Origin: a phage
Strand: one strand, 5' to 3'
Length of the DNA stretch: 64,000 nucleotides
Sequence record: PZ445498.1
Shown: piece after piece, positions 1 through 64,000 of the stretch
Position numbering within the stretch: the first letter of the stretch is position 1
How the letters are laid out: every line of letters starts with the position of its first letter
Notes under the pieces: generated by a model
Database searches by the model: none
Seen by the model: only the letters and a program-made list of their open reading frames with translations
Told to the model about the DNA's origin: nothing
Translations under genes and position numbers: made by a program

Positions 1-1317
1 ATGAAGGTCTCTAGAGATTATATTAACACCACAGATGTTATTGACTTTGGTATTGACAAACGATTTTTCCGTCTGCCAGTCTCTAGCATTCTAGCTCAAG
101 AGGGGATTACGCCTAACGCCCCTCAGGTTGCAATTATTAACGCGCTGGAAGATCCTAGACACCGTTTCGTAACTGCATGTGTATCACGTCGTGTAGGTAA
201 GTCGTTCATCGCATATACACTTGGGTTCTTAAAACTTCTGGAACCCAATGTGAAGGTGCTAGTAGTTGCACCTAACTACTCACTGGCTAACATTGGTTGG
301 TCACAGATTCGTGGTCTTATTAAAAAGTATGGATTACAGACTGAACGTGAGAACGCCAAAGATAAAGAGATTGAATTAGCGAATGGTTCACTCTTTAAAC
401 TGGCTTCCGCGGCGCAGGCTGACTCCGCGGTTGGTCGTTCATATGACTTCATCATTTTTGACGAAGCAGCGATTTCCGACGTTGGTGGTGCAGCTTTCGA
501 TATTCAGTTACGTCCTACCCTAGATAAGCCAAACTCTAAAGCTCTATTTATCTCTACTCCTCGTGGGGGTAACTGGTTCAAAGAGTTCTATGAGAAAGGA
601 TTTAACGAAACGCTACCTAATTGGGTATCTATTCATGGTACATATCGTGATAACCCACGTGCTGACCTGAACGATATCGAAGAAGCGCGTCGTACTGTTA
701 GTAAAAACTATTTCCGTCAAGAATATGAGGCTGACTTCTCCGTATTCGAAGGTCAGATCTTTGATACCTTCAATGCTATCGAGCACGTTAAAGACCTCAA
801 AGGTATGCGTCACTTCTTTAAAGATGATGAGGCTTTCGAAACATTACTTGGTATCGACGTTGGTTATCGTGACCCTACAGCAGTTCTTACTATCAAGTAT
901 CACTATGATACTGATGTTTATTACATACTAGAAGAGTATCAGCAGGCTGAAAAGACTACAGCCCAACACGCTGCTTATATCCAGCACTGCATAGATCGTT
1001 ATAATGTTGATCGTATATTTGTAGACTCCGCCGCTGCTCAGTTCCGTCAGGACTTAGCTTATGAACATGAAATCGCTTCTGCTCCTGCTAAGAAATCCGT
1101 CCTAGATGGTTTGGCATGCCTGCAAGCACTGTTCCAGCAAGGTAAGATCATCGTAGATGCTTCATGTACCTCATTGATCCACGCCTTAGCGAACTACAAG
1201 TGGGATTTCCAGGAAGGTGAAGAGAAATTATCACGTGAAAAACCACGTCATGATGCGAACTCTCACCTTTGTGACGCACTGCGTTATGGAATTTACTCAA
1301 TTTCCCGTGGGAAATAA
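1..1317 (+). CDS. terminase large subunit
   Basis: 438-aa ORF starting at the window edge; Walker A-like motif (VSRRVGKS) near N-terminus; sits directly upstream of the portal gene as in T5-like phages. Confidence 0.85.
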   Translation: MKVSRDYINTTDVIDFGIDKRFFRLPVSSILAQEGITPNAPQVAIINALEDPRHRFVTACVSRRVGKSFIAYTLGFLKLLEPNVKVLVVAPNYSLANIGWSQIRGLIKKYGLQTERENAKDKEIELANGSLFKLASAAQADSAVGRSYDFIIFDEAAISDVGGAAFDIQLRPTLDKPNSKALFISTPRGGNWFKEFYEKGFNETLPNWVSIHGTYRDNPRADLNDIEEARRTVSKNYFRQEYEADFSVFEGQIFDTFNAIEHVKDLKGMRHFFKDDEAFETLLGIDVGYRDPTAVLTIKYHYDTDVYYILEEYQQAEKTTAQHAAYIQHCIDRYNVDRIFVDSAAAQFRQDLAYEHEIASAPAKKSVLDGLACLQALFQQGKIIVDASCTSLIHALANYKWDFQEGEEKLSREKPRHDANSHLCDALRYGIYSISRGK

Positions 1318-1344
1318 ATAAGTATAGGATAGGATACTACTCAG

Positions 1345-1869
1345 TTGGTATCCCATTCCTGCATTTTAAAATCCCCTTTACAAATTCGACATGATTATGT
1401 ATACTATATTCATACAGTTGAGGAGAATACTGTGGCAGGAAATGTAAAATATAAACGTGATGCTATATCACTCATGCGAGACGGTATAAAAAGTCAATAT
1501 AAAAAAGCCGATCGCTGCGAAATCTGTGGTTGTGGTGAAGAATTAGAACTTCATCATTACCATACAGTGTCTCTACTAGTTAAAAAATTTGCTAAAGAAC
1601 TCCAATTGGATTTCACTGACGAAGAAATAGTCCTCTCAAATAGGACGGCATTCTATGAAAGATATAGGCATGAGCTAGTAGATGACACTGTTACCCTTTG
1701 TGTCCACCATCACCAACTATTACATAAGGTGTACACTAAAGAACCACCCCTTTTCTCTGCTAATAAGCAGAAGGTATGGGTTCTTAAACAAAAGGAAAAG
1801 CTACAGAATCCTCAAGAAAAGACACAAGTCAAGACTGAAACTAAATCAGGATTCGCAAGGTTCTTATAA
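1345..1869 (+). CDS. HNH endonuclease (free-standing, homing-type)
   Basis: Cys/His motifs CEICGCGEELELHHYH and CVHHHQLLH typical of HNH nucleases; alternative GTG start at 1432 has a better Shine-Dalgarno (GAGGAG). Confidence 0.7.
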   Translation: MVSHSCILKSPLQIRHDYVYYIHTVEENTVAGNVKYKRDAISLMRDGIKSQYKKADRCEICGCGEELELHHYHTVSLLVKKFAKELQLDFTDEEIVLSNRTAFYERYRHELVDDTVTLCVHHHQLLHKVYTKEPPLFSANKQKVWVLKQKEKLQNPQEKTQVKTETKSGFARFL

Positions 1870-3086
1870 TGGGTTTAAAAAGCTGGATTACTGAAAAGCT
1901 AAATCCGGGTCAACGTATTATAAGAGACATGGAACCAGTTAGTCATCGCACTAACCGTAAGCCATTTACCACTGGACAAGCCTACAGTAAGATTGAGATT
2001 CTCAACCGAACTGCTAACATGGTTATCGATAGTGCGGCGGAGTGTTCTTATACTGTCGGAGATAAATATAATATTGTCACGTACGCTAACGGCGTCAAGG
2101 CAAAGACTCTAGACACTCTCTTAAATGTACGACCTAATCCATTCATGGATATAAGCACATTCCGTAGACTTGTAGTCACTGATCTACTTTTTGAGGGTTG
2201 TGCATACATCTATTGGGATGGCACAGCACTTTACCATGTCCCTGCTGCACTAATGCAAGTAGAGGCAGATGCCAATAAGTTTATCAAAAAATTCATATTT
2301 AATAACCAGATAGACTATCGCGTAGATGAGATTATCTTTATAAAGGATAACAGTTACGTGTGTGGCACAAACTCCCAAATTTCTGGACAATCTCGTGTTG
2401 CTACAGTTATTGACTCTCTTGAGAAGCGTTCTAAAATGCTTAACTTTAAAGAGAAGTTCCTCGATAACGGCACTGTGATTGGTCTTATTCTTGAGACGGA
2501 TGAAATCCTGAACAAGAAATTGCGTGAGCGTAAACAAGAAGAATTACAACTCGATTATAATCCTAGTACGGGTCAGTCTACTGTCCTGATTCTAGATGGT
2601 GGTATGAAAGCAAAACCGTACTCCCAAATATCCTCTTTTAAAGATCTAGACTTCAAGGAAGATATCGAAGGATTTAATAAATCCATCTGTCTTGCCTTTG
2701 GTGTTCCGCAAGTGTTACTTGATGGTGGTAATAATGCTAACATTCGACCAAACATCGAATTGTTCTATTACATGACTATCATTCCTATGCTGAACAAGCT
2801 GACTAGTTCTCTTACTTTCTTCTTTGGCTACAAGGTTACTCCTAATACTAAGGAAGTGGCTGCACTGACGCCAGATAAAGAAGCTGAGGCTAAACATTTA
2901 ACCTCTTTGGTTAATAACGGTATCATGACTGGTAACGAAGCTCGTGAAGAGCTTAACCTTGAACCTTTAGATGATGAGCAGATGAATAAGATTCGTATTC
3001 CTGCTAACATTGCTGGTTCTGCAACAGGTGTATCTGGTCAAGAAGGTGGTAGACCGCAAGGCACTGCCGATGGGGATAAAGAATGA
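1869..3086 (+). CDS. portal protein (pb7-like)
   Basis: 405-aa ORF immediately after terminase and HNH genes; size and position match T5 portal; stop overlaps next start (ATGA). Confidence 0.8.
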   Translation: MGLKSWITEKLNPGQRIIRDMEPVSHRTNRKPFTTGQAYSKIEILNRTANMVIDSAAECSYTVGDKYNIVTYANGVKAKTLDTLLNVRPNPFMDISTFRRLVVTDLLFEGCAYIYWDGTALYHVPAALMQVEADANKFIKKFIFNNQIDYRVDEIIFIKDNSYVCGTNSQISGQSRVATVIDSLEKRSKMLNFKEKFLDNGTVIGLILETDEILNKKLRERKQEELQLDYNPSTGQSTVLILDGGMKAKPYSQISSFKDLDFKEDIEGFNKSICLAFGVPQVLLDGGNNANIRPNIELFYYMTIIPMLNKLTSSLTFFFGYKVTPNTKEVAALTPDKEAEAKHLTSLVNNGIMTGNEAREELNLEPLDDEQMNKIRIPANIAGSATGVSGQEGGRPQGTADGDKE

Positions 3087-3565
3087 TTGATTATGATGGT
3101 CTAAAGGCCATTTTTGGTGAAAAGCTGCCAGAATCTCATATCTTCTTTGCTACGGTTGCAGCACACAAGTTCGTTCCAAACTACGCTACTCTACGTAAAG
3201 AGTTTGGAATGACCACTGCACATACCAACCGCAAGGTTTGGAACAAGTTCAAAGAAGCATACGAAATTACTGCTCCGGTTGTTCCGGCACTAGCTTTCAC
3301 AAAGAATCTGGCTAAAACTCTAGCTGTTGATACTGGTGCAGCAATTAATCTGGGTGTAACAGTTACTGGTGGTACTGCACCATATACTTATGCTTGGACT
3401 AAAGACGGTTCTCCACTAAGTGGTGTTACTGGCCCTAATTTCAACAAAGCTACAGCTGCTGCAGAAGATGCTGGTACTTACAAAGTTGTTGTAACGGATA
3501 GTAAATCTACTTCCATTACTTCTAATGAGTGTGTAACAACTATCAACCCTGCGCCGGAGGCTTAA
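3083..3565 (+). CDS. capsid decoration protein with C-terminal Ig-like domain (pb10-like)
   Basis: 160 aa; C-terminal segment GVTVTGGTAPYTYAWTKDGSPLSGVTGPNF...AGTYKVVVTD has Ig-like signature; located between portal and protease. Confidence 0.65.
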   Translation: MIDYDGLKAIFGEKLPESHIFFATVAAHKFVPNYATLRKEFGMTTAHTNRKVWNKFKEAYEITAPVVPALAFTKNLAKTLAVDTGAAINLGVTVTGGTAPYTYAWTKDGSPLSGVTGPNFNKATAAAEDAGTYKVVVTDSKSTSITSNECVTTINPAPEA

Positions 3566-3568
3566 TAA

Positions 3569-4201
3569 ATGACAAATGCTGCTATTGACTATAACAAGTT
3601 AAAATCAGCACCGGTTCATTTAGACGCTTACATTAAGTCTATTGATAGCGAATCCAAAGAGGGTGTTATAAAAATCCGTGGATTCGCTAATACAATTAGT
3701 AAAGATCGCGCTGGTGACGTAATTCCTGCTTCGGCATGGAAAACGTCTAATGCACTTGCTAACTACATGAAAAACCCGATTATTCTTTTCGGCCACGACC
3801 ATCGTCGTCCAATCGGCAAGTGTATTGATCTTAACCCTACTGAAATGGGTCTCGAAATTGAATGCGAGATTTATGAAAGTTCTGATCCAGCTATCTTCTC
3901 ACTAATTAAAAACGGTGTACTGAAAACCTTCAGTATCGGATTCCGCTGCCTAGACGCAGAATGGGATGAAGCTACTGACATATTTATTATTAAAGATTTA
4001 GAACTATACGAAGTTTCGGTAGTCTCTGTACCTTGTAATCAGGACTCAACGTTCAACCTCGCTAAGAGTATGAATGGTCACGATTACACTGAATGGCGCA
4101 AATCTTTTACTGCAACAAGTTCTAAGGCTGTCCCAGCTCAAGAACGTAATCTTTCTGAACTAGAAAAACTTGCGATAGCTTTAGGCTACGTTAAAGAATA
4201 A
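3569..4201 (+). CDS. prohead protease (HK97-family, pb11-like)
   Basis: 210 aa; motif ILFGHDHRRPIGK resembles the HK97-type prohead protease catalytic region; directly upstream of major capsid gene. Confidence 0.7.
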   Translation: MTNAAIDYNKLKSAPVHLDAYIKSIDSESKEGVIKIRGFANTISKDRAGDVIPASAWKTSNALANYMKNPIILFGHDHRRPIGKCIDLNPTEMGLEIECEIYESSDPAIFSLIKNGVLKTFSIGFRCLDAEWDEATDIFIIKDLELYEVSVVSVPCNQDSTFNLAKSMNGHDYTEWRKSFTATSSKAVPAQERNLSELEKLAIALGYVKE

Positions 4202-4218
4202 CGGAGAATTATTTAAAA

Positions 4219-5595
4219 ATGACTATTGATATTAATAAGCTGAAGGAAGAACTTGGTCTGGGTGATCTGGCTAAATCTCTGGAAGGTCTGACTGCTGCTC
4301 AGAAAGCTGCGGAAGCTAAGCGTCTGCGTGAAGAGCAGGAAGAAAAAGAACTGGCTCGTATGAACGATCTAGTATCTAAAGCTGTTGGTGAAGACCGTAA
4401 GCGTCTGGAAGAAGCTCTGGATCTGGTTAAGAACCTGGATGAGAAGTCTAAGAAGAGCGCAGAACTGTTTGCACAGACTGTAGAAAAGCAACAGGAAACC
4501 ATCGTTGGTCTTCAGGACGAAATTAAGTCTCTGTTGGCAGCTCGTGAAGGTCGTTCCTTCGTTGGTGATAGCGTAGCTAAAGCTCTTTATGGCACTCAGG
4601 ATGCTTTCGAAGATGAAGTTGAGAAACTGGTTCTTCTGTCTTATATGATGGAGAAGGACGTATTCGAAACTGAACATGGTAAGGCTCACGTTAAAGCTGT
4701 TAACGGTTCTTCTTCCGTTTCCATGTCTAGCGAAGCATACGAAACTATCTTCTCTACCCGTATTATCCGTGACCTGCAGAAGGAACTGGTAGTTGGTGCA
4801 CTGTTCGATGAACTGCCAATGTCCAGCAAAATCCTTACTATGCTCGTTGAACCAGAAGCTGGTCGTGCTACTTGGGTAGATGCTTCCAAATTCGGTACTG
4901 ACGAAACTGTTGGTGACGAAGTTAAAGGTCAACTGACTGAAATCAGCTTCAAAACTTACAAGCTGGCTGCTAAGTCCTTCATCACTGATGAAACTGAAGA
5001 AGATGCAATCTTCTCCCTGCTGCCTCTGCTGCGTAAGCGTCTGATCGAAGCACACGCTGTTTCTATCGAAGAAGCTTTCATGTCTGGTAATGGTACTGGT
5101 CAGCCTAAGGGTCTGCTGAAACTGGCTGCTGATGATGGTGCTAAGGTTGTTACCGAAGCTAAAGCTGACGGTTCTGTTCTGGTAACTGCTAAGACTATCT
5201 CCAAGCTGCGTCGTAAACTGGGCCGTCATGGTCTGAAACTGAGCAAACTGGTACTGATCGTATCTATGGATGCTTACTACGATCTGCTGGAAGATGAAGA
5301 ATGGCAGGATGTTGCCCAGGTTGGTAACGATGCTGTTAAACTGCAGGGTCAGGTTGGTCGTATTTACGGTCTGCCGGTTGTAGTTTCTGAGTACTTCCCA
5401 GCTAAAGCTGCTTCTGCAGAATTCGCAGTTATTGTTTATAAAGATAACTTCGTAATGCCGCGTCAGCGTGCTGTTACTGTTGAACGTGAGCGCCAAGCTG
5501 GCAAACAGCGTGACGCATACTACGTTACTCAGCGTGTTAACCTGCAACGTTACTTCGAAAACGGCGTTGTATCTGGTGCTTACGCTGCATCTTAA
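4219..5595 (+). CDS. major capsid protein precursor (pb8-like, N-terminal scaffolding/delta domain)
   Basis: 458 aa; coiled-coil-rich N-terminal roughly 150 aa followed by HK97-fold-like body; strongly biased optimal codons; followed by an intrinsic terminator. Confidence 0.85.
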   Translation: MTIDINKLKEELGLGDLAKSLEGLTAAQKAAEAKRLREEQEEKELARMNDLVSKAVGEDRKRLEEALDLVKNLDEKSKKSAELFAQTVEKQQETIVGLQDEIKSLLAAREGRSFVGDSVAKALYGTQDAFEDEVEKLVLLSYMMEKDVFETEHGKAHVKAVNGSSSVSMSSEAYETIFSTRIIRDLQKELVVGALFDELPMSSKILTMLVEPEAGRATWVDASKFGTDETVGDEVKGQLTEISFKTYKLAAKSFITDETEEDAIFSLLPLLRKRLIEAHAVSIEEAFMSGNGTGQPKGLLKLAADDGAKVVTEAKADGSVLVTAKTISKLRRKLGRHGLKLSKLVLIVSMDAYYDLLEDEEWQDVAQVGNDAVKLQGQVGRIYGLPVVVSEYFPAKAASAEFAVIVYKDNFVMPRQRAVTVERERQAGKQRDAYYVTQRVNLQRYFENGVVSGAYAAS

Positions 5596-5612
5596 TACAG
5601 GCTTTTCAGCCG

Positions 5613-5643
5613 ATAAGGAGAGCTTCGGCTCTCCTTTTTTATT
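5613..5643 (+). terminator. intrinsic terminator after major capsid gene
   Basis: GGAGAGC-TTCG-GCTCTCC hairpin (UUCG tetraloop) followed by a T-run. Confidence 0.8.
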
Positions 5644-5654
5644 GGGAAAAATAA

Positions 5655-6167
5655 ATGCAAATCATCACTGTTGAAGATTATAAACTATATGGGAATTTAA
5701 AACGTCCTGATATGGAAACTCAGGTTGAGATGATGATTAAAGCTGCCAATACGCTGATTACAAGCCTTCTAGGTATGGATGATGCAGATGCGGTAGATCA
5801 ATTAATCACCACAAAACCTAGCCGTAGGAAATATTTCCTGAGTTCTCCTTCAGCCACATCTATTACAAAGATGACTATTAACGAGAATGAAATAGATACG
5901 GAACAGTTTAAACTGTATCCTGATGGTGTTATCCTCCTTAAGTTTAATCCTCCTGAAGGATATATGGATGTAGAGTATACTCAAGGTGGTTTCAATCCAA
6001 TGCCTGAAGATCTTAAACTGGCAGCATGTCTGTTAGTAGATCACTGGCATAAGCAAGATTATCGTCAAGCCAAGACTATTGGTGGTGAGACAGTTACGTT
6101 TAACAATACTAAGTCTGGTATTCCAGAACATATTCGTACAATCATCGAAGTCTATAGGAGAGTGTAA
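5655..6167 (+). CDS. head completion / head-tail connector protein
   Basis: 170-aa ORF directly after capsid gene; position in module; no diagnostic motif seen. Confidence 0.45.
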   Translation: MQIITVEDYKLYGNLKRPDMETQVEMMIKAANTLITSLLGMDDADAVDQLITTKPSRRKYFLSSPSATSITKMTINENEIDTEQFKLYPDGVILLKFNPPEGYMDVEYTQGGFNPMPEDLKLAACLLVDHWHKQDYRQAKTIGGETVTFNNTKSGIPEHIRTIIEVYRRV

Positions 6168-6934
6168 TGGCTCTTTCTGATCTAGCTAGACAAATTATTA
6201 AAGAGCAGCTAGATACTGCAGGACGATCTGAGAATAATAAGAATACTGTTGTATATACAGTTGAGACTGGTTTGAAGGATCCTACAAGAGATGGCACAGT
6301 TGCACAGGTATCTTTCAAATTCTCAAAACCAGTATCACAAGACTTATTAAATGTTAGGACAGCATCTATACTGAAGGCTGTTTCTTCTAACTTAGATCTT
6401 TCTGGTGATTTAGGCGCTCTAGAGAATTTAATTCAAGCAACCGCAGGTAAACGTTCTGCTGTTGGTAAAAAACGTTCTACCGGTAGAGTTCAGGTAAACT
6501 TTGGAGATCCTAGAGATACTGAAGATGGCTATTCAGGTGCAGTAACAGGTGCTTCCGGTCGTTTCGTATCAAATAGTAACATGCGTGCTATTCTTGAGAT
6601 AGTAGCTAAGGAATACTTAATCAAGGATATGAAAAAAGCAGGGGCACCATTGAAGTTCAGAACTGGTCGCTTTGCTAACTCCTTAAAGATTAAAGATGTT
6701 ATGTTACGTGATGCAGAAACTAGTAAAGGTGCTCCAGAGCTGAATGTGACGTATAACTATATGGTTCGTCCTTACTCTGTGTTCAACCCCGCAGTTTCTA
6801 CATATCGAAGACTTTCTCTACGACCTTACCCTGGCGCTCGAAACCCTCAAAAACTTATTGGGGAAGCAATCGCAAAAGCTGCAAGAGACCTGATTCACTC
6901 TAGATATAAAATCAAGGTTAATCAAGGAACCTAA
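6167..6934 (+). CDS. neck / head-tail joining protein (hypothetical)
   Basis: 255-aa ORF, start overlaps the upstream stop; position in structural module. Confidence 0.4.
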   Translation: MALSDLARQIIKEQLDTAGRSENNKNTVVYTVETGLKDPTRDGTVAQVSFKFSKPVSQDLLNVRTASILKAVSSNLDLSGDLGALENLIQATAGKRSAVGKKRSTGRVQVNFGDPRDTEDGYSGAVTGASGRFVSNSNMRAILEIVAKEYLIKDMKKAGAPLKFRTGRFANSLKIKDVMLRDAETSKGAPELNVTYNYMVRPYSVFNPAVSTYRRLSLRPYPGARNPQKLIGEAIAKAARDLIHSRYKIKVNQGT

Positions 6935-6937
6935 TAA

Positions 6938-7423
6938 ATGGATCACAGAACAAGTATTGCACAAGCAGTGGTTGACCGAATCGCCACACAAATGGATGGT
7001 TCACAACCTGACGAGTATTTCAATAACCTTTATGGAAACGTTTCTCGTCAAACTTATAAATTCGAGGAAATCCGAGAATTTCCTTATGTGGCAGTCCATA
7101 TCGGAACTGAAACTGGGCAGTATCTTCCCTCAGGCCAACAGTGGATGTTTTTAGAACTTCCAATCCTCGTGTATGACAAAGAGAAAACAGATATTCAAGA
7201 GCAACTTGAAAAACTCGTAGCTGACATAAAAACCGTCATTGACACAGGTGGAAATTTAGAATATACTGTTAGTAAACCTAATGGATCGACCTTCCCATGT
7301 GAGGCAACTGATATGAGCATTACCTCAGTAGCTACAGATGAGGGTCTACTGGCCCCATATGGTTTAGCGGAAATAAATGTAACAGTGAGGTATCAGCCAC
7401 CTCGTAGGGCACTTCGCAGATAA
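6938..7423 (+). CDS. tail terminator / tail completion protein (p142-like)
   Basis: 161-aa ORF immediately upstream of tail tube gene; size and position. Confidence 0.45.
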   Translation: MDHRTSIAQAVVDRIATQMDGSQPDEYFNNLYGNVSRQTYKFEEIREFPYVAVHIGTETGQYLPSGQQWMFLELPILVYDKEKTDIQEQLEKLVADIKTVIDTGGNLEYTVSKPNGSTFPCEATDMSITSVATDEGLLAPYGLAEINVTVRYQPPRRALRR

Positions 7424-7449
7424 GTTACAGATTAGGAGAATATAAATAA

Positions 7450-8859
7450 ATGTCTTTACAACTATTACGTAATACTCGAATCTTCGTGTCTACGGTTAAG
7501 ACTGGTCACGATAAGACCAACACGCAAGAGATTCTAGTTCAAGATGATATTTCTTGGGGTCAGGACAGTAACTCAACCGATATTACTGTTAACGAAGCTG
7601 GTCCGCGTCCAACTCGTGGTTCAAAACGTTTCAACGACTCCCTGAACGCAGCTGAGTGGAGTTTCTCTACTTACATCCTGCCTTACTTAGACAAGACTAC
7701 GAGTAAGCAGATCGTTCCGGACTACATGCTGTGGCATGCTCTTTCTAGTGGTAAGCCTATCAACCTAGATGGTGATACAGGTGCACACACTAACGAAACT
7801 AACTTCATGGTTAACTTTAAGGATAACGCATACCACGAACTGGCAATGCTACATATTTACATCCTTACTGATAAAGCATGGAGCTACATCGATTCCTGCC
7901 AGATCAACCAGGCTGAAGTAAACGTTGATATCGAAGATATCGGTCGTGTAACTTGGTCAGGTAATGGTAACCAGCTGATCCCTCTGGATGCTGCTCCATT
8001 TGATCCTGATACTGTAGGTATTGATGATGAAACTTACATGACTATCCAGGGTTCTTATATCAAAAACAAACTGACTATCCTCAAAATTAAGGATATGGAT
8101 ACTGGTAAGGCATATGACATTCCGATCACTGGTGGTAGCTTTACAATCAATAACAACATCACTTACCTGACTCCGAACGTTATGTCCCGTGTTAACATCC
8201 CAATCGGTTCATTTACTGGTGCATTCGAACTAACTGGTTCTCTAACTGCTTATCTTAACGATAAAGCTCTAGGTTCTATGGATCTGTACAAAGATCTAAT
8301 TAAGACCCTGAAAGTAGTTAACCGTTTCGAAATCGCTCTAGTACTTGGTGGTGAATATGATGATGAGCGCCCTGCTGCTGTTCTGGTTGCTAAGCAAGCC
8401 CACGTAAACATCCCAACTATTGAGACTGACGATGTACTTGGTACTTCTGTAGAGTTCAAAGCAATTCCTACTGATCTGGATACTGGTGATGAAGGTTATC
8501 TTGGTTTCTCTAATAAGTACACCAAAGCTACTATTGCAAATCTGATTGCAACTGGTGACGGTGGTAAAGCAGCTCCAGTAAAAGTAACAGGTATTACTGT
8601 TAAATCTGCGGGTGATGCAACTTCCGTCGAGAATAGTGCAACTCTTCAGATGACTGTAGATGTTTTACCTGCTGAAGCTACTAATAAGGAAGTAACTTGG
8701 TCTATTTCCTCTGGTACTGCTGCCACTATTGATGCAACTTCTGGGTTACTAACCGCTGATGCTTCTAAGACCGGTGCAGTTACTGTGAAAGCTGTAGCTA
8801 AAGATGGTTCTGGTGTAGAAGGTACTAAGAGCATTACAGTTACTGCTTCTGGTGGCTAA
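7450..8859 (+). CDS. tail tube protein with C-terminal Big_2 Ig-like domain (pb6-like)
   Basis: 469 aa; C-terminal VKVTGITVKSAGDATSVENSATLQMTVDVLPAEATNKEVTWSISSG...GLLTA is a bacterial Ig-like (Big_2) pattern; optimal codon usage. Confidence 0.75.
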   Translation: MSLQLLRNTRIFVSTVKTGHDKTNTQEILVQDDISWGQDSNSTDITVNEAGPRPTRGSKRFNDSLNAAEWSFSTYILPYLDKTTSKQIVPDYMLWHALSSGKPINLDGDTGAHTNETNFMVNFKDNAYHELAMLHIYILTDKAWSYIDSCQINQAEVNVDIEDIGRVTWSGNGNQLIPLDAAPFDPDTVGIDDETYMTIQGSYIKNKLTILKIKDMDTGKAYDIPITGGSFTINNNITYLTPNVMSRVNIPIGSFTGAFELTGSLTAYLNDKALGSMDLYKDLIKTLKVVNRFEIALVLGGEYDDERPAAVLVAKQAHVNIPTIETDDVLGTSVEFKAIPTDLDTGDEGYLGFSNKYTKATIANLIATGDGGKAAPVKVTGITVKSAGDATSVENSATLQMTVDVLPAEATNKEVTWSISSGTAATIDATSGLLTADASKTGAVTVKAVAKDGSGVEGTKSITVTASGG

Positions 8860-8863
8860 TTAA

Positions 8864-9763
8864 ATGTACTACTCTCTAATGAGGGAGTCAAAAGTTATAG
8901 TTGAGTACGATGGCAGGGCTTATCATTTTGATGCCCTGTCAAATTACGATATCAATACGTCCTATGAGGAATTTAAAACTCTTCGTAGGACTATACATCG
9001 TAGAACTAACTATGCTGACTCTATTATTAATGCTCAAACTCCATCTTCAATATCGCTGGCTATAAATTTTAGTAATACCCTTACTGAAGCTAACTTCTTT
9101 GAATGGATGGGCTTTGACCGAGAGGGTAACACATTCTTACTACCACTTTATAGTACAAATATTGAGCCAACAATGTTTAATATACACATAGTTAATAAAG
9201 ATAATAACTGTGTGTACTTTGAGAATTGCTATGTATCTACTGTAGACTTTTCTCTAGACAAAAGCGTTCCTATCCTAAACGTAGGAATTGAATCTGGTAA
9301 GTTCTCTGAGGTATCCACCTCTACTCCTGCTGGTTCTATTGTTCAGGGTGAAGTTATGTCATACAGTCCCCCTAGAGTATCTACCAACAGTAATGTTTTA
9401 CCAGCTCTTTTATCCGCTTCTATGTCATTCCAGCAACAATGTTCTTGGAGGGAAGATAAAAGCGTATTTGACATAAACAAAATATATAATAATAAGAGAG
9501 CTTATGTTAATGAAATGAATGCTTCGGCAACAATTGCATTTTACTACACTAAGCGATTTGCTGGTGATATGTTTTATAATATTGAACCAGAAACTGACAT
9601 ACCATTAACCATCCGGAATGGACATATTTCGATTGACTTCCCTTCAGCACGTATAACAAAACGCCTACAATTCTCGGATATATACAGAGTTGAATGGGAT
9701 GTAATCCCTACTGCAGACTCTGATCCGGTAAGAATCGACTTCTTTGGAGAAATAAAGAAATGA
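8864..9763 (+). CDS. tail-associated protein (p140-like)
   Basis: 299-aa ORF between tail tube and tape measure genes. Confidence 0.4.
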   Translation: MYYSLMRESKVIVEYDGRAYHFDALSNYDINTSYEEFKTLRRTIHRRTNYADSIINAQTPSSISLAINFSNTLTEANFFEWMGFDREGNTFLLPLYSTNIEPTMFNIHIVNKDNNCVYFENCYVSTVDFSLDKSVPILNVGIESGKFSEVSTSTPAGSIVQGEVMSYSPPRVSTNSNVLPALLSASMSFQQQCSWREDKSVFDINKIYNNKRAYVNEMNASATIAFYYTKRFAGDMFYNIEPETDIPLTIRNGHISIDFPSARITKRLQFSDIYRVEWDVIPTADSDPVRIDFFGEIKK

Positions 9764-10164
9764 TCAATTTAAAAGATATTACCCTTGAAACTCGTACTAT
9801 TGAGCTGGCTTACCCAGGTATGCCTAACTTCAAGCTGCAACTGAACTACATGTCTCGTGCTGCATCTAAGCGTGTTATCTCTTCCGCTAAGCGTGACGAG
9901 TGGGTTAACGGTACTATGATTCAAGTTCAGGACGATGATAAGTTTATTGAAGCTTTCGTTGATACTGCAATTGCTGGCTGGACTGGCTTGACTATTGGAG
10001 ACGTTGAGAAACTGATGCTTATCGAAACTGAAGCTGATCCTACTACTGAAGTTCCATTTAGTCGCGATAACGCTATCATGCTTATGCAGAACTCTGCTGC
10101 GTTTGATTCTTGGATCAACCAGACAGTGTTCCACTTAGACACTTTTCGTAGCTCAAAAGCGTAA
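9760..10164 (+). CDS. putative tail assembly chaperone
   Basis: 134-aa ORF upstream of tape measure gene; GGAG Shine-Dalgarno; position. Confidence 0.4.
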   Translation: MINLKDITLETRTIELAYPGMPNFKLQLNYMSRAASKRVISSAKRDEWVNGTMIQVQDDDKFIEAFVDTAIAGWTGLTIGDVEKLMLIETEADPTTEVPFSRDNAIMLMQNSAAFDSWINQTVFHLDTFRSSKA

Positions 10165-10225
10165 GCAGTTACTAGATGCTGTTGCCGATTTTGCTGATAA
10201 ATGCATTAAATCATCAGCATCTAAA

Positions 10226-10594
10226 ATGACAAAACAACAATATTTAATGCTTTGTGAGTCGCTAGGTATTGAACCTGATCCTAAGGCAATGCCTGTTGAA
10301 CTCGAAGATTTTCCACCTATTGTATCTACTAGTATGAATATTTATAACAGTCTTATTGACTGTTTCATACCAGGTGACTTTCCTATTTTTATAGGAAAAG
10401 ACAAAAGTGCACTAGGTGTTTTATTTGATATCTATGGGATTACTGATCCTATAGAGAAAGAGTTTGTTCTACACATCATCAATATATTTGATTCGAAAGC
10501 TGTAGATGCAGCTCGTAAGAGAGCCGAGAAGCATGGTAAACAAAATGGTCGCACTCCGAACATTAAACCGCATGCTAGATCTCGAGCTCAGTAA
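10226..10594 (+). CDS. hypothetical protein (possible tail assembly chaperone partner)
   Basis: 122-aa ORF with weak Shine-Dalgarno; its frame is open from 10139 and overlaps the end of the upstream ORF. Confidence 0.35.
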   Translation: MTKQQYLMLCESLGIEPDPKAMPVELEDFPPIVSTSMNIYNSLIDCFIPGDFPIFIGKDKSALGVLFDIYGITDPIEKEFVLHIINIFDSKAVDAARKRAEKHGKQNGRTPNIKPHARSRAQ

Positions 10595-10629
10595 AAGTTT
10601 CCTCCAATGGGCGTTCCACGATGAGGCTT

Positions 10630-10662
10630 GGCTCTGGGTGATTTGCCCAGAGCCTTTTTTAT
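10630..10662 (+). terminator. intrinsic terminator
   Basis: GGCTCTGGG / CCCAGAGCC 9-bp stem followed by TTTTTT. Confidence 0.75.
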
Positions 10663-10674
10663 TGGGAAAAATAA

Positions 10675-13600
10675 ATGACTGATAAGCTAATACGAGAACT
10701 ACTTATAGATGTAAAGCAGAAAGGGGCAACCCGTACTGCAAAATCTATTGAGAACGTTTCCGATGCGTTAGAAAATGCTGCTGCCGCTTCCGAACTGACT
10801 AATGAGCAGTTAGGAAAAATGCCCAAAACTCTTTACTCCATTGAGAGGGCAGCGGATAGAGCAGCTAAAAGCCTAACTAAAATGCAGGCTAGCAGAAGTA
10901 TGATGGGTATCACCAAATCTATAGATAGTATTGGTGCTAAGTTAGATGACCTTGCTATTGCTATGATTGAGGTATCCGATAAGCTAGAGTCTGGATTTAC
11001 ACATGTTGGTAAATCTGTTAAGGCGATGGGTAACGATGTAGCTGCTGCAACTGAAAAAGTTCAAGATAGATTATATGATACAAACCGTGTTTTGTCGGGT
11101 ACTACTAGAGGCTTCAATGATACTACCACATCCGCAGGTCGTGCTAGTCGTGCTCTAGGTAATACATCTGGTTCTGCACGTGGTGCTACTCGTGACTTCG
11201 CAGCAATGGCTAAAGTTGGTGGTTCTCTACCTCTTATGTATGCTGCTATTGCATCTAACGTGTTCGTTCTACAATCTGCATTCGAACAACTTAAGATGGG
11301 TGACCAGTTAAACCGTCTGGAGAAGTTCGGTACTATTGTAGGTACTCAAACAGGTACTCCGGTACAAACTCTAGCTAGATCTCTACAAGAGGCTGCTGGT
11401 TATGCAATCTCCTTCGAAGAAGCAATGAGACAGGCATCCTCTGCTTCTGCATATGGATTCGATGCTGAACAACTTAATAAATTTGGTCTAGTAGCTCGTC
11501 GTGCTGCTGCTGTTCTTGGTGTTGATATGACTGATGCACTTAACCGTGTAATCAAAGGTGTATCTAAACAAGAAATCGAACTTCTGGACGAACTTGGTGT
11601 TACTATTCGTCTTAATGATGCTTACGCTGACTACGTTAAACAGTTAAATGCTGCTAACACAGGTATCACATATAACGTCAATAGTCTTTCCACTTTCCAA
11701 AAGCAACAAGCATATGCTAACGCAGTAATTGCTGAATCTACTAAACGTTTCGGTTACTTGGATGACGTACTCCGTGCAACTCCATGGGAACAGTTTGCTG
11801 CTAACGCTGATGCTGCACTAAGAAAGGTTCAACAGGCTGCTGCTAAGTATTTAGGGCCGGTAATTGATTCTATTAACGCAGTATTCTATACTTCTCAAGC
11901 ATCTATCTCGGCTTCTGCTGCTAGAGCACAAGAAGAAACTAACCGTCAGATTGACCCAACTAACGTTGGTGCTGTAGCTTTAAGTCTTTTCGCTTCCGAG
12001 GAAGGATATAATAAAGCTCTTGATATGTATAAAGAGTCTCTGGATAAGCGTAATAAACTAAAGACTGAGTTTGATAAACGTATGTCCCAAGCAGATGCTA
12101 GTACTGCTGCCGCTATTAGATTAGTGGGTGAGGGAATGCCTGTTGGATTAGCTGCTGGGGGATTTGAAGTAGGGGGAGTGCGCATAGGTTCTTCCGAAGC
12201 TAACAAAAAGTTTGTAGAAGAAACCGCAGCTATGGGACTACAGGTAGCAAGGTTAGGTAAAGAAGTTGATGACTCTACTGAAAACCTTAATGCTTGGAAA
12301 TCTGCGTATCAAGCTGCTGGTGCTGCGGCTGCTAAGACTAATCCAGAATTTCAGAAGCAGATTAATCTGCAGAAGGATATGAATGACCCTGATGCGGTTT
12401 ATGACTTTAACTCCGCAACTCTGAAAGGACTGACGGAACAGCAGAAAGCATATGATCAGGCTAAGAAAACTGCTAGTGATTTAGCTAACGATATCCAGAA
12501 CATTGCCGAAAATACTAATACTGCGGCTAAAACTAGTGCATCCCTATCGGATACGATTAAGACTATTGAGTCTCTATCTGCCGGCACTGGTAAAAATGCT
12601 GATGAGTATGTTAAGAGTCTGAACTTAGGGTATAATACTCTTAGTGAGATGAAGACTGCCTCACAAGCTCTTGCTGGTTATGTAAAATTAATTAGTAATG
12701 AGACTAAAAATCAGTTAGAAGTTCAGCAAAAGATTGCCGAAGTGTACAACCAGACCAAGGATAAAGAGAAAGCACAGGAAGCGGGTAGACGTCTAGAAAT
12801 CCAACAGTTAGAAGAACAGGAAGCAGCTCTTAAGCGTGTCCTAGAAACTAACAAGGGTAACAAGGCAATTGAGAATGAAATAGCTAAGGTTCAGTTAGAA
12901 CGTATCAAAATTACTAACCAGGACATGGAAGCTCAGAAGAAAGTTAAGGACTATACGGATAAGATTCTTGGTGTTGATCGTGAAATAGCTCTCCTGAATA
13001 ACCGTACTATGACAGATACTCAATATCGTTTAGCTCAGTTGAACCTTGAACTGACTATCGAGAAAGAGAAGTATGTGTGGTACTCCAAGCAGATTGATAA
13101 GCAGAAGGAAGCTGAACAATCAAGACGTGCTCAGGCACAGATTGAGCGTGAAATCTGGAAAGCTAGGTTAGATAATATATCCAGAGTTGCAGCAAAAAGA
13201 CAGGAAGCATTTGAGAATACATTAACTGGCATGTACCCTCTAGCAGGGGAAATGCAAAAGATGGAAATGCAGTTAGAATTCTATAAACAAATGAAAGAGT
13301 TTACTAAAGGTAATGCGGATGAACAGATGCGATGGAATTCTGAGATATCAAAAACTCAAGCACAAATGTCCGCATTAGCAGCCCAAAGAAATGCTCAAAT
13401 GCAACAACAAGTAGGTTCATCTGTAGGAGCTACATATACACCTACAACTGGACTATCTGGAGATGACAAAGCTTTCGCGGATATGCAGAATAGAATGGCA
13501 TCCTATGACCAGGCTATCTCTAAACTATCCGAGCTGAACTCTGAAGCAACTGCAGTGGCACAAAGTATGGGTAACCTAACTAATGCTATGATTCAGTTCT

Positions 13601-14385
13601 CTCAGGGATCTCTGGATACTACATCTTTAGTTGCTGCTGGTATGCAAACTGTGTCTTCAATGATTCAGTATAGTGTTGGTCAACAGGTAAGTGCTATTGA
13701 TGCAGCTATTGCAGCAGAACAGAAACGTGATGGTAAATCTGAGCAATCCAAAGCTAAGATCAAGAAGTTAGAGGCTGAAAAGCTCAAGATCCAGCAAGAT
13801 GCAGCTAAGAAGCAAATCATTATCCAGACGGCAGTAGCGGTGATGCAAGCAGCAACAGCTGTTCCATACCCATTTTCTATTCCTCTGATGGTTGCGGCTG
13901 GTTTAGCAGGTGCTATGGCTCTTGCTCAAGCATCCTCTGCATCTGGTATGTCTTCTATTGGGGACTCTGGTGCTGAGACAGCTGGTTACTTAACTCTTGG
14001 AGAGCGCCAGAAGAACGTAGACGTTTCTATGTCGGCTAACGCAGGAGAACTTTCTTATATTCGAGGGGATCAAGGGATTGGTAATGCTAACTCTTTCGTA
14101 CCTCGTGCAGAAGGTGGTAATATGTATCCTGGAGTTAGTTACCAGATGGGTGAGCATGGTACCGAAGTAATCACTCCTATGGTTCCGATGAAGGCTACTC
14201 CTACTGATGAACTCAAAGGATCTTCAAAGGGTACATCGGGTAGACCTATTGTGCTGAATATCAGTACGATGGATGCGGCTAGCTTCCGAGACTTTGCTTC
14301 GAGCAACAGTGCTGCTTTCAGGGATGCCGTGGAACAGGCTCTTAATGAGAATGGAACCACCCTGAAATCACTTGGTAATTCTTAA
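10675..14385 (+). CDS. tail tape measure protein (pb2-like)
   Basis: 1236 aa; long coiled-coil/alpha-helical Ala/Gln/Lys-rich protein with C-terminal hydrophobic segment; position before distal tail and hub genes. Confidence 0.85.
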   Translation: MTDKLIRELLIDVKQKGATRTAKSIENVSDALENAAAASELTNEQLGKMPKTLYSIERAADRAAKSLTKMQASRSMMGITKSIDSIGAKLDDLAIAMIEVSDKLESGFTHVGKSVKAMGNDVAAATEKVQDRLYDTNRVLSGTTRGFNDTTTSAGRASRALGNTSGSARGATRDFAAMAKVGGSLPLMYAAIASNVFVLQSAFEQLKMGDQLNRLEKFGTIVGTQTGTPVQTLARSLQEAAGYAISFEEAMRQASSASAYGFDAEQLNKFGLVARRAAAVLGVDMTDALNRVIKGVSKQEIELLDELGVTIRLNDAYADYVKQLNAANTGITYNVNSLSTFQKQQAYANAVIAESTKRFGYLDDVLRATPWEQFAANADAALRKVQQAAAKYLGPVIDSINAVFYTSQASISASAARAQEETNRQIDPTNVGAVALSLFASEEGYNKALDMYKESLDKRNKLKTEFDKRMSQADASTAAAIRLVGEGMPVGLAAGGFEVGGVRIGSSEANKKFVEETAAMGLQVARLGKEVDDSTENLNAWKSAYQAAGAAAAKTNPEFQKQINLQKDMNDPDAVYDFNSATLKGLTEQQKAYDQAKKTASDLANDIQNIAENTNTAAKTSASLSDTIKTIESLSAGTGKNADEYVKSLNLGYNTLSEMKTASQALAGYVKLISNETKNQLEVQQKIAEVYNQTKDKEKAQEAGRRLEIQQLEEQEAALKRVLETNKGNKAIENEIAKVQLERIKITNQDMEAQKKVKDYTDKILGVDREIALLNNRTMTDTQYRLAQLNLELTIEKEKYVWYSKQIDKQKEAEQSRRAQAQIEREIWKARLDNISRVAAKRQEAFENTLTGMYPLAGEMQKMEMQLEFYKQMKEFTKGNADEQMRWNSEISKTQAQMSALAAQRNAQMQQQVGSSVGATYTPTTGLSGDDKAFADMQNRMASYDQAISKLSELNSEATAVAQSMGNLTNAMIQFSQGSLDTTSLVAAGMQTVSSMIQYSVGQQVSAIDAAIAAEQKRDGKSEQSKAKIKKLEAEKLKIQQDAAKKQIIIQTAVAVMQAATAVPYPFSIPLMVAAGLAGAMALAQASSASGMSSIGDSGAETAGYLTLGERQKNVDVSMSANAGELSYIRGDQGIGNANSFVPRAEGGNMYPGVSYQMGEHGTEVITPMVPMKATPTDELKGSSKGTSGRPIVLNISTMDAASFRDFASSNSAAFRDAVEQALNENGTTLKSLGNS

Positions 14386-14392
14386 TACTGGA

Positions 14393-14420
14393 GGAGGACA
14401 TAAAGTCCTCCTTTTCTTTA
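14393..14420 (+). terminator. intrinsic terminator after tape measure gene
   Basis: GGAGGAC-ATAAA-GTCCTCC hairpin followed by TTTTCTTT. Confidence 0.75.
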
Positions 14421-14438
14421 TGGAAAAATAAAAATTTC

Positions 14439-14467
14439 TTGATAAAATTTTCCAATCCTATTATAAT
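14439..14467 (+). promoter_or_regulatory. sigma70-like promoter (TTGATA-N17-TATAAT) upstream of distal tail protein gene
   Basis: -35 TTGATA at 14439-14444, 17-nt spacer, -10 TATAAT at 14462-14467; GGAG Shine-Dalgarno before ATG at 14494. Confidence 0.55.
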
Positions 14468-14493
14468 ATTGTTATTAAGAGGAGAAATTAACT

Positions 14494-15108
14494 ATGAGAC
14501 TACCAGACCCATACACGAACCCAGAGCTATCAGGGTTAGGTTTTGAAAGCGTTAACTTAGTAGACAATGACCCTATGATTCGTGATGAATTACCTAATGG
14601 TAAAGTTAGGGAGGTTAAGGTGTCTGCTCAATATTGGGGTATTAATATCTCTTATCCAGAATTATTCCCAGATGAATTTGCTAAATTAGACTCATTCATT
14701 CTAGATTATAAAAGAACAGGTAGCTATATTGATGTGTTATTACCACAATATGAAGCCTTCCGAGTTCGTGGTGATACTAGTGCTGTAAATATTCCTGCTG
14801 GACAAAAAGGTTCAACAGTTATTATGGACACTAAAGGTACACTTCGTGGACTGCCTAAACCAGGCGATTTATTTAAGTTGTCCAATCATCCAAAAGTGTA
14901 TAAAATCACTTCTATCAACATAGCAGGAAATACTTGGAATATAAGTGTTTACCCTGATCTATTCATTACTACTACGGGTAGTGAGAAACCAGTATTTAAT
15001 GGTATTCTATTTAGAACTAAATTAATGAATGGAGACAGCTTCGGCTCTACGTTAAATAGCAATGGTACATATACTGGTATTTCACTTTCCTTGAGGGAAA
15101 GTCTATGA
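14494..15108 (+). CDS. distal tail protein (pb9-like)
   Basis: 204 aa; first gene after tape measure; size matches T5 distal tail protein. Confidence 0.6.
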   Translation: MRLPDPYTNPELSGLGFESVNLVDNDPMIRDELPNGKVREVKVSAQYWGINISYPELFPDEFAKLDSFILDYKRTGSYIDVLLPQYEAFRVRGDTSAVNIPAGQKGSTVIMDTKGTLRGLPKPGDLFKLSNHPKVYKITSINIAGNTWNISVYPDLFITTTGSEKPVFNGILFRTKLMNGDSFGSTLNSNGTYTGISLSLRESL

Positions 15109-17954
15109 AGAAAATTCTTGACAGTGCAAGAGAGTATTTAAGAACCAATAATAAAATAAAAACTGCATGCCTTATTACTCTTGAATTGCCAAGCTCTACT
15201 GGATCAAGTTCTGCCTACATATATCTTACAGATTATTTTAGAGATGTAAGATATAATGGGATTCTTTATACATCCGGTAAGGTTAAGTCTATAACAACAC
15301 ATAAACAAAATAGAGATCTTTCCATTGGTAGTCTTTCTTTTACTATCACAGGTACTGCTGAGGATGAAGTATTAAAACTAGTCCAAAATGGTGTATCATT
15401 CCTAGATAGATCCATCTCAATCCATCAAGCGGTTATTGATGAAGAAGGTAACATTCTTCCTGTAGATCCAGACACTAATGGTCCTTTACTTTACTTCCGT
15501 GGTAAAATCACTGGTGGTGGTATTAAGGATAACATTGGTACTTCTGGAATTAGCACATCCACTATCACATGGAACTGTTCGAACCAGTTTTACGACTTTG
15601 ATAGAGTAAACGGACGTTTCACAGACGATGCTGACCATAGGGGACTTGAGATTGTTGCTGGCCAATTAGTTCCATCTAATGGTGCTAAGCGACCTGAATA
15701 TCAAGAGGACTATGGATTCTTCCACGCTAACAAGAGTATTTCTATTCTTGCTAAATATCAGGTTCAGGAAGAGCGTTACAAGTTACAGTCTAAGAAAAAG
15801 TTATTTGGTCTTTCTAGAAGCTATAGCCTAAAGAAATACTATGAGACTGTGACTAAGGAAGTTGACATCGATTTTAACTTAGCGGCTAAGTTCCTTCCAG
15901 TAGTGTATGGAACTCAGAAAATCCCTGGAATCCCCGTATTTGCGGATACTGAGCTGCATAACCCTAATATCGTATATATAGTATACGCCTTCTGTGAGGG
16001 TGAGATTGATGGATTTCTAGATTTCTACTTTGGTGATGTACCAATGATCTGTATTGATCCTAACGATAGTAAGTCTCGTACTTGCTTTGGTACTAAGAAA
16101 GTAGCTGGAGATACCATGCAACGTATTGCTTCTGGCCAATCAAGCTCTGAACCCTCTGTTCATGGACAGGAATATAGGTATAACGATGGTAATGGCGATA
16201 TACGTATCTGGACTTATCATGGTAAAACAGACCAATCTGCTGCGGATGTTCTAGTTAACATTGCAAAAGAGAAAGGTTTCTACCTACAGAACATGAATGA
16301 GAATGGACCAGAATACTGGGACTCTCGTTATAAACTGTTAGATACTGCTTACGCTATTGTTCGATTTACTATTAATGAAAACAGAACAGAAATTCCAGAA
16401 GTTAGCGCTGAAGTTCAGGGTAAGAAGATTAAGATCTATCATTCAGATGGTAGAGTAACTGCTGATAAGACTAGCTTAAATGGTATCTGGCAAACTCTGG
16501 ACTACCTAACCTCTGATCGCTATGGTGCTAATATCACTATTGATCAGTTCCCTCTCCAGCAACTTATTCAAGAAGCAGCTATTCTGGATATAATTGATGA
16601 ATCCTATCAGGTTTCTTGGCAACCCTACTGGAGATACGTTGGATGGACTGATGCTGTAGGAGAGAATAGACAAATAGTTCAAATGAATACTATTCTCGAT
16701 ACCTCTGAGTCAGTATTTAAAAACGTGCAGGGATTAATAGAGTCTTATGGAGGTGCTATCAACAACTTATCTGGTCAGTATAGAATAACTGTTGAGAAGT
16801 TCTCGAATACTCCACTGGAGATTGACTTCTTAGATACCTATGGTGATCTGGAATTGTCAGATACTACTGGCAGAAATAAATTCAACTCAGTACAAGCCTC
16901 TATATTAGATCCTGCATTAAGCTGGAAAACTAACTCCATTACATTCTTTAACTCTATATTTAAAGAACAAGATAAAGGATTAGATAAAAAACTTCAGCTT
17001 TCTTTTGCAAACATCACTAACTATTATACTGCACGTAGCTTTGCAGATAGAGAACTGAAAAAATCTCGTTACTCACGAACTCTCACATTCTCATTACCAT
17101 ATCATTTCATAGGTATTGAGCCTAACGATCCGGTTGCTTTTACATATGGTCGTTATGGTTGGGATAAGAAATACTTCCTAGTTGATGAAGTTGAAAACTC
17201 TAGAGAAGGTAAGATTAATATTACACTGCAAGAGTATGGTGAGGATGTATTCATTAACTCCGAGCAGGTTGATAATAGTGGTAACGATATCCCTGATGTT
17301 AGTAATAACGTACTGCCTCCTAGAGACTTTATGTACACACCAACACCGGGTGGACAAGTAGGATCTATTGGTAAGAATGGTGAGCTATCTTGGCTTCCTA
17401 GCTTAACTAATAACGTTGTTTATTACTCCATCGTTCATTCTGGACATGCTGATCCTTATATCGTACAGCAACTAGAAACTAATCCAAATCTACGAATGAT
17501 CCAAGAAATTATTGGAGAACCTGCTGGTTTAGCAGTCTTTGAGATTAGAGCTGTAGATATTAATGGTAGACGAAGTTCTCCTGTAACACTATCGGTAGAA
17601 CTTAACTCTGCTAAAAACTTAAGCGTCGTTAGTAATTTCAGGGTTACTAACACAGCTTCAGGAGATGCATCGGAGTTTGTAGGACCAGACGTTAAGTTGG
17701 CCTGGGATAGAATTCTAGAAGAAGATATCATTGATGGAATCTTCTACACTCTCGAAATCTACGATAACCTAGATAGTTTATTAAGAAGTGTACGAATTGA
17801 AGATCAGTATGTCTACGATTATCTACTGATATACAATAAGGCAGACTATGCTCTTCATAACGAGGATGCTCTAGGTATTAATAGGAAGTTACGCTTCCGT
17901 ATAAGAGCAGAAGGTGATAATGGCGAGCAATCTGTGGATTGGGCATCTATTTAA
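15105..17954 (+). CDS. baseplate hub protein (pb3-like)
   Basis: 949 aa; follows distal tail protein gene with overlapping start; size matches T5 pb3. Confidence 0.7.
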   Translation: MKKILDSAREYLRTNNKIKTACLITLELPSSTGSSSAYIYLTDYFRDVRYNGILYTSGKVKSITTHKQNRDLSIGSLSFTITGTAEDEVLKLVQNGVSFLDRSISIHQAVIDEEGNILPVDPDTNGPLLYFRGKITGGGIKDNIGTSGISTSTITWNCSNQFYDFDRVNGRFTDDADHRGLEIVAGQLVPSNGAKRPEYQEDYGFFHANKSISILAKYQVQEERYKLQSKKKLFGLSRSYSLKKYYETVTKEVDIDFNLAAKFLPVVYGTQKIPGIPVFADTELHNPNIVYIVYAFCEGEIDGFLDFYFGDVPMICIDPNDSKSRTCFGTKKVAGDTMQRIASGQSSSEPSVHGQEYRYNDGNGDIRIWTYHGKTDQSAADVLVNIAKEKGFYLQNMNENGPEYWDSRYKLLDTAYAIVRFTINENRTEIPEVSAEVQGKKIKIYHSDGRVTADKTSLNGIWQTLDYLTSDRYGANITIDQFPLQQLIQEAAILDIIDESYQVSWQPYWRYVGWTDAVGENRQIVQMNTILDTSESVFKNVQGLIESYGGAINNLSGQYRITVEKFSNTPLEIDFLDTYGDLELSDTTGRNKFNSVQASILDPALSWKTNSITFFNSIFKEQDKGLDKKLQLSFANITNYYTARSFADRELKKSRYSRTLTFSLPYHFIGIEPNDPVAFTYGRYGWDKKYFLVDEVENSREGKINITLQEYGEDVFINSEQVDNSGNDIPDVSNNVLPPRDFMYTPTPGGQVGSIGKNGELSWLPSLTNNVVYYSIVHSGHADPYIVQQLETNPNLRMIQEIIGEPAGLAVFEIRAVDINGRRSSPVTLSVELNSAKNLSVVSNFRVTNTASGDASEFVGPDVKLAWDRILEEDIIDGIFYTLEIYDNLDSLLRSVRIEDQYVYDYLLIYNKADYALHNEDALGINRKLRFRIRAEGDNGEQSVDWASI

Positions 17955-20012
17955 ATGATTTCGAATAATGCACCAGCCAAGATGGTCTTAAATAGTATTA
18001 TGACTGGATATACTATGGCGTATATCCAGCATTCTATCTATACCGACTACGATGTTATCGGTAGATCATTCTGGCTTAAACTTGGCGAAGAAGTGGATAG
18101 AAGAGATTTCACTGGAATCGACACTTTCTTTGTTATGATCAATAACTTAACTCCTTCAACTACCTATCAGGTTCAGGGAGCGTTTTATGACTCAATTATT
18201 GACTCAGAACTTTTAAATGCAAAAATTGGTATTAACCTCTCTAATGAAACTAACTTTAAAACAAAAGAGAAGCCAATAATTGTTGCAGCAAGATCTGAGT
18301 CAGAACCTGTGGATGTTGGGGTGGGCGCACCAATAGTTGTTGTGGAAACAACTGGTGAAGCAAGCTACTGTACTATTGAGTTAAAAAGTACAGCCACTGA
18401 AGACAGTCCATGGACTAAATATTACATTGGGGCTTTAGGTTCTACTATTAAATTTGGTGGAGTTCCTATCGGAGATTATAAGATCAGAATATCTGGTCAA
18501 GTAACTATGCCTGATGGTGTTACAGTTGATTCTTCTGGGTACTATGAGTTTCCTAATATTCTAACTGTAGCCTATAACTTTGTTCCTCCTACTGCACCTA
18601 TCGATATTGTTTTTAAAGCTGCACGAATTGCTGATGGTAAAGAACGATATGATGTTAGAATTGAGTGGGACTGGGAACGTGGTGCTGGTGCTAATGTTCG
18701 TGAGTTCTTGGTTACTTATATAAACTCCGAAGAATACGCTAAAACCGGATGGGCTAAAGCTCAAAAGATAAACGTGGGTGCTGCCAGAGCTGCAACAATT
18801 ATATCATTCCCATGGAAAGTTGAACATACTTTTAAGGTATCATCAATTGCCTGGGGACCAAATAAACAAGATATAACAGAGTCATCTCCTGTAACATTTA
18901 TTCTGAATGAAGATACTCCTCTAGATAATAGTTTTGTCAATGAGACGGGTATTGATGTTAACTATGCCTTTATTAAGGGTAGTATGAAAGATGGGGAAAT
19001 CTGGAGACAAACATTCCTAATTGATGCAGCTACTGGTGCTATTAACATTGGTCTGCTAGATGAAGAAGGTAAAGCACCTATTTCTTTTGACCCTATAAAC
19101 CGTGTTGTTAACGTTGATGGCAAAGTAATTACTAGAGATATTAATGCTGCGAACTTTATCATGACTAACTTGTCTGGTAAAGATAACCCAGCAATTTACA
19201 CTCAAGGTAAATCCTGGGGGGATAATAACTCTGGTATTTGGATGGGTATGGATAATACCTCTGCCAAAGCTAAGTTAGACATTGGTAATGCTACACAATG
19301 GATACGTTATGATGGTACTACTCTGCGTATTTCTAGTGGTGTAGTAATTGGAACACCAAATGGTGACGTAGATATTGGAACTGGTTTACAAGGTAAGCAA
19401 ACAGTATTTGTTTATAAGTTAGCAACATCTTTACCGGCCAAACCGTTAGAACAAGATTATCCACCTCCTGGTTGGTCAAAAACTCCACCTAACCGTACAG
19501 ATATGACACAAAATATCTATGCGACTACAGGTACACTTGATCCAGTTACTAACAAACTTCTTGAAGGTACTAGCTGGTCTGATGTAGTTCAATGGAGTGG
19601 TACTGAAGGTACTATAGGACATGATGGACAGCGTGGTCCTGGGATGTACTCCATGGGTATTCCTGGATTAGGCGGTTGGGATGATGGACAAGCTAACGCA
19701 TTCTTTCAAAATAACTTTGGAAAACCTCCGGTTAAATACGATGTTCTAACACAATTTAACAGTAATGCTCCACAAACAGCATTTACCCGCCAATGGAACG
19801 GGGGTGGATGGATTAACCCTGCAATGGTTCTTCATGGAAACATGATTGTTAATGGAACTGTAACTGCGGATAAGATTGTGGCAGGAAATGCCTTCTTATC
19901 ACAAATAGGTGTTAATATAATCTACGATAGAAATGCTGCGTTATCAGGGAACCCTGAAGCATACTACAAGATGAAGATAGACCTAAATAGTGGGTATATC
20001 CATATAAGGTAA
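17955..20012 (+). CDS. central straight fibre protein (pb4-like)
   Basis: 685 aa; follows hub gene; position and size. Confidence 0.6.
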
Positions 20013-20017
20013 TTATA

Positions 20018-20440
20018 ATGAGTACAGAAAACCGAGTTATTGATATTGTTGTTGATGAGAAAGTGCCTTATAGTCTTATCATGCAATTTATAGATGTTGA
20101 TGACAGTGTATATCCACCAACAGAAGTTCCTGTTAACTTAACCGGATATTCACTCCGAGGAACTATTAAATCTAGTCTAGATGAGAACGCCGAGGTTCTA
20201 GCTAACTTTAAAACTCAAGTTATTAATGCTGCTCAAGGTGCTGCTGCAATTAGTCTTTCCATTGCAGATACTACTAATATTGGTGAAAAAGCATCTAAAG
20301 AACGTGATAAGTATAACCCGAGACAACGTTTTGCTGGTTATTATGATATCCTAATGACTCGTGATGTGATTGGCTCTGAAGTCAATTCTTTCCGTATTAT
20401 GGAAGGTAAAGTATACATCAGTTATGGAGTAACTCAATAA
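20018..20440 (+). CDS. collar protein (p132-like)
   Basis: 140 aa; immediately upstream of the tail fibre gene. Confidence 0.5.
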
Positions 20441-22933
20441 TGGCACTTAAAACAAAAAATTATTGTACAGCAGATTCTTAACATAGATGATACTACAACT
20501 ACTGCTAGTAAATATCCTAAGTATACAGTAGTTTTAGGTACTTCTATTAGTTCTATTACTGCTGGTCAACTAACAGCGGCTGTTGAGGCCTCTGCTGCTT
20601 CTGCTGCGGCAGCAAAAACTTCTGAAATCAATGCAAAAACTTCTGAGACTAACGCTGAAGTTTCAGAGACTAACGCTAAAGCTTCCGAAGTAGCGGCCGC
20701 TACTTCGGCTACGAATGCTGCTACTAGCGAAACTAATGCATTAGCAAGTAAAAATGCTGCTGCTACATCACAAACAGCAGCAAAAACTAGTGAGACTAAT
20801 GCAAAAACTAGTGAGACTAATGCAAAAACTAGTGAGACTAAGGCAAAAACTAGTGAGACTAATGCAAAAACTAGTGAGACTAATGCAAAAACTAGTGAGA
20901 CTAAGGCAGCAGCATATGCAGCAGCAGCAAAAAATAGCGAGACTAATGCTGCCCTATCCGCTGCCTCTGCCTCTGAATCCAAAGGATTCAGAGATGAAGC
21001 AGAAACATTCGCTACACAAGCCTCTACATCAGCATTAGCAGCAAAAAATTCAGAAACTAATGCAAAGACTAGCGAAATTAACTCAAAAGCTAGTGAAGAC
21101 GCTGCTAAGTTAGCTCAACAAGCTGCATCAGGTAGCGCGAGTACTGCTATGCAAGCTGTGACCACAGTACAGAATCTTAAGTCCGACGTTGAGCAGTTAA
21201 AGAGCGACACGCAAACTATTAAAGACGGTGCTGTTGGAGAAATTAATACCGCTAAAACGGATGCAACAACCAGCATTACCCAGTCAAAAGACGCAGCGTT
21301 AACGGCAATAGGAAGTGCTAAATCTAGCGCGATTGGTGGTGTTAACACAGCCAAGGTTGCTGGTGTTAACGCTATTAATACTGCTAAAACTGAATCACTG
21401 AACGCAATGACACCGCTGAAAGAAGCAGCAGAAGATGCTGCGGCTTTAGCTACGCAAAAGGCTACCACAGCTACGGAACAGGCTACGTCGGCTGCTGGTA
21501 GCGCTACAACGGCAAGCGAGAAAGCTACTAACGCTACCAGTGCAGCAGATAGAGCAGAGACAGCGGCTGCATCCGCAGAACAGGTTATGCAAGCGTCTTT
21601 GAAAAAGGACCAGAACCTTAAAGACCTTACTGATAAAAGCGCGGCGCGGGCTACCTTAAACGTGCAAGGCGCAAAATGTATTACTAGCACCGCGCCGGGA
21701 GATTTCAATGCGCTATCTTCACCTGATGACAAACTAAACTTGCTGATTGCTAATAACGGCACCTGGGGTGTACAAAGCGTAGGGGGAGTTGTTAAGCCGT
21801 TAGTTATTGAACGCGGTGGCACAGGTGCAACAAACGTAAGCCAAGCAAGGAATAATCTTGGAATTGGTGAAACTGCTATACCTGTTTTTGGTGGTATTGC
21901 CCTTGATGCTAAAAATAGCACTACATCCGGTATTCTTTATTTAAGAAATAAGAATCCAGAAAGTGTTCAGATTTCATACTCAAGAATCTATAATGAAATT
22001 CAGGGTGGAGTTGCAAAGGCAACTATTCAAGTAACTAGAGAAGGTGAGGACACAAACTATTATCAGTTTGATGAAGCAGGTAACGCATTAAACTACAATA
22101 CAATAACAATAGGTAGGGGTATTGGTAATGCTCTTGGTAGTAATTCTCTTGTTATTGGTGATACTGACACTGGCTTTAAATGGGGTGGTGATGGTATTAT
22201 TCAAATTCATTGCAATAGTAGTAATATTGCTTCTTTTGATGCGAGAAATATGCACCTTAACGGACTTTTAAATATACGGCCTGTTGATAATAACGCTAAC
22301 GGCATTAGAGTTTCAGGAGCTAGAACTGGCGTCGGTAATGCGTTAATTGGTGGTTCAGTTTCTGGGGGTGCTTATATTGCATGGCGCGATAGAGCAACCG
22401 GAATACTCATAGAGGTTCCAAATCCAGATGTTGCTGTAAGCATATTCAAGGCAGTTCAATGGGGTGCTGAGTGGCTTACTGGATTTGATGTAGCAAGATA
22501 TTCATCAGGTACGACTGAATCTAGATTATTTGTTCGTGGTGCCGAATTTACATTCCACGACAATGGAATTGCATCCGCCGCTAACTGGATTAGTACTTCC
22601 GATATTAGGCTGAAGACCCAATTGAAAGAGATTAAAACGGCTAGAGAGAAGGTTAAAGCAATAAAAGGTTACACTTATTTTAAGCGTAATAATATTGATG
22701 AAGATGAACATTCTTTTTATTCTGAAGAAGCTGGTGTAATAGCTCAAGATGTGCAAACCGTTTTGCCCGAGGCTGTCTATAAGATATCTAATAGTGAATA
22801 TTTAGGTGTAAGCTATAGTGGCGTTACTGCTCTCCTAGTTAATGCTTTTAATGAACTCAATGAAGTTGTTGAAAAGCAACAGCAAGAAATTGATGAGCTC
22901 AAAGAATTGGTAAAACAGTTACTTGATAAATAA
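20441..22933 (+). CDS. L-shaped tail fibre protein (pb1-like) with C-terminal intramolecular chaperone domain; apparent frameshift near N-terminus
   Basis: Frame open from 20441 to 22933 (about 830 codons) with no start codon until 21149; ATG at 20440 is in the +1 frame and stops after 13 codons; heptad KTSETNA repeats; C-terminal SDIRLKTQ...autoproteolytic chaperone-like region. Confidence 0.75.
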   Translation, partial: WHLKQKIIVQQILNIDDTTTTASKYPKYTVVLGTSISSITAGQLTAAVEASAASAAAAKTSEINAKTSETNAEVSETNAKASEVAAATSATNAATSETNALASKNAAATSQTAAKTSETNAKTSETNAKTSETKAKTSETNAKTSETNAKTSETKAAAYAAAAKNSETNAALSAASASESKGFRDEAETFATQASTSALAAKNSETNAKTSEINSKASEDAAKLAQQAASGSASTAMQAVTTVQNLKSDVEQLKSDTQTIKDGAVGEINTAKTDATTSITQSKDAALTAIGSAKSSAIGGVNTAKVAGVNAINTAKTESLNAMTPLKEAAEDAAALATQKATTATEQATSAAGSATTASEKATNATSAADRAETAAASAEQVMQASLKKDQNLKDLTDKSAARATLNVQGAKCITSTAPGDFNALSSPDDKLNLLIANNGTWGVQSVGGVVKPLVIERGGTGATNVSQARNNLGIGETAIPVFGGIALDAKNSTTSGILYLRNKNPESVQISYSRIYNEIQGGVAKATIQVTREGEDTNYYQFDEAGNALNYNTITIGRGIGNALGSNSLVIGDTDTGFKWGGDGIIQIHCNSSNIASFDARNMHLNGLLNIRPVDNNANGIRVSGARTGVGNALIGGSVSGGAYIAWRDRATGILIEVPNPDVAVSIFKAVQWGAEWLTGFDVARYSSGTTESRLFVRGAEFTFHDNGIASAANWISTSDIRLKTQLKEIKTAREKVKAIKGYTYFKRNNIDEDEHSFYSEEAGVIAQDVQTVLPEAVYKISNSEYLGVSYSGVTALLVNAFNELNEVVEKQQQEIDELKELVKQLLDK
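20779..20904 (+). repeat. six tandem 21-bp repeats (GCAAAAACTAGTGAGACTAAT/G) encoding KTSETNA heptads
   Basis: Six near-perfect tandem copies read directly from sequence; degenerate copies extend upstream from about 20610. Confidence 0.9.
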
Positions 22934-22973
22934 AAGAAAACCCCAGTGGACAATCCACTGGGGTTTATTATTA
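22932..22973. terminator. bidirectional intrinsic terminator between convergent late and early blocks
   Basis: CCCCAGTGGA-CAAT-TCCACTGGGG 10-bp stem flanked by an A-run upstream and a T-run downstream. Confidence 0.85.
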
Positions 22974-23234
22974 TCTATTTCCGGCAATAACACCTAGATT
23001 AAATACTGCTAACATAGCACGTAAGGTAGGATCTTCCGACTTACTACACAGCTCTACGAAAGCATCTTCATTCCACTCAATTACATTACCATTTCGATCA
23101 ACTTTGAGAACCACATTATTCATGTTAGGTTCTGCAACTGCAACATGATAAGTAGTCGGTTGTTCAAAGCTACCTACCATATTAGGGTCAACAAAATTAC
23201 TTACTTCCTGAGCTTCCAAAGCCACCTTCTCCAC
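22971..23234 (-). CDS. hypothetical protein
   Basis: 87-aa ORF with GTG start preceded by GAGGAGA Shine-Dalgarno. Confidence 0.4.
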   Translation of the reverse strand: MEKVALEAQEVSNFVDPNMVGSFEQPTTYHVAVAEPNMNNVVLKVDRNGNVIEWNEDAFVELCSKSEDPTLRAMLAVFNLGVIAGNR

Positions 23235-23643
23235 GATCAGTCTCCTCTAGTTCGTCAACGATTTCAAAATGATGGGTTGAGTAGTGTGGTAGTACCACTA
23301 GCTGACAAAGTCTCTCGAAATTCTCCAGAGTTTGCATTTCAGAACCGTAGTTAAACAGGTTCATCTTAATAGTACCACGGTAGTCTGAGTCGATCACTCC
23401 TGCGGTATTTGCGATCATTAGTTTACGCTTACCTAAAGAGCTGCGAGGAACTACCAAACCAAACCAACCTCGCGGAATTTCCACCGCGACACCGGTGTCG
23501 ATCATAAGGGATTTGCCTGGTGCAATAGCACGTAAATCTGCCGCAAGGTTAGTACCAAAGAATGCACGCAGATCCATACCTGCGGCATCATCAGAACCAA
23601 TCTTCGGCATGCAATCTGGATGAGTTAGTTTAATTTTAATCAT
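23197..23643 (-). CDS. dut: dUTP diphosphatase
   Basis: 148 aa with trimeric dUTPase motifs AAGMDLRA, RSSLGKR, GVIDSDYRG and C-terminal GGFGSSG. Confidence 0.85.
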   Translation of the reverse strand: MIKIKLTHPDCMPKIGSDDAAGMDLRAFFGTNLAADLRAIAPGKSLMIDTGVAVEIPRGWFGLVVPRSSLGKRKLMIANTAGVIDSDYRGTIKMNLFNYGSEMQTLENFERLCQLVVLPHYSTHHFEIVDELEETDRGEGGFGSSGSK

Positions 23644-24515
23644 TGTCCTGCGATCTCCAAAATATCTTTCGTAAACTTATCTAATACGTCTTGACCCACA
23701 GCAGCAATAGCATCTACACAATAGGTCGGTAAATCAACCAGAATCAGATTTCGGAAAAGCAACTCCTCCGATGCGTTCAGATTCTGTATATATTTCTGTT
23801 TCCCAGGCAGAGGGAGTTGATCAATAATATCCAGAACATTACCAAATTCACGGATAATATTATAACCACGTTTTGCACCGATGCCTTCAACACCACGGAT
23901 GTTATCACCGAGATCTCCCATGATTGCTTTCAGAGAGATAAACTGATCAACATCATCAACGTTGTGGTGTTCATACATATCACGAAGATGGTATTCACGA
24001 CGTGTAGTAAAAGAGAAGCGAGAAACTCGATCTGTCAAGAGAGTATCCCAGTCACCATCGGTAGAGATCAACCAAACGTGATCATAATAATGACCAATGA
24101 GCTTAACAATATAAGCTGCCATATCATCTGCTTCTACACCACGAATAGTGAAGGTTGGAAATGTGGTTTCACACAACTCGAAAGCATCACGAAGATACTC
24201 AAAGAACTGCTCATCTAGTGCTTTCTCTTCTTCTGTACGTTGTGCATACTTTTCGTCACGGTTCCCTTTGTAATCGGGAAGATGTTCTAAACGGAATACA
24301 GACTTTCCTTTATCGCCGAGAACGATTGTAGTTCTAGCTGAATAGGATTTTGCTAAAGATTGAATTGTAGAAACATAACTTGAAGCGAATGGTTTCTTAC
24401 TATTATTATGTTTGAAGCGGAAGCCTAAGTTAGTTCCATCAACAATCATTAGGTTGCGACTAGAAGCCAGCTCAGCTTCTTCCTCTTCAATAAATTTTCC
24501 CCAGGATTTACTCAT
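23640..24515 (-). CDS. flap endonuclease / 5'-3' exonuclease (D15-like)
   Basis: 291 aa; N-terminal MIVDGTNLGFRF, YKGNRDE and GDLGDNIRGVEGIG motifs of the 5'-nuclease family. Confidence 0.85.
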   Translation of the reverse strand: MSKSWGKFIEEEEAELASSRNLMIVDGTNLGFRFKHNNSKKPFASSYVSTIQSLAKSYSARTTIVLGDKGKSVFRLEHLPDYKGNRDEKYAQRTEEEKALDEQFFEYLRDAFELCETTFPTFTIRGVEADDMAAYIVKLIGHYYDHVWLISTDGDWDTLLTDRVSRFSFTTRREYHLRDMYEHHNVDDVDQFISLKAIMGDLGDNIRGVEGIGAKRGYNIIREFGNVLDIIDQLPLPGKQKYIQNLNASEELLFRNLILVDLPTYCVDAIAAVGQDVLDKFTKDILEIAGQ

Positions 24516-24997
24516 TATTTAATTAAGTCCTCAACAGATGCGTGATGTAACCACGGTTCGAATAACCCGATTACGATTTCCATGTCTTTCTTATTTAACA
24601 CCATATGGGTACGACTCATTAAGTTGTCGACCATCGGGTCTGAGCTATCCAAAGCAATTAACCACTGTCCTCTGTCTTTCTTGAATATTAAGGCTGGTTT
24701 GGAGTTCATCTGTTCACCTTCACGGGAACACTGCTGCCACCACTTCTCTAGAGTGGATTCACCAACGTTAAATAAATTACTTGATATGTTATCATCTTTA
24801 TACCACTTAACTTCGAAGCAGTATTTACTAATGTGTCCGCTTTGTGGTGGAAGGTAGATGTCACCCTTCAGTCCATGGCTCTGGCCAAAAGCACCAGAGC
24901 CTGGAACACGTTCCCACTCAAGACCTGTACGTTCACGCAGTATATCTCTTACCTGATATTCACCACGTTTACCTTTCTCTCTACTATCTACGGCCAT
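24515..24997 (-). CDS. hypothetical nuclease-like protein (possible PD-(D/E)xK fold, D14-like)
   Basis: 160 aa; GDIY...FEVKW resembles a D-x(n)-E-x-K nuclease motif; between SbcC-like and flap endonuclease genes. Confidence 0.35.
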   Translation of the reverse strand: MAVDSREKGKRGEYQVRDILRERTGLEWERVPGSGAFGQSHGLKGDIYLPPQSGHISKYCFEVKWYKDDNISSNLFNVGESTLEKWWQQCSREGEQMNSKPALIFKKDRGQWLIALDSSDPMVDNLMSRTHMVLNKKDMEIVIGLFEPWLHHASVEDLIK

Positions 24998-25000
24998 GTT

Positions 25001-26839
25001 TTATTCTAAGTAGGAAAATCCTTCTGCATCTTTTTTGACAGTAATCTTATGGGCTAATGGATGCGTATGCCCATGAGAAACTATGATGGAATTCAGACTA
25101 TCTTCCTCATTTAATAATTCAACGAGGGTATCAAGTCCTTTCGTATCAATAAAGCTAATAACTTCGTCAAGGAACAGAAGATTAATATTAACTTTACTAA
25201 TAGATGTTAACAGCATTCGAATAGCTAACAGAGTTGCTAGGTTAATTCTACTTTGCTGACCAGTAGAGCAGTTCTCCATACTGGTACGGTTCCCCTCATT
25301 GAAGATTACTACTTGTAATTTCGTTTCATCAAGCTCAAATCCAAGTGCGAACTTACCACCCGTCATAATAGAAAGATATTTATTAATCAATTCCTCAAAT
25401 ACTTTCACACTATGCTCTAATTTATATCCTACCAGATTTTTCAATGCAGTGATCAGAATATCAAGATCAGCAACAGCTTCTGATACTCCATCCAGTTTGG
25501 ACGTTATCTCAGACATTTCTGCCTCAGCTTTCTCAATCTGTTCTAGTTTCGCTTTATATTTTGCATTGGCTAATTCGACATTTGCATTATGCTCTTTGGC
25601 AATTGCAACTTTAGAACGGCCATCAGCGATTTCCTGTTCTAATTGTCGGATTTGCACCTGTAGGATCTGCACATTGAGTTCTTCAAAAGAAGCATCACTC
25701 ATTGAATTTTTGAACTCGTCTCTAGCTGCTACTGCCTTATCCAAAGCATCCTTAGTTCTAGTATATGCAGTGTACTCGACTTGTTCTTTCTTCAACTGCT
25801 CTAGTGTAGCTTCAAGAGATTGTTTCTCTTTAAACAGAGGATCATATTCTATTCTAGCCATATCCATTGCTTTTTGAGCAGCAGTTGTATCAAGGTGAGT
25901 ACCACAAGTAGGACATTCAGTATTTGAAGCCTCTTGCTTGAACTTCTGATAACGTTTCTTGACTTCTCCCGCACGTGAGGTAACAATCGTTAGATCACGC
26001 GTAACACTTGAGATCTCTTCAGATTGGTCAGTGGGCGCAAGGAAATTTTTGAAAGGCTCGAAAGATTGTTCGGCAACTTGTACAGCTTTGTCCAAATTAC
26101 GGAGTTTAGTAATATTAGCCTCTTGTGATTTGGCTAATGCCGCCTTAATTTTCGACTCAGTAAGTTCTTGTGCTAACGGTTCTTCATCAAACTCTGGAAC
26201 TTCAACTGGCTCTTGTAAACTTCCGAGATTACCTTTTCCATTGAGGATCTTCGTAATTACAGCCATCTGGCCTTGCAAGTTACTTAACGTACTTGCCACT
26301 TCTTTACGATCAGCCTTAATAGTTTCTGACATCTCTTTATACTGTTCCTGATTAAACAGATTAACAAGAAAAGCTTTACGTGTCGCGTCGGTTGCTTTGA
26401 GGAAGTCTAGATTGGAACCTACAGATTGATAGATCAGTTTAGTGAATGTTTGGAAGTCACCACCCATAATCTCTTCAATCATCTTATATGTTTGGGTTGC
26501 TGTGTGTCCACTGATATCTTCTCCATTCTTAATCAGTGTAACCTTAGCAGTTGATTTAACTACTTTATGCAATTCATACTCATCTTCATCTTTCGAGAAG
26601 TAAGCATGCATATCATACTCTTTCTTCGGAGAACCCCAAGAGAATAAGGCGTCCTTCTTGATACCACGTGAGTTCTTGTTATAAAACAATTCCTCAATAA
26701 CAGTAGCAATAGTGGACTTCCCTAGACCGTTTCCTCCGATTAACTGAGTAACTGGATTCTTATCGAAATGAATTACGATATCCTTACCGTAAGACATAAC
26801 GTTGCTGAATTTTAGTGTCTTAATTATAATCTTTGACAT
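25001..26839 (-). CDS. SbcC/Rad50-like recombination ATPase (D13-like)
   Basis: Walker A GGNGLGKST near N-terminus, long central coiled coil, C-terminal signature/Walker B region LLFLDEVISFID; probable start at the internal ATG 26839 (MSKIIIK). Confidence 0.75.
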   Translation of the reverse strand: MSKIIIKTLKFSNVMSYGKDIVIHFDKNPVTQLIGGNGLGKSTIATVIEELFYNKNSRGIKKDALFSWGSPKKEYDMHAYFSKDEDEYELHKVVKSTAKVTLIKNGEDISGHTATQTYKMIEEIMGGDFQTFTKLIYQSVGSNLDFLKATDATRKAFLVNLFNQEQYKEMSETIKADRKEVASTLSNLQGQMAVITKILNGKGNLGSLQEPVEVPEFDEEPLAQELTESKIKAALAKSQEANITKLRNLDKAVQVAEQSFEPFKNFLAPTDQSEEISSVTRDLTIVTSRAGEVKKRYQKFKQEASNTECPTCGTHLDTTAAQKAMDMARIEYDPLFKEKQSLEATLEQLKKEQVEYTAYTRTKDALDKAVAARDEFKNSMSDASFEELNVQILQVQIRQLEQEIADGRSKVAIAKEHNANVELANAKYKAKLEQIEKAEAEMSEITSKLDGVSEAVADLDILITALKNLVGYKLEHSVKVFEELINKYLSIMTGGKFALGFELDETKLQVVIFNEGNRTSMENCSTGQQSRINLATLLAIRMLLTSISKVNINLLFLDEVISFIDTKGLDTLVELLNEEDSLNSIIVSHGHTHPLAHKITVKKDAEGFSYLE

Positions 26840-27797
26840 ATTTAGCAGCTCTAGCCAAGATTCTATCAATGTCGTCTTGAGACAGCTTTTCAACTTCACG
26901 GAAGTAAAGTTCCAGCTCGCCTAACATATCAAGATCAACAAGATTTAACTTAGCATCTTTAGTAACTCGATGGTTAATCTTTTTATCTAAGAGATCGGAA
27001 TCTTTAATAGACTTTAACTGAACGACGTCACCAGTGACTTCATAAATTACACGGTCATAGTCACTAGGCTCCATTTCCTCACCAACTCCGATTGTTTTAC
27101 GAATCAGTTGAGGTAAGTCACCAAGTTCAATCCATTCTACTTTTAATGTGTCGGTATCAACGATAAAACAACCATTTGTACCTTTTGTGCGTTCTCTGTG
27201 GAACGATGTAGTTAATGGAGATCCTGGATAAAGAAGTCTAGTAGAACCAACAGTTTGACTATTAGTATAAGAATGTAAATCGCCAGCAATTACAGTGTCA
27301 TAACAGTTATACCTCGTTAGATCAATCTCTGGTTTTACATGCGGAGGGATTTCACCACGAACATGCGTGAAACATAGTTTTGATTCAGATGGTTTCCACT
27401 TTGGTTTGTGGATTTCATCATAAGGGATAATATCAAATTCAGGAGAACGATATGGTTTAGTAATGACTTCCCAATTTCCGTTTGTTACTTTATTAATAAC
27501 TCCTGCATAATGATACAGACATGAAATAGTTTTAGTTAACATTTCATGGTTCCCTGTGAAGATCTTGCCTGGATGGTCAAGTCTTGACATGAACTGTTCA
27601 AGAAGTTCTATTTCTTCCGACGATGGGTCGGCAACATCAAGAATATCACCACCAGCAATATGCAGATCACAGTTATGATTATGGAATATGTCATTTAACC
27701 GTTCTCCTAGCATCAGGAAGCGACGCTTCTGCCATTCCTTTGGAACTTTATCTTGTCCTAATTTGATATGATGATCAGCACTAAATAGTATTCTCAT
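26820..27797 (-). CDS. SbcD/Mre11-like nuclease (D12-like)
   Basis: 325 aa; calcineurin-like phosphoesterase motifs MRILFSADHH and TGNHEM. Confidence 0.75.
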   Translation of the reverse strand: MRILFSADHHIKLGQDKVPKEWQKRRFLMLGERLNDIFHNHNCDLHIAGGDILDVADPSSEEIELLEQFMSRLDHPGKIFTGNHEMLTKTISCLYHYAGVINKVTNGNWEVITKPYRSPEFDIIPYDEIHKPKWKPSESKLCFTHVRGEIPPHVKPEIDLTRYNCYDTVIAGDLHSYTNSQTVGSTRLLYPGSPLTTSFHRERTKGTNGCFIVDTDTLKVEWIELGDLPQLIRKTIGVGEEMEPSDYDRVIYEVTGDVVQLKSIKDSDLLDKKINHRVTKDAKLNLVDLDMLGELELYFREVEKLSQDDIDRILARAAKYVKDYN

Positions 27798-27802
27798 AAG
27801 TT

Positions 27803-27830
27803 AAAAAGAAAGGGAGCCGTAGCTCCCCTT
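27803..27830 (-). terminator. intrinsic terminator/attenuator inside the replication gene cluster
   Basis: On the minus strand a GGGAGC-TACG-GCTCCC hairpin followed by a T-run, between the 27837-28610 gene and the SbcD-like gene. Confidence 0.5.
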
Positions 27831-27836
27831 GGTTTA

Positions 27837-28610
27837 TTAGTCGTCCAGATCGCTAGCAGCTTCAGCGTCGATGCCTTTCTGAGAACCAGCATCACCACCA
27901 GACTTAGCGTCACCGCCGTCTTGCTTCTCACGACCTTCCATGAAGGCAAGAATAGCTTCTTTCTGCTCTTCGTAGGACGGAACCGGGTAGGTTTCTTCCA
28001 GAGAAGGAACTTTTTCGAACTTGATGAACTCACCAGTATCATCACACATAGCTTCACCGAGGATATCAACATCAGCGGCGTGCAGTTTAGACTCAGCACT
28101 GGTAGGATCTTTCAGTTTCATCTGGAACTGCATTGCTGCGATCTGCTGTACATCGTACTCAGTATCGAAGCCTTTACCTTTCTTCTCGATAGAAATATCG
28201 ATATCGAATGGATCTGCCAGTTCAAGCTGCTTCATGATAGACTGGATGCCTTTCAGGATAGTAGCTTTAACTTCCATAACTTTCAGTTTGTTATCGGAAC
28301 GGTCGATAACGAAGGCGATGTAGTTTTTCTTCGGTTTCAGCGGAACACGATTACCATCTTTGTCCAGCTCTTTTTCGAAGAAGCCCATTTCGTGAATCGG
28401 GTCAGCTTTACCGCGAACGAAGCTCTCTTTAGTACGGTTGAAACGCAGGCACTCAAACGGAGCTGCATTACCATCTTTGTTAGTCAGCCAGTAGACATAA
28501 CGTGGAAGAACACCAGAAACGATACGAACACGAGTTACACCGTTGTTGAATTTCAGGAAGTCGATTTTATCGTTAGAACCGCCAGTAGTTTCGCCCCAAG
28601 ACTTAGCCAT
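27837..28610 (-). CDS. abundant early protein with acidic C-terminal tail (possible ssDNA-binding protein, D11-like)
   Basis: 257 aa; strongly optimal codon usage; C-terminus GGDAKSGGDAGSQKGIDAEAASDLDD resembles SSB acidic tails; function not proven. Confidence 0.35.
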   Translation of the reverse strand: MAKSWGETTGGSNDKIDFLKFNNGVTRVRIVSGVLPRYVYWLTNKDGNAAPFECLRFNRTKESFVRGKADPIHEMGFFEKELDKDGNRVPLKPKKNYIAFVIDRSDNKLKVMEVKATILKGIQSIMKQLELADPFDIDISIEKKGKGFDTEYDVQQIAAMQFQMKLKDPTSAESKLHAADVDILGEAMCDDTGEFIKFEKVPSLEETYPVPSYEEQKEAILAFMEGREKQDGGDAKSGGDAGSQKGIDAEAASDLDD

Positions 28611-28965
28611 ATTTTATTTCCTCTTTAAAGATTATCTTCGATTTATTGATTGCAATTAGTGGGTTAGTATCGATTACAGAACGTGGTATCCATACGGGAA
28701 CATATTGCATGTCCAAACTCGGATCGTTTGTAAACTTATATTCGGCATAATTTCGTAGACTTAGAATTCCTAGATATTCTGCCAGTTGTCTATTAGACAA
28801 TTTGTAAGGGTTATCAACAATAGTTGATTCATTCAAGATGAATGAAGAACCGACCAGTAGTTGGTGAGCATCAGGCTCTGCAAGCATTCTATTAAATAGC
28901 TTGACAATCAGGTCGGAGTTTCCTCTAGCTAAGAGGTAAATTCTCTCGTAATCAAAGAATTTCAT
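28603..28965 (-). CDS. hypothetical protein
   Basis: 120-aa ORF downstream of tandem early promoters. Confidence 0.4.
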   Translation of the reverse strand: MKFFDYERIYLLARGNSDLIVKLFNRMLAEPDAHQLLVGSSFILNESTIVDNPYKLSNRQLAEYLGILSLRNYAEYKFTNDPSLDMQYVPVWIPRSVIDTNPLIAINKSKIIFKEEIKYG

Positions 28966-28992
28966 TTTTGTCTCTCATCAATTTATGTATAT

Positions 28993-29022
28993 ATTATACA
29001 TTAAATCGGGAGGATTTGACAA
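28993..29022 (-). promoter_or_regulatory. early sigma70-type promoter (minus strand)
   Basis: Reverse complement gives TTGTCA-N18-TATAAT followed by ATAAATTGATGAGAG leader. Confidence 0.6.
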
Positions 29023-29093
29023 GTACAATTTTTATTTTTCTGCTTCGGACTTTCTTATCAATCCGAAACTTTCTCTCTCAAATTTATGTGTAT

Positions 29094-29122
29094 ATTATAC
29101 AATAATTATGAGCAGTTGCCAA
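29094..29122 (-). promoter_or_regulatory. early sigma70-type promoter (minus strand)
   Basis: Reverse complement gives TTGGCA-N17-TATAAT followed by ACACATAAATTTGAGAGAG leader. Confidence 0.55.
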
Positions 29123-30458
29123 ATGCAATTTTAGCTAATTGTACTGCTTTCTCCGGAGTCATAGTAATAGTTTTCCATGCATTATTGCGATACACGGCCA
29201 TACGTCCAGAAGCCTGTCTTAAACCAGTACCTCCTTTCATAATTAAATCTACAACAATCGGATCTAGTTTTCCGTCAACAATACGTTGAACGCGACCTGC
29301 TAGCTGTTCTATGAGAGATTCATTATTAATGAGACTTCCCATTATTAAACAAGATAGCTCGTTAAGAGAAATACCTTCTGAGAAGATACTCTGAGCTGCT
29401 GCAAGTACACAAGGTCCGCCCTCCGCTACATCTTTCTGGATTCTCAATCGATCATCCAAAGGAGTTGCACCTATAATCTCATAGGTTGTAACACCACGTT
29501 GTGCGAGAGCTTCTAGTATTGTTTGAATTAGTTCTGTTCTATCACTTACAAAGAGAACCTTATGCCCCATAGACACATATAAATGAGCTAGATTTATAAT
29601 AGTCTCTCGATATTCAGGATGGTTATACACATCGTTAGCACGTAATGCCCACGGTACGTTCTGGTTTCCTGATAACTCAACAGGCACGGAGTACCTATGG
29701 ATTGTGGGTGGAACAGTGTTATTGACAGGCGGACTAAAGATCTTATATCCAAAGAAATCTTTGAACATAACTTGTAGGCCATCTTTACGTTTTAACGTAC
29801 CCGATAAACCAATCTTGTAGCGAGCACACGAGATCTCTAAGAAATTAGTGAAAGTTGTAGCCACACAGTGGTGAACTTCATCAACTATAACAGTACCGAA
29901 CACCTTAGAAAGATTATTCGCATGTTTATTCACGGTTTGTATATTACTGACCACGATTGGTGGATCAATATTATACTTTCCAGAACCTATAATACCAGGC
30001 TCGAATCCAAACCATTTACGAACTTCTGCAGCCCACATTTCCCGTATGGATGTGTTGGTGCAGATTACCAGAGTTTTCTGGCCAAACTTATATGCAAGAG
30101 CTAAAGCTAGGATAGTTTTACCAAATCCGGGCTTACCATTGATAATACAAGTATCATCACACTCTTCATATATAGGGAGTTGATCTTCTTCACGCAGCTT
30201 GAACTGAGGTTCTGGTATTTTTACCGGAGCTAACGTGCGTTTATCAACTAATTCGTATTTTACTCCCTTAGCATCTAGCAAATCCAGACGCGTAATGGGA
30301 ATCCACTTAATCTCTTTAGCAACAACACCACTATTCTTATACATAATAGGGTATTTACTAGTCATTGTCTCGATGTGGTAAGTGGTTTGTTTACTACAAT
30401 AATCCCAGAGTTCATCATCGGGCTTGAAATAGGCTTTATTAGATATAACAACCTTCAT
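29106..30458 (-). CDS. SF2 DNA helicase (D10-like)
   Basis: 450 aa; Walker A GKPGFGKT, DExH box VIVDEVHH, helicase C-terminal motifs. Confidence 0.8.
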   Translation of the reverse strand: MKVVISNKAYFKPDDELWDYCSKQTTYHIETMTSKYPIMYKNSGVVAKEIKWIPITRLDLLDAKGVKYELVDKRTLAPVKIPEPQFKLREEDQLPIYEECDDTCIINGKPGFGKTILALALAYKFGQKTLVICTNTSIREMWAAEVRKWFGFEPGIIGSGKYNIDPPIVVSNIQTVNKHANNLSKVFGTVIVDEVHHCVATTFTNFLEISCARYKIGLSGTLKRKDGLQVMFKDFFGYKIFSPPVNNTVPPTIHRYSVPVELSGNQNVPWALRANDVYNHPEYRETIINLAHLYVSMGHKVLFVSDRTELIQTILEALAQRGVTTYEIIGATPLDDRLRIQKDVAEGGPCVLAAAQSIFSEGISLNELSCLIMGSLINNESLIEQLAGRVQRIVDGKLDPIVVDLIMKGGTGLRQASGRMAVYRNNAWKTITMTPEKAVQLAKIAFGNCS

Positions 30459-30952
30459 AATTTTATTCTAAGTCTAGGAATTTCAGGCTCCTCTTGATGG
30501 ACTTGGTAAATAACAGGGCTATTATTTACCAGAATATAGCTTATATAAGCTGGAACATAGGATAGTACGAATGGATATGGAACTTTGGCCACATAACATT
30601 GATAATTTCCATTATAAATTCTTGCAGAATGCAGAACTTTAGACGTGATAACATCATAGAACGTAGTTTTCTTCCAATTAATAAGATTTCCATCAGAATC
30701 TATGAACTGGCTACGCTTTGACCCAACTAATTGGGACAACATTGATATTCTACCACGAATAGGATAGAGCTTATAAGGTAATTCTTTCCGCTTCTCGAAT
30801 AGGTCTAACCTACGTTGAGAGAATGTGCCAGGCAACTTCCTGTTATCTAGCACATATTTATTATATCTTGTTGTAATTACGGAATAATCACCTTCCTGCT
30901 CAATTGATACAAACGCCCGTAAAGCATATACGGGCAATTTGAAATCAAGCAC
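30455..30952 (-). CDS. hypothetical protein
   Basis: 165-aa ORF between polymerase and helicase genes. Confidence 0.4.
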   Translation of the reverse strand: MLDFKLPVYALRAFVSIEQEGDYSVITTRYNKYVLDNRKLPGTFSQRRLDLFEKRKELPYKLYPIRGRISMLSQLVGSKRSQFIDSDGNLINWKKTTFYDVITSKVLHSARIYNGNYQCYVAKVPYPFVLSYVPAYISYILVNNSPVIYQVHQEEPEIPRLRIKL

Positions 30953-33512
30953 CGAGAATCCTTTTCACGTTATCCAGATCTTTACATACAGCAATAAACT
31001 TATCATCCTTGTACTTGCTGTGGTCTGGATGCTCTTTATCCATTGCAGCTAACTTCTTATACTCGAAATCTGCATCGAGTAATACACCCTTAACATAACG
31101 AGTATATTCATCATCATCAATACAAGCGATTGATGGGTGCTGTTTCTTCATCTTACCACAAGAGTAGTCGCGAGAACCACCTTTCTCAGAATCAGAATCA
31201 ATACCGATTGGGCAGCCAGGGATACTAATACCACGATCCTTCTGGATGTTACGAATCAGAATCTCGTTATACTGATCGATCAGATCTTCACGTACAATGG
31301 CAACCACGGAGTCGTGAACCAACATGACGATCTTCATCTCTTTTCCTAGACCCAGTGACAGGATTTCTTCATCAGCATCAATAGCACCTAACAACAGGCT
31401 ATCAGAAGATGCAGACTGAATGATTGCGTTAAATCCAGAACGGATTTCTTCACCCTGAACACCACGATCTTCGGAATGGATGTTGTGCAGACGACGCTTA
31501 CGACCAAAGTGACTATAGATGAATCCAAAGTTCTTGATCTGATCGTGGCACTTATCAATCCAACGCTTAAGCTGAGGGAACTGACCGAAGTAAGTTTCGA
31601 TATAGTCCTTAGCATCTGCAACGGTACATTCAACAAACGGTTCGCCTGTCTTAGCAGCCTGTTCCAGAAGAGCTTCGTTAACAGAATGAGCTACTTTAGC
31701 TGGGCCAGAACCATACAGAATACCGAAGGTAATTGCCTTAGCAGCCTGACGCAGAGCTGGGAACAACTTCTTAACATCACGCGGTTCACAGGTCAGTTTA
31801 AATACCATGTGTGCAATGTTTGAGTGGAAGTCAGGGTATTTATCTGGCTCATTCTTCATGTTGATAAATACTTGTTGCATATTTCTGTCACCAGACAGAA
31901 CAGCAGCGTAATAAACTTCCGCAGTTGTCAAGTCCCATGCGATTACACGATATCCCGGGGGAGCTACTACACAACCCTTGATAATAGATTCATCACGTGG
32001 TAGCTGTTGCAGGTTCAGCTTACCAGAAGAACTCAGACGACCAGAAGTAGTCATATGTTCATGGAAACCAGTACGAATGCAACCATCTGCATCAATGCTC
32101 AGAAGAATCTTCTCAACATAAGTAGAGATCAGCTTAGTCAGCTTACGAATCTCTAGCAGAGTCTTAGCAATTGGATGCTGAGTAGCCAGTTCGTTCAGAG
32201 CTTCTGCGTTTGTAGAATCTGCACCTGTATCCGTCAGTTTACCAGTTGGAGTCAAACCAACATAATCAAACAGAAGAACACGGAGTTGCTTAACAGAGTT
32301 AGGGTTAAATGCTTCGTTCTGGTCTTTTTCTAGCTGAACGACTTCTGGATAAGTATACAGTTTCTCACGAGCCTTGTTCAGATTGTGAGTTAGCTGATAC
32401 TGAGCTTCTTTCAAGCGATCAACAGAAATCGGTACACCACGATCTTCCACACGTTGCAAGAATACACAACCAGGCATCAGAACGTCATAGTATAGACTGC
32501 AAAGCTTTTCATTCTTCTCAATTTTCGGTAAGAAGAAGTTATGCAGACGCAGAGTAGCATCGGTATCTTTTGCAGCATAAGGCCACATAATATCAAATGG
32601 AATCAGATCATAGCTGAAATCCTCTTTTTTGATCTTATGTGCCTTGCAATAATCATCCTTGAACTTATCCAGTTCAAAGTCATAATCGCCCATGTCAGTA
32701 TACTTCATAGCCAGAGATTTCAAGCCGTGAGTACCACGACGTTCATCAAGAACATAGTGTTGCAACATGGTATCATGAAGTCTACGCTCTTTATGTGCTT
32801 TCTCGAAGGAAAGTCCTAGATGATAGGAGTAAAAGTGCATATCGAACTTCAAGTTATGAAAAACGATCTGATGATTCTTGCTATCCAGAATTTTCTGGAG
32901 ATAATGTACAGCTACTTCGGTGATGCTATCAGAGTCAATATAAACACCCTGATACTCTTGGTGAGACATAGAAACACCAAGAAGATAACCATCACGAGCA
33001 TACAGAGCTGAGGTTTCGGAGTCGAATGCGATAGGTCCGATAACCATATTATACACCATCTTGATGTATTCTTCAGCTTCATCTGGATCAGTAATAGGGC
33101 GATAATCACCAGCTTTTGCAATCTTCTCACGACCATTAATAATGTCATGAATACTTTCTACAGTTGCATCGAAAACTGGTTTCATTTCAGGTTTAAAGTG
33201 TAACTGAGCTGGACTAATACTTGCAATCCAATTGGCATAGCCACCATGCTCTACACGTTTACCAGTATAATCACCGATACCTTTCTTACCTGCGAAATAC
33301 AGGAAAGGTTCAGCACCGACTAGCACAACAAAATCGTAATCATTCGGATCAAACGGGTTATCTGGAGTTCCGATTGTAATATGCTTTTTCAGCAAACGAC
33401 CAGATAACTTCTCGTTACACATATGGAATACATCAACTTCCTCCCCATAAAGCTGGAAGTGTTTATCATAACGAGTGTTATTTAGAGCTTTATCAACTAC
33501 TGCAATTTTCAA
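30945..33512 (-). CDS. DNA polymerase, family A, with 3'-5' exonuclease domain
   Basis: 855 aa; Pol A motif B (KAITFGILYGSG) and exonuclease-domain acidic motifs; apparent TTG start codon preceded by AGGAG Shine-Dalgarno. Confidence 0.9.
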   Translation of the reverse strand: MKIAVVDKALNNTRYDKHFQLYGEEVDVFHMCNEKLSGRLLKKHITIGTPDNPFDPNDYDFVVLVGAEPFLYFAGKKGIGDYTGKRVEHGGYANWIASISPAQLHFKPEMKPVFDATVESIHDIINGREKIAKAGDYRPITDPDEAEEYIKMVYNMVIGPIAFDSETSALYARDGYLLGVSMSHQEYQGVYIDSDSITEVAVHYLQKILDSKNHQIVFHNLKFDMHFYSYHLGLSFEKAHKERRLHDTMLQHYVLDERRGTHGLKSLAMKYTDMGDYDFELDKFKDDYCKAHKIKKEDFSYDLIPFDIMWPYAAKDTDATLRLHNFFLPKIEKNEKLCSLYYDVLMPGCVFLQRVEDRGVPISVDRLKEAQYQLTHNLNKAREKLYTYPEVVQLEKDQNEAFNPNSVKQLRVLLFDYVGLTPTGKLTDTGADSTNAEALNELATQHPIAKTLLEIRKLTKLISTYVEKILLSIDADGCIRTGFHEHMTTSGRLSSSGKLNLQQLPRDESIIKGCVVAPPGYRVIAWDLTTAEVYYAAVLSGDRNMQQVFINMKNEPDKYPDFHSNIAHMVFKLTCEPRDVKKLFPALRQAAKAITFGILYGSGPAKVAHSVNEALLEQAAKTGEPFVECTVADAKDYIETYFGQFPQLKRWIDKCHDQIKNFGFIYSHFGRKRRLHNIHSEDRGVQGEEIRSGFNAIIQSASSDSLLLGAIDADEEILSLGLGKEMKIVMLVHDSVVAIVREDLIDQYNEILIRNIQKDRGISIPGCPIGIDSDSEKGGSRDYSCGKMKKQHPSIACIDDDEYTRYVKGVLLDADFEYKKLAAMDKEHPDHSKYKDDKFIAVCKDLDNVKRILGA

Positions 33513-33573
33513 ATTTAGTCTCCTTTTGGTAAGTAAGTATAACTTCAGTGTTTCTTCTCTAACTTACCAATAT

Positions 33574-33603
33574 ATTATACCAAATCTTTGAGCGATTCGG
33601 CAA
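33574..33603 (-). promoter_or_regulatory. candidate promoter for DNA polymerase gene
   Basis: Reverse complement TTGCCG-N18-TATAAT; followed by a 9-bp inverted repeat TTGGTAAGT / ACTTACCAA in the leader. Confidence 0.4.
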
Positions 33604-34465
33604 CTAAAATTTCAATACGTTGAGCCAACATATCGATCTCTTCTTTATTTAAGTCACCTGGGTCTTTGCCTTCTGGAAGAAGGAAGTTACCAACTACAGG
33701 TGTTAAACGCGTTTTTGTACGAATTAGCTTCGCTAGTGCTTGTGCGGCTTTATTACCAGAGGCATCATTATCTAATAGGATAACTACTACTCTTACTCCA
33801 GCAATAATGTAAGGACTGAACTTATCGGCAATGTTATCAGATGTAAACTGATGTGTACCAAAGCAGCAAGAAGCATAATCCACACCGTTATCTTCTAGAT
33901 TTAACATATCAAAGATACCTTCAACTAGAACAAGAACTGGTGTATTATATCGTACAGGAAAAATCGGTGGTGAAACTTGTTTTGGTTTTACTAAGTATTT
34001 AGGAGGGGCAGAACTGTTTATAGAACGTCCCAGGAATAGGATATTGCGTCCAACAGCATCTGTTATTGGGAATACAATTCTGCCTTCCCAGTCTGCTTGA
34101 TGTTGGAAAGCAAAATATTTCTTCAAGGTCTTAGAACTGATACCTCGGAAATCACCTTCGAAAAGGTAAGCAGATTCAGGAATTGCAAGATTCGTAGATC
34201 CATTCCTAATCTCTGAAATCTTTTTACGTACTTGTGACAATCTTGGGGACTGTCTGTACTGAGTCTCATTAAAATAATGGTAAATGCTCGGTATTCCTCT
34301 ACCGAAGCCACAGCTCAAGCAATGCATAATACCTGATTCAGGATCAATACGCAAGCTTGGGTGTTTATCATCATGATCTGGATTGAGACAACAGATGAGG
34401 ATGTCCCCACCTGTGTCTTTGTATTCAATGCCTTTCAGATCAAGTAGTTCTGTTATTCTACTCAT
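33575..34465 (-). CDS. DNA primase (zinc-binding + TOPRIM)
   Basis: 296 aa; N-terminal zinc-finger C-x(n)-H...C-x2-C (CCLNPDHDDKHPSLRIDPESGIMHCLSC) and TOPRIM-like acidic motifs. Confidence 0.8.
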   Translation of the reverse strand: MSRITELLDLKGIEYKDTGGDILICCLNPDHDDKHPSLRIDPESGIMHCLSCGFGRGIPSIYHYFNETQYRQSPRLSQVRKKISEIRNGSTNLAIPESAYLFEGDFRGISSKTLKKYFAFQHQADWEGRIVFPITDAVGRNILFLGRSINSSAPPKYLVKPKQVSPPIFPVRYNTPVLVLVEGIFDMLNLEDNGVDYASCCFGTHQFTSDNIADKFSPYIIAGVRVVVILLDNDASGNKAAQALAKLIRTKTRLTPVVGNFLLPEGKDPGDLNKEEIDMLAQRIEILVAESLKDLV

Positions 34466-35934
34466 ATATCGCTGGCCTGTTCACCTGTTGAATTTTCAGC
34501 TTTGTCTTTCTTAGCACGTTTAGGTTGAGCTGGTTTATCCTTTTCAATAGGAATAACGAACTCAGCTTCCATTTGCGCAATATCTTCCATTGCTAGGTTG
34601 GTAGTGTTATCCATTCGCAGAGTTTCCCAGTTCATCTTAGGCATAAACTTCACACTATCAGAGGAACGAGTCTTAACGAAGTCAAACATAATAGCACCTT
34701 GACCATTATCAGCTTTTGCAGCATTAAGATTAGCAGCCATATCTGCGGAATCAAGAATCCCTTTAGACATACGCGTTCTACCATCTTGGTCAATCTGATA
34801 AGGAGCAACACCAGCCACGTTATGTTTCTGGCAGATAGATTTGAAAGACGAACTAACAACCATCTGTTCTTTCCAGTCATACATGTCAATGGTCTTTGAA
34901 TCTGGAAGTCTTGTTTGGTTAATATAGTCTAGAAGAGCTACAGTAACCTTATCACCATACTTAGCAACTAGTTTATTTAATTCTACGTCAACCGTCGTAA
35001 TAGACAGTTCAGGATCGTAAACGATGATCATAGGAGTGTGAAGCTCATAGCCTTCAAGGAGTTTACTTTCCATATCATAGAAGTCACTCATTTTAGCCAT
35101 AGTGTATTGCTTAACGAAGTTATCGAAAAGCTCTTCACCACCATTAAACATCCTAGCCCTAGTTCTGGCTAATCTCAACAGAGCAGCACCTTCAAGAGTG
35201 TTGTTACGCATTGCTAATGCAGATACTCCAGCTAACATAGCCAGATTACGTCTAAACACTTCGTGCTCTTTCATCTCAATTGAGAAATATGGAGCAATGT
35301 CTCCATTCAAATATTGCTGAACCTGTATGTTTGAGCAGATAATGGATTTACCAGTACCACGCCAACCACCAAGCAGTAACGTTTCTGTGCGAGCTAAACC
35401 AATTTGAGCGTCGAACTCATTACAAATACCAAGAGCGATCAAGTTCAGTTTGGTATCTTCTTCTCTCTGGAAAATACGCATTGTGTCTGCGTTGAATACC
35501 TTTCCAGTATTCGTTACTTTCTCTTCTAATTTTAAGTGAAGGGAGGCAACTCGGTTGAGAATTTCTCCCTGATCCAGCATTGTTAAATCTTGAAGCACGT
35601 CTGTTTCTAGAAGTTTCAGGAATAGATCCTGTGTATATTCGGCTTCTAGGACTTCAAGCGCCTGTTCCATGCTCACTTCTGGAATTTGAGTGTTAGCTAA
35701 GACGACAAGAGCTTGAGAAAGGCGGGCGTTCCTATTGGCCTCAAGCATCAGTGCGTCAATGGACGGCATTGCGTTATATTTCTTATAATAATTCTGGACG
35801 GCTTGGTAAATTGAGGAGAAAGCGTCATTAAAATGATCTTTATGCAGTTTTGAGAATGTTTCCAATGCTATTTGCTTCTGTTCAGAAGCGAGAAGCATCT
35901 TCAACACTACAGCTTGCACGTTAAACAAGGTCAT
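34462..35934 (-). CDS. replicative DNA helicase (DnaB-like)
   Basis: Walker A GGWRGTGKS in C-terminal RecA-like domain; start uncertain (35934 preferred; upstream in-frame ATG at 35985 lies inside a terminator hairpin). Confidence 0.7.
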   Translation of the reverse strand: MTLFNVQAVVLKMLLASEQKQIALETFSKLHKDHFNDAFSSIYQAVQNYYKKYNAMPSIDALMLEANRNARLSQALVVLANTQIPEVSMEQALEVLEAEYTQDLFLKLLETDVLQDLTMLDQGEILNRVASLHLKLEEKVTNTGKVFNADTMRIFQREEDTKLNLIALGICNEFDAQIGLARTETLLLGGWRGTGKSIICSNIQVQQYLNGDIAPYFSIEMKEHEVFRRNLAMLAGVSALAMRNNTLEGAALLRLARTRARMFNGGEELFDNFVKQYTMAKMSDFYDMESKLLEGYELHTPMIIVYDPELSITTVDVELNKLVAKYGDKVTVALLDYINQTRLPDSKTIDMYDWKEQMVVSSSFKSICQKHNVAGVAPYQIDQDGRTRMSKGILDSADMAANLNAAKADNGQGAIMFDFVKTRSSDSVKFMPKMNWETLRMDNTTNLAMEDIAQMEAEFVIPIEKDKPAQPKRAKKDKAENSTGEQASDI

Positions 35935-35957
35935 TCTCCTTTGCACGCTTTCGTGCC

Positions 35958-35990
35958 TTCTAAATGCAAAAAGGGGAAGGAGCATAGCCC
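35958..35990 (-). terminator. intrinsic terminator after D5-like gene
   Basis: On the minus strand AAGGGGAGGG...CCTTCCCCTT hairpin followed by TTTTT. Confidence 0.55.
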
Positions 35991-36016
35991 CCTCCCCTTA
36001 GGTTTAATTTACCAGA

Positions 36017-36784
36017 TTATTCAGCAGCCGCAGCTTTTGCATCCAGTTTAGCACGCTTAGCGGCACCATCATAGTCCTTAGCAACCAGACCACGACGAGA
36101 CAGCATAGATTTAACACCGCGCTCAGACTTACCAGTTTTCTCAGCGATCTCAGCAACAGTCATGTTAGCCAGATCCAGACCTTCTAACAGATCTTCACGA
36201 GTTTTAGCACTTGAAGTTTCCTGTACCGGCATAGCAGCGATACGACCTTCACGAAGCAGGCTCAGAGCTTTACCACGGATCTGCTTAATATTGCGACCGA
36301 AGTGAGCAGCGATAGCTTCAATAGTAGCACCAGCAACAACCTGATTAACGAAATCAGTTTCTTCGTCAGGAGTGAAGGAACGAACAGCAGCAGCTTTTTC
36401 AGTTGGCTTAACAGAAGCGGTCATTTCCAGACTCAGGATCTTACCCTGTACCTGCTTAGCACCGAACTGACCACCAGCTACAGCAGCAGCGATTTCAGCG
36501 TAAGTATACTGACCAGCATGAGCGTTCAGGAAATCAACCAGTTCAGCTTCTTGTTCAGGAGTCCACGGGGATTTCTGTACTTCGTTAGCTTTCTGTACTT
36601 CGAAACCTTCTTTACGCAGCTTAGAGCCAACAGAGCGAGCGGTAACGTCTTTACCAGTCTCGGTAGCCAGTTCAGCAGCGATAGCAGCTACTTGTTCTTG
36701 AGAGATTACAGCAACACCCAGAGCAGTGGCTTTTGCTTTCAGAGACTCGGTTACACCTTCTACGTTCCAGTTCAGTTTAGACAT
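36017..36784 (-). CDS. abundant early DNA-binding protein (D5-like)
   Basis: 255 aa; strongly optimal codon usage; repeated helix-turn-helix-like modules (TVAEIAEKTGKSERGVKSMLSRRGL). Confidence 0.5.
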   Translation of the reverse strand: MSKLNWNVEGVTESLKAKATALGVAVISQEQVAAIAAELATETGKDVTARSVGSKLRKEGFEVQKANEVQKSPWTPEQEAELVDFLNAHAGQYTYAEIAAAVAGGQFGAKQVQGKILSLEMTASVKPTEKAAAVRSFTPDEETDFVNQVVAGATIEAIAAHFGRNIKQIRGKALSLLREGRIAAMPVQETSSAKTREDLLEGLDLANMTVAEIAEKTGKSERGVKSMLSRRGLVAKDYDGAAKRAKLDAKAAAAE

Positions 36785-37559
36785 TATTATTTTTCTCCAA
36801 TAGTTCTTTAATCGACAGGATTTCTATCCCATTCGTTTCGGCTTTCTTATAAGATGAGGAAGAACGTTTTGATTCATCCTCACAGATTAGGTATTTGACG
36901 TCTTTGGTAACGGACTTCTTAACCGTATATCCTAGACTTTCTAAATAGTTTGTTGCATCCGTTCGATTTGCAAAATCTTGCAAAGATCCGGTAATACAGA
37001 CCGTGATTCCATTTGGCTGGGCAACTAAATCATCAGTAATGATGATATCAGCTTTAGCACCTCGAATACCAGTTGAGAATTTCCACGGTAATTCAATAAC
37101 ATCCTTGCCTTGTGGGGAATTTAGCCAGGTTTTGTAATTTTCTCCAGCCTTGCCGTCAGCCTTCACATCGTGGAAGCTAGTGCAATTTTGGGACAGTTTC
37201 TTTGCTGCAACCTCTCCAATAAGAGGAATTCCTAAAGAACCGAGAACTGAACCAAAGTCAATGTCTCCGCGAACCTTAGTATTTAACTCGCTAATCAACT
37301 TAGTGGCAACCTTGCTACCCACAGCTCCGACCAAATCTTCTTCGGTCAGGTAAAACAGTTCTGAGATCTTAGTCAGTTCCAGCTTCTCAATAGTTTTTGG
37401 GCCAAAGCCCTTTAACTTCATTTTTGTGCAGAAGTTCTCGATTAACTTACTTGATTGCGCTGGACAGTTGGACTTATTCCTACAGAATAATTGCCCGTTG
37501 ACAAGATCTAGCTTAGAACCACAAGAGGGACATTGTGTTGGAATTTCGATTTTCATCAA
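36777..37559 (-). CDS. NAD-dependent DNA ligase, C-terminal subunit (Zn-finger, HhH, BRCT)
   Basis: 260 aa; starts with Cys4 zinc finger CPSCGSKLDLVNGQLFCRNKSNCPAQ; C-terminal BRCT-like region. Confidence 0.8.
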   Translation of the reverse strand: MMKIEIPTQCPSCGSKLDLVNGQLFCRNKSNCPAQSSKLIENFCTKMKLKGFGPKTIEKLELTKISELFYLTEEDLVGAVGSKVATKLISELNTKVRGDIDFGSVLGSLGIPLIGEVAAKKLSQNCTSFHDVKADGKAGENYKTWLNSPQGKDVIELPWKFSTGIRGAKADIIITDDLVAQPNGITVCITGSLQDFANRTDATNYLESLGYTVKKSVTKDVKYLICEDESKRSSSSYKKAETNGIEILSIKELLEKNNNV

Positions 37560-37586
37560 ATTTCTTCCTTATCAATTTATATAAAT

Positions 37587-37615
37587 ATTATAGCAAGTAT
37601 TTAAGCATTTAGCAA
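37587..37615 (-). promoter_or_regulatory. early promoter inside the ligase inter-subunit spacer
   Basis: Reverse complement TTGCTA-N17-TATAAT followed by ATTTATATAAATTGATAAGGAAG leader. Confidence 0.6.
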
Positions 37616-37679
37616 CTACAATTTTAACTAACTTTGCTTACCCTCGCCATAACTTTCTATCCCTCAACTGAATGATAAT

Positions 37680-37708
37680 AGTATATACCTAAGCGGCGAA
37701 AATGTCAA
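37680..37708 (-). promoter_or_regulatory. second candidate promoter in ligase spacer
   Basis: Reverse complement TTGACA-N17-TATACT. Confidence 0.45.
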
Positions 37709-37758
37709 TAACCACTTTATAATTCCGACATGGTAAACGGGTAGCAAAGGGTTACGAA

Positions 37759-38733
37759 TTAGTCGTATACTCGCTCTACTATACAAGGGATTACACCACC
37801 AGCACGAATCACTCGAATCTGGCAACCGATCTCTAAATCGAGAGCGTTAATATAATCAACGTTATTAAGAGTTGCTTTAACGATTGTGGCATCATCAATA
37901 ATCACCGGCTCGAAATAACCAACTGGAGTTACTTTACCAGAAGCCCCTACTTGCCATTCAACTTTAACAAGTGTGGTAATTTCGCCTTCTTCATCCTCTT
38001 TAATAGCAAATGCACCACGAGGAAATTTATTAGTCCAACCTTCACGGAAGAATTTATTGTTGTCGTTAATACGAACAACTTTACCGTCCGTCGGAATCCA
38101 TTTAAAAAAGGAACGAACATTAACAACTGTCAAGAAGTTCTCATTCTCTAGCCAAAGCATATCTTTTAAATAGGCTTCTGTAATACCGACTGTTTCCGCT
38201 GAACACTGTATACCATATGCAACGAAGATTAAACCACCTTCACCAATACGTTGCATGAAATCATCGCTGTCTTTCAGGTTAATAGCACCCGAAGCGTAGT
38301 TACGTTTGTTCTCTACTTCTTTAGTAATGAGAACTTCACCAGTGATTTGAGTTGGTACTTTTTGGGAAATAGTTTTGGGGATGTTCAGCATTTTAACATT
38401 ATGCGTTACATCATTCCCTAGAATACCGTTACCACGAGTTAACGCTTGAACAAACTCACCATTAATATATAATAGAGAAATCGCACAACCATCTAACTTA
38501 TCAGTTTCAACCTGACCAAGTGGGTTGAATGGAGCTTTATCACCACGATCGTAATAGACTTTCTGCAAAGAATACATACGATACAAATGAGGGATATCAC
38601 CTTTCGGTCCGATTTCTTCCTCTAGTGGGAATCTTTTAATCAGACGATCATATTCTTCATCGGAAATAAGACTCATTCCCTGGTAGTACGCTTCTTGACA
38701 ACGTTTAATAAAGTCTTTTACATTATTCATCAT
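37759..38733 (-). CDS. NAD-dependent DNA ligase, N-terminal subunit (adenylation + OB domains)
   Basis: 324 aa; adenylation motif KLDGCAISL (KxDG) and OB-fold region. Confidence 0.8.
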   Translation of the reverse strand: MMNNVKDFIKRCQEAYYQGMSLISDEEYDRLIKRFPLEEEIGPKGDIPHLYRMYSLQKVYYDRGDKAPFNPLGQVETDKLDGCAISLLYINGEFVQALTRGNGILGNDVTHNVKMLNIPKTISQKVPTQITGEVLITKEVENKRNYASGAINLKDSDDFMQRIGEGGLIFVAYGIQCSAETVGITEAYLKDMLWLENENFLTVVNVRSFFKWIPTDGKVVRINDNNKFFREGWTNKFPRGAFAIKEDEEGEITTLVKVEWQVGASGKVTPVGYFEPVIIDDATIVKATLNNVDYINALDLEIGCQIRVIRAGGVIPCIVERVYD

Positions 38734-38941
38734 CTGCGATTTCCATTTTGAGTTCTTTACTATACTGCGCAGCCATACCAGCTAAATCAGCAGCTTCTTT
38801 CAACCACGCATCTTTGTACGCTTTCTGGTTTGGAGTGCCGATACTATCCTGGTAATTGATTCTTGCTATGGAGAGCAAATTAAGTTTTGCTTGAATCTTT
38901 GGAAGTGTTATTATCATTGCCATAATTGATCCTCTCATCAA
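38723..38941 (-). CDS. hypothetical protein
   Basis: 72-aa ORF directly downstream of an early promoter. Confidence 0.35.
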   Translation of the reverse strand: MMRGSIMAMIITLPKIQAKLNLLSIARINYQDSIGTPNQKAYKDAWLKEAADLAGMAAQYSKELKMEIADDE

Positions 38942-38952
38942 TTTATATAAAT

Positions 38953-38981
38953 ATTATATATGAAAACTGAGTCGAAAGCAA
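38953..38981 (-). promoter_or_regulatory. early sigma70-type promoter (minus strand)
   Basis: Reverse complement TTGCTT-N17-TATAAT followed by ATTTATATAAATTGATGAGAG. Confidence 0.65.
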
Positions 38982-38992
38982 GTACATTTATA

Positions 38993-39025
38993 AAGAAAAA
39001 GCCAAGAACTAGGCATTCTTGGCTT
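38993..39025 (-). terminator. intrinsic terminator
   Basis: GCCAAGAA / TTCTTGGC 8-bp stem; T-run on the minus strand. Confidence 0.6.
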
Positions 39026-39317
39026 TGAGTTCTTCAGCTCGTTTCTGTACTTCATGCAAGACCTCTGATTCACTGAGGATTTGCGTAAAAGCGTAGAATA
39101 GCTGTGATGTAGTTTCTAGGGTATAAGGAAAAGAGAAGCCGGATTTCGTTGGAAACCACTCTCCAGTAATATCTTGGAGCCAGTAACGAATTCCCATGTA
39201 TAGATTCCCACGAAATTCAGATACGGTTAGTCTTACTTGTTCCCCCTCCTTCTCCCAAAGCATGATGGACTGGTCGTCAACGTGTCCTTCATAGTTTTGA
39301 TTTACTTGATCGCTCAT
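39009..39317 (-). CDS. hypothetical protein
   Basis: 102-aa ORF. Confidence 0.4.
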   Translation of the reverse strand: MSDQVNQNYEGHVDDQSIMLWEKEGEQVRLTVSEFRGNLYMGIRYWLQDITGEWFPTKSGFSFPYTLETTSQLFYAFTQILSESEVLHEVQKRAEELKAKNA

Positions 39318-39332
39318 TTACATATCCCAAAT

Positions 39333-39358
39333 ACACAAAAAGCCCCATATAGGGGCTA
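39333..39358 (-). terminator. intrinsic terminator
   Basis: AGCCCC-ATATA-GGGGCT hairpin with T-run on the minus strand. Confidence 0.6.
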
Positions 39359-39367
39359 ATTGGTTTC

Positions 39368-39664
39368 TTATCGGCCTACTGGAGAAGCACGATCTAACTC
39401 TGACTGGAGGCTCGTCACACGGCGAACTTTCGCAACAGGAATGAAACGGAAGCTATCATTAGTACGAGAGAAAACGAGGATTTCATCCTCTTTCGGCTTA
39501 CGGATGCGCTCACGTTTAATACGCTCAGCCAGGTATTTATCCTGAGCTGGATCAAATTCCATCGTACCCTGAAGGTACGTGGTTCCTTTCTGACGAAGTT
39601 TTTCGTAATGAAGATAAAACTCACCAAATTTTTCGCATTGAGCAATAATTTCAGCTTTATTCAT
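39368..39664 (-). CDS. hypothetical protein
   Basis: 98-aa ORF. Confidence 0.4.
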   Translation of the reverse strand: MNKAEIIAQCEKFGEFYLHYEKLRQKGTTYLQGTMEFDPAQDKYLAERIKRERIRKPKEDEILVFSRTNDSFRFIPVAKVRRVTSLQSELDRASPVGR

Positions 39665-39700
39665 AACTGTATTCCTTGTGTTGGTGGATTTATCTAAGAA

Positions 39701-40111
39701 TTACTTAGTAATAGCTCTGATAGCTTCTGCCAGATGAGCAGCTGCTTTACCGGTCAGCTTGTCGACGATCGTGTCGTCCAGGAAGTCCGGTGCTAAGCCA
39801 GCATCAGAGAATGCAGAGCGAAGATCGGAGTGAGCCTGAGCTTTGGAAGTACGAGAACCACCAGAAGCTTTTTCTCCAGTAGATGCGCTTGATTTAGAAG
39901 TAGAGCCAGCAGCTTTCTTGATATACAGACCTGCTTTGGTCAGCTTCATACGAAAACCGTTCGGAGTTACACCATTTTCCTGAGCAATTTCGCTAACAAT
40001 TTCCATGCTAACGCCCGGACGCTCATCTTCTGGGAATTGCTCCATACGAGCAACGTAGTCGGAAGACATTTTTTCGAACAGTTCATCAGTCCACTGAGTT
40101 GGAGTAGTCAT
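39701..40111 (-). CDS. hypothetical protein
   Basis: 136-aa ORF downstream of early promoter at 40170-40198. Confidence 0.4.
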   Translation of the reverse strand: MTTPTQWTDELFEKMSSDYVARMEQFPEDERPGVSMEIVSEIAQENGVTPNGFRMKLTKAGLYIKKAAGSTSKSSASTGEKASGGSRTSKAQAHSDLRSAFSDAGLAPDFLDDTIVDKLTGKAAAHLAEAIRAITK

Positions 40112-40169
40112 ATTTTTCGATTTCCTTAATTAAGAATTAAACAGAATAGTTCTTTCAAACTATGAGAAT

Positions 40170-40198
40170 ATTATATCAAGAATTACAGGATTAAGCAA
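40170..40198 (-). promoter_or_regulatory. early sigma70-type promoter (minus strand)
   Basis: Reverse complement TTGCTT-N17-TATAAT. Confidence 0.6.
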
Positions 40199-40215
40199 CT
40201 GAAATTTTTCAGTAG

Positions 40216-40491
40216 TTACTCCACCAGGCCAACAGCAAGCATATCATCAATGCTGGCAATCTCCCAATCGTCGGCAATAGCTTCGCACACTGTTAACGTA
40301 ACAACCTCACTATAGGGATAATTACCAGCTACCCAGATATGTTGGGTAACTACATCTGAGTCAGCGTCTAAAGTTATTAACACTAAGCCATTATTGTCAT
40401 TATCCCAGCTTCTACGATATAGAGTTTTTACTTCCCCATCTTTAAGCAAATCTGTTAATTTACTCACTGCGTCTTCCTTTTTCTTTATCAA
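40216..40491 (-). CDS. hypothetical protein
   Basis: 91-aa ORF. Confidence 0.35.
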   Translation of the reverse strand: MIKKKEDAVSKLTDLLKDGEVKTLYRRSWDNDNNGLVLITLDADSDVVTQHIWVAGNYPYSEVVTLTVCEAIADDWEIASIDDMLAVGLVE

Positions 40492-41164
40492 GTTTCAGGG
40501 CAGCTTTAACAGCTTCATTGACTAATGTGATTACTTCTTCACGGCTATACTTGAATCCTAAAGCCTTAACATCGACTCCCAGCTCTTGAAGGTGTTTTAC
40601 AGAAGCTAACTCGTAATTCATATAGTGAACGTTCTGTTGTTTACCTTCTGATAACAACCAAACACGGTAGCAGCCAACTGGGTTAGTCATTGCTTTCTTG
40701 ATTTCACCAATACACTGATAGCCAGGAACCCAAACAAGTTCACCAACTTCAAATTCTTCCGCCATTGCATCATCTGGAATCAACGGAGGATTCAATGGAT
40801 CAACGATATCGTTAATTCGAAGCAGGGCACCATAACGTTCAAGAACAGATTTAACCATAGCTACGGAACGATAGTTACGATCGGCAATTTCTTCAAAAGA
40901 ATCGCCAGATAAATACTGTTCAATTACGTTTGCAAGCTCAACACCTTCAATCAGTGTTCCGCGCTTCTTCTTTTTCATTTCCGCAACCTGAACCTGACGA
41001 TCTCTCCATTCTTCGATCATTCGTTCCATAGTTGGGTTAGAAGAAACACCGAGCATTTCACATGCTGCTTTCTTAGTACCACCATTCTCCAGATGTTCAA
41101 TGACCTTTTTAAAGGTTTCATCAGGGATTTCATGGATAAGTTTCTTTCTACGAGAACCAGCCAT
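40460..41164 (-). CDS. hypothetical protein with N-terminal helix-turn-helix-like region
   Basis: 234-aa ORF; segment KKAACEMLGVSSNPTMERMIEEW resembles an HTH. Confidence 0.4.
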   Translation of the reverse strand: MAGSRRKKLIHEIPDETFKKVIEHLENGGTKKAACEMLGVSSNPTMERMIEEWRDRQVQVAEMKKKKRGTLIEGVELANVIEQYLSGDSFEEIADRNYRSVAMVKSVLERYGALLRINDIVDPLNPPLIPDDAMAEEFEVGELVWVPGYQCIGEIKKAMTNPVGCYRVWLLSEGKQQNVHYMNYELASVKHLQELGVDVKALGFKYSREEVITLVNEAVKAALKLDKEKGRRSE

Positions 41165-41196
41165 ATTTAAAACTCCTCTCTCAAATTTATGAATCT

Positions 41197-41225
41197 ATTA
41201 TACAGAAAATTTTTGCAAGATGCAA
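41197..41225 (-). promoter_or_regulatory. early sigma70-type promoter (minus strand)
   Basis: Reverse complement TTGCAT-N17-TATAAT followed by AGATTCATAAATTTGAGAGAGGAG. Confidence 0.55.
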
Positions 41226-41233
41226 GTAAATTT

Positions 41234-41467
41234 TTAGGATTCTTTGAGCAAAGAAGCAAGCTCAGCATAGACTTTATCTAACTCAAAGCCAATGCGAAGA
41301 GACACACGAGTCTTCCGTTGTTTAAGTAACCATATGGAGACGTTAGGGATGCCAGCGAGACGAGGTGGTACAACCCTACATAGTTTCTCCGCGGTATCGT
41401 AAACAGAAGTTTTACGTTCTTTTACTGGAAACTTCCTTGTTTCCCACTTTTTATTCTTCACTGTCAT
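41234..41467 (-). CDS. hypothetical protein
   Basis: Start placed at internal ATG (MTVKNKK) preceded by GGGAG. Confidence 0.35.
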   Translation of the reverse strand: MTVKNKKWETRKFPVKERKTSVYDTAEKLCRVVPPRLAGIPNVSIWLLKQRKTRVSLRIGFELDKVYAELASLLKES

Positions 41468-44240
41468 TTCTAGCTCCCAATTCAGCAAGAGCTTCCTCAT
41501 GCATCTGACGTTCTTCATCTGTCATAAACTTAACTGGAATCGGCATACATTCGATCTTACAGTAAGTTCTGTACCAGTCCACAATCTTTTCCGTATCCAG
41601 ATCTTTACCGATACCCATCATGCCAAGATACATACGGGCATATTTTGGGTTAGCGCTCTGACCTGTCTTAAGGAAGAAATCCTTCTTCTTATTCTTAAGA
41701 GCTTCGATAAACGGTTTGATTGTTACATTTGAACACTTCTTGATATCTTCCCAAAACATGTCGTGCATCTTATGGAAGAATGCAGCTCTATCGTTTGGTT
41801 TATCCTTGATATACTGTTCAACGTGTTCCACTGTTACATCTTTAATAGAATCCAGATGATAATAGCGAACCAGAAGTAACTTGGCTTCATAGGCATCTGC
41901 ATGACGTGGTGCGCAATATTCAGGAGTTGAGTACAAAATAGCTTTGATTCGCTCTTCTGTATACTCTTTGCCTGCACCTTCGATAGTTCCCCAGCTTTCA
42001 CTGAAAATATCAATAGTTGCACCCTGATCAAGTAGATAATAACGCAAAGTACTAGTATAGTTTCTAGATTCCAGCTCACGACGACGTGCGTACAGTTGTT
42101 GGGCTAACTCAATCCAACCTTCGTCAATATTATACTGCTCGGAACCGGCAGAAAATCCACTCGTAGATTTATCAATAAAATAATAAATGTTCTGAGCACC
42201 ACGGTCGCGCCTGATTGCTTGAAAACGCATGTTTGGCGCTTGGTTTGAGGTTCTAGTGATTACGAATACGTTATCAAAATAGTTAAAGTCAACACCACTC
42301 GTTACAGATGGACTACATAATAAACAATCAATCTGTTGATCAATTAGCTCATTAGTTGTATAATCCAGAATACGTCGGATATCTACATCAGACGTAGAGT
42401 TTGAGTGAATTTCTTTAACTAACGCACCAGTATTACGACGTAATGCCATTCCCTTCTCATTCAGTTCATCCGGGCCACAGTCAGATACTAGGATTGATTT
42501 CTCCCCCATCTCTAAAGATGTTTGAAGTGCAACCCAAATACTGGATTCATCAGGGAATTCATAAGCATGAGCTTTCGCCAGCATTTTACGGTGGTGATTA
42601 TAAAATGCGACTGGTTTATCAAAATCAATCAAAGAACCATAGGCTTCAATCGTTTCTGCACTGATATCACCATCGGATAAGATAACAGTTTTAGCAGTAA
42701 TAAGGATATCACGAAGAACCTGAATACATTCACGACGGTTTTTAACAACCGGAGCGAATAACAGATCATTCATTACTGCGTCACATTCATCAATAAAGAT
42801 CGTATCAATCTGACCCACAAAGCTCTTGAACTTATGGATAGAGTGAATAGTTGAAGACATACGATCAATGGCACCACGTTTGAAGTTCAGCATATCAACT
42901 GACTTATCATACTGACCAGCACCGAATTTCTTCGCGTTAGAAGATACAAGTGCCCTAGTATTTGTGATTGCAATAAAGTTTCCTGGAAGAACACCTGCAT
43001 CTAGCCACTTAGTTACTGCGGTAGTTTTACCCGTACCAAGACTTGCCTTAACAAATGTTAAATGTCCTTTTGGTGGTACAATGTTAATTTTCAGGTATGG
43101 AACTTCTGGTGGAGAATCTGTGTCTAGACGTTTTAATGGTACACCTTTTAAGTTTGGTGGAATCTCACGTTTGGAGTTATTTACAAAGGCTTTGAGAGCC
43201 TGCTTACGACCGTTATTAAAGTAATCTTGAATATTACGACTATTATCTTTAGTCGTAATATACTCAGATAAAGCTGGTTTAATCTCACGTTCTAACCACG
43301 TAAAGTCAACACCATCTTCTAACGCTCTGTGATAAAGTTTTGGGATAATACGCAGGTACACTCCATCCTCAGCTTCTTCTAGTTCGCTGATGGTTTCTTC
43401 CACTTTATCAGATGCAGCCTTCTTGCCTTTAATTTGATCAAGTAAGGAGTAGAACTCTTCTTTAAACTCACCTCTAGTTGTCTCAAAGTCAACTAGGTTA
43501 TTAGGTAGATTCACCTTCGAACCCTTAACATACACAAGGCGTGGTTTATTCTCCGCTTTAAACGGATCGACTATACCATCATCAAATAAGGGATCTGCGA
43601 AATAGTGAAGCTGAACAGAAGAATAATAAGCTAAGTCAGCAATATCAAAGCCATACTTTTGCTTACTACTGTCATTGATAGATGTAAATAAGAACTTTAA
43701 CTGTCCCTGCGTTACCTTGACATTAGATTCTAGCATTAAGTGCATTCGGATACCTGGTTTTAATCCAGCCGAAGACGATGCATGGGCAATAAACCCTGCA
43801 TCAAGAGGAAACATATCCTCACTAATACTATTCAACATCTTAATAATATGACGTGCCATGCCAACAAGATTAAACTTGTCATAGCCACCAGTATCTACAA
43901 TACCATCCACGTCCATAGCAATAATATGACTAGGATTGGATACGTTAAAGTTTCCCCTGGTACGACGCACATTATCTTTTGGAGCTAAACATTTACCACG
44001 AATAGCTACAATATGCGGGTCTTTGGTAAGACGACGCATGATAGGTAACATTTCAGCAAGGTTTTGCGGGTCAAGTTCTTCAAGTACATCAAATTTGAAG
44101 GGCATGGAAGCTGGTTTACCTTCTGGATGCTCTTTAGAGAATCGCTTTGCAAAGGTGTAATCTTCCACTTTGATCTCTTTCCAGATGCCAGTGGCTTTAT
44201 CTCTGGAAAATCCTGCGTGACCTTGTAGGATTGAGAACAC
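41451..44240 (-). CDS. replication origin-binding-like protein / P-loop NTPase
   Basis: Walker A LGTGKTT and Walker B IFIDECD; start placed at GTG 44240 with AGGAG Shine-Dalgarno rather than the upstream ATG at 44363. Confidence 0.55.
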   Translation of the reverse strand: MFSILQGHAGFSRDKATGIWKEIKVEDYTFAKRFSKEHPEGKPASMPFKFDVLEELDPQNLAEMLPIMRRLTKDPHIVAIRGKCLAPKDNVRRTRGNFNVSNPSHIIAMDVDGIVDTGGYDKFNLVGMARHIIKMLNSISEDMFPLDAGFIAHASSSAGLKPGIRMHLMLESNVKVTQGQLKFLFTSINDSSKQKYGFDIADLAYYSSVQLHYFADPLFDDGIVDPFKAENKPRLVYVKGSKVNLPNNLVDFETTRGEFKEEFYSLLDQIKGKKAASDKVEETISELEEAEDGVYLRIIPKLYHRALEDGVDFTWLEREIKPALSEYITTKDNSRNIQDYFNNGRKQALKAFVNNSKREIPPNLKGVPLKRLDTDSPPEVPYLKINIVPPKGHLTFVKASLGTGKTTAVTKWLDAGVLPGNFIAITNTRALVSSNAKKFGAGQYDKSVDMLNFKRGAIDRMSSTIHSIHKFKSFVGQIDTIFIDECDAVMNDLLFAPVVKNRRECIQVLRDILITAKTVILSDGDISAETIEAYGSLIDFDKPVAFYNHHRKMLAKAHAYEFPDESSIWVALQTSLEMGEKSILVSDCGPDELNEKGMALRRNTGALVKEIHSNSTSDVDIRRILDYTTNELIDQQIDCLLCSPSVTSGVDFNYFDNVFVITRTSNQAPNMRFQAIRRDRGAQNIYYFIDKSTSGFSAGSEQYNIDEGWIELAQQLYARRRELESRNYTSTLRYYLLDQGATIDIFSESWGTIEGAGKEYTEERIKAILYSTPEYCAPRHADAYEAKLLLVRYYHLDSIKDVTVEHVEQYIKDKPNDRAAFFHKMHDMFWEDIKKCSNVTIKPFIEALKNKKKDFFLKTGQSANPKYARMYLGMMGIGKDLDTEKIVDWYRTYCKIECMPIPVKFMTDEERQMHEEALAELGARNDSEE

Positions 44241-44736
44241 AACAATACTCCTATGTTGGTTATTCGGATATCTTTCTTTAGGACTATTCAAAAGAATAGA
44301 ACAACTATTACTACCATTTACACAAACATTAATCATCATCAAGCAGTATGAATAAGTTATCATACCTCAGTGCTGCGCTCTCTTAACTCTTATCCAGATC
44401 AGAACCTAGGTCATTGGCCGCTAAGCCGATTCTGATTGCCCTCACTATCCTATTGGTAGGTGGCTACTGGACGTGTCACCATTCGCTGCTCTTTTCGTTC
44501 GCACCCCCATATAAAGCTCTGCCTATATAACGAGCTAAATATGCACGGTTTGGATTTACCTTTCCGAATTCAGGGTACGCAGATCACTTAATTGATAATT
44601 AACTAATGCAGTATAAACACTAGTAATAGTTAAAACAACCCTTAATGGGGCAGCCTAACTGTTCCGTATTGCGGATTGTAAACAAGAAAAATTAGCAAAA
44701 TCAATTTTTACTAATGTCTCTCAATTCAATATAAAT

Positions 44737-44765
44737 ATTATATCAAGATTTTGAGCATCCTGCAA
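44737..44765 (-). promoter_or_regulatory. early promoter about 490 nt upstream of the origin-binding-like gene
   Basis: Reverse complement TTGCAG-N17-TATAAT followed by ATTTATATTGAATTGAGAGA leader. Confidence 0.55.
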
Positions 44766-44856
44766 GTAAAATTTTTCCGAAGGTGCTATCAGTGTCTTTG
44801 AGCACAGAGAAAACCGAGCCAAAATGACTCGGTAATCAGGATTGGGCTAACGAAAA

Positions 44857-45252
44857 TCAATCATCATTTAGACCTGGGACATAGATCCCAATGCGATTTA
44901 ATTGACCTTTAGCTTCTTCGAGAATATCTTCGGTGTACTCCCAAATATCATCTTCTACTTGCAAAAGATAAGGGGATTCACCAGTTTCGGGGTCACGTGT
45001 AATGGCTAAGCCACGTGAATGGAATATAGAGAAGTTGAGGGCAACAATCAAGCCCATGCTGGACAATTCATTCCAGTCAGCTTCCCAACCATCATCTTCA
45101 TCTTCGTCCACAAATACACCTACACTAGGGTCTGTTACAGAAGTAAACGGAAATGTTACACTAACCTTGTCAACCCCCAACCAACGTGCAAGGAGCCCCT
45201 CAGCACGCTCTACCAAACTAGGATCTATCTGACGCCAAAATACTTGTTCCAT
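44857..45252 (-). CDS. hypothetical protein (tandem paralog A)
   Basis: 131 aa; shares W.EL..MGL..ALN...F....TGE.P......D.W.Y..E.....L.R.G...PGL pattern with the adjacent gene. Confidence 0.45.
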   Translation of the reverse strand: MEQVFWRQIDPSLVERAEGLLARWLGVDKVSVTFPFTSVTDPSVGVFVDEDEDDGWEADWNELSSMGLIVALNFSIFHSRGLAITRDPETGESPYLLQVEDDIWEYTEDILEEAKGQLNRIGIYVPGLNDD

Positions 45253-45261
45253 TCTGCCTCC

Positions 45262-45690
45262 TTAAGCAGTTAAACCTGGGATCATATACCCGAAACGACG
45301 AAGTTTCTGAATCCCCTCATTTACTTCCTCGGGCGAATATGACCAGCCATCACGTTCATTTACCTGGAAAGCAGGAGCTTCACCAGTGCGATAATTTACA
45401 ATAAGACGGTGATTTGCAGGCATAAACAGCTTATGATTCAAGGCAAAAACCAGACCCATTTCATCGAGTTCTTTCCAGTCTACAATCTCTTCTACTCCCT
45501 CCCCTAAATCCACGCTAACTCCAATACACGGAGCTTCCTCTAGCGGGCCTTTAAAGGATAAGAAGATATCGTTATTCTCACACCAAATCTTGAGCAGATT
45601 GATGGTTTCATTATACATACCATTAGGGAGAGAGCGCCAGAAGTTGAGAAGCATAGGATTTACCTCTTTCATGAAAATATTATTGAACAT
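45262..45690 (-). CDS. hypothetical protein (tandem paralog B)
   Basis: 142 aa; paralogous to 44857-45252. Confidence 0.45.
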   Translation of the reverse strand: MFNNIFMKEVNPMLLNFWRSLPNGMYNETINLLKIWCENNDIFLSFKGPLEEAPCIGVSVDLGEGVEEIVDWKELDEMGLVFALNHKLFMPANHRLIVNYRTGEAPAFQVNERDGWSYSPEEVNEGIQKLRRFGYMIPGLTA

Positions 45691-45692
45691 GC

Positions 45693-46232
45693 TTATACCT
45701 TAAGTTTCTGAAGAGCCTTACACATTTCAAGATTTGGACTAAACTCCAGCATATAGCTGATAGCGTTTAAATCTTGAAGGTTTATTCCAGTCCTGCCGTT
45801 TACAATAACAGAAGGAAATTGATACATCATAGCACCAGCATCATCTAGGACACACCAATGCTTGAGCTTATATTTTTCTACAAAACGTAAAACAGAATTA
45901 CCCCGAGATAAACCACCTCCAGTAAAGTCTGTTGTACCAAGAAAACGATCGATCAAACCGAGTCCGGTCATAATCTGAACGTTCTCCATTTCATTTCGTA
46001 CAGAAAACCATGAAGATACCCCAACAATCATTATTGGGGGTGGCTTAAGAAAGTTCTGAAAAGCCTGGAGTAATGGCTTGTAAACCCAATCACCACCAAA
46101 GAATAGCTTCTCACTATCTGGAGCATGATGGTGAGAGATGCTCGAATTGAGCACCCCATCAATATCCAGGAAAATCACAGGAGTATTACTTATTTCCACC
46201 AGTAGCATCCCACGTCCAGACTTTAACTTCAT
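45693..46232 (-). CDS. HAD-superfamily phosphatase-like protein
   Basis: Motif I FLDIDGVLN (DxDG[TV]); start probably at an internal Met. Confidence 0.5.
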   Translation of the reverse strand: MKLKSGRGMLLVEISNTPVIFLDIDGVLNSSISHHHAPDSEKLFFGGDWVYKPLLQAFQNFLKPPPIMIVGVSSWFSVRNEMENVQIMTGLGLIDRFLGTTDFTGGGLSRGNSVLRFVEKYKLKHWCVLDDAGAMMYQFPSVIVNGRTGINLQDLNAISYMLEFSPNLEMCKALQKLKV

Positions 46233-46371
46233 CAGTAAAAGGAACTGGAACCTTCAATTCACCTTTACCCCACATAACAGATAGGAACAGAGAATAAATG
46301 GTAATCATACCGATTAGGTTGACAAACCATACTAGACCTTTCCAGATACCCTTAAAAATCTTCTTCACCAT
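46186..46371 (-). CDS. small membrane protein
   Basis: 61 aa from ATG 46371 with GGAGGGAG Shine-Dalgarno; one hydrophobic helix (LVWFVNLIGMITIYSLFLSVMW). Confidence 0.4.
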   Translation of the reverse strand: MVKKIFKGIWKGLVWFVNLIGMITIYSLFLSVMWGKGELKVPVPFTDEVKVWTWDATGGNK

Positions 46372-46534
46372 ATTCTCCCTCCTTAATAAGGAACTCTTTC
46401 CATTCTGCTGTATCCTCATAGATAACGCAGAAATCATCACTCTTCCATGAGAAGTCATCAGTAGCAAATTCGAAACGGTAGCACCAACTACCATCTGGCC
46501 ATATTAAAAGATCACACATGCTTTTCTGGGACAT
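46352..46534 (-). CDS. small hypothetical protein
   Basis: 60 aa from ATG 46534 with GGAGGGA Shine-Dalgarno. Confidence 0.35.
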   Translation of the reverse strand: MSQKSMCDLLIWPDGSWCYRFEFATDDFSWKSDDFCVIYEDTAEWKEFLIKEGEYGEEDF

Positions 46535-47363
46535 AAATATTTCCCTCCATAAAAGCTTCAACTTGATCAATAAAGTGTTTATTACCAAAAACTTCGGCAG
46601 CTCCAGCACGCCATACAGTAACACCACGTTTCTCATACTCAAGCTGTTCGTCATAACGAACTTGTGGGTTAACAACCATCATCTTAGTTCCACGACATAC
46701 AGCAGGAAATAATTCCCAGTTGAAGTTGATAACTTGGTTACTACAACCCACCACAATAACCATGTCATTGCTAGTAAGAGTATCAAACAGGTTGATTTGA
46801 CCCATGTACCACGGAGCTGTCTCACCAAAGAACACCACGTTTGGTTTTACCCATTCGTAATCTTCAGGGGCAATCGCAGTATACCCAACATCTTCGATGA
46901 TTTGATTGCGACCCTGACGATAGATCACCTCTTTCAAGTACCCGTGAGCGTGAATTATTTCATCACGAGGGATACCAGCACGTTCCAGAAGGTCATCAAC
47001 GTTAGTAGTGAAGTTCTTCACGCTATCCGCACCATAACGCTGGAACCATTCTGCAATTCGCAGATGGGCAATGTTAGGCTCAACAGTCTGTAGTTCCTGA
47101 CGACGCATGTTGTAGAACTCATGAGTCTTGAGATACAGATCGTTACCATCTTCATCAATGCCAGGGAAACGAGCACTGAAGTAGTTAGGATCATCTTCAC
47201 CACAGAAGCGACGGAAGCCAGCTTCAAAGTTAGGCAAGCTACATACTTCCTCTAGATCGTACTCATCCCACAAGGATTTCCCACTAGCAGTATCAGTACG
47301 GAAAGCACGAACACCACTATCTACACTCAAACCTGCACCACTAACAACGATTAGTCTACGCAT
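46512..47363 (-). CDS. Sir2-family (sirtuin-like) NAD-dependent protein, lacking zinc-ribbon cysteines
   Basis: 283 aa; sirtuin motifs GAGLSVDSGVRAFR, TTNVDDLLERAG, HAHG, VVFFGE and VVGCS align with bacterial CobB; no Cys-x2-Cys pairs between HG and VVFFGE. Confidence 0.75.
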   Translation of the reverse strand: MRRLIVVSGAGLSVDSGVRAFRTDTASGKSLWDEYDLEEVCSLPNFEAGFRRFCGEDDPNYFSARFPGIDEDGNDLYLKTHEFYNMRRQELQTVEPNIAHLRIAEWFQRYGADSVKNFTTNVDDLLERAGIPRDEIIHAHGYLKEVIYRQGRNQIIEDVGYTAIAPEDYEWVKPNVVFFGETAPWYMGQINLFDTLTSNDMVIVVGCSNQVINFNWELFPAVCRGTKMMVVNPQVRYDEQLEYEKRGVTVWRAGAAEVFGNKHFIDQVEAFMEGNIYVPEKHV

Positions 47364-47557
47364 TATACGATTCCTTGCTTGAATCCTTCGATGATATTTT
47401 GGAGCAGAATTGCTTCTTCTGGGCGAACCTTCTCTTGCTTAATAAGCATATCCAAACCAGCAATACAGGTAGCTACTCCAGCATTATACCCAGCATTCCA
47501 CTGCTCCATAAGCATATTTTCTAAATTACTTTTTAGATTCTGATTCAAGAAGTCCAT
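47363..47557 (-). CDS. hypothetical protein
   Basis: 64 aa from internal ATG with GGAGGA Shine-Dalgarno. Confidence 0.3.
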   Translation of the reverse strand: MDFLNQNLKSNLENMLMEQWNAGYNAGVATCIAGLDMLIKQEKVRPEEAILLQNIIEGFKQGIV

Positions 47558-47729
47558 AAAGTTTTTCCTCCAATTCCATAATACGATTTTCGTAAGAAGC
47601 ACGCAGCTTCTCGATGGACAAAGCACGAACTGTAACTTCATCTGAATTGATCGCTAGCTGAGCTAGATCTTCTGTTTCCATACGTCCGTTGTAAATTAAG
47701 CGATATTTAAGATGTTTTACGTTTTTCAT
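47526..47729 (-). CDS. hypothetical protein
   Basis: 67-aa ORF. Confidence 0.3.
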   Translation of the reverse strand: MKNVKHLKYRLIYNGRMETEDLAQLAINSDEVTVRALSIEKLRASYENRIMELEEKLYGLLESESKK

Positions 47730-47738
47730 TCTTGTTCC

Positions 47739-48020
47739 TTAGTTCTGTACTGTAAATTCATTCTTATCACAGTGAGCATAATAATACCCATACATACGAT
47801 AAATTTTCACAGCCTTAGTAGACCCCTTCGATTCTTCATAATCAATCCAGAGCCACTTGTCTTTACCTACATAATGTACCCGAAACTTCTTAACTTTCTT
47901 ATCATTCCATGTTGCAACAACACGACGATAATCAAATCCGCCCAACCAATCTAGAGCCTTACGTTCTTCACTAGGCTCTCCAAGATAGGAAACATCTACT
48001 TTCGGAAGCAATTCGCTCAT
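47739..48020 (-). CDS. hypothetical protein
   Basis: 93-aa ORF downstream of promoter 48049-48077. Confidence 0.4.
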   Translation of the reverse strand: MSELLPKVDVSYLGEPSEERKALDWLGGFDYRRVVATWNDKKVKKFRVHYVGKDKWLWIDYEESKGSTKAVKIYRMYGYYYAHCDKNEFTVQN

Positions 48021-48048
48021 AGCTTTCTCCTCTCAAATTTATAAATCA

Positions 48049-48077
48049 ATTATACATAAGTTTTAGCTCGAAAGCAA
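48049..48077 (-). promoter_or_regulatory. early sigma70-type promoter (minus strand)
   Basis: Reverse complement TTGCTT-N17-TATAAT followed by TGATTTATAAATTTGAGAGGAG. Confidence 0.65.
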
Positions 48078-48085
48078 ATAAAATA

Positions 48086-48118
48086 AAAGCCAGATCGACT
48101 AGCGACCTGGCTGATTCA
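48086..48118 (-). terminator. intrinsic terminator after nrdD
   Basis: AGCCAG...CTGGCT hairpin followed by TTTTATTTTATTT on the minus strand. Confidence 0.6.
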
Positions 48119-49993
48119 TTATTTAGCTCTTACATCTGCATGCTTGATTCGTCCCATAACCTCATGCTGTTTACCTGGGTTAAATGGGCGTGCACCTGGA
48201 TTACCAAGGTACCCACAAACACGACGTGTTACCTCAAGAGTCTCAGGATCATGGTTGCCACAAATTGGGCATTTAAATCCATCTTCAGAAGCAATTGTTT
48301 CGCCTAAGAATCCACACTCACCACAAGAATCAACTGGAGTATTAATACCAAAGTAGTGAACTTTACTTGCAGCATAGTTAATTACCCATTCTAGGGCATC
48401 TGGGAATTTCTTCATGTCAGGTAATTCCACGTAGGAAATGCACCCACCAGAAGCAATAGGAGTAAAGTTAGACTCATAATCAAATTTCACATTTGGAGCA
48501 ACCTTACGTTCTACATCAAGGTGATGGGAGTTAGTGTAATATCCTTTAGCCAGAATATCCTCATGCTCTGGGAAGTACTCACGGTCTAGACGACAGAAGC
48601 GATCACACAGAGATTCAGATGGTGTAGCATACAGACTATAACCTAACTGAGTCTCTTCCTTCTTCTGATCAGCACGATCACGCATATATTGTAGCACACG
48701 TTGAACGAACTTGATACAAGACTCAGACATTGTATCTACATCTTTACCAAACATGAGCTGCAACATTTCGTGGCAACCAATATATCCTAGAGATACGGAA
48801 GCACGCTTGTAGAAATGATCAAATACATATTCATCTGGCCCCAGACGTAATCCAAAGGCTCCTGACATATAGAGGATGGGCGCAGCTTTAGCTTGAATGT
48901 ATTTTAAGCGATCAACCCTCCACTCCAATGCTTTTAACGCGGTATCCACACGCAGCTCAAGCAGATCGAAGAATAGATCAATATTTCCTTCCGCTTCGAT
49001 AGCGATTCGAGGAAGGTTTACGGAAACAACGCCTAAGTTGTTACGACCAGAAGTTTCACCATCTTCCGCAGCAGCCAGGAATGAACGACAGCCCATAGAG
49101 ACTTTGTAGTCTCCCGTAACTTCTACAACCTTATCATAACTGATGTAGTCAGGATACATACGTTCAGCAGTACATTTCATAGCTAACTTCTTGATATCAT
49201 AGTTAACATCACCAGGTTTCATGTTTACGCCATCACGCAAAACAAATACCAGTTTAGGGAAGATAGCTGTACGTTTATTGATACCCAAACCATCCATACG
49301 CACTTCTAGGATTGCTTTCTGTACAAGACGTGCTTCCCAAGAAGTTCCTAGACCAAACCCAAAGGTAATAAACGGACTTTGACCATTAGAGTTGAACATC
49401 GTATTGATTTCATACTCCAGGCCCTGACAGGCATCGTAAACTTCTTTCTCAGTCATTTCCGTAGCCATTACAGATGCTTTGGCTTCATCCTTAGTCCAAC
49501 GTTTTGCAAACGCATGATTCTTATCATAAGACTTACGAACATAAGGAGCCAGTACTTCATCTAATCGGTCTACAGAAGTACCACCATATTGATGGGAGCT
49601 AACCTGAGTAATAATCTGAGCTGTAATAGCAGCCGCAGTAGTAATGGAGTTTGGCGTACTGATTTCAGCATTACCAACCTTCATACCGTTTTTCAACATA
49701 TCTTCCAAAGCAACCAGGCAACAGTTAGTCATACCTAATGCAGCGTAATCAGCATCATGGAAGTGAATATCACCAATCATGTGAGCATTTCGAATCTGGA
49801 TTGGCATTTCTTCCAGAATCAGATATTTACTCAATTCCCCTGCAAGCATATCCCTTTGTGTAGGGAAACGTTCTGAGGGCTTATTGGCATTATTAAACAG
49901 CAGCTCTTCATCTGCTGAACCTTCGATAATTTCTTTGCAGTTTCGAATTAAGGACTGCATTCCTTTATATTTTAGTTCTTCATTGCGATTCAT
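48119..49993 (-). CDS. nrdD: anaerobic ribonucleoside-triphosphate reductase (class III)
   Basis: 624 aa; C-terminal glycyl-radical motif RVCGYLG preceded by a Cys cluster (CGECG...CPICG). Confidence 0.85.
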   Translation of the reverse strand: MNRNEELKYKGMQSLIRNCKEIIEGSADEELLFNNANKPSERFPTQRDMLAGELSKYLILEEMPIQIRNAHMIGDIHFHDADYAALGMTNCCLVALEDMLKNGMKVGNAEISTPNSITTAAAITAQIITQVSSHQYGGTSVDRLDEVLAPYVRKSYDKNHAFAKRWTKDEAKASVMATEMTEKEVYDACQGLEYEINTMFNSNGQSPFITFGFGLGTSWEARLVQKAILEVRMDGLGINKRTAIFPKLVFVLRDGVNMKPGDVNYDIKKLAMKCTAERMYPDYISYDKVVEVTGDYKVSMGCRSFLAAAEDGETSGRNNLGVVSVNLPRIAIEAEGNIDLFFDLLELRVDTALKALEWRVDRLKYIQAKAAPILYMSGAFGLRLGPDEYVFDHFYKRASVSLGYIGCHEMLQLMFGKDVDTMSESCIKFVQRVLQYMRDRADQKKEETQLGYSLYATPSESLCDRFCRLDREYFPEHEDILAKGYYTNSHHLDVERKVAPNVKFDYESNFTPIASGGCISYVELPDMKKFPDALEWVINYAASKVHYFGINTPVDSCGECGFLGETIASEDGFKCPICGNHDPETLEVTRRVCGYLGNPGARPFNPGKQHEVMGRIKHADVRAK

Positions 49994-50020
49994 TATACCC
50001 TCCTTCTCTAACTAAGACTA

Positions 50021-50049
50021 CTATTATAACTCATTAGAAGGCGGATGTC
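50021..50049 (-). promoter_or_regulatory. consensus sigma70 promoter for nrdD
   Basis: Reverse complement TTGACA-N17-TATAAT; AGGAGG Shine-Dalgarno before the ATG. Confidence 0.7.
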
Positions 50050-50102
50050 AACAATATTTTACTATAAAGTTCTGTAACATGATCTGAGTCAAAAAATTTT
50101 AT

Positions 50103-50131
50103 TTGCCAACCTCTATTAAAAATAGTATAAT
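50103..50131 (+). promoter_or_regulatory. sigma70-type promoter (distal, divergent from nrdD)
   Basis: TTGCCA-N17-TATAAT. Confidence 0.5.
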
Positions 50132-50242
50132 CACGCGCCCGTGTACGCGATATAAAATGATTATCTAGTACCATACATCTCCCAATAAAAGCAAGCAAAT
50201 TTTTTATTTAAATGCAATATCATAGGCTTATTTAAAATTGTA

Positions 50243-50271
50243 GTTGCTTTCTCCCGTATATATTGGTATAA
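50243..50271 (+). promoter_or_regulatory. early promoter upstream of phoH
   Basis: TTGCTT-N17-TATAAT. Confidence 0.6.
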
Positions 50272-50345
50272 TATATTTGTAAGTTGATAAACAAGATCTT
50301 TTTGTTGATCCTCTGTTAGCGAAGTACACTATAGGAGTGTTATTT

Positions 50346-51098
50346 ATGGGAAAAGCACGTCAAAAAAGAGAGAACCGCAATGGTTCAAGAAAGCGTGGCA
50401 ACAAGTATGAGAGTAACGTAATTCAAGCAGATTTCTCTGGTGATTACGCCAATCCAGTTGCTAAATCCCTAGTTGGTAAAAACCGTGAGCAAAAATCATA
50501 TATCAATATGATCAAGAACAACACAGTGACTGTGGGTATTGGTGAACCAGGTACTGGTAAAACCTTTATTCCGTCCGTTCTTGCAGCTCAGGAACTCGTA
50601 GACATTCACTCAGATATTGAGCAAGTGATCCTCGTGCGTCCGAACGAACCTCTAGGTAAATCTCTTGGTATGCTCCCAGGTGATCTGGCAGAAAAGCTAG
50701 AGCCTTGGTTGGAACCAATAGCCGATGGCATGAAATGGTCAATCGGTGATCACGCCTACAAAGGATATGTCGAACGTCAGAAAATTAAATTCCTGGCTAT
50801 CGAACATGCCCGTGGCCGAACTTTCAACAACTCCTATGTAATTGTCGATGAAGCTCAGAATATCTCCGTTGAAGCAATGATCTGTCTCTTGACTCGTGTA
50901 GGACAAGATTGTCGTTTAATTATCTGTGGGGATATAGCTCAGAAAGACATCAAGGGTGATTCAGGTCTAGCACTTCTTATGGAAGTCTATGAGAAGTACG
51001 AAAACTCTCCTTTCTCTATGATCGAACTGATCGACAACGTTCGCTCACCAGAGTCTAAAGCATTCTACGATATCTTTAAGGATATGGGGAAGGTGTAA
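50346..51098 (+). CDS. phoH: PhoH-like ATPase
   Basis: Walker A GEPGTGKT and Walker B VIVDEAQN; start at ATG 50346 with AGGAG Shine-Dalgarno. Confidence 0.8.
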   Translation: MGKARQKRENRNGSRKRGNKYESNVIQADFSGDYANPVAKSLVGKNREQKSYINMIKNNTVTVGIGEPGTGKTFIPSVLAAQELVDIHSDIEQVILVRPNEPLGKSLGMLPGDLAEKLEPWLEPIADGMKWSIGDHAYKGYVERQKIKFLAIEHARGRTFNNSYVIVDEAQNISVEAMICLLTRVGQDCRLIICGDIAQKDIKGDSGLALLMEVYEKYENSPFSMIELIDNVRSPESKAFYDIFKDMGKV

Positions 51099-51099
51099 T

Positions 51100-51342
51100 A
51101 TGGGAAACGTCGTACATCTGCACCGCAAAACTAAGATCCACCGTACTTCATTGAGTGCTGCTAATATGATTACACGTAAGGAAGGGGAAGAAAGTCCTAA
51201 GACTACCCTAGCGTGGAAAATTGTAGCCTCTAATCCAAATCGGCCTTTCAACTATAATGAACTGAGTACTTCTATAGACATTCTTATGGCTAAGGAAATA
51301 CGACAGAAACTAACTGATATGACCGATAAACTTAAATGGTAA
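51100..51342 (+). CDS. hypothetical protein
   Basis: 80-aa ORF translationally coupled to phoH; followed by a terminator. Confidence 0.4.
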   Translation: MGNVVHLHRKTKIHRTSLSAANMITRKEGEESPKTTLAWKIVASNPNRPFNYNELSTSIDILMAKEIRQKLTDMTDKLKW

Positions 51343-51349
51343 GACAGAC

Positions 51350-51383
51350 GAGCCTGGGTATGAAAATATCCGGGCTCTTTTTA
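51350..51383 (+). terminator. intrinsic terminator
   Basis: GAGCCTGG...CCGGGCTC stem followed by TTTTT. Confidence 0.6.
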
Positions 51384-51398
51384 TCTGTAAAATTGTAC

Positions 51399-51427
51399 TT
51401 GCAAAATGACTCAAAACAAAGTAGAAT
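51399..51427 (+). promoter_or_regulatory. early promoter upstream of nrdA
   Basis: TTGCAA-N17-TAGAAT; the ORF-track start at 51406 falls inside this promoter. Confidence 0.55.
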
Positions 51428-51465
51428 ATCTCCTAAATCCTGATAACTACAAAAAGGAAAGCCAA

Positions 51466-53799
51466 ATGAGCCATCGTATAGAAAAAGTAATTAAACGTGA
51501 CGGTACTGTTCAGGACTTTGCTCCTGAAAAACTCAATGATTGGGCTGCATGGGCATGTAAAGATACTGACGTAAGTTGGTCTGCCGTAGTTATGGCTGCC
51601 CTGAAAAATCTACCCAAAGGTGTTGTAGACTCCGATACACTCCAAGATGTGTTAATTAAAGCCGCTGAAGGTCTTATAAAAGACAATCCAGCATATGATA
51701 CTGTAGCAAAGGAATTACGTCTTGCGCAGATGCGTAAACGCCTATATGATTCCTTCGAACCACCTTCTCTGCGTTTCTTCCACGATCATATGGTTCGTGT
51801 TGGCGCTTGGGAAGACATGAGTGCATGGATTAGCGATGATCAGTTTGATGCTCTGAATCAAGTTATTGATCATGATCGCGATCGTTTATTCACTAGTGGT
51901 GGACTGAAACAGTTCTTCGACAAGTATTCCCGTCGTAATATTGCAACTGGTGAAATTTATGAAACTCCGCAGTTTGCCTACATGGGTATGGCAATGGCGA
52001 TGTTATCTCAACCTAACTGGACAATTCTAGATGCAATCGACCTCTACAATGCAATGTCGCTCCACAAAATCAACGTTCCTACGCCGCCACTGGTTGGTCT
52101 GCGCTCTAGTGACCGTGGATTTGCTAGTTGCTGCCTCGTGGATTCCACTGACACGCTGGATTCAATCGACACAGCCGAGCACATCGTCTTCAAAATGGTC
52201 GCAGCCAGAGCGGGAATCGGGTATCATCTTGAAAGCCGATCAATTGCTGATCCGGTGCGAAATGGGGCATTCCCGCATTCCGGAAAACTGCCATATTATC
52301 GACACATTGACCGATCAGTAAAAGCTAACACTCAGCAAACCCGTGGCGGTTCTGCTACTGTGTCTTATCCATACTTCGATCCTGAAATCATTCAGTTGAT
52401 GCAGGTTAAGCAGCAACGTGCTACAGACGAGAATAAAATCGATAAGATGGATTACTCTCTGAGCTTTAACAACCTTCTATTAAAACGTTACCTGAAAAAC
52501 GAAGATATTACGCTAATGTCCTACTTCTACGCACCAGAAGTTCATGAAGCGTTTTATGGCGAAGATGAGGCTAAGTTTGAAGAAATCTACGTGGCAGCGG
52601 AGAAACGTGTGGCTTCTCTTACAAAGATCGACCACGAAGGAAAAACAATTCCAGCAGCTCCTAGAATCTCTGCAAAAGAAATCCTAGATACTTGGTTACG
52701 TATCCGTATGGAAACAGGGCGTATGTATGCTCATCACATTGGTGAATCTAACCGTCATGGTAACTTCCTTGACCCGATTCGTATGACCAACCTATGTGTT
52801 GAAATTACTCAGCCAACCAGGCCATTCCATCACATTACGGAGCTGTATAAGACCCAAGATCAGTTAGATGATATGCGTCCAGAAGATATTGGCGAAGTAT
52901 CTCTGTGTAACTTAGGTGGAGTTGTACTAGGACGCATGGAATCTCTGGCTGAATGGGAAAAAACTTGCTACATTCTTCTGAAATTCGTTGATACCATCAT
53001 TGAAATTCAGGACTATCCGTTCCCTACTATGGAATACACGGCTAAGAAGCGTCGTAACGTAGGTATTGGTCTGATGAACGCAGCAGGTGCAATGGCAGCA
53101 GAAGGTCTGGCTTACGAAGGTGAAGAAGCCCGTAACTGGATTCACCGTGAAGCTGAGAAACTTTCTTACTTCCTGCATAAAGCCTCTGTACGTCTGGCTA
53201 AAGAACAAGGTGCATGTGACTGGTTTAATCGTACTAAACCATCCAAGGGGACTCTGGTAATCGACACGTATAAGAAAACTGTTGATGAACTGGTAACTGT
53301 AGATCTAGAAATGGATTGGGAATCTCTGCGTGCAGATATTCTGAAATATGGTATGCGTAACTCTGTTCTGACTGCTCAGATGCCCGGTGAAAGTTCCTCT
53401 GTACTGCTAGGTGTTACTAACTCTATCGAACCGCCTCGTAAGATTGTATCTATCAAGGGTAGTGCAGTGAATAAAGTAATTGCAATTGCTCCAGGTGCAA
53501 CTGATTGGGATACATTAATGAGTTATAAACTGGCTTATGATGTAGATCGTATCGAGTGGGTCAAATGGGTAGCAACCATGCAGAAATTCTTCAGTCAGTC
53601 TATAAGTACGAATATGTACTATGACTACACCAAGTTTGAGAATGAAATTATTCCTGGCCCAGTAGTAGTTCGTGATTTCATGACTGCTGTTAAGTACGGT
53701 TGGAAAACTTTCTACTATGCAAACTTTAACACCGAGAATGGTGGTGGTGCAGGGGAAGAAACTGCTGCTGGATGCGCATCTGGTGGTTGTCAATTATAA
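51466..53799 (+). CDS. nrdA: ribonucleoside-diphosphate reductase, large subunit (class Ia)
   Basis: ATP-cone-like N-terminus, catalytic Cys-containing core, C-terminal Cys pair (CASGGCQL); start at ATG 51466 (MSHRIEKV) after AAGGAAA. Confidence 0.9.
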   Translation: MSHRIEKVIKRDGTVQDFAPEKLNDWAAWACKDTDVSWSAVVMAALKNLPKGVVDSDTLQDVLIKAAEGLIKDNPAYDTVAKELRLAQMRKRLYDSFEPPSLRFFHDHMVRVGAWEDMSAWISDDQFDALNQVIDHDRDRLFTSGGLKQFFDKYSRRNIATGEIYETPQFAYMGMAMAMLSQPNWTILDAIDLYNAMSLHKINVPTPPLVGLRSSDRGFASCCLVDSTDTLDSIDTAEHIVFKMVAARAGIGYHLESRSIADPVRNGAFPHSGKLPYYRHIDRSVKANTQQTRGGSATVSYPYFDPEIIQLMQVKQQRATDENKIDKMDYSLSFNNLLLKRYLKNEDITLMSYFYAPEVHEAFYGEDEAKFEEIYVAAEKRVASLTKIDHEGKTIPAAPRISAKEILDTWLRIRMETGRMYAHHIGESNRHGNFLDPIRMTNLCVEITQPTRPFHHITELYKTQDQLDDMRPEDIGEVSLCNLGGVVLGRMESLAEWEKTCYILLKFVDTIIEIQDYPFPTMEYTAKKRRNVGIGLMNAAGAMAAEGLAYEGEEARNWIHREAEKLSYFLHKASVRLAKEQGACDWFNRTKPSKGTLVIDTYKKTVDELVTVDLEMDWESLRADILKYGMRNSVLTAQMPGESSSVLLGVTNSIEPPRKIVSIKGSAVNKVIAIAPGATDWDTLMSYKLAYDVDRIEWVKWVATMQKFFSQSISTNMYYDYTKFENEIIPGPVVVRDFMTAVKYGWKTFYYANFNTENGGGAGEETAAGCASGGCQL

Positions 53800-53808
53800 T
53801 AAAAACAA

Positions 53809-53836
53809 GGAGATCTTCGGGTCTCCTTTTTCTTTG
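53809..53836 (+). terminator. intrinsic terminator after nrdA
   Basis: GGAGATC-TTCG-GGTCTCC hairpin followed by TTTTTCTTT. Confidence 0.8.
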
Positions 53837-53845
53837 AAATTTTAC

Positions 53846-53874
53846 TTGCTAATCGCTACCAGATTTGCTATAAT
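53846..53874 (+). promoter_or_regulatory. early promoter driving the HNH endonuclease gene
   Basis: TTGCTA-N17-TATAAT. Confidence 0.65.
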
Positions 53875-53898
53875 ATCTCTATATTAAGGAGATATACT

Positions 53899-54417
53899 GT
53901 GAAACCTCAACTAACAAAAGAATTTCTAGAGAAATATCTAGAACTCAGAGAAGATACTCTCTATTGGAAGCCAAGAGAGACTAATAAAGGTGGATTTAAT
54001 ACTAGATTTGCTGGAAAACCTGTAGGAGCCGTCAATGGAAATGGCTACCTATGCTTCCGACTTAACGTGGAAGGTTATAGATGGGAATTAAGAAATCATG
54101 TAGTAATCTTCTGTCTCTATTATGGATATTACCCAACTAAGACAGTAGACCATAAAGATACAAATAAACTTAATAACCATCCTTTAAATCTACGAGAATC
54201 AACCGATGCTGGTAATGCCCAAAATAGGGGAGCCGGTAAAAACAATACCCATGGACATAAAAACCTAGAGCCTCTTAGTTCAGGAAACTGGAGGGTTAGG
54301 ATAACACACAACGGTACTGTTTACAGATCTTCCGCAATGCCTCTAGAAAAAGCTCTAGAACATAGAGATATTAAACTTAAAGAATTTCATGGCGAATACG
54401 CTAATAATGGAGAATAA
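53899..54417 (+). CDS. HNH homing endonuclease inserted between nrdA and nrdB
   Basis: 172 aa, GTG start after AGGAG; motif GYRWELRNHVVIFCLYYGYYPTKTVDHKDTNKLNNHPLNLR typical of HNH_3-type homing endonucleases. Confidence 0.7.
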   Translation: MKPQLTKEFLEKYLELREDTLYWKPRETNKGGFNTRFAGKPVGAVNGNGYLCFRLNVEGYRWELRNHVVIFCLYYGYYPTKTVDHKDTNKLNNHPLNLRESTDAGNAQNRGAGKNNTHGHKNLEPLSSGNWRVRITHNGTVYRSSAMPLEKALEHRDIKLKEFHGEYANNGE

Positions 54418-54420
54418 TTA

Positions 54421-55566
54421 ATGACAACCTTACTAAATCTGAACTGGAATCCTGATTCTGAAGAGCTATTTCTCGGAGATGCCCTGGGAGTAGCAGACTA
54501 TGTTCGTGTTGCTCATCCAGAGCTAGAACGACTCGCACTATTACAGAGGAGCCAGTTTTGGACTGAAACTGAAATCAGTCTAGAAAGTGACAAAAAGCAA
54601 TGGCCTAATCTTCCAAGAGAAATACAAGAAATCACTCTGCTGAACTTAGCTTGGCAGGTTCAAACAGATTCTTTCATTAGTCGTGCTCCTGAGGCAGCTA
54701 TTATGCCACTTGTAAGCCGTCCTGAATTGGAAGGTATGCTCAAGCAGTGGAGCTACTTCGAAGATCTGCATAGCCGTGCATATAGTAACATTATTCGTAA
54801 CGTTCTGACTGATCCAGCAGAATTTATTGATTCTGTAACTAAAAACCAAGAAGCATTTGCACGTATCGCAGATTCTGTTGAACTGTTTGATGAATTGTAT
54901 CTGTTAGGCCAGTATTTCCTTGCAGTACGTGATCATCGTGGTGATAATACTTATCCAGAAACTGAGTTCCCTGAAGTTAAACGTGAAACTCAGGCTAAAC
55001 TGTTAGACGCTTACTTTGCAATCTACGGTCTGGAAGCAATGCAGTTCTACGCATCCTTTGCATGTACCTTTGCTCTAGCAGAGAACGATATTCTGCAAGG
55101 TATTGCTAAGAACCTGCAATTAATCGCTAAAGATGAAGCTCTACATACTCAAATGTCTAAAGCTATCATCCAGATTATGTTCCAGCAGTTTGATAAAGAT
55201 CTGGTAGATGAAGCATTAGCTAAAGCACCAACACAACTCCTAAAAACTCTGAAAACTGAGATTGAATGGGGTCACTTTATCTTTAAAGGCCGTAGTCTGA
55301 TTGGTTTGAACGCAGAACTGCTTGAAGAATACCTTTACTTTGTAGGACGTAACGCATTTATGCACATTGGTGTAGAATGGCCAAGCCACTTACCTGTAAT
55401 TACTAAGAACCCTATTCCGTGGATTATGAACTGGCTGGATACTACTTCCTTACAGCCTGCCCCACAAGAAATCCAGATTGGTGCAGCATATCGTGTGGGT
55501 CAGGTAACTGAAACTTCTGCTGATACCCTGAAAGATCTGGGTAACGAATTTGAGGGCATGTTCTAA
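54421..55566 (+). CDS. nrdB: ribonucleoside-diphosphate reductase, small subunit
   Basis: 381 aa; di-iron ligand motifs (E..H) and FYASF radical-site region. Confidence 0.85.
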   Translation: MTTLLNLNWNPDSEELFLGDALGVADYVRVAHPELERLALLQRSQFWTETEISLESDKKQWPNLPREIQEITLLNLAWQVQTDSFISRAPEAAIMPLVSRPELEGMLKQWSYFEDLHSRAYSNIIRNVLTDPAEFIDSVTKNQEAFARIADSVELFDELYLLGQYFLAVRDHRGDNTYPETEFPEVKRETQAKLLDAYFAIYGLEAMQFYASFACTFALAENDILQGIAKNLQLIAKDEALHTQMSKAIIQIMFQQFDKDLVDEALAKAPTQLLKTLKTEIEWGHFIFKGRSLIGLNAELLEEYLYFVGRNAFMHIGVEWPSHLPVITKNPIPWIMNWLDTTSLQPAPQEIQIGAAYRVGQVTETSADTLKDLGNEFEGMF

Positions 55567-56096
55567 TGATAGCAGCAATCTATGCAACTGGGCCGAATGG
55601 GGAGTTCGGCCTCAATGGTAAACTCCCTTGGGGTTCTTTCAAAGAAGAACTAAATACTTTCTATGCTACTTTGGATTCTCTAGCACCTGATAATATTATT
55701 GTAGGAGCAGGAACTTGGTTAGCCTTCCCTGAGACTCTGCAAAAAAGAATACTAGGAGATTCTGACCTATTTATTTATGCAAATAGACCACTACCTAACT
55801 CTGTAGGATCAGCTACACGCATAAGCAACATTGGATACCGTCTGCCTGATTTTCTCAAGGAAGAGGTAACTGTAGTATTAGGGGGAGCAACTCTGCTTCT
55901 TGAAATGTATGTCAAAAATCATCTAGATATGGCGTATATCTCTACTATTACTTCAGCCACACCATTATCTGCTGATGTACATCTGCATCATCATATTACT
56001 TTAACTAATTCAATGGCAACTAGAATGGACTATGTGGCAGGACAGAATGCAGATAAAACGCTTTCATTCTTACAAGAATTGGTGATATTTAAATGA
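55566..56096 (+). CDS. frd: dihydrofolate reductase
   Basis: 176 aa; N-terminal [22 protein letters not shown] matches the DHFR signature. Confidence 0.8.
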
Positions 56097-56947
56097 AGCA
56101 ATATATTGAAACTGGAAAACGTATTCTTGAAGAGGGTGTATGGGTAACGAATCCTAGAACAGGGGTTCGTTGCCTAACCATTATTGATGCAGACTTTACC
56201 TTTAACGTAGGAGCAGGAGAACTGCCGCTAGTAACTACTCGTAAAGCATTTGCTAAACAAGCAATAATGGAAATGATCGGATATCTCCGTGGGTACGACT
56301 CAGCAGCACAATTCCGCGCTATTGGTGTTAATACATGGAATGCTAATGCAAATGAAAATATTGCCTGGCTAGGTAATCCATTCCGTAAAGGCGAGGATGA
56401 TATGGGACGAGTTTATGGTGTTCAAGGACGTCATTGGACTAATTCTGATGGTATGGTATTTGATCAGTTAGCCAAAGTCTATCATAATTTGAAAAGAGGG
56501 ATTGACGATCGTGGAGAAATTTTAACTTTTTGGAACCCTGGGGAATTTCGTAAAGGATGCCTACGTCCATGTATGCATACCCATCAATTCTCTATTTTAG
56601 GTGATACACTATACCTAAACTCTTTCCAGAGGTCTAATGATTTCTTGCTGGGCCAAGTATTTAATATGGTGCAATGCTATGCACTTCTAGCTATTATGGC
56701 ACAGATTACAGGTCTTAAGCCAGGTATTGCTCGTCAAAAGATTATTAATCTTCATATCTATGAAGATCAGTATAATGTTCTGATGGAGCACAAGCAATTC
56801 GATCGTGAACCTTTTGCACCTCCTACTTTAGAAATCAATCCAAATATTAGAACTTTGGATGATGTATTAACGTGGGTAAGTAAGGATGATTTTACTGTTC
56901 GTGGCTATGAACACCATCCTGCTATTGCATATCCATTTACGGTGTAA
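56093..56947 (+). CDS. td: thymidylate synthase
   Basis: 284 aa; catalytic-Cys region [11 protein letters not shown] and downstream [14 protein letters not shown] pattern resembling ThyA. Confidence 0.8.
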
Positions 56948-56950
56948 CAT

Positions 56951-57304
56951 ATGTTAATTATACTATTATTTGTCATATTCTTTCTAAAACATTTTATGGC
57001 CGATTATCCACTCCAAACACCATATATGCTAAGAAAGACGCATAAAATAGGGTGGAAACTTCCATTATTAACCCATTCGCTAGTACATGCTGGATTAACA
57101 TTTGCAATTCTAATCCTATTCACATCACCAGGAATGTCTATAGCTTTAGCTATTATGGAATTAATTCTACACTTTATTATAGATTATTGGAAAGCACAAC
57201 GCTGTAAATACGCTATAAGCGATGCTAAGTTTTGGATAGCTTTAGGATTTGATCAGTTACTACATTATCTGACATACGCCCTAATAATCTTGATTATAAT
57301 CTAA
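56951..57304 (+). CDS. integral membrane protein (hypothetical)
   Basis: 117 aa with 3-4 hydrophobic helices. Confidence 0.45.
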   Translation: MLIILLFVIFFLKHFMADYPLQTPYMLRKTHKIGWKLPLLTHSLVHAGLTFAILILFTSPGMSIALAIMELILHFIIDYWKAQRCKYAISDAKFWIALGFDQLLHYLTYALIILIII

Positions 57305-57310
57305 TTCAAA

Positions 57311-57335
57311 TAGCCCTTCGGGGCTATTATATTTA
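57311..57335 (+). terminator. intrinsic terminator
   Basis: AGCCC-TTCG-GGGCT hairpin followed by ATTATATTT. Confidence 0.6.
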
Positions 57336-57343
57336 AATTTCAT

Positions 57344-57372
57344 TTGCTTACTGAGTGAAATTCAAATATAAT
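57344..57372 (+). promoter_or_regulatory. early promoter
   Basis: TTGCTT-N17-TATAAT. Confidence 0.65.
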
Positions 57373-57402
57373 ATACTTCTAATTTGACAGAAGGATTTAA
57401 TA

Positions 57403-57981
57403 ATGACAGCCATAGTAGCATTTAAATATAAAGATAAAGTATACTTAGCTGGTGATCGTATGGGTTCTAATGGCTATACGAAACTGCTGGTTAAAAATCC
57501 GAAAGTATTCAAAATCTCTGATGATTTGTACTTCGGATACACTAGTTCCTTCTACATGGGACAATTACTAGAGCATAGCTTTACTGTACCACCACGTTTA
57601 GCAGATATTTCTGATGATAAATATTTATACACGGAAATAGTACCTAAATTACGTGATATGTTTAACCAGAAAGATTTTGGCGAAAAGAAAAATGAAAAAT
57701 ATGCTGAACCTAATCTGGGACAATTTATTATGCTCTACAAAGGAAGAATCTTTATTTTCCAATCTAATGCTTCTATTCTAGAAGTTGAATATGCCGGTGT
57801 AGGCTGTGGAGGAGAAGATGTACTTTCCAGTATTCGTACAGGTTTAGCTATTGCGGATTGTCGAGCCACAGATTTAGATGTAGATGATATATTTGAAATC
57901 ATTGATCTGGCTTTTACGCATTGTGCAGATTATATGTGTGGTGTATCTTCTCAACATGATGTTTTAGTAATTGGAGAATAA
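57403..57981 (+). CDS. HslV/proteasome-beta-like (Ntn-hydrolase) peptidase homolog
   Basis: 192 aa; N-terminal MTAIVAFKYKDKVYLAGDRMGSNG parallels HslV [20 protein letters not shown] (Thr right after Met); later GVGCGG parallels HslV GSGG. Confidence 0.5.
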   Translation: MTAIVAFKYKDKVYLAGDRMGSNGYTKLLVKNPKVFKISDDLYFGYTSSFYMGQLLEHSFTVPPRLADISDDKYLYTEIVPKLRDMFNQKDFGEKKNEKYAEPNLGQFIMLYKGRIFIFQSNASILEVEYAGVGCGGEDVLSSIRTGLAIADCRATDLDVDDIFEIIDLAFTHCADYMCGVSSQHDVLVIGE

Positions 57982-57983
57982 AT

Positions 57984-58253
57984 ATGTCTATTCTTTTATC
58001 TGCTCTAGAAGCAAAACAAAATACTATTGCTAGCATTAAAAAGGAAGTAATTGACCTAGAATCACTTATTGCCGTAGAGATTGACAAAGCTATTAAAGAT
58101 AAAGAATTTAATTGTCACATCCAGGGATTAACTGAATACTCAGAAAACGCTAGAAATAGCGTCATGCAAAAACTTAGCAAACTAGGTTATGTTGTGGAAG
58201 CTAAGTATGAGCAACGTGAAGGTTTTTGGCTTGAAATTGATTGGAGCAAATAA
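57984..58253 (+). CDS. hypothetical protein
   Basis: 89-aa ORF. Confidence 0.4.
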   Translation: MSILLSALEAKQNTIASIKKEVIDLESLIAVEIDKAIKDKEFNCHIQGLTEYSENARNSVMQKLSKLGYVVEAKYEQREGFWLEIDWSK

Positions 58254-58729
58254 TGTCGGTTTTCCACATATATACAGATGGTGCATGTAAAGGCAATCCT
58301 GGTTTAGGTGCGTGGGGATTCGTTGTCTATAATGATAATGATGATCGTATTGGCTCTAAATCTGGCTTCAGCCCTAAAACTACTAATAACGAAATGGAAC
58401 TTACTGCAATTGTAGAAGTTCTTCGTTGGTCTACTAAGAAAGATAATCGTCCAGTAATTATCTACACTGATTCTGCTTACTGCAAAAATGGTATGGAAAG
58501 CTGGATGTGGTCTTGGCAGAAGAAAGGCTGGAAGAAGGGAGATGGTGAAACTCCTCTTAATCTAGAACTCTGGCAAGAAGCATTTAAACTAACTCAACAG
58601 TATATTAACTTCCATGATACCAATCCAACCTTTGTTAAGGTTAAAGGTCACTCAGGTATTCGTGGTAATGAAGAAGTTGATGCTCTATGCAATACTGTAA
58701 TTACTGAGCAAGAACTTGCTGAGATGTAA
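58241..58729 (+). CDS. rnh: ribonuclease H (RNase HI-like)
   Basis: 162 aa; YTDGACKGNPGLGAWGFV and downstream acidic catalytic residues. Confidence 0.8.
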   Translation: MEQIMSVFHIYTDGACKGNPGLGAWGFVVYNDNDDRIGSKSGFSPKTTNNEMELTAIVEVLRWSTKKDNRPVIIYTDSAYCKNGMESWMWSWQKKGWKKGDGETPLNLELWQEAFKLTQQYINFHDTNPTFVKVKGHSGIRGNEEVDALCNTVITEQELAEM

Positions 58730-58749
58730 TAAATAATTTAAAAATTCAC

Positions 58750-58778
58750 TTGCTTAAAGCCCTCGAATTTAGTATAAT
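58750..58778 (+). promoter_or_regulatory. early promoter
   Basis: TTGCTT-N17-TATAAT. Confidence 0.65.
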
Positions 58779-58805
58779 ATTCGTATTGAAAGTGAGGAGG
58801 GCTTT

Positions 58806-59084
58806 ATGCGAATTTACAACTCAAATTCATTAGGATTTAAACCTTTGAGAAAACGCGCACAATCTCCGCGTCAGATCAGAAAGGCAAATATTGGTGAGCC
58901 AGAAACTAGGCTTCCACCACCTCCGGAGCAGCGTCTAGTTTATCTAGATGAAGAATTAGCCGAAAGGGAACGCAAAGCTCAAGAAGAAATTGAGCGCAAG
59001 AAACTGTGTACTGCTCCTGCATATAACAAGGGTGGTTATCAGTACGTTTCCAGTGAGGAACAAGCTAAGATGATCGGCAGATAA
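58806..59084 (+). CDS. hypothetical protein
   Basis: 92-aa ORF with GAGGAGG Shine-Dalgarno. Confidence 0.4.
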   Translation: MRIYNSNSLGFKPLRKRAQSPRQIRKANIGEPETRLPPPPEQRLVYLDEELAERERKAQEEIERKKLCTAPAYNKGGYQYVSSEEQAKMIGR

Positions 59085-59100
59085 TTTTTAAAAAATTCAT

Positions 59101-59129
59101 TTGCTAAACGCTTCAAAATTTCGTATAAT
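59101..59129 (+). promoter_or_regulatory. early promoter
   Basis: TTGCTA-N17-TATAAT followed by ATATCTCATAAATTGATCAACAAAAAGGAAA. Confidence 0.65.
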
Positions 59130-59167
59130 ATATCTCATAAATTGATCAACAAAAAGGAAAACAAATA

Positions 59168-59683
59168 ATGGCTAAGCAGAAAAACGCAAAAACTCAGGCA
59201 GCTCCGGCAGTTAAAACTTTCGCTCAGACCGAAGCCAATCGTAAGGCTCGTCTGGAACGTCATCTGCGTAAGCATCCTACTGATGCTCAGGCTCAGACTG
59301 CCCTGAAGTCTGCGGCTCCGGTTCGCCAGAAGCCGAAGGCCAAGAACTCTACTCGCGCAACTGCTAAGCAGGTTGTGTTCATCAAGGGTGAAGGTCATAA
59401 GTCTGTACCTGTAACTCTGAGCTTTAACGGCGGTGCTGAGATGTTCGCCCGCAACGGTATGGCTCTGAAAGACTACGAAAAAGCAGTCAATCAGAAGCGT
59501 AAGCCAATGGCTGACGTAATGCGTGAATCCCGTGGACAGTTTGGCTCCGTTAAACCGAATATTTTCGGTGTAGAGTATAGCCGTGACAACGTTCGCGCTC
59601 TGTGCTACGGTATCGGTATTAAGTTTACTGGTGCTTCTGATCGTAAATCCGCTAAACCTACTCGTAAGCGTAAAGCGAAGTAA
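59168..59683 (+). CDS. highly basic, highly expressed hypothetical protein
   Basis: 171 aa; Lys/Arg-rich; strongly optimal codon usage. Confidence 0.45.
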   Translation: MAKQKNAKTQAAPAVKTFAQTEANRKARLERHLRKHPTDAQAQTALKSAAPVRQKPKAKNSTRATAKQVVFIKGEGHKSVPVTLSFNGGAEMFARNGMALKDYEKAVNQKRKPMADVMRESRGQFGSVKPNIFGVEYSRDNVRALCYGIGIKFTGASDRKSAKPTRKRKAK

Positions 59684-59744
59684 TGATTGAGGGGGCGAAA
59701 GCCCCATATACTAACTCTTTCTCTGACTAATCAAGGATATTTTT

Positions 59745-59960
59745 ATGTTCTCTAAGAAACCACGTTCCGTTACTGAAATCGTTGCTTCCTTTACCACTAT
59801 TACTGATGAACTTCAAGCTCGTATTGAAGCTGACCAGAAAACTGCTGCTGATATTCAGAAACAGCAGGAAGAACTCGCTCTGAAACTGGCTGAAACCAAT
59901 AAGAGTGAAAAATCTGCTCAAACTATTAAGGAAAATATCCTTAAACTGCTGGGCAAGTAA
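59745..59960 (+). CDS. hypothetical protein
   Basis: 71-aa ORF. Confidence 0.4.
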   Translation: MFSKKPRSVTEIVASFTTITDELQARIEADQKTAADIQKQQEELALKLAETNKSEKSAQTIKENILKLLGK

Positions 59961-60001
59961 TTTAAATCAGGGGGCGAAAGCCCCTCTTATTTGGAGAAAC
60001 T

Positions 60002-60214
60002 ATGCGTAACTTCGTTGCAAAGAATGATTTTAACCGTGCTAGCACTCACAAGTCTGCTAGAGACTACACTCGTCTTTCTAAACATGAGCTTCTAGAAGAG
60101 ATCATGGAAGAAAACTGGGATGTTAACGAAAATGGAACAGACCTGTTTGAAGAAGAGGAACTTCCTCTGAAAGACCCCAAACAGTGGGAGTCTATTAAAG
60201 AGACAGCTCTTTAA
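60002..60214 (+). CDS. hypothetical protein
   Basis: 70-aa ORF with GGAG Shine-Dalgarno. Confidence 0.4.
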   Translation: MRNFVAKNDFNRASTHKSARDYTRLSKHELLEEIMEENWDVNENGTDLFEEEELPLKDPKQWESIKETAL

Positions 60215-60244
60215 TAGTTTTCTACAACAATAAAGGACATAATT

Positions 60245-60946
60245 ATGAAATTCAAGCCCTTTGGTATGCTGGACATTGAATCTCTAGGTACTCCAGGAAA
60301 TTGCGGTACTACTCATATTGCAATGCCTTCTTTCGCTTTTGTAGCTATGCACGGAATTGATAAAGATCCTGATCTGGTATTCGTTACTCTAGACGTTCAA
60401 GATCAGCTTAATGCGGGTGCTAAGGTAACTGCCTCTACTATTGCATTCTGGATGGATCAAGCTAAAAACAGTCCATCTGCGCTCCATATTATGGAGGCTC
60501 TGAACGGTCGCAATCCAAAACTGATTGCCTTCCGTGATGGTAAGCATCACTGCACTAATGATGTAGGCTCCAATTACGCTGCCTTCTCTATGGCTCAGAA
60601 CATTATGGAATTGTCTCTAGGAGATAATGCTCTGTATTACGGCAATGGCCCAGAGTTTGATATGACTATCTACTCTGCAAATACGTTCCATGCCGGAACC
60701 CATGAAGAAATAGTTCCGTGGAAATTCTGGAACTTAGGTAACGTTCGATCTTTCCGTAATCAGTGGATGCAAGCTGGTTATACTTATAAAGATCTAGAAG
60801 CCGAAGGTGCTAGCTGGGCAAAAGCTAAAATGGAAAAGATGGACACCATTCGTTATGGAATCTATCCTGTGAAGCATGATCCAGCATTTGATGCTTTAGT
60901 TGAAAGTTATTGTGTAGCCGTCATGATCGAAAAAATCAAAATTTGA
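60245..60946 (+). CDS. DEDDh-type 3'-5' exonuclease-like protein
   Basis: 233 aa; Exo I motif LDIESLG and Exo III-like H-x4-D (KHDPAFDALV). Confidence 0.45.
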   Translation: MKFKPFGMLDIESLGTPGNCGTTHIAMPSFAFVAMHGIDKDPDLVFVTLDVQDQLNAGAKVTASTIAFWMDQAKNSPSALHIMEALNGRNPKLIAFRDGKHHCTNDVGSNYAAFSMAQNIMELSLGDNALYYGNGPEFDMTIYSANTFHAGTHEEIVPWKFWNLGNVRSFRNQWMQAGYTYKDLEAEGASWAKAKMEKMDTIRYGIYPVKHDPAFDALVESYCVAVMIEKIKI

Positions 60947-60947
60947 T

Positions 60948-60976
60948 TTGCTTTCAGCTCCAAAATTCTGTATAAT
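60948..60976 (+). promoter_or_regulatory. early promoter
   Basis: TTGCTTTCAG...TTCTGTATAAT then ATATTCATAAATTTGAGAGAACAA; matches the architecture I recall for T5 early promoters. Confidence 0.7.
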
Positions 60977-61016
60977 ATATTCATAAATTTGAGAGAACAA
61001 CAAAAGGAAAATAATT

Positions 61017-61199
61017 ATGCCAGTATCTAAAAACGTCCGTAAAAATGGTAAAGTAGCAAAACGTAACCTGGGTCTGCGTCGTATGGCTGAGCGTCAGTCC
61101 GGCATCCAGAAAATCTTTAATGTGCTGAATCGCGCCAACCCGAATATTGATAACAGTTCTGATACTGTTCTGCGCACTCTGCTGGCAATCGGTCTGTAA
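61017..61199 (+). CDS. hypothetical protein
   Basis: 60-aa ORF. Confidence 0.4.
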   Translation: MPVSKNVRKNGKVAKRNLGLRRMAERQSGIQKIFNVLNRANPNIDNSSDTVLRTLLAIGL

Positions 61200-61251
61200 T
61201 AGACTGTTTTTTAAAACAAATTCAAATCTCAAACTTCATATAAGGAAGCAA

Positions 61252-61893
61252 ATGATGACTACTCGTATCTCTAAAACTCGTGCTCTGGCAACTATCAAGT
61301 CTCTGGAATCTAAAATCCGTAAAGCTACTGAACAACAGCTTTTGATTGCTGTTGGTGAAGGTAAAGACAAGAATCAAGTTGTCGTTGGTGCTGCAATCGA
61401 AGTAGATGCTCTGTCTACTCGTATTAAAACTGATTTCCAGTCTCTGCTGGATATGATGACCCAGCGTGATCAGCTGAAAGCAGCGCTGATCAAGAGCAAT
61501 GCTGAAACTGTTGTAGAGATCGGTTCCCGCTCTATGACTGTTGCGGAAGCAATCGAAGCTAAGCGTTCTATGGAACTCAAAGCTCAGTTGCTGGCTAACA
61601 TGCGTAAGCAGTTCCATGCTGCTACTGTTAAGTTTAACACTCAGAAGGCTCAGTTTGATGCCAAGTATGAGCGTTTGCAGGATACCATGGCTACCCGCGA
61701 CAAGAAGACTTCCGAGGATGAAGTTAAGATGCAGCTTAACCTGCTGGAACTCAAGAACACTCCATTCCTGATCGATCCGCTGGAGCTGGAAAAGCTGATC
61801 AAGCAACACGACGAAGAATACCAGGACTTTGCAACCAACGTTGACTTTGTTCTGTCTGAGTCCAACGCCTCTACTTTTATCGAAGTAGAGTAA
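61252..61893 (+). CDS. hypothetical protein (highly expressed)
   Basis: Start at ATG 61252 after AAGGAAG; optimal codon usage. Confidence 0.45.
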   Translation: MMTTRISKTRALATIKSLESKIRKATEQQLLIAVGEGKDKNQVVVGAAIEVDALSTRIKTDFQSLLDMMTQRDQLKAALIKSNAETVVEIGSRSMTVAEAIEAKRSMELKAQLLANMRKQFHAATVKFNTQKAQFDAKYERLQDTMATRDKKTSEDEVKMQLNLLELKNTPFLIDPLELEKLIKQHDEEYQDFATNVDFVLSESNASTFIEVE

Positions 61894-62273
61894 TAATTTA
61901 AAAGACTAGTAAATCGGTAGACGAAAGCCCAAGCATCTTACCTCGCAGCAGCGGTTGAAATACGAGGTTAAATAAGACCGCTGACCATACTATAAAGTAT
62001 AATCTATTGGAGATTATGTTTATTACACCAGCCTCTTAAGCTGAACTGTAAAAACGGTCGTTGGTAGTACCAACACAACTTCAAAGATCAACGCTCAAGT
62101 ATGAAAGCTGAAAAGTTAAAAGCACTCAAACTTCTAACCTTCTAAAGCTAAAAGATGCAAAGTATTCGTTGATGATTCAAACCCTAGATCAAAGGTACAT
62201 GGCTCATAAGATATGGCCTGTGGCGCCTCTAGGCTGTTTATCGGTTTACTAGTCTCTCAATTTAAAAATGTAT

Positions 62274-62302
62274 TTGCTAATTAGTTTAGTTTTCTATATA
62301 AT
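62274..62302 (+). promoter_or_regulatory. early promoter
   Basis: TTGCTA-N17-TATAAT followed by AAATTGATGAGA. Confidence 0.65.
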
Positions 62303-62332
62303 ATATTTTTAAATTGATGAGACGAGGCTATT

Positions 62333-62650
62333 ATGATTTTTCATATTCTAATTGATGATGTTCGTGACCTACATGGGATGGATATTATCATTCGAACCCC
62401 CGAAGCCGCTATTGAGTTTCTGAATACAACCGATACCACCGGACATTTCGTTTATATGGATAACGATCTGGCTGTAGATGGTATGGAAGGTTATCAAATT
62501 CTTCGTTTACTCCTAAAATTTGGTCAGAGACCCAAGAAAGTGGTACTAGTAACCTCGAACCCAGTAGCTAAAGAGACCATGCGTAATGATCTCTTAGACG
62601 AAGGGTATCAAGAAAGCCCTAATCGTATTGAGTACGATTGGCCGGAGTAA
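62333..62650 (+). CDS. CheY-like receiver-domain-like protein (stand-alone)
   Basis: 105 aa; ILIDDV (acidic pocket), VYMDNDLAVDGMEGYQIL (phospho-acceptor-like D followed by GM.G), VVLVTS (conserved Thr/Ser position). Confidence 0.4.
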   Translation: MIFHILIDDVRDLHGMDIIIRTPEAAIEFLNTTDTTGHFVYMDNDLAVDGMEGYQILRLLLKFGQRPKKVVLVTSNPVAKETMRNDLLDEGYQESPNRIEYDWPE

Positions 62651-62655
62651 ATAAA

Positions 62656-63105
62656 ATGAAGGCAGCTTTGCTTTTAATAGCTGCCCTAACCTATAGCTTC
62701 AATAGTCATGCGACCTACGACTCAAAGCAGATTGATTGCATTGCAAAAAATATCTACTTCGAAGCACGAGGTGAGGGCACTAAAGGAATGATCGCAGTTG
62801 CACAGGTTACTAAAAACCGTGTTAACTCTGGTACTTTTCCTGATTCTTACTGTAAAGTAGTATATCAGTCTAACCAGTTCTCTTGGGTGGCCAAGAGACC
62901 AAAAGTTGATAAAACCGATGAGGCTTGGCAAGTTGCTAAGAATTTAGCTAGAGTGATATACTACGTTGATTTACCACAAGATCCAACACATGGAGCGTTA
63001 TACTTCCATAGTGGTAAAGATAAACCGTACTGGACAAAGAAGTTTAAGAAAACAACGAAGATTCAAGGCCATACGTTTTACAAGCCTGTGGTTAAGAAAA
63101 CTTAA
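62656..63105 (+). CDS. SleB-like cell wall hydrolase with N-terminal signal peptide
   Basis: Start at ATG 62656 (MKAALLLIAALTYSFNSHA signal-like); Hydrolase_2 pattern NIYFEARGE...AVAQVTKNR...GALYFHS. Confidence 0.6.
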   Translation: MKAALLLIAALTYSFNSHATYDSKQIDCIAKNIYFEARGEGTKGMIAVAQVTKNRVNSGTFPDSYCKVVYQSNQFSWVAKRPKVDKTDEAWQVAKNLARVIYYVDLPQDPTHGALYFHSGKDKPYWTKKFKKTTKIQGHTFYKPVVKKT

Positions 63106-63113
63106 AAAATTCG

Positions 63114-63142
63114 ATTGCTTAAAGCCTTAAATTTCTGTATAA
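63114..63142 (+). promoter_or_regulatory. early promoter
   Basis: TTGCTT-N17-TATAAT followed by AACTGTATAAATTGATGAGAGG. Confidence 0.65.
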
Positions 63143-63154
63143 TAACTGTATAAA

Positions 63155-63346
63155 TTGATGAGAGGAAAGCGAACAATGAAAACCTTAGTAATTATTGGTG
63201 TTAACACTCACGGTATTCGTACTACGAAAACAGTTAAAACTACTAACGTTGCTGAAATTACTACAAATCCTAAGAAGTTTGATTTCGCCAAAGTCTCAGC
63301 AGTTATGACAGAACAATCTTTTAACCAAGCACTGGGAATTAAATAA
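63155..63346 (+). CDS. hypothetical protein
   Basis: 63-aa ORF. Confidence 0.4.
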   Translation: MMRGKRTMKTLVIIGVNTHGIRTTKTVKTTNVAEITTNPKKFDFAKVSAVMTEQSFNQALGIK

Positions 63347-63789
63347 TGGAAGAGAATATTCTAGATGTTTTGCGTAGGGCTTTGCAGGAATCCAAGTTTA
63401 ATGGTTCTGATAAAGAAGTAGCTAAAAGCTACCAGACCATAATCGGAGATCTTCAGCGTGTTGATAAAGACTTCATTACTTCTGAACAGTTTGTATCTTA
63501 TCTAAAAGCTCAACTGAAAAGCATTAATCAGACGAAAGCTAAACTTCACGGTCAAGACCTTGATAATTATAGCTTGCAGTCTGCTCAGTATGAATATATA
63601 CTGAACAAATGGTTACAGCAGTATCTGCCGCCTCAGTTATCTGATTCTGAGATTCGCAAATACTTTGCAGAATTAGTTAAGTTGAATCCTGGGATTACAA
63701 AAGGTATGCTGATGAAAGCGATTAAGGAAGAGTTTCCTGGTCGTTACGACGGTGGCATTGCTGCTCAGGTTGCTGGCGAATTTAATTAA
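63346..63789 (+). CDS. GatB/YqeY-domain-like protein
   Basis: 147 aa; C-terminal GITKGMLMKAIKEEFPGRYDGGIAAQVAGEF resembles the YqeY-family C-terminal motif. Confidence 0.45.
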   Translation: MEENILDVLRRALQESKFNGSDKEVAKSYQTIIGDLQRVDKDFITSEQFVSYLKAQLKSINQTKAKLHGQDLDNYSLQSAQYEYILNKWLQQYLPPQLSDSEIRKYFAELVKLNPGITKGMLMKAIKEEFPGRYDGGIAAQVAGEFN

Positions 63790-63797
63790 AAATTGAT

Positions 63798-63826
63798 TTG
63801 CTAAACGCCTCAAAATTCTGTATAAT
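63798..63826 (+). promoter_or_regulatory. early promoter followed by at least 170 nt with no ORF
   Basis: TTGCTA-N17-TATAAT followed by AGATTCATAAATTAGAGAACAG; no start codon with Shine-Dalgarno before the window end. Confidence 0.6.
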
Positions 63827-64000
63827 AGATTCATAAATTAGAGAACAGCGAGCCGATTACGCTGAGTGAGTTTAGTGATTCCTACTAGGATAGCTATTCC
63901 ACTGAATAGAGTCGGTGAGTTTAGAATGATCACCTGTTAGAGTTCCGAGTCCAGTCCGGTATATCCGGCCAAGTGACTAGAGTAACGAATATAGGTTCGA

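Follow-up and report, generated by a model that had tools for sequence, protein, structure and literature searches.

A predicted threonine peptidase of the proteasome/HslV type in the early region of a T5-like phage

Gene order, promoter and slot of the peptidase gene

We analyzed a 64,000-nucleotide stretch of phage DNA (record PZ445498.1; this whole stretch is hereafter called the window) in which a predicted peptidase gene lies in the local order nrdA-nrdB-frd-thy-membrane protein-peptidase-orf89-rnh (Table 1). The 3.7 kb around this gene are 99.9% identical to Escherichia phage vB_EcoS_Ace and, among the matches listed, 99.2-99.5% identical to other Salmonella and Escherichia phages of the genus Epseptimavirus. 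Epseptimavirus is the EPS7-like genus of the T5-like family Demerecviridae. A protein identical to the product is already public (ACB97546.1, phage EPS7) under the names 'peptidase HslV family' and 'ATP-dependent protease', and it appears in further records as 'proteasome subunit-like protein', 'protease' or 'threonine-type endopeptidase'. The basic finding is therefore already known, because the RefSeq and PHROG annotations are public and the family was described in 2021. Since no in-frame start lies further 5' of the ATG, the product starts with Met-Thr; its N-terminus reads MTAIVAFKYKDKVYLAGDRMGSNG, and a GVGCGG motif occupies residues 132-137. The Shine-Dalgarno sequence in front of the gene was read from the sequence, and the record of phage Sepoy annotates a ribosome binding site at the equivalent place. 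Sepoy also carries an anaerobic ribonucleotide reductase gene, nrdD, that is annotated as a two-piece join (L001:2137-4011), with two Sir2-like genes nearby (L001:1-1381).

Table 1. Positions of the peptidase gene, its predicted catalytic codons and the surrounding features in the window.
Feature	Position	Strand	Details
Membrane-protein gene	56951..57304	+	117 aa, multi-pass; located between thy and the hairpin; PHROG 2470 (some records: 'DUF3307')
Hairpin	57309..57328	+	AUAGCCCU-UCGG-GGGCUAU, then U-rich tract; -12.2 kcal/mol, z = -3.5
Early promoter, T5-type	57344..57372	+	-35 TTGCTT 57344-57349, 17-nt spacer, -10 TATAAT 57367-57372
Shine-Dalgarno sequence	57391..57395	+	AAGGA, 7 nt 5' of the peptidase ATG
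Peptidase CDS	57403..57981	+	ATG start, stop codon included; 192-aa product
Thr2 codon	57406-57408	+	Predicted nucleophile after Met removal
Asp18 codon	57454-57456	+	
Lys34 codon	57502-57504	+	
Gly45 codon	57535-57537	+	Oxyanion-hole equivalent
Cys135 codon	57805-57807	+	Ser129/Ser124 equivalent
orf89	57984..58253	+	89 aa, PHROG 13270; start 2 nt past the peptidase stop
rnh (RNase H)	58241..58729	+	Final gene of the peptidase promoter unit

The sequence-only reading of this DNA had assigned the gene a strong early promoter of its own, and the motif counts bear this out. The window has 14 sites of the form TTGCTN-N17-TATAAT, always with a 17-nt spacer, where 0.26 would be expected, and the copy in front of the peptidase gene (TTGCTT-N17-TATAAT) lines up with the T5 site annotated as 'putative early promoter T5P27'. 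A generic sigma-70 scan missed this promoter because its -35 element matches TTGACA at only three of six positions, and a consensus terminator scan did not call the hairpin that precedes it; we overruled these generic negatives on the motif count, the T5P27 alignment and the fold of the hairpin. The 14 sites span positions 26802-63826, with a lone plus-strand site at 26.8 kb, minus-strand sites from 37.5 to 48.1 kb and plus-strand sites from 50.2 kb onward, a layout that suggests divergent early transcription units. The hairpin is also present in T5 and in Stitch, another Epseptimavirus, and shows compensatory stem changes in a distant T5-like contig (L008); it is the probable terminator of the unit formed by thy and the membrane-protein gene.

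Hairpin and promoter together form a cassette that recurs with different cargo. Window positions 57296-57380 align with T5 (L002:1496-1610), Stitch (L003:1150-1255) and the distant contig (L008:5900-6010), and similarity stops just past the -10 element, where the cargo differs. T5 has the order thy-P27-rnh, lacks the peptidase gene and uses P27 to drive rnh directly; Stitch carries an unrelated 84-aa ORF in the peptidase slot; the distant contig has a 50%-identical orthologue in the equivalent slot together with an HNH gene; and the window has the peptidase gene. Judged from these alignments, the cassette (the P27 orthologue) appears to mark a variable accessory-gene slot. At more than 90% identity the peptidase is found in 126 phage records, among them those of the EPS7-like BASEL phages IrmaTschudi and TrudiRoth; the region around it has matches in 444 records. 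The peptidase gene is thus an accessory gene, dispensable within the lineage and outside the T5-like core genome. The 117-aa membrane-protein gene, which is missing from T5, Stitch and the distant contig, is another accessory insertion, unlinked to the peptidase gene in that contig.

The sequence supports a promoter unit made up of peptidase, orf89 and rnh with its own early promoter. Within it, orf89 is probably co-transcribed with the peptidase gene, and since Stitch has orf89 without the peptidase, the two are not obligately linked. The start of rnh is uncertain: the mechanically called ORF begins with the TTG at 58241 and overlaps orf89, and in RefSeq relatives the gene is 477 nt long, which corresponds to the ATG at 58253, overlapping the orf89 stop.

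Fold, active site and conservation of the product

The sequence-only reading had described the product as an HslV/proteasome-like homolog and had proposed profile searches and structure prediction as checks, and both agree with the fold that it expected. Residues 2-189 match the Pfam Proteasome family (PF00227) across profile positions 5-188 of 189, with E=1.2e-9 and 38.5 bits against a gathering score of 22.4, and the protein matches PHROG 1040, 'peptidase HslV family', with E=1.9e-21. Aligned to E. coli HslV with hhalign, it scores a probability of 96.7% (E=3.2e-10) at 20% identity. Since a single-sequence search of the PDB returned weak matches only, a profile was needed; one built from 18 homologs retrieved Thermotoga maritima HslV (E=4.9e-6), the mycobacterial 20S beta subunit and BPH. 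The AlphaFold model (pLDDT 89.7, pTM 0.87) has the Ntn-hydrolase alpha-beta-beta-alpha fold of proteasome beta subunits, of the proteasome/HslV type, with helices at residues 50-59, 71-89 (H2), 137-153 and 160-177 and a last strand at 185-190; neither a C-terminal H5 nor a connectase-type insertion was found in it. The homology claim thus stands at the level of profiles, whereas orthology to HslV does not: BLASTP with E. coli HslV falls short of significance (E=0.34), a tblastn search of the window with host HslV yields nothing (E=8), and in NCBIfam, which has no model for this peptidase family, no HslV model matches and the only sub-threshold hits are 20S_bact_beta and an archaeal beta subunit.

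The finer correspondences with HslV proposed from the letters alone also hold. The HslV residues that had been quoted for comparison match E. coli K-12 HslV, and the profile alignment pairs M1-D18 of the phage protein with M1-D18 of HslV, Lys34 with the catalytic lysine, and G134-C135-G136, within the GVGCGG motif that had been likened to the HslV GSGG loop, with G-S-G; the alignment to T. maritima HslV agrees. To assess conservation, we drew on 167 retrieved representatives, no two of which share more than 50% identity, and the alignment comprised the query and 166 retrieved sequences, with one chimeric protein (P0016) left out. A Met-Thr start, in line with the proposal of a threonine immediately after the initiator methionine as candidate nucleophile, is found in 160 of 167 relatives. 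Across the 167 aligned sequences, Thr2, Asp18, Lys34, Gly45, Gly106 and Gly134 are conserved without exception, and Ser49, Gly136 and Gln54 are conserved in at least 95%. Thr2, Asp18, Lys34 and Gly45 (precursor numbering) align with their HslV equivalents and match the Thr/Asp17/Lys33/Gly47 set of proteasome-type T1 peptidases.

Position 135 is cysteine in 62% and serine in 31% of the family. Such an alternation is the pattern expected if this residue plays the role of Ser129 (20S) or Ser124 (HslV) beside the nucleophile, and Cys135 would then be a conservative substitution. Cysteine at the Ser129 position is unusual among characterized T1 peptidases. Compared with two diverged orthologues, the gene has dN/dS values of 0.058 (L092) and 0.031 (L093), and it is thus under strong purifying selection. 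Taken together, sequence and model identify the product as a proteasome-beta-type threonine peptidase (MEROPS T1/PF00227) that is predicted to be catalytically competent.

Relatives, neighbors and the search for a partner

A word-indexed homolog search recovered 19 proteins only, and an exhaustive profile search recovered 6,704 cluster representatives at E<=1e-3, of which 836 reach E<=1e-30 (50% identity clustering). More distant relatives, 30-56% identical, come from phages of Enterobacter, Aeromonas and Vibrio, from jumbo phages of E. coli and Salmonella and from Geobacillus virus E3. The family signature G[YF]T[STG]SF[RY][ML]GQ marks 391 genomic loci and 365 viral loci; the best 80 of the 391 belong mostly to Streptomyces, Azospirillum, Mesorhizobium, Devosia, Polyangiaceae and Paraburkholderia, with a few Firmicutes. 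By this signature, the cellular members appear to reside mainly in Streptomyces, alpha-proteobacteria and Myxococcota; the family is also widespread in tailed phages. The cellular members are 169-214 aa long, with one outlier of 325 aa.

Some relatives depart from the single compact domain. Two adjacent proteasome-like genes are found at L172:3001-4454 (Aeromonas phage 4L372D, gp163 and gp162), at L006:6001-7455 and at about 8001-9400 of L094-L098; one member is the orthologue of the window peptidase (about 183 aa, 42% identity), and the other, a paralog of about 295 aa, resembles HslV more closely and ends in an acidic C-terminal extension. Such a pair could form a two-subunit particle; the second paralog was not found in the window (tblastn, best E=1.2). 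C-terminal extensions of 115-210 residues that begin with a highly acidic linker are present in P0031, P0036, P0041, P0047, P0061, P0074 and P0096, and the 388-aa protein of Pseudoalteromonas phage J2-1 (L090:2501-3667) is likewise extended. These extensions may be recruitment or regulatory domains, and they recall the 'RPC' class of Fuchs et al. The metagenomic protein P0016 (123 aa) joins about 105 N-terminal peptidase residues, 61% identical to the window peptidase over the matched half, to a SEC-C zinc-binding motif (PF02810); from its sequence it appears to be a truncated chimera, in which the full fold would be impossible.

The sequence-only reading had seen no HslU-like ATPase in the window, and this observation extends well beyond it. 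In the window, tblastn with E. coli HslU has a best E of 7.4, and no HslU-like match was found in 2.06 Mb of flanking sequence from 170 related loci. Among the matches listed for the phage collection, no complete T5-like genome encodes an HslU homolog, and the homologs that do appear belong to Erwinia and Salmonella jumbo phages or to host contamination. The matches in OR851161.1 and OR851086.1 are not counted as phage-encoded HslU, since they are most likely host DNA contamination; these records, labeled 'Salmonella phage S.Kent 1-2-1', are 2-3 kb long and match host hslU at 96-97% identity. PADLOC gave no match.

Clustering of flanking ORFs likewise yielded no consistent neighbor. At 80 cellular loci (the best 80 of 391), no neighbor family is conserved past genus-level synteny, and at 80 viral loci no family occurs at more than 13. 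The commonest viral neighbors are HK97-type head and packaging genes and PhoH: prohead protease S78 (13), portal (11 plus 7), capsid (11), TerL (10), PhoH (10) and HNH (7). We considered a PhoH-like ATPase as an obligate partner, given that it lies close to the peptidase gene in several phages, and rejected it, as it is present at only 10 of the 80 viral loci; its proximity probably reflects the shared synteny of a nucleotide-metabolism module. PhoH-like genes lie 0-5 kb 5' of the proteasome-like gene at L097:5110-5895, L090:1685-2473, L091:966-1752, L006:4288-5073, L008:1-558 and L001:4364-5116. Many of the viral loci L100-L171 (e.g. L140, L156, L162 and L143) are smaller, high-GC contigs, probably from temperate phages, and in many of them the family gene is located 1-4 kb 5' of a module of HNH, terminase, portal, S78 prohead protease and capsid genes, a setting unlike that in T5-like phages, where the gene lies in the early nucleotide-metabolism region. 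Across these surveys, the peptidase is without a dedicated partner gene.

Proposed role and comparison with known proteasome-type proteases

We propose, with moderate confidence, that the gene encodes an early-expressed, ATPase-independent, self-compartmentalizing threonine peptidase of an AAH-like group I family, and that it serves as an accessory fitness gene. Host RNA polymerase would transcribe it early in infection from the T5-type promoter orthologous to P27, with the peptidase gene leading the peptidase-orf89-rnh unit. For HslV, removal of the methionine in front of the threonine by methionine aminopeptidase is established. The host enzyme would similarly strip Met1 from the phage protein and expose the threonine nucleophile, so that no propeptide would be required. 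Asp18 and Lys34 would complete the triad, Gly45 would provide the oxyanion hole and Cys135 would stand for Ser129. By analogy with HslV and BPH, the subunits probably assemble into stacked rings with the active sites enclosed inside, and with no dedicated unfoldase the particle would most likely cleave peptides in the infected cell, along with proteins that are unfolded or loosely folded. Maintained in a variable slot, the gene would contribute to fitness without being essential to the lineage. We base the proposed ATPase independence on the lack of a conserved partner, on the abundance of the family in Streptomyces, which belongs to a phylum without HslV (PMC8665760), and, more indirectly, on a loop after H2 that is longer than that of HslV. 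Against this stands the behavior of HslV, which is nearly inactive when HslU is missing, so that a homolog acting alone is not bound to be constitutively active.

Of the alternatives, one is that the peptidase does not degrade peptides in general but acts as a sequence-specific protease, or as a connectase-like transpeptidase, on one or a few defined host or phage proteins, for instance by inactivating a host defense or stress protein early in infection. We consider this rather unlikely, and the missing connectase-type insertion argues against the transpeptidase role. It is also unlikely that the phage peptidase docks onto host HslU, where it would replace or compete with HslV and redirect ATP-dependent unfolding and degradation to substrates of benefit to the phage. 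This idea draws on the remote homology to HslV, on the presence of HslU in both E. coli and Salmonella hosts, and on the lack of a phage ATPase partner, which leaves the host enzyme as the sole available unfoldase. The E. coli HslV pocket that receives the C-terminal tail of HslU is formed by Phe54, Phe57, Gln114 and Lys80 (PMC6429459). In the hhalign map of this pocket, a region of low alignment confidence, Phe54 corresponds to the conserved Phe50 and Lys80 to Arg84, which would be compatible with docking, but Phe57 corresponds to an invariant glycine (Gly53) and Gln114 to a variable residue (Glu127). The low identity to host HslV, the nonsignificant BLASTP comparison, the lack of an NCBIfam HslV match and the longer loop after helix 2 also speak against docking. 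As a family trait, moreover, dependence on HslU is contradicted by the abundance of the family in Streptomyces, whose phylum has no HslV (PMC8665760, Table 1).

The sequence-only reading had also raised the alternative of a catalytically repurposed scaffold, to which a decaying protease remnant can be added. We regard an inactive protein of either kind as very improbable. The cysteine in place of the canonical Ser129/Ser124 and the dispensability of the gene in T5 and Stitch would be in keeping with it, but the catalytic positions Thr2, Asp18, Lys34 and Gly45 are fully conserved in the 167 divergent relatives, the alternation of cysteine and serine at position 135 runs through the family, dN/dS is 0.03-0.06, and the ORF is intact with both a promoter and a ribosome binding site; repurposing is unlikely because of the conserved catalytic positions together with the strong purifying selection. 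Finally, recent capture of a host hslV copy, for which the HslV-like N-terminal motif might speak, is refuted by the BLASTP and tblastn results and by nearest relatives that are other phage proteins, and the nonsignificant match to host HslV therefore makes the peptidase an ancient relative rather than one taken from the host.

A more far-reaching possibility, which we hold only speculatively and think improbable, is that the enzyme is no housekeeping-style degrader of peptides but a protease dedicated to host takeover or counter-defense, either as a stand-alone ring directed against specific host proteins or as a substitute core that captures host HslU, with the tandem paralogs of Aeromonas Plateaulakevirus (L006) forming a hetero-oligomeric 'phage proteasome'. 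If true, this would give a viral proteasome-type protease a defined role in infection for the first time. Sequence surveys have already listed proteasome-type proteases of viruses, with PPH, AAH and CPH occurring in phages. Literature searches turned up neither experiments on proteasome homologs encoded by phages nor biochemical or genetic work on members of this family; one report concerns host hslV expression only (PMC12345140). The system described here offers a convenient entry point, because this E. coli/Salmonella phage is readily manipulated, natural presence/absence variants are available (EPS7-like phages versus T5 and Stitch) and host HslUV is well understood. It could be used to ask how a phage benefits from its own threonine peptidase and whether an unfoldase is dispensable for compact proteasome homologs.

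Compared with the beta subunits of archaeal, actinobacterial and eukaryotic 20S proteasomes, the phage protein has no propeptide, no alpha partner and no C-terminal H5, and it has cysteine at the Ser129 position. From HslV (ClpQ), the peptidase component of the bacterial HslUV protease, it differs in several respects: identity is about 20%, so that the relationship is detectable by profile methods only; cysteine replaces Ser124; no hslU partner gene accompanies it; the phage motif GYTSSF(R/Y)MGQ has a four-residue deletion relative to the HslV segment GFAGGTADAF; and the loop after helix 2 is about nine residues longer. On these sequence features, the peptidase is not HslV proper.

Proteasome homologs have been divided into many groups, of which group I, comprising HslV, BPH, AAH, CPH, PPH, RPC and DPH, is bacterial and phage-borne; AAH, CPH and PPH are found in phages (Fuchs, Alva & Lupas, 2021; PMC8665760). 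In that study, a short pore loop is associated with control by an unfoldase, and the long loop seen in BPH with the lack of one (PMC8665760). BPH (the beta-proteobacteria proteasome homologue; PDB 5OVS, 5OVT and 5OVU) shares 13-20% identity with the phage peptidase, and its host range and distribution are unlike those of the phage family; it forms a heptameric double ring with a long, highly acidic pore loop, whereas the phage peptidase has a 16-residue loop of net charge 0 (the family medians are 13 residues and net charge -1). PPH is, like the window peptidase, a phage-borne group I homolog, but it is about 140 aa long and without H2. With 192 residues and H2 at 71-89, the peptidase is therefore not a PPH. 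'Short' matches covering residues 1-136 were considered as PPH candidates and rejected, since they proved to be complete domains that either carry C-terminal extensions or were split in gene calling; one of the proteins retrieved (P0049) is probably a fragment.

The class that best fits the peptidase is AAH of Fuchs et al. (2021), whose published representative is WP_035979212; this putative assignment follows from distribution, length and architecture. Like AAH, as defined in that study (PMC8665760), the phage protein is compact (about 180-190 aa), has H1-H4 with no insertions, no propeptide and no C-terminal S12/H5, and carries the Thr1/Asp17/Lys33/Gly47 set; and like AAH, its family is shared between phages and Actinobacteria, alpha-proteobacteria, Firmicutes and other bacteria.

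What the first reader, a model, noticed from the sequence alone, without database searches (positions are those of the whole stretch)
58750..63826. Family of near-identical early promoters with a conserved transcribed leader
At least ten plus-strand and eight minus-strand sites share TTGCT[T/A]-N17-TATAAT followed by a conserved initial transcribed sequence (...ATTCATAAATTGAGAGA...). Plus-strand examples are at 53846, 57344, 58750, 59101, 60948, 62274, 63114 and 63798. Minus-strand examples are at 28993, 29094, 37587, 38953, 40170, 41197, 44737 and 48049. This matches the architecture I recall for strong T5 early promoters. The conserved downstream block implies selection on the leader itself, for RNA polymerase escape, translation or RNA stability.
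Basis: partly seen in the sequence, partly recalled or inferred. Interest (0 to 1): 0.35.

Follow-up and report, generated by a model that had tools for sequence, protein, structure and literature searches.

The report
T5-type early promoters, already described
The window comes from a T5-like phage, and the repeated motif is its well-known set of strong early promoters for the host RNA polymerase, including the conserved first bases of the transcript, so the finding is real and correctly read but not new.

Summary
TTGCT[T/A]-N17-TATAAT occurs 13 times against 0.10 expected. A conserved downstream block exists: TATAAT-N6-ATAAATT gives 10 hits against 0.44 expected. The quoted string ATTCATAAATTGAGAGA does not occur literally. 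The real forms are ATAAATTTGAGAGA and ATAAATTGATGAGAG.

The window is an EPS7-like phage, 98% identical to EPS7 and TrudiRoth. All 18 sites sit where the T5 reference genome annotates a promoter: P-N25, P-N26, P-K28a, P-H207, P-D/E33, P31A/B and P16-17. The same consensus, including -43 AAAAATT and +1 TAAATT, was published for phage AKFV33 (PMC3326045). The function of the N25 transcribed region in promoter escape has been shown experimentally (PMC12464699).

New here, but incremental:
- Positions +1..+14 change three times more slowly than their flanks between this phage and T5 (6% against 17%, P = 2e-6).
- The block goes with TTGC-type early promoters and not with the pre-early or late ones.
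- The block persists in Klebsiella, Proteus and Vibrio relatives.

Verdict: already known, low interest.

The parts
58740..58798 (+). Early promoter, orthologue of the unnamed T5 promoter at 46337-46411. -35 TTGCTT at 58750, -10 TATAAT at 58773, predicted +1 at 58785. The downstream block is weak here (ATTGAAAGTGAGGA). The leader to the ATG is 21 nt.
59091..59150 (+). Early promoter, orthologue of T5 P-H207. -35 TTGCTA at 59101, -10 at 59124. The discriminator is 7 nt, followed by ATAAATTGATC.
60938..60996 (+). Early promoter, orthologue of the T5 promoter at 44393-44467. -35 at 60948, -10 at 60971, +1 at 60983. The transcribed block is ATAAATTTGAGAGA and the ribosome-binding site lies separately, further downstream.
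62264..62322 (+). Early promoter, orthologue of the T5 promoter at 43067-43141. -35 at 62274, -10 at 62297. The transcribed block is TTAAATTGATGAGA.
63105..63163 (+). The transcribed block is ATAAATTGATGAGA.
63788..63846 (+). Early promoter, orthologue of T5 P16-17. In T5 this promoter drives the stable RNA 'rnaX'. -35 at 63798, -10 at 63821. The block ATAAATTAGAGAAC is present although no ORF was found in the 168 nt before the window ends.
57334..57392 (+). Early promoter, orthologue of the T5 promoter at 46937-47011. -35 at 57344, -10 at 57367. The block is moderate (CTAATTTGACAGAA). It is preceded by the hairpin AGCCCTTCGGGGCT.
53836..53894 (+). Early promoter, orthologue of the T5 promoter at 50061-50135. 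-35 at 53846, -10 at 53869. The block is weak. It lies directly after the terminator-like hairpin at 53807-53828.
50234..50292 (+). Early promoter, orthologue of the T5 promoter at 53638-53712, upstream of phoH. -35 at 50244, -10 at 50267. The block is GTAAGTTGATAAAC.
48029..48087 (-). Early promoter, orthologue of the T5 promoter at 55708-55782. The -35 to -10 29-mer is at 48049-48077. The block is ATAAATTTGAGAGG. It lies directly after the terminator hairpin at 48112-48088.
44717..44775 (-). Early promoter, orthologue of the T5 promoter at 58999-59073. -35 is TTGCAG. The block is ATTGAATTGAGAGA. A leader of about 367 nt follows before the origin-binding-protein gene.
41177..41235 (-). Orthologue of T5 P-N25, upstream of D2. 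-35 is TTGCAT where T5 has TTGCTT. From -12 to +18 it reads TATAATAGATTCATAAATTTGAGAGAGGAG, identical to N25.
   Evidence: PMC7472727 gives TATAATAGATTCAT as -12..+2 of N25
40150..40208 (-). Orthologue of T5 P-N26, upstream of D3. The block is ATAGTTTGAAAGAA and the leader is 52 nt.
38933..38991 (-). Early promoter, orthologue of the T5 promoter at 65284-65358, upstream of ligA. The block is ATAAATTGATGAGA. It is preceded by a terminator-like hairpin.
37567..37625 (-). Orthologue of T5 P-K28a, upstream of ligB. It is identical to T5 over the 150 nt compared. The block is ATAAATTGATAAGG.
33554..33613 (-). Early promoter upstream of the DNA polymerase gene, orthologue of the T5 promoter at 70987-71061. 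-35 is TTGCCG and the spacer is 18 nt. The block is GTAAGTTAGAGAAG.
29074..29132 (-). Orthologue of T5 P31A. -35 is TTGGCA. The block is ATAAATTTGAGAGA. No ORF follows directly; a hairpin and then P31B come next.
28973..29031 (-). Orthologue of T5 P31B. -35 is TTGTCA. The block is ATAAATTGATGAGA. The leader to the ATG is 21 nt.

Best explanation
These are the early-class promoters of a T5-like phage (family Demerecviridae). The unmodified host sigma-70 RNA polymerase reads them.

Each is a composite element made of:
- an A/T-rich UP-like block (AAAAATT, about -45..-39);
- a TTGCT -35 element;
- a 17-bp spacer with its own partly conserved GC and AAATT;
- a perfect TATAAT;
- an A/T-rich discriminator (ATATT);
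- a start at the A of ATAAATT(T)GA(T)GAGAG.

Shown here: sequence membership, position-by-position orthology to annotated T5 promoters, and purifying selection on +1..+14.

Taken from the literature for N25 only: the start site, the strength with plain E. coli holoenzyme, and the finding that the native A/T- and purine-rich, C-poor transcribed region lets a very tightly bound polymerase escape quickly.

Inferred for the whole family: the upstream elements maximise polymerase capture. The +1..+7 ATAAATT block is kept because it keeps escape fast. The +8..+16 purine run doubles as, or adjoins, the ribosome-binding site of very short leaders (18-34 nt).
For: Enrichment:
- 13 exact core matches against 0.10 expected.
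- 10 TATAAT-N6-ATAAATT matches against 0.44 expected.

Identity of the window:
- 98% identity to EPS7, TrudiRoth and other T5-like phages.

Orthology:
- All 18 sites map to promoters annotated in T5 NC_005859, including P-N25, P-N26, P-K28a, P-H207, P-D/E33, P31A/B and P16-17.

Selection, from substitutions between the window and T5:
- -10: 0/108.
- -35: 4/108.
- +1..+14: 15/252.
- Spacer: 50/306.
- +15..+58: 138/792.
- Fisher P = 2e-6 for +1..+14 against +15..+58.

Class specificity in T5:
- The block is present in 28/38 early-region promoters.
- It is present in 0/3 pre-early promoters.
- It is present in 1/5 late-region promoters; that one drives llp, an early-expressed lipoprotein.
- It accompanies 24/27 TTGC-type -35 elements against 1/7 TTGA-type (P = 4e-4).

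Not merely a ribosome-binding site:
- The block is present where no ORF follows or the ribosome-binding site is elsewhere (63821, 29099, 44742, 60971).
- It is present at T5 promoters of rnaX, rna2H and tRNAs.

Deep conservation:
- TTGC-N17-TATAAT sites in Klebsiella, Proteus and Vibrio Demerecviridae keep +1 ATAAA.T.

Literature:
- The same consensus was published for AKFV33 (PMC3326045).
- The ATATT discriminator is reported in all known T5 early promoters, with -12..+2 of N25 given as TATAATAGATTCAT (PMC7472727).
- Replacing the N25 transcribed region lowers productive RNA about 10-fold and slows escape (PMC12464699).
Against: - No transcription data exist for this phage. Start sites are inferred from N25 by sequence identity.
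- The escape rationale has been tested only on N25 and is extrapolated to the family.
- Two members (53869, 58773) lack a good block yet are conserved as promoters, so the block is not obligatory.
- The classic papers (Gentz & Bujard 1985; Kammerer et al. 1986) could not be read here. They are cited through later papers and from my own memory.
Confidence: 0.9

Rival explanations
1. The conserved discriminator plus transcribed block (-6..+14) is mainly a class-specific regulatory target. A phage factor would act there to time or shut off early transcription. Candidates are the RNA-polymerase-binding gpT5.026, or D5, which is implicated in early shut-off. Intrinsic polymerase kinetics would then be secondary. 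This can coexist with the main explanation.
For: - The block is confined to the early class and absent from pre-early and late promoters in T5.
- It is linked to a particular -35 type.
- Klimuk et al. propose that the shared ATATT discriminator underlies the class-specific effect of gpT5.026. That protein weakens polymerase binding to the -12..+2 N25 oligonucleotide about 8-fold (PMC7472727).
- The block is conserved across hosts as distant as Vibrio.
Against: - N25-type promoters are extremely strong with plain E. coli holoenzyme and in uninfected cells (the basis of T5-promoter expression vectors; my own knowledge).
- The effect of the transcribed region is reproduced in vitro without phage proteins (PMC12464699).
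- The gpT5.026 knockout only modulates transcript levels (PMC7472727).
- No factor that binds +1..+14 is known.
Confidence: 0.2
2. The block is selected at the RNA level. It would act as a 5' leader that boosts translation, through an A/U-rich ribosomal protein S1 or enhancer site plus a GAGAGG Shine-Dalgarno sequence, or it would protect the mRNA 5' end.
For: - Leaders are very short (18-34 nt).
- In many members GAGAGG/GAGGAG lies 6-9 nt before the start codon (41202, 48054, 38958, 63138, 28998).
- +1..+20 is 46% A and 6% C.
Against: - ATAAATT and often GAGAG are kept where no ORF follows or where the ribosome-binding site is separate (63821, 29099, 44742, 60971).
- They are also kept at T5 promoters for rnaX, rna2H and tRNA genes.
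- Predicted structure in +1..+45 is neither more nor less than in controls.
- The distance from the block to the start codon varies from 18 nt to several hundred.
Confidence: 0.2
3. The similarity only reflects common descent of a promoter cassette that was copied around the genome, with no selection on the transcribed part.
For: Family members resemble each other beyond the canonical hexamers, including in the spacer.
Against: - Conservation is position-specific, with uninformative columns interspersed, and it stops abruptly at about +16.
- Between orthologues the block changes 3 times more slowly than spacer or downstream sequence.
- The block survives in phages whose DNA polymerase is only 52-56% identical.
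Confidence: 0.04
4. TAAATT at +2..+7 is a -10-like element that makes sigma-70 pause the polymerase shortly after the start. Some lambdoid and E. coli promoters do this.
For: From sequence only: TAAATT matches TATAAT at 4 of 6 positions, including the critical A2 and T6 (consensus).
Against: - This was not tested here.
- Published N25 work describes escape at about +11 and abortive products of 2-10 nt. It does not mention a sigma-dependent pause (PMC12464699).
Confidence: 0.05

Closest known systems
Bacteriophage T5 early promoters P-N25, P-N26, P-K28a, P-H207, P-D/E33, P31A/B and P16-17 (annotated in NC_005859; Gentz & Bujard 1985, cited from memory and through PMC7472727)
   Same: They occupy the same genomic positions relative to orthologous genes. 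The architecture is the same: UP-like AAAAATT, TTGCT, 17-bp spacer, TATAAT, ATATT discriminator, +1 ATAAATT(T)GAGAG. The N25 orthologue is identical from -12 to +18, and the K28a orthologue is identical over 150 nt.
   Different: The phage belongs to a different genus (EPS7-like), with about 12-17% divergence in flanking sequence. Some -35 hexamers differ: N25 has TTGCTT where the window has TTGCAT, and P31B has TTGCTA where the window has TTGTCA. No experimental data exist for this phage.
Promoter consensus reported for T5-like phage AKFV33 (Niu et al. 2012, PMC3326045)
   Same: The published description is TTGCTw, TATAATA, a 17-18 bp spacer, AAAAATT at -43 and TAAATT at +1, for 32 promoters.
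   Different: That paper treats the +1 region only as A/T-rich. It does not report the GA(T)GAGAG extension, class specificity, or substitution-rate evidence.
N25 initial transcribed sequence as a determinant of promoter escape (Kammerer et al. 1986; Hsu laboratory, PMC12464699)
   Same: The conserved block is the N25 transcribed region, AUAAAUUUGAGAGAGGAG. It is C-poor and A/T- and purine-rich, like the family consensus.
   Different: The experiments concern one promoter. That the whole family shares the block and keeps it under purifying selection is a genomic inference made here.
UP-element promoters of E. coli (rrnB P1 type)
   Same: Both have an A/T-rich block upstream of -35 at about -45..-39, which fits the proximal UP subsite. 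[quoted passage not shown]
   Different: rrn promoters have a G+C-rich discriminator and no conserved transcribed block (my own knowledge). Binding of the polymerase alpha subunit was not tested here.

Membership tests
T5-type early sigma-70 promoters (N25 class) | -35 TTGCT(T/A) and -10 TATAAT separated by 17 (rarely 18) bp | tested here: met
   13 exact matches against 0.10 expected. Five further members have one -35 change or an 18-nt spacer.
T5-type early sigma-70 promoters (N25 class) | A/T-rich block around -43 (AAAAATT) | tested here: met
   Columns -45..-39 read A13 A14 A15 A15 w T16 T12 out of 16 sequences. This matches the AKFV33 description (PMC3326045).
T5-type early sigma-70 promoters (N25 class) | A/T-rich discriminator ATATT directly after the -10 (Klimuk et al. 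2020) | tested here: met
   Columns -6..-2 read A15 T12 a9 T13 t9 out of 16 sequences. PMC7472727 states that all known T5 early promoters carry ATATT.
T5-type early sigma-70 promoters (N25 class) | Conserved initial transcribed region beginning ATAAATT | tested here: met
   10 matches against 0.44 expected. 12 of the 18 sites carry it strongly, 4 moderately and 2 weakly.
T5-type early sigma-70 promoters (N25 class) | Positional orthology to mapped or annotated T5 promoters in front of early genes | tested here: met
   The best hit of each site is the syntenic T5 promoter, with alignment scores 42-110 against 48 or less for the next promoter.
T5-type early sigma-70 promoters (N25 class) | Transcription start at the A 7 nt after TATAAT, use by E. 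coli sigma-70 holoenzyme, and early timing in infection | not testable with these tools
   This is inferred only from identity with N25, whose -12..+2 is given as TATAATAGATTCAT in PMC7472727.
UP element (binding site of the RNA polymerase alpha C-terminal domain) | A/T-rich sequence at about -59..-38 that binds the alpha subunit and stimulates transcription | tested here: inconclusive
   Sequence that fits the proximal subsite is present at -45..-39, and there is little conservation upstream of -50. Binding and stimulation are not testable here.
Sigma-70-dependent promoter-proximal pause element | A -10-like hexamer in the early transcribed region that causes a sigma-dependent pause | not tested
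   Only a 4/6 resemblance of TAAATT (+2..+7) to TATAAT was seen. No pause is reported for N25 in PMC12464699.

The most novel reading that the evidence does not exclude
The composite -6..+14 signature (ATATT discriminator plus ATAAATT-GAGAG) may be more than an escape-optimised start. It may be a family-wide class label, conserved from enterobacterial to Vibrio Demerecviridae, through which a phage factor recognises early promoters or early transcripts. That would be the still-unknown mechanism that switches T5-like phages from early to late transcription.
Probability: 0.12. Interest if true: 0.45.

Novelty: already known. Interest (0 to 1): 0.1.

Why it matters
This matters little as a discovery. 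These promoters have been textbook examples since the 1980s, they are the source of the 'T5 promoter' in expression vectors, and they are annotated in the T5 reference genome.

The analysis still has some use:
- It gives a clean promoter map for an EPS7-like genome whose public relatives carry no promoter annotation in the records inspected.
- It shows quantitatively that the first 14 transcribed bases are under purifying selection, are specific to the early class, and are retained in distant relatives on other hosts.
- That supports treating the N25 transcribed region as a general, evolved escape or regulatory module and not a peculiarity of one promoter.

Tried and rejected
- Literal search for the quoted leader ATTCATAAATTGAGAGA: absent.
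- Generic sigma-70 consensus scan: not enriched (45 found against 42.7 expected). Only the family-specific pattern discriminates.
- RNA secondary structure in +1..+45 of the leaders: no difference from random windows or shuffles. A structured-leader idea was dropped.
- Rfam search of the whole window at gathering thresholds: no hit. ARAGORN: no tRNA in the window.
- Reading Gentz & Bujard 1985 and Kammerer et al. 1986: neither paper is held. They are cited through the reference lists and text of PMC7472727 and PMC12464699, and from memory.
- Pure duplication or common descent as the cause of the block: rejected on position-specific conservation and substitution rates.
- Chance: rejected.
- Sigma-dependent pausing by TAAATT: considered from sequence only and not pursued.
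- Two paper-tool calls failed on term syntax, and one terminator scan exceeded the size limit. No information was lost.


Full report

The literal pattern TTGCT[T/A]-N17-TATAAT occurs 13 times in the 64-kb window, 9 on the plus strand and 4 on the minus strand. Dinucleotide-preserving shuffles give a mean of 0.10 and a maximum of 2.

Allowing one mismatch or a 16-18 nt spacer, and then scanning with a position weight matrix, adds five members:
- minus strand: 41197 and 44737 (TTGCA), 29094 (TTGGCA), 28993 (TTGTCA), and 33574-33603 (TTGCCG, 18-nt spacer);
- two atypical plus-strand sites, 50103 (TTGCCA) and 51399 (TTGCAA...TAGAAT), which I do not count in the family.

I count 18 family members, 9 on each strand. 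Six of them lie inside the flagged interval 58750-63826.

The quoted leader ATTCATAAATTGAGAGA does not exist literally. The real block comes in two length variants, ATAAATTTGAGAGA and ATAAATTGATGAGAG. It is strongly non-random:
- TATAAT-N6-ATAAATT at up to 1 mismatch gives 10 hits against 0.44 expected.
- In leave-one-out scoring of +1..+14, 11 of the 18 sites rank at P <= 2e-4 among all window positions. A twelfth site, 59124, matches once its 7-nt discriminator is allowed for.
- Four sites are moderate and two (53869, 58773) are weak.

**2. Anatomy**

Sixteen sites were aligned on the -10 hexamer: 15 with a 17-nt spacer plus the 18-nt-spacer site 33603, which is therefore one column out of register upstream of the -10. 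Information is concentrated at:
- -45..-39 (AAAAwTT);
- -35..-31 (TTGCT);
- -26/-25 (GC);
- -21..-16 (AAawTT);
- -12..-7 (TATAAT, invariant);
- -6..-1 (ATaTtT);
- +1..+14 (ATAAATTgaGAgA).

Uninformative columns lie between these blocks, and nothing is conserved beyond about +16.

The non-template strand of +1..+20 is 46% A, 23% G, 24% T and only 6% C.

Most leaders are very short, 18-34 nt from the predicted +1 to the start codon. In those, the GAGAGG/GAGGAG end of the block lies at ribosome-binding-site distance from the ATG.

Several promoters sit directly after terminator-like hairpins, for example 53807-53828, 48112-48088 and 51350-51377. They therefore restart transcription unit by unit.

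The minus-strand members (28973-48087) and the plus-strand members (50234-63846) diverge from a promoter cluster at about 50000-50290. That matches the change in GC skew there.

**3. What the window is**

The 8-kb segment 56000-64000 is 98-99% identical to EPS7, TrudiRoth, Klebsiella phage 150049 and many Salmonella phages. A further 243 T5-like records match at 80-90%. The window is an EPS7-like member of the Demerecviridae.

**4. Comparison with T5**

The T5 reference record NC_005859 annotates 46 promoters, many by their classical names. Their sequences show the same architecture, including the transcribed block.

All 18 family sites have as their best match the syntenic T5 promoter:

| Window site (-10 start, strand) | T5 promoter |
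|---|---|
| 41202 (-) | P-N25 |
| 40175 (-) | P-N26 |
| 37592 (-) | P-K28a |
| 29099 (-) and 28998 (-) | P31A and P31B |
| 59124 (+) | P-H207 |
| 63138 (+) | P-D/E33 |
| 63821 (+) | P16-17 |

The remaining sites match unnamed annotated T5 promoters.

The N25 orthologue is identical to N25 from -12 to +18. PMC7472727 gives TATAATAGATTCAT as -12..+2 of N25. That fixes +1 at the A of ATAAATT.

**5. Is the transcribed block under selection?**

Substitutions between the window and T5, across the 18 orthologous pairs:

| Region | Substitutions | Rate |
|---|---|---|
| -10 | 0/108 | 0% |
| -35 | 4/108 | 3.7% |
| +1..+14 | 15/252 | 6.0% |
| UP block | 23/270 | 8.5% |
| Discriminator | 11/108 | 10% |
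| Spacer | 50/306 | 16% |
| +15..+58 | 138/792 | 17% |

For +1..+14, Fisher tests give P = 2e-6 against the downstream flank and P = 1e-4 against the spacer. The first 14 transcribed bases therefore change about three times more slowly than their surroundings. That argues against simple common descent of a copied cassette.

**6. Class specificity**

I scored all annotated T5 promoters with the +1..+14 matrix built from the window. The number exceeding the 99.9% genome-wide quantile was:
- 28 of 38 early-region promoters;
- 0 of 3 pre-early promoters;
- 1 of 5 late-region promoters. That one drives the llp lipoprotein gene, which is expressed early (title of Decker et al. 1994, as listed in PMC7472727).

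The block goes with TTGC-type -35 hexamers (24/27) and not with TTGA-type (1/7), P = 4e-4. Examples that lack it:
- the perfect-consensus TTGACA-17-TATAAT promoter at window 50051..50023 on the minus strand, upstream of nrdD;
- the orthologue of late promoter P-G25 at 14439-14467 on the plus strand.

**7. Is it just a ribosome-binding site?**

No. In the window the block is present where no ORF follows or where the ribosome-binding site lies elsewhere:
- 63821, whose T5 orthologue drives the stable RNA rnaX;
- 29099, followed by a hairpin and then the next promoter;
- 44742, with a leader of about 367 nt;
- 60971, with a separate AAGGAA.

In T5, ATAAATT is kept at promoters for rnaX, rna2H and tRNA genes. 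The 3' purine run is less well kept at the tRNA promoters.

The likely split is that +1..+7 acts at the transcription level, while +8..+16 is partly shaped by translation. No signal for or against RNA secondary structure was found in +1..+45.

**8. How deep does it go?**

I fetched the replication-gene regions of four more distant Demerecviridae. Sites were selected only by TTGC-N16-18-TATAAT and then scored with the window matrix:

| Phage | DNA polymerase identity | Sites above the 99.9% quantile |
|---|---|---|
| Klebsiella RCIP0070 | 77% | 8/10 |
| Proteus PM135 | 69% | 2/7 |
| Vibrio Dax | 56% | 6/9 |
| Vibrio D294 | 52% | 3/8 |

All four still show +1 ATAAA.T followed by purines. One example is Vibrio Dax upstream of the D2 homologue: TATAAT aatctc ATAAATTGAAAAGAGGAG.

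**9. Mechanism**

*Shown here.* Family membership, orthology, selection on the block, and class specificity.

*From the literature.*
- N25 is limited by its escape rate.
- Replacing +3..+20 with the 'anti' sequence lowers full-length RNA about 10-fold and lengthens the escape half-life (0.3 min against 11.2 min on supercoiled templates).
- The authors conclude that the native transcribed region evolved to speed escape (PMC12464699, citing Kammerer et al. 1986).
- N25 carries canonical and spacer UP elements (same paper).
- Klimuk et al. note that all known T5 early promoters share the ATATT discriminator. The phage protein gpT5.026 weakens polymerase contacts there and shifts the balance between early and late transcripts (PMC7472727).

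*Inferred.* The family combines maximal polymerase capture (UP block, near-consensus hexamers, A/T-rich discriminator) with an A/T- and purine-rich, C-poor start that keeps escape fast. The same region may also act as the handle for class-specific modulation. These two roles do not exclude each other.

**10. Novelty**

The observation has been published:
- Niu et al. 2012 report for T5-like phage AKFV33 the consensus TTGCTw, TATAATA, a 17-18 bp spacer, AAAAATT at -43 and TAAATT at +1, for 32 promoters (PMC3326045).
- The T5 reference genome annotates the orthologous sites.
- From memory, Gentz & Bujard 1985 already described homologies outside the two hexamers, at about -43 and about +7. I could not read that paper here.

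The verdict is that the finding is real, correctly interpreted and already known, and its interest is low.

**11. Side observations**

The most notable is the non-coding gap 61894-62273.
- It folds far better than shuffles, z = -4.5, with a stem of about 20 bp closing roughly 300 nt.
- It is at least 91% identical in 440 of the 441 T5-like records that match it, and almost none of them annotate it. The surrounding 8 kb is only 80-90% identical in 243 records.
- Its first ~115 alignment columns (about 110 nt) are essentially invariant, apart from a 1-nt offset near the 5' end, in seven phages from two genera. Two base pairs show compensatory changes.
- It has no meaningful Rfam match.

This element deserves its own look.

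Noticed in passing
window 61894-62273 (+), between ORF 61147..61893 and the promoter at 62274: This unannotated non-coding stretch is unusually conserved. Its predicted RNA fold is -100.8 kcal/mol against -74.9 +/- 5.8 for shuffles (z = -4.5). A stem of about 20 bp (61903-61922 pairing with 62236-62256) closes roughly 300 nt. It is at least 91% identical in 440 of the 441 T5-like phage records that match it, and almost none annotate it, while the surrounding 8 kb is only 80-90% identical in 243 records. Its first ~115 alignment columns (about 110 nt) are essentially invariant, apart from a 1-nt offset near the 5' end, in 7 phages from two genera. Two predicted pairs show compensatory changes. 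There is no Rfam match. It could be a structured non-coding RNA or a DNA-level element.
   Followed up: partly
window 14429-14490 (+): This is the orthologue of the T5 late promoter P-G25 (TTGATA-N17-TATAAT). It lacks the early transcribed block. Its leader, ATTGTTATTAAGAGGAGAAATTAACTATG, is almost the 'RBSII' ribosome-binding site of pDS/pQE expression vectors as I remember it.
   Followed up: partly
window 50003-50292, both strands: A divergent promoter cluster lies at the switch of gene orientation and GC skew. It holds a perfect-consensus TTGACA-17-TATAAT on the minus strand (50051..50023, upstream of nrdD), a TTGCCA promoter at 50103 (+), and the family member at 50244 (+). The -10 of the 50103 site is followed by a G+C-rich palindrome (CACGCGCCCGTGTACGCG) in place of the A/T-rich block.
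   Followed up: no
window 44364-44730 (-): A 367-nt untranslated leader lies between the promoter at 44742 and the origin-binding-protein gene (41451..44363). T5 has the same arrangement. Predicted structure is only mildly better than shuffles (z = -2.5).
   Followed up: partly
window 28973-29132 (-): Two tandem family promoters, orthologues of T5 P31A and P31B, lie 101 bp apart. Between them is the hairpin GTTTCGGATTGATAAGAAAGTCCGAAGC and no ORF. Both have non-TTGCT -35 hexamers but excellent transcribed blocks.
   Followed up: no
all family members; columns -45..-39, -21..-16 and +3..+7 of the alignment: Three AnTn tracts (AAAAATT, AAAATT, AAATT) recur with their A-to-T junctions 22-23 bp apart, about two helical turns. 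This may reflect intrinsic DNA curvature or wrapping around the polymerase. At site 62264-62322 the UP block and the start region form an 18-nt, 94% complementary inverted repeat.
   Followed up: no
window 51350-51447 (+): A strong terminator-like hairpin (51350-51377, 12 bp) is followed by a promoter-like site (TTGCAA-N17-TAGAAT, 51399-51427). This site has no annotated T5 counterpart and no transcribed block. It would place the real start of the large ribonucleotide reductase gene at the ATG near 51466, not at 51406.
   Followed up: no

What the first reader, a model, noticed from the sequence alone, without database searches (positions are those of the whole stretch)
61894..62273. 380-bp region with no ORF between two early genes
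No ORF of 60 aa or more lies on either strand, and I could not fold any convincing tRNA cloverleaf (no GTTCGAATC-type T-arm). The region contains a stem GCGGT...ACCGC and a tiny ORF (ATG TTT ATT ACA CCA GCC TCT TAA at 62016) preceded by TATAAT and GGAG. It may encode a small RNA, a leader peptide, or a degraded tRNA remnant.
Basis: seen in the sequence. Interest (0 to 1): 0.4.

Follow-up and report, generated by a model that had tools for sequence, protein, structure and literature searches.

The report
Unannotated structured RNA with partner protein
The "empty" gap in this T5-like phage encodes a roughly 353-nt folded RNA that always sits just after one uncharacterised protein gene, and the same pair occurs in hundreds of unrelated large phages and in spore-forming bacteria, with no matching family or annotation in any library, record or paper checked here.

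Summary
Window 61894-62332 has no ORF of 30 aa or more, no tRNA and no Rfam match. It is the unannotated T5.085|T5.084 intergenic region of T5-like phages.

It is not empty. Positions 61903-62255 (+ strand) encode a structured RNA with these parts:
- a 21-bp closing helix P1 with a near-invariant (36/37) G·U base pair;
- variable hairpins;
- a single-stranded A-rich tract of about 7-nt "YYAAAG" repeats;
- a conserved 3' domain.

The RNA is 94% identical between this phage and T5, while neighbouring third-codon positions are 64-73% identical. P1 and the 3' helix covary strongly across more than 40 distant relatives.

The RNA lies directly downstream of a T5.085-family gene (PHROG 1491, misnamed "tail fiber") wherever it was detected. 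The loci include rV5-like, jumbo, Pseudomonas, Lactococcus and Clostridioides phages and Bacillota chromosomes. No Rfam, Pfam, NCBIfam or PADLOC family matches either partner.

The tiny ORF and the tRNA-remnant ideas are not supported.

Most likely this is a dedicated RNA-protein module, with the repeat tract serving as a periodic protein-binding platform. Its function is unknown, and it appears to be a new RNA class.

The parts
61255..61893 (+). T5.085-family gene (212 aa; PHROG 1491, annotated 'tail fiber protein' in many records). It is the only partner gene found consistently next to the RNA.
61903..62255 (+). The whole structured RNA, from the first to the last base of the closing helix P1 (353 nt).
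   Evidence: MFE z-score is -4.5 on the + strand. The region is 94.1% identical to T5, against 64-73% at third-codon positions of the flanking genes. RNAalifold recovers P1, pseudoknot stem 1 and the 3' domain without guidance. G·U pairs outnumber A·C by 101:19 in P1 and 22:3 in the 3' helix, which points to the + strand.
61903..61923 (+). P1 5' arm, AGACUAGUAAAUCGGUAGACG. Its last G forms the near-invariant (36/37) G·U pair with U62235.
   Evidence: There are 21 consecutive pairs with 62235-62255. Across 37 diverse members, 86.7% of cells are paired against 54.7% in shuffles, with 178 double changes against 61 (0/500 shuffles reach this). The closing G·U is present in 36 of 37.
61924..61939 (+). 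5' junction strand AAAGCCCAAGCAUCUU. Together with G61923 it forms the conserved 'CG|AAA' junction motif.
   Evidence: The junction reads CGAAA / CGAAC / CGAGU in nearly all members.
61940..61983 (+). H-type pseudoknot. Stem 1 is ACCUCG (61940-45) / CGAGGU (61963-68). Stem 2 is CAGCGGU (61949-55) / ACCGCUG (61977-83). Loop 3 is A-rich (UAAAUAAG).
   Evidence: The same topology with unrelated stem sequences appears in 25 or more members. Of 36 real segments, 26 score above the 95th percentile of shuffles. Stem 1 is recovered by RNAalifold.
61987..62074 (+). Variable middle region with local hairpins: AUAAUCU-AUUGG-AGAUUAU (61999-62017), CAGC-CUCUUAA-GCUG (62029-62043) and GUUGGU-AGU-ACCAAC (62060-62074).
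   Evidence: Most window-versus-T5 differences fall here (62028-62072). They include the compensatory change CAGC/GCUG to CAGA/UCUG. The region varies in length and content across the family. L040 holds a true tRNA-Thr here, and L063, L064 and L074 have T-arm-like hairpins. No tRNA is detectable in the window copy.
62079..62168 (+). Single-stranded A-rich tract of about 7-8-nt repeats (CAAAG, UCAAG, GAAAG, AAAAG, AAAAG, UAAAG, AAAAG, CAAAG).
   Evidence: AAG occurs 8 times here and 5.9 times per 110 nt on average across the family, against 2.6 expected. Spacings between successive AAG peak at 7 (51 cases), 8 (25), 6 (16), 14-15 (33) and 21 (7). The tract is left unpaired by RNAalifold. nhmmer homology to distant loci centres on this tract.
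62174..62237 (+). Conserved 3' domain: AAACC, then helix CCUAGA (62183-88) / UCUAGG (62228-33) enclosing an inner hairpin (62197-62221), then GGCUG.
   Evidence: Covariance model R1 scores 60 bits here (E 1e-15), and this is its only hit in the 64-kb window. The helix is 94.4% paired across 40 distinct sequences, with 72 double changes against 18.6 in shuffles (0/500).
62235..62255 (+). P1 3' arm, UGUUUAUCGGUUUACUAGUCU.
   Evidence: In phage bastian, an HNH endonuclease gene is inserted immediately after this arm and leaves it intact.
62274..62302 (+). Right-hand boundary, not part of the RNA: the T5-type early promoter of the T5.084 homologue (TTGCTA-17-TATAAT).
   Evidence: It is the best sigma-70 match in the region (10/12). 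It is annotated as a promoter in AKFV33 and T5. Related copies occur elsewhere in the window.

Best explanation
Window 61903-62255 (+ strand) encodes a stable, highly structured non-coding RNA of about 353 nt. It belongs to a large RNA class for which I found no description.

The RNA forms a two-part module with the gene immediately upstream, a T5.085-family protein. In T5-like phages it is transcribed by read-through from the early promoter upstream of T5.086/T5.085, as the 3' part of that mRNA. It is then presumably trimmed to the P1-closed core. In many other phages a tRNA starts 0-16 nt after P1, so RNase P would create the 3' end there.

The fold has these elements:
- a long closing helix ending in a near-invariant (36/37) G·U pair next to the CG|AAA / GGC|UG junction;
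- an H-type pseudoknot with an A-rich loop 3;
- a variable hairpin region that can even host a tRNA;
- an unpaired tract of 8-13 heptad 'YYAAAG' repeats;
- a conserved 3' hairpin domain.

My proposed mechanism is that the RNA and the T5.085-family protein assemble into a ribonucleoprotein. The heptad tract would act as a periodic binding platform, one repeat per protein subunit, as in TRAP or Cas7/Vipr-type assemblies. The structured domains would act as a nucleating or positioning scaffold.

What is shown: the RNA-level structure, the strand, purifying selection, and obligate linkage to the protein gene. What is inferred: processing, direct RNA-protein binding, and the role of the repeats. 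The cellular or antiviral function remains unknown. The T5.085 protein is dispensable for T5 growth on laboratory E. coli, which suggests an accessory role.
For: Selection:
- The gap is at least 90% identical in about 440 T5-like records, whereas the surrounding 2.2 kb is only 80-90% identical in 229 of them.
- Against T5, the RNA is 94.1% identical and flanking third-codon positions are 64-73% identical.

Structure:
- MFE z-score is -4.5.
- P1 covaries massively.
- The 3' helix covaries with 0/500 shuffles reaching the observed value.
- The pseudoknot recurs with unrelated stem sequences.
- RNAalifold recovers P1, stem 1 and the 3' domain unaided.

Strand:
- Every hit is co-oriented with the protein gene.
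- G·U pairs greatly outnumber A·C.

Linkage to the protein:
- Model R1 hits once per locus, 200-400 nt after the stop codon, in 48 of 55 sources: the window, T5-like records and 51 IMG/VR loci.
- It also hits in My1 despite local gene rearrangement.
- It hits in Lactococcus phiL47, Clostridioides LIBA2945, Erwinia Mortimer, Pseudomonas phiPsa397 and Aeromonas LAh_6.
- It hits in 61 of 80 bacterial loci.
- No other neighbouring gene is conserved.
- In Solibacillus the gene plus RNA form a stand-alone unit, followed by a convergent gene in an ordinary chromosomal context.

Repeats: heptad periodicity of AAG, and the tract is unpaired.

3' ends: a tRNA begins 0-16 nt after P1 in 6 of 21 loci examined.

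Not matching anything known: no Rfam hit in the window or in 20 diverse loci, and no annotation in the seven annotated relatives opened, including both T5 records, with no RNA feature among the features listed under the gap match.

Dispensability: T5.085 is scored 'Not Fit' in the CRISPRi-ART screen (PMC11879866 supplement).
Against: - No expression data were available, so the existence, ends and stability of a discrete RNA are inferred.
- Direct protein-RNA binding is untested. The protein model has no recognisable RNA-binding fold, and its only structural relative (3kdq) has unknown function.
- All loci were collected through the protein, so RNA copies without the gene could not be looked for.
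- P1 arms and pseudoknots were located by maximising pairing next to sequence anchors. That inflates the percentage paired, although the shuffle, slide and cross-locus controls remain far lower.
- Seven of the 55 sources and 19 of the 80 bacterial loci gave no R1 hit at E<=1.
- The heptad motif degenerates to UUCAA(U/A) in some AT-rich members.
Confidence: 0.6

Rival explanations
1. The element is a cis-acting 3'-UTR structure of the T5.085 mRNA. It would act as a stabiliser, an exonuclease barrier, a processing signal, or a feedback site for the protein's own expression. It would not be a trans-acting RNA or RNP with a separate function.
For: P1 starts only 9 nt after the stop codon in the window and 5-45 nt after it elsewhere. 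No promoter-like site lies between the gene and the RNA. The RNA is always co-oriented with the gene and immediately downstream of it. In Solibacillus the unit is gene plus RNA, followed by a convergent gene.
Against: A 250-400-nt architecture seems far more elaborate than known 3' stabilisers. It has a pseudoknot, a near-invariant (36/37) G·U junction, a periodic single-stranded tract and a conserved 3' domain. In the T5 group the RNA is conserved more strongly than the protein-coding sequence itself. In several phages a tRNA abuts P1, which implies release of the RNA as a separate molecule.
Confidence: 0.2
2. The RNA is a decoy or sponge for a host factor rather than for its neighbouring protein. 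The repeated single-stranded A-G-N-U-rich heptads would titrate a host RNA-binding protein or RNase. Candidates are RNase E (whose consensus is R-N|W-U-U), Hfq, S1, or a defence nuclease.
For: The tract has many closely spaced, unpaired, similar motifs. This is the layout of the CsrB/RsmZ sponges and pseudo-ToxI (general knowledge). The element is found in large virulent phages, often inside tRNA arrays that are thought to counter host tRNA-targeting defences. T5.085 is dispensable in a laboratory host.
Against: The module also sits in ordinary chromosomal contexts of Bacillota with no phage genes nearby. It spans Gram-negative and Gram-positive hosts, whose RNases and chaperones differ. The strict linkage to one protein family is then left unexplained. 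No PADLOC match was found.
Confidence: 0.12
3. The element is a decayed tRNA or tmRNA gene, a remnant of the adjacent tRNA region with no function of its own.
For: The variable region has hairpins resembling D, anticodon and T arms. The loop is CUCUUAA here and CUUUUAA in AKFV33, the latter recalled to match the tRNA-Lys anticodon loop (from memory; not checked here). L040 has a real tRNA-Thr at that place, and L063, L064 and L074 have GGUUCGAAUCC hairpins.
Against: ARAGORN and Rfam tRNA/tmRNA models find nothing, even at 90% thresholds. The tRNA-like part is the least conserved 90 nt of a 353-nt RNA, and the rest covaries as a different fold. Pseudogenes would not be kept at 94% identity while silent sites fall to about 70%.
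Confidence: 0.03
4. The gap encodes a short peptide. Candidates are the 7-aa ORF at 62016-62039 and the 14-aa ORF MKAEKLKALKLLTF at 62102-62146. Conservation would then reflect coding or leader-peptide regulation.
For: Both ORFs exist, and the first is preceded by GGAG. Both keep their length in T5.
Against: All window-versus-T5 differences inside both ORFs change the amino acid, and there are no silent changes. Neither ORF exists in Av-05, L038 or My1, although the RNA does. The heptad period breaks any reading frame. No ORF is shared across the family.
Confidence: 0.02
5. The element acts at the DNA level (replication origin, homing-endonuclease target, promoter cluster), or it is a minus-strand small RNA ending at the terminator-like hairpin 62075-62059.
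For: The minus strand folds even better in silico (z -6.2). A hairpin plus T-run is seen on the minus strand. An HNH gene is inserted next to the element in some phages.
Against: Wobble pairs are strongly asymmetric in favour of the + strand. The near-invariant (36/37) closing pair is G·U, which would be a C·A mismatch on the other strand. No minus-strand promoter is found in the gap. The A-run that creates the minus-strand 'terminator' is specific to T5-like phages. The HNH insertion lies outside the element and leaves it intact.
Confidence: 0.03

Closest known systems
OLE RNA with its Oap partner proteins (Bacillota)
   Same: A large, ornate, covariation-supported RNA of unknown biochemical function. 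It is encoded directly next to a dedicated partner-protein gene and found in Bacillota (general knowledge; PMC3413148 listed).
   Different: There is no sequence or structure match, since Rfam OLE is not hit. The partner here is a soluble helical protein of about 210 aa encoded upstream. The RNA is half the size and contains a heptad-repeat tract. The module is also widespread in virulent phages.
VIPR systems: Vipr (RAMP) protein plus vrRNA (bioRxiv 10.64898/2026.04.26.720920)
   Same: Both are mostly phage-encoded minimal modules of one protein gene with an adjacent non-coding RNA. In both, a tract of short tandem periodic repeats is joined to a conserved structured part that includes a pseudoknot. 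In VIPR the protein reads the repeats periodically.
   Different: vrRNAs are about 100 nt with 9-16 YNNGG pentamers whose NN positions are hypervariable. Here the repeats are heptads with a YYAAAG consensus. They are nearly invariant between T5 and this phage and are embedded in a 250-400-nt RNA closed by P1. The partner protein model is alpha-helical with no RRM/RAMP-like hit.
GOLLD and ROOL RNAs
   Same: Large structured RNAs of unknown function that are common in phages and prophages and often lie beside tRNA genes. GOLLD can carry a nested tRNA (general knowledge; PMC12286853, PMC5737381). Here, L040 has a tRNA-Thr nested in the variable region.
   Different: Rfam models for GOLLD and ROOL do not match. 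Those RNAs are 500-800 nt and have no obligate neighbouring protein gene and no heptad tract.
TRAP-binding (G/U)AG repeat leaders and CsrB/RsmZ sponge RNAs
   Same: A run of similar short motifs at regular spacing in an accessible RNA serves as a multivalent platform for an oligomeric protein (general knowledge). This is the model proposed for the heptad tract.
   Different: The motif (AAAG), the spacing (7 nt) and the context differ. Those RNAs lack the P1, pseudoknot and 3' domain scaffold. TRAP and CsrA are unrelated to the T5.085 family.
Y RNA / Rsr (Ro) modules of bacteria and phages
   Same: An RNA closed by a long 5'/3' helix, with a tRNA-like or variable module, encoded next to its protein partner and also present in phages (general knowledge).
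   Different: No Rfam Y RNA or YrlA match was found. The partner is not a TROVE-domain protein. The size and domains differ.
T5 stable RNAs of unknown function (RNAI, III, IV, 1, 2, 2H, 3, X)
   Same: Non-tRNA stable RNAs are annotated in the T5 tRNA region, on the same transcription strand, with function unknown.
   Different: None is annotated at this locus (T5 43142-43504). R1 finds no second copy in the T5 tRNA region. Most are smaller (73-172 nt; RNAX is 719 nt), and several are described as tRNA-like.

Membership tests
tRNA | A cloverleaf detectable by ARAGORN or by the Rfam RF00005 model. | tested here: not met
   There are 0 genes in the window and no RF00005 hit. Nothing is found at 90% thresholds, and only spurious opposite-strand calls appear at 70-80%.
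tmRNA | A tRNA-like domain formed by the 5' and 3' ends with a T-arm and CCA, plus a tag reading frame. | tested here: not met
   ARAGORN tmRNA search is negative and no Rfam tmRNA hit is found. P1 is a 21-bp helix without a T-arm or CCA.
Any Rfam 15 family (including GOLLD, ROOL, OLE, Y RNA, RNase P, 6S, raiA, skipping-rope) | A score at or above the family's gathering threshold. | tested here: not met
   The window gives 0 hits at gathering thresholds, and only 2 chance miRNA hits at E<=10 that lie over the promoter hairpin. In 20 diverse loci the only hits are tRNAs and one skipping-rope RNA outside the element.
VIPR vrRNA | Alternating GGY/NN pentamer repeats (9-16 copies). | tested here: not met
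   The repeats here are AAG-centred heptads with spacing peaks at 7, 14 and 21 nt.
VIPR vrRNA | An adjacent Vipr protein with the RAMP (RRM, G-loop, thumb) fold. | tested here: not met
Type III toxin-antitoxin RNA (ToxI-like) | Tandem repeats of about 34-45 nt next to a ToxN-like endoribonuclease gene. | tested here: not met
   The repeat unit is about 7 nt. The neighbouring protein has no Pfam or PADLOC match and an all-helical model.
New class proposed here: T5.085-associated RNA | A closing helix P1 ending in a G·U pair within the CG|AAA ... GGC|UG junction. | tested here: met
   In the window the arms are 61903-61923 and 62235-62255, with G61923·U62235.
New class proposed here: T5.085-associated RNA | An H-type pseudoknot 15-20 nt after the junction. 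| tested here: met
   It lies at window 61940-61983.
New class proposed here: T5.085-associated RNA | An unpaired A-rich tract with heptad periodicity upstream of the 3' domain. | tested here: met
   It lies at window 62079-62168 and has 8 AAG. RNAalifold leaves it unpaired.
New class proposed here: T5.085-associated RNA | A conserved 3' domain (AAAUCC, helix, GGCUG) matched by covariance model R1. | tested here: met
   R1 scores 60 bits (E 1e-15) at 62174-62237, the only hit in the window. The window sequence was one of the 14 seed sequences.
New class proposed here: T5.085-associated RNA | Location immediately downstream of a T5.085-family gene and co-oriented with it. | tested here: met
   The gene ends at 61893 and P1 starts at 61903. 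The same arrangement holds in all hits.
New class proposed here: T5.085-associated RNA | The RNA accumulates as a discrete transcript and binds the T5.085-family protein. | not testable with these tools
   No transcriptome or binding data were available. This feature is inferred only.

The most novel reading that the evidence does not exclude
The gap reveals an ancient, very widespread ribonucleoprotein. The protein family has at least 3,385 clusters at 50% identity and is found in T5-like, rV5-like, jumbo, Pseudomonas, Vibrio, Bacillus, Lactococcus and Clostridioides phages and in chromosomes of spore-forming Bacillota. In this reading, an oligomer of a helical protein reads a heptad-periodic single-stranded RNA tract that is held by a pseudoknotted scaffold. 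That would be a new kind of periodic RNA-protein assembly, distinct from TRAP, Csr, Cas7 and VIPR, with a function in RNA or translation control or in phage-host conflict that nobody has yet studied, even in the model phage T5.
Probability: 0.35. Interest if true: 0.9.

Novelty: categorically new. Interest (0 to 1): 0.8.

Why it matters
T5 is one of the classic model phages, yet this 353-nt element is unannotated in both T5 reference records and the other relatives opened, with no RNA feature listed under the gap match across about 440 relatives. It is under stronger constraint than the genes around it.

The same RNA-plus-protein pair recurs across phages of Gram-negative and Gram-positive hosts and in Bacillota chromosomes. 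This implies a general, conserved activity for which neither partner matches a family in the libraries checked.

It offers a directly testable system. There is a genetically tractable phage, a small protein, and an RNA with clear domains and a near-invariant (36/37) G·U pair. It could lead to a new RNP mechanism, and possibly a new way for proteins to read periodic RNA.

It also corrects a widespread mis-annotation ("tail fiber protein") and flags an RNA gene that annotation pipelines miss.

Tried and rejected
1. tRNA/tmRNA: ARAGORN at default and at 90-70% thresholds, and Rfam. Rejected.

2. Known RNA families: Rfam on the window, on the 801-nt region at E<=10, and on 20 diverse loci. Nothing was found. 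The two miRNA 'hits' come from the AU-rich hairpin around the T5.084 promoter.

3. Leader peptide or small ORFs: not conserved, and all changes alter the amino acid.

4. TATAAT at 61998 as a promoter: it has no -35 partner and is not reported by the scan.

5. Minus-strand sRNA with a terminator-like hairpin at 62075-62059: rejected on G·U asymmetry, the absence of a minus-strand promoter, and lack of conservation of the T-run outside T5-like phages.

6. The 'second places' reported by BLAST in many records: these are copies of the T5 early-promoter region, not of the RNA.

7. Homing-driven homogenisation as the cause of the high identity: the identity boundary coincides with the stop codon, and differences inside the gap are compensatory. 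The HNH insertion lies outside the RNA.

8. A strict regular expression for the 3' domain was too narrow and was replaced by covariance model R1.

9. The MAFFT alignment of pseudoknot segments was not in structural register. No tool-based pair count was therefore made for the pseudoknot. Evidence for it rests on the parser plus shuffle control and on RNAalifold for stem 1.

10. A search for other conserved neighbouring genes found none beyond sub-clades.

12. Literature searches for T5 non-coding RNAs, this locus, heptad-repeat RNAs and tRNA-array-associated RNAs found no description of this element.

13. A full-length covariance model was not attempted, because models of this length exceed the calibration limit.
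Full report
**Where the window comes from, and the observation**

The window is a T5-like phage (Demerecviridae, Epseptimavirus). It is 98.6% identical to phages Sds2 and PYC03 over 2.2 kb.

The finding covers the intergenic region between the homologues of T5.085 (window 61255-61893) and T5.084 (62333-62650).

- The longest ORFs in 61894-62332 are 22-27 aa.
- ARAGORN finds no tRNA or tmRNA anywhere in the window.
- No Rfam family matches.
- This is the second-longest stretch of the 64-kb window without an ORF of 60 aa or more.
- Neither T5 reference record nor the other five relatives I opened annotates anything here except that promoter. The eight 'stable RNAs of unknown function' of T5 lie elsewhere.

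**The gap is under selection**

Used alone as a query, the gap is at least 90% identical in about 440 T5-like records. The 2.2 kb around it is only 80-90% identical in 229 of them.

Against T5 itself, 61903-62255 is 94.1% identical. Third-codon positions of the four neighbouring genes are 64-73% identical. The jump in identity occurs at the stop codon.

Most of the differences cluster in 62028-62072 and include a compensatory hairpin change, CAGC...GCUG to CAGA...UCUG.

**It is a structured RNA on the + strand**

The region folds much better than shuffles (z -4.5 on the + strand).

A 21-bp helix, P1, joins 61903-61923 to 62235-62255.

Using the T5.085 protein as a handle, I fetched 79 IMG/VR loci, 51 of which have only 29-42% protein identity.

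- Most of them also have an ORF-poor stretch of 250-750 nt after the gene.
- An nhmmer profile of the T5 group hits that stretch, on the + strand, in nine distant loci.
- Reading the sequences showed a common plan, which I then tested.

Tests of the common plan:

1. P1. Next to the conserved junction (...CG|AAA on the 5' side, GGC|UG... on the 3' side), almost every locus has a 10-23-bp helix of unrelated sequence.
   - On 37 diverse members, 86.7% of cells pair, against 54.7% in shuffles and 29-51% when the partner is slid.
   - There are 178 double changes against 61 in shuffles (0/500 shuffles reach this).
   - The innermost pair is G·U in 36 of 37.

2. 3' domain. A covariance model of 68 positions (R1) hits exactly once per locus, always on the + strand and 200-400 nt after the stop codon. 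This holds in 48 of 55 sources. There is only one hit in the window (62174-62237, 60 bits). Its helix is 94.4% paired, with 72 double changes against 18.6 in shuffles (0/500).

3. Pseudoknot. An H-type pseudoknot recurs 15-20 nt after the junction with unrelated stem sequences. Stem 1 has 4-7 bp, stem 2 has 5-10 bp, and loop 3 is short and A-rich. Of 36 real segments, 26 beat the 95th percentile of shuffles.

4. Independent check. RNAalifold on five sequences (window, T5, Av-05, L038, My1) recovers P1, stem 1 and the 3' domain, and leaves the middle unpaired.

5. Strand. G·U pairs outnumber A·C by 101:19 in P1 and 22:3 in the 3' helix.

**The repeat tract**

Between the last variable hairpin and the 3' domain lies an unpaired A-rich tract (window 62079-62168). 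AAG occurs 5.9 times per 110 nt against 2.6 expected. Spacings peak at 7, then 14-15 and 21 nt, which indicates a heptad repeat with consensus close to YYAAAG. Some AT-rich members have UUCAA(U/A) instead.

**Linkage to one protein family**

The RNA follows the T5.085-family gene even where the neighbourhood is rearranged.

- In My1, the T5.084 homologue lies upstream of the T5.085 homologue, while the RNA still follows T5.085.
- It does so in Lactococcus phiL47, Clostridioides LIBA2945, the Erwinia jumbo phage Mortimer, Pseudomonas phiPsa397 and Aeromonas LAh_6.
- tblastn finds the protein in 744 phage records from many genera.
- A scan of one genome per bacterial species found 185 relatives, mostly in spore-forming Bacillota.
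- R1 hits the expected place in 61 of 80 of these loci, and P1 is present there too.
- In Solibacillus the gene plus RNA sit in an ordinary chromosomal context, followed by a convergent gene.
- No other neighbouring gene is conserved.

The protein family has at least 3,385 clusters at 50% identity and a uniform length of about 205-215 aa. It has no Pfam, NCBIfam or PADLOC family. Its confident model consists of helical hairpins with a small sheet, and its only clear structural relative is 3kdq, which has unknown function. The 'tail fiber' label comes from PHROG 1491 and from propagated annotation.

In many phages the gene and RNA sit inside tRNA arrays. In 6 of 21 loci a tRNA starts within 16 nt of the end of P1. 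In L040 a tRNA-Thr is nested inside the RNA.

**Mechanism**

Shown: an RNA-level fold, the strand, purifying selection, and obligate linkage to the protein gene.

Inferred:
- In T5-like phages the RNA is made by read-through from the promoter upstream of T5.086/T5.085, because no promoter-like site lies between the gene and the RNA. It is then trimmed.
- Where a tRNA abuts P1, RNase P would make the 3' end.
- The RNA and the protein form an RNP, in which the heptad tract is a periodic platform for an oligomer and the junction, pseudoknot and 3' domain form the scaffold.

T5.085 knock-down has no fitness effect on laboratory E. coli (PMC11879866 supplement), so the module is probably accessory.

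Rival explanations are scored in the rival section of this report: a cis-acting 3'-UTR element, a sponge for a host factor, a tRNA remnant, a peptide, and a DNA-level or antisense element.

**Comparison with known systems**

No Rfam family matches the window or 20 diverse loci.

- By layout, the closest parallels are OLE RNA with its Oap proteins and Y RNA with Rsr, where RNA and partner gene lie side by side.
- By genomic habit, the closest are GOLLD and ROOL, which are phage-borne, lie next to tRNAs and can nest a tRNA.
- By logic, the closest are TRAP or Csr repeat platforms and the recently described VIPR vrRNAs, which combine pentamer repeats with a pseudoknotted tail and a phage-encoded protein.

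The element fails the defining tests of each of these families (see the membership table). Literature searches found no description of it. These searches cover open-access papers only.

**Verdict**

The finding is real and much more interesting than 'a gap'. It is a member of a widespread structured-RNA class for which I found no description, paired with an uncharacterised protein family.

My confidence levels:
- that a functional + strand structured RNA is encoded here: about 0.9;
- that it works as an RNP with the neighbouring protein: about 0.5-0.6;
- that the class is undescribed: about 0.75.

Noticed in passing
window 62249-62326: A 78-nt AU-rich hairpin spans the T5.084 promoter (-25.3 kcal/mol, z -5.9). 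Its 5' arm overlaps the last 7 nt of P1, and its 3' arm ends just before the T5.084 ribosome-binding site. Positions 62254 (C->T) and 62321 (G->A) change together between this phage and T5. The hairpin could form only in read-through transcripts. Possible roles are an RNase III site, the 3'-end determinant of the RNA, or occlusion of T5.084 translation. It also explains the weak MIR1120 and MIR7696 Rfam hits.
   Followed up: partly
L004 (Salmonella phage bastian) 1376-1888; also PMBT22: An HNH homing-endonuclease gene is inserted exactly between the end of the P1 3' arm and the T5.084 promoter. The RNA is left intact.
   Followed up: partly
window 61255-61893: The T5.085-family gene is labelled 'tail fiber protein' in hundreds of phage records. 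The label traces to PHROG 1491 and propagated annotation. The gene lies in the early region, the model is a helical-hairpin protein, and homologues sit in ordinary Bacillota chromosomes. The label is almost certainly wrong.
   Followed up: yes
window 44364-44856, 49994-50336 and 63790-64000: These are the other stretches without an ORF of 60 aa or more (493, 343 and at least 211 nt). The last runs off the window. By position it corresponds to the start of T5 'RNAX', a 719-nt stable RNA of unknown function upstream of tRNA-Arg.
   Followed up: no
L040 3229-3305: A genuine tRNA-Thr(UGU) is nested inside the RNA, between the pseudoknot and the heptad tract. L063, L064 and L074 carry a GGUUCGAAUCC T-arm-like hairpin at the same place. 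The variable region therefore tolerates or recruits tRNA modules, as reported for GOLLD.
   Followed up: partly
L096 (Paenibacillus xylaniclasticus) 2519-2647: A skipping-rope RNA (RF02924, 54 bits) lies about 90 nt downstream of the 3' domain of the new RNA.
   Followed up: no
L095 (Aeromonas phage LAh_6) 1094-1390: A gene annotated as a ProQ-like RNA chaperone lies directly upstream of the T5.085 homologue.
   Followed up: no
L176 (Solibacillus silvestris) 3612-6639, compared with window 62656-63105 and T5.087: The bacterial chromosomal neighbourhood of the module contains a SleB-like Hydrolase_2 gene, an M14 peptidase and small spore-protein genes (YfhD, YpzG). The T5 neighbourhood also has a SleB-like hydrolase (T5.083) and a protein annotated as an M14-type metallopeptidase (T5.087). 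This may be coincidence or may hint at a cell-wall or spore connection.
   Followed up: no
window 62333-62650: The downstream gene (T5.084 homologue) carries a cREC_REC 'cyclic-phosphate processing receiver' domain (PF20274, E 6e-15). Further downstream is a weak YqeY-like match (PF09424, 24.9 bits, below Pfam's 27-bit cut-off; T5.081 homologue, 63346-63789). In T5-like phages the locus is therefore surrounded by genes with RNA-related domain matches.
   Followed up: partly
L137 (Parabacteroides MAG) 2331-2397 and 2693-2755: There are two hits of the 3'-domain model in tandem after one T5.085-family gene. This may be a duplicated RNA.
   Followed up: no
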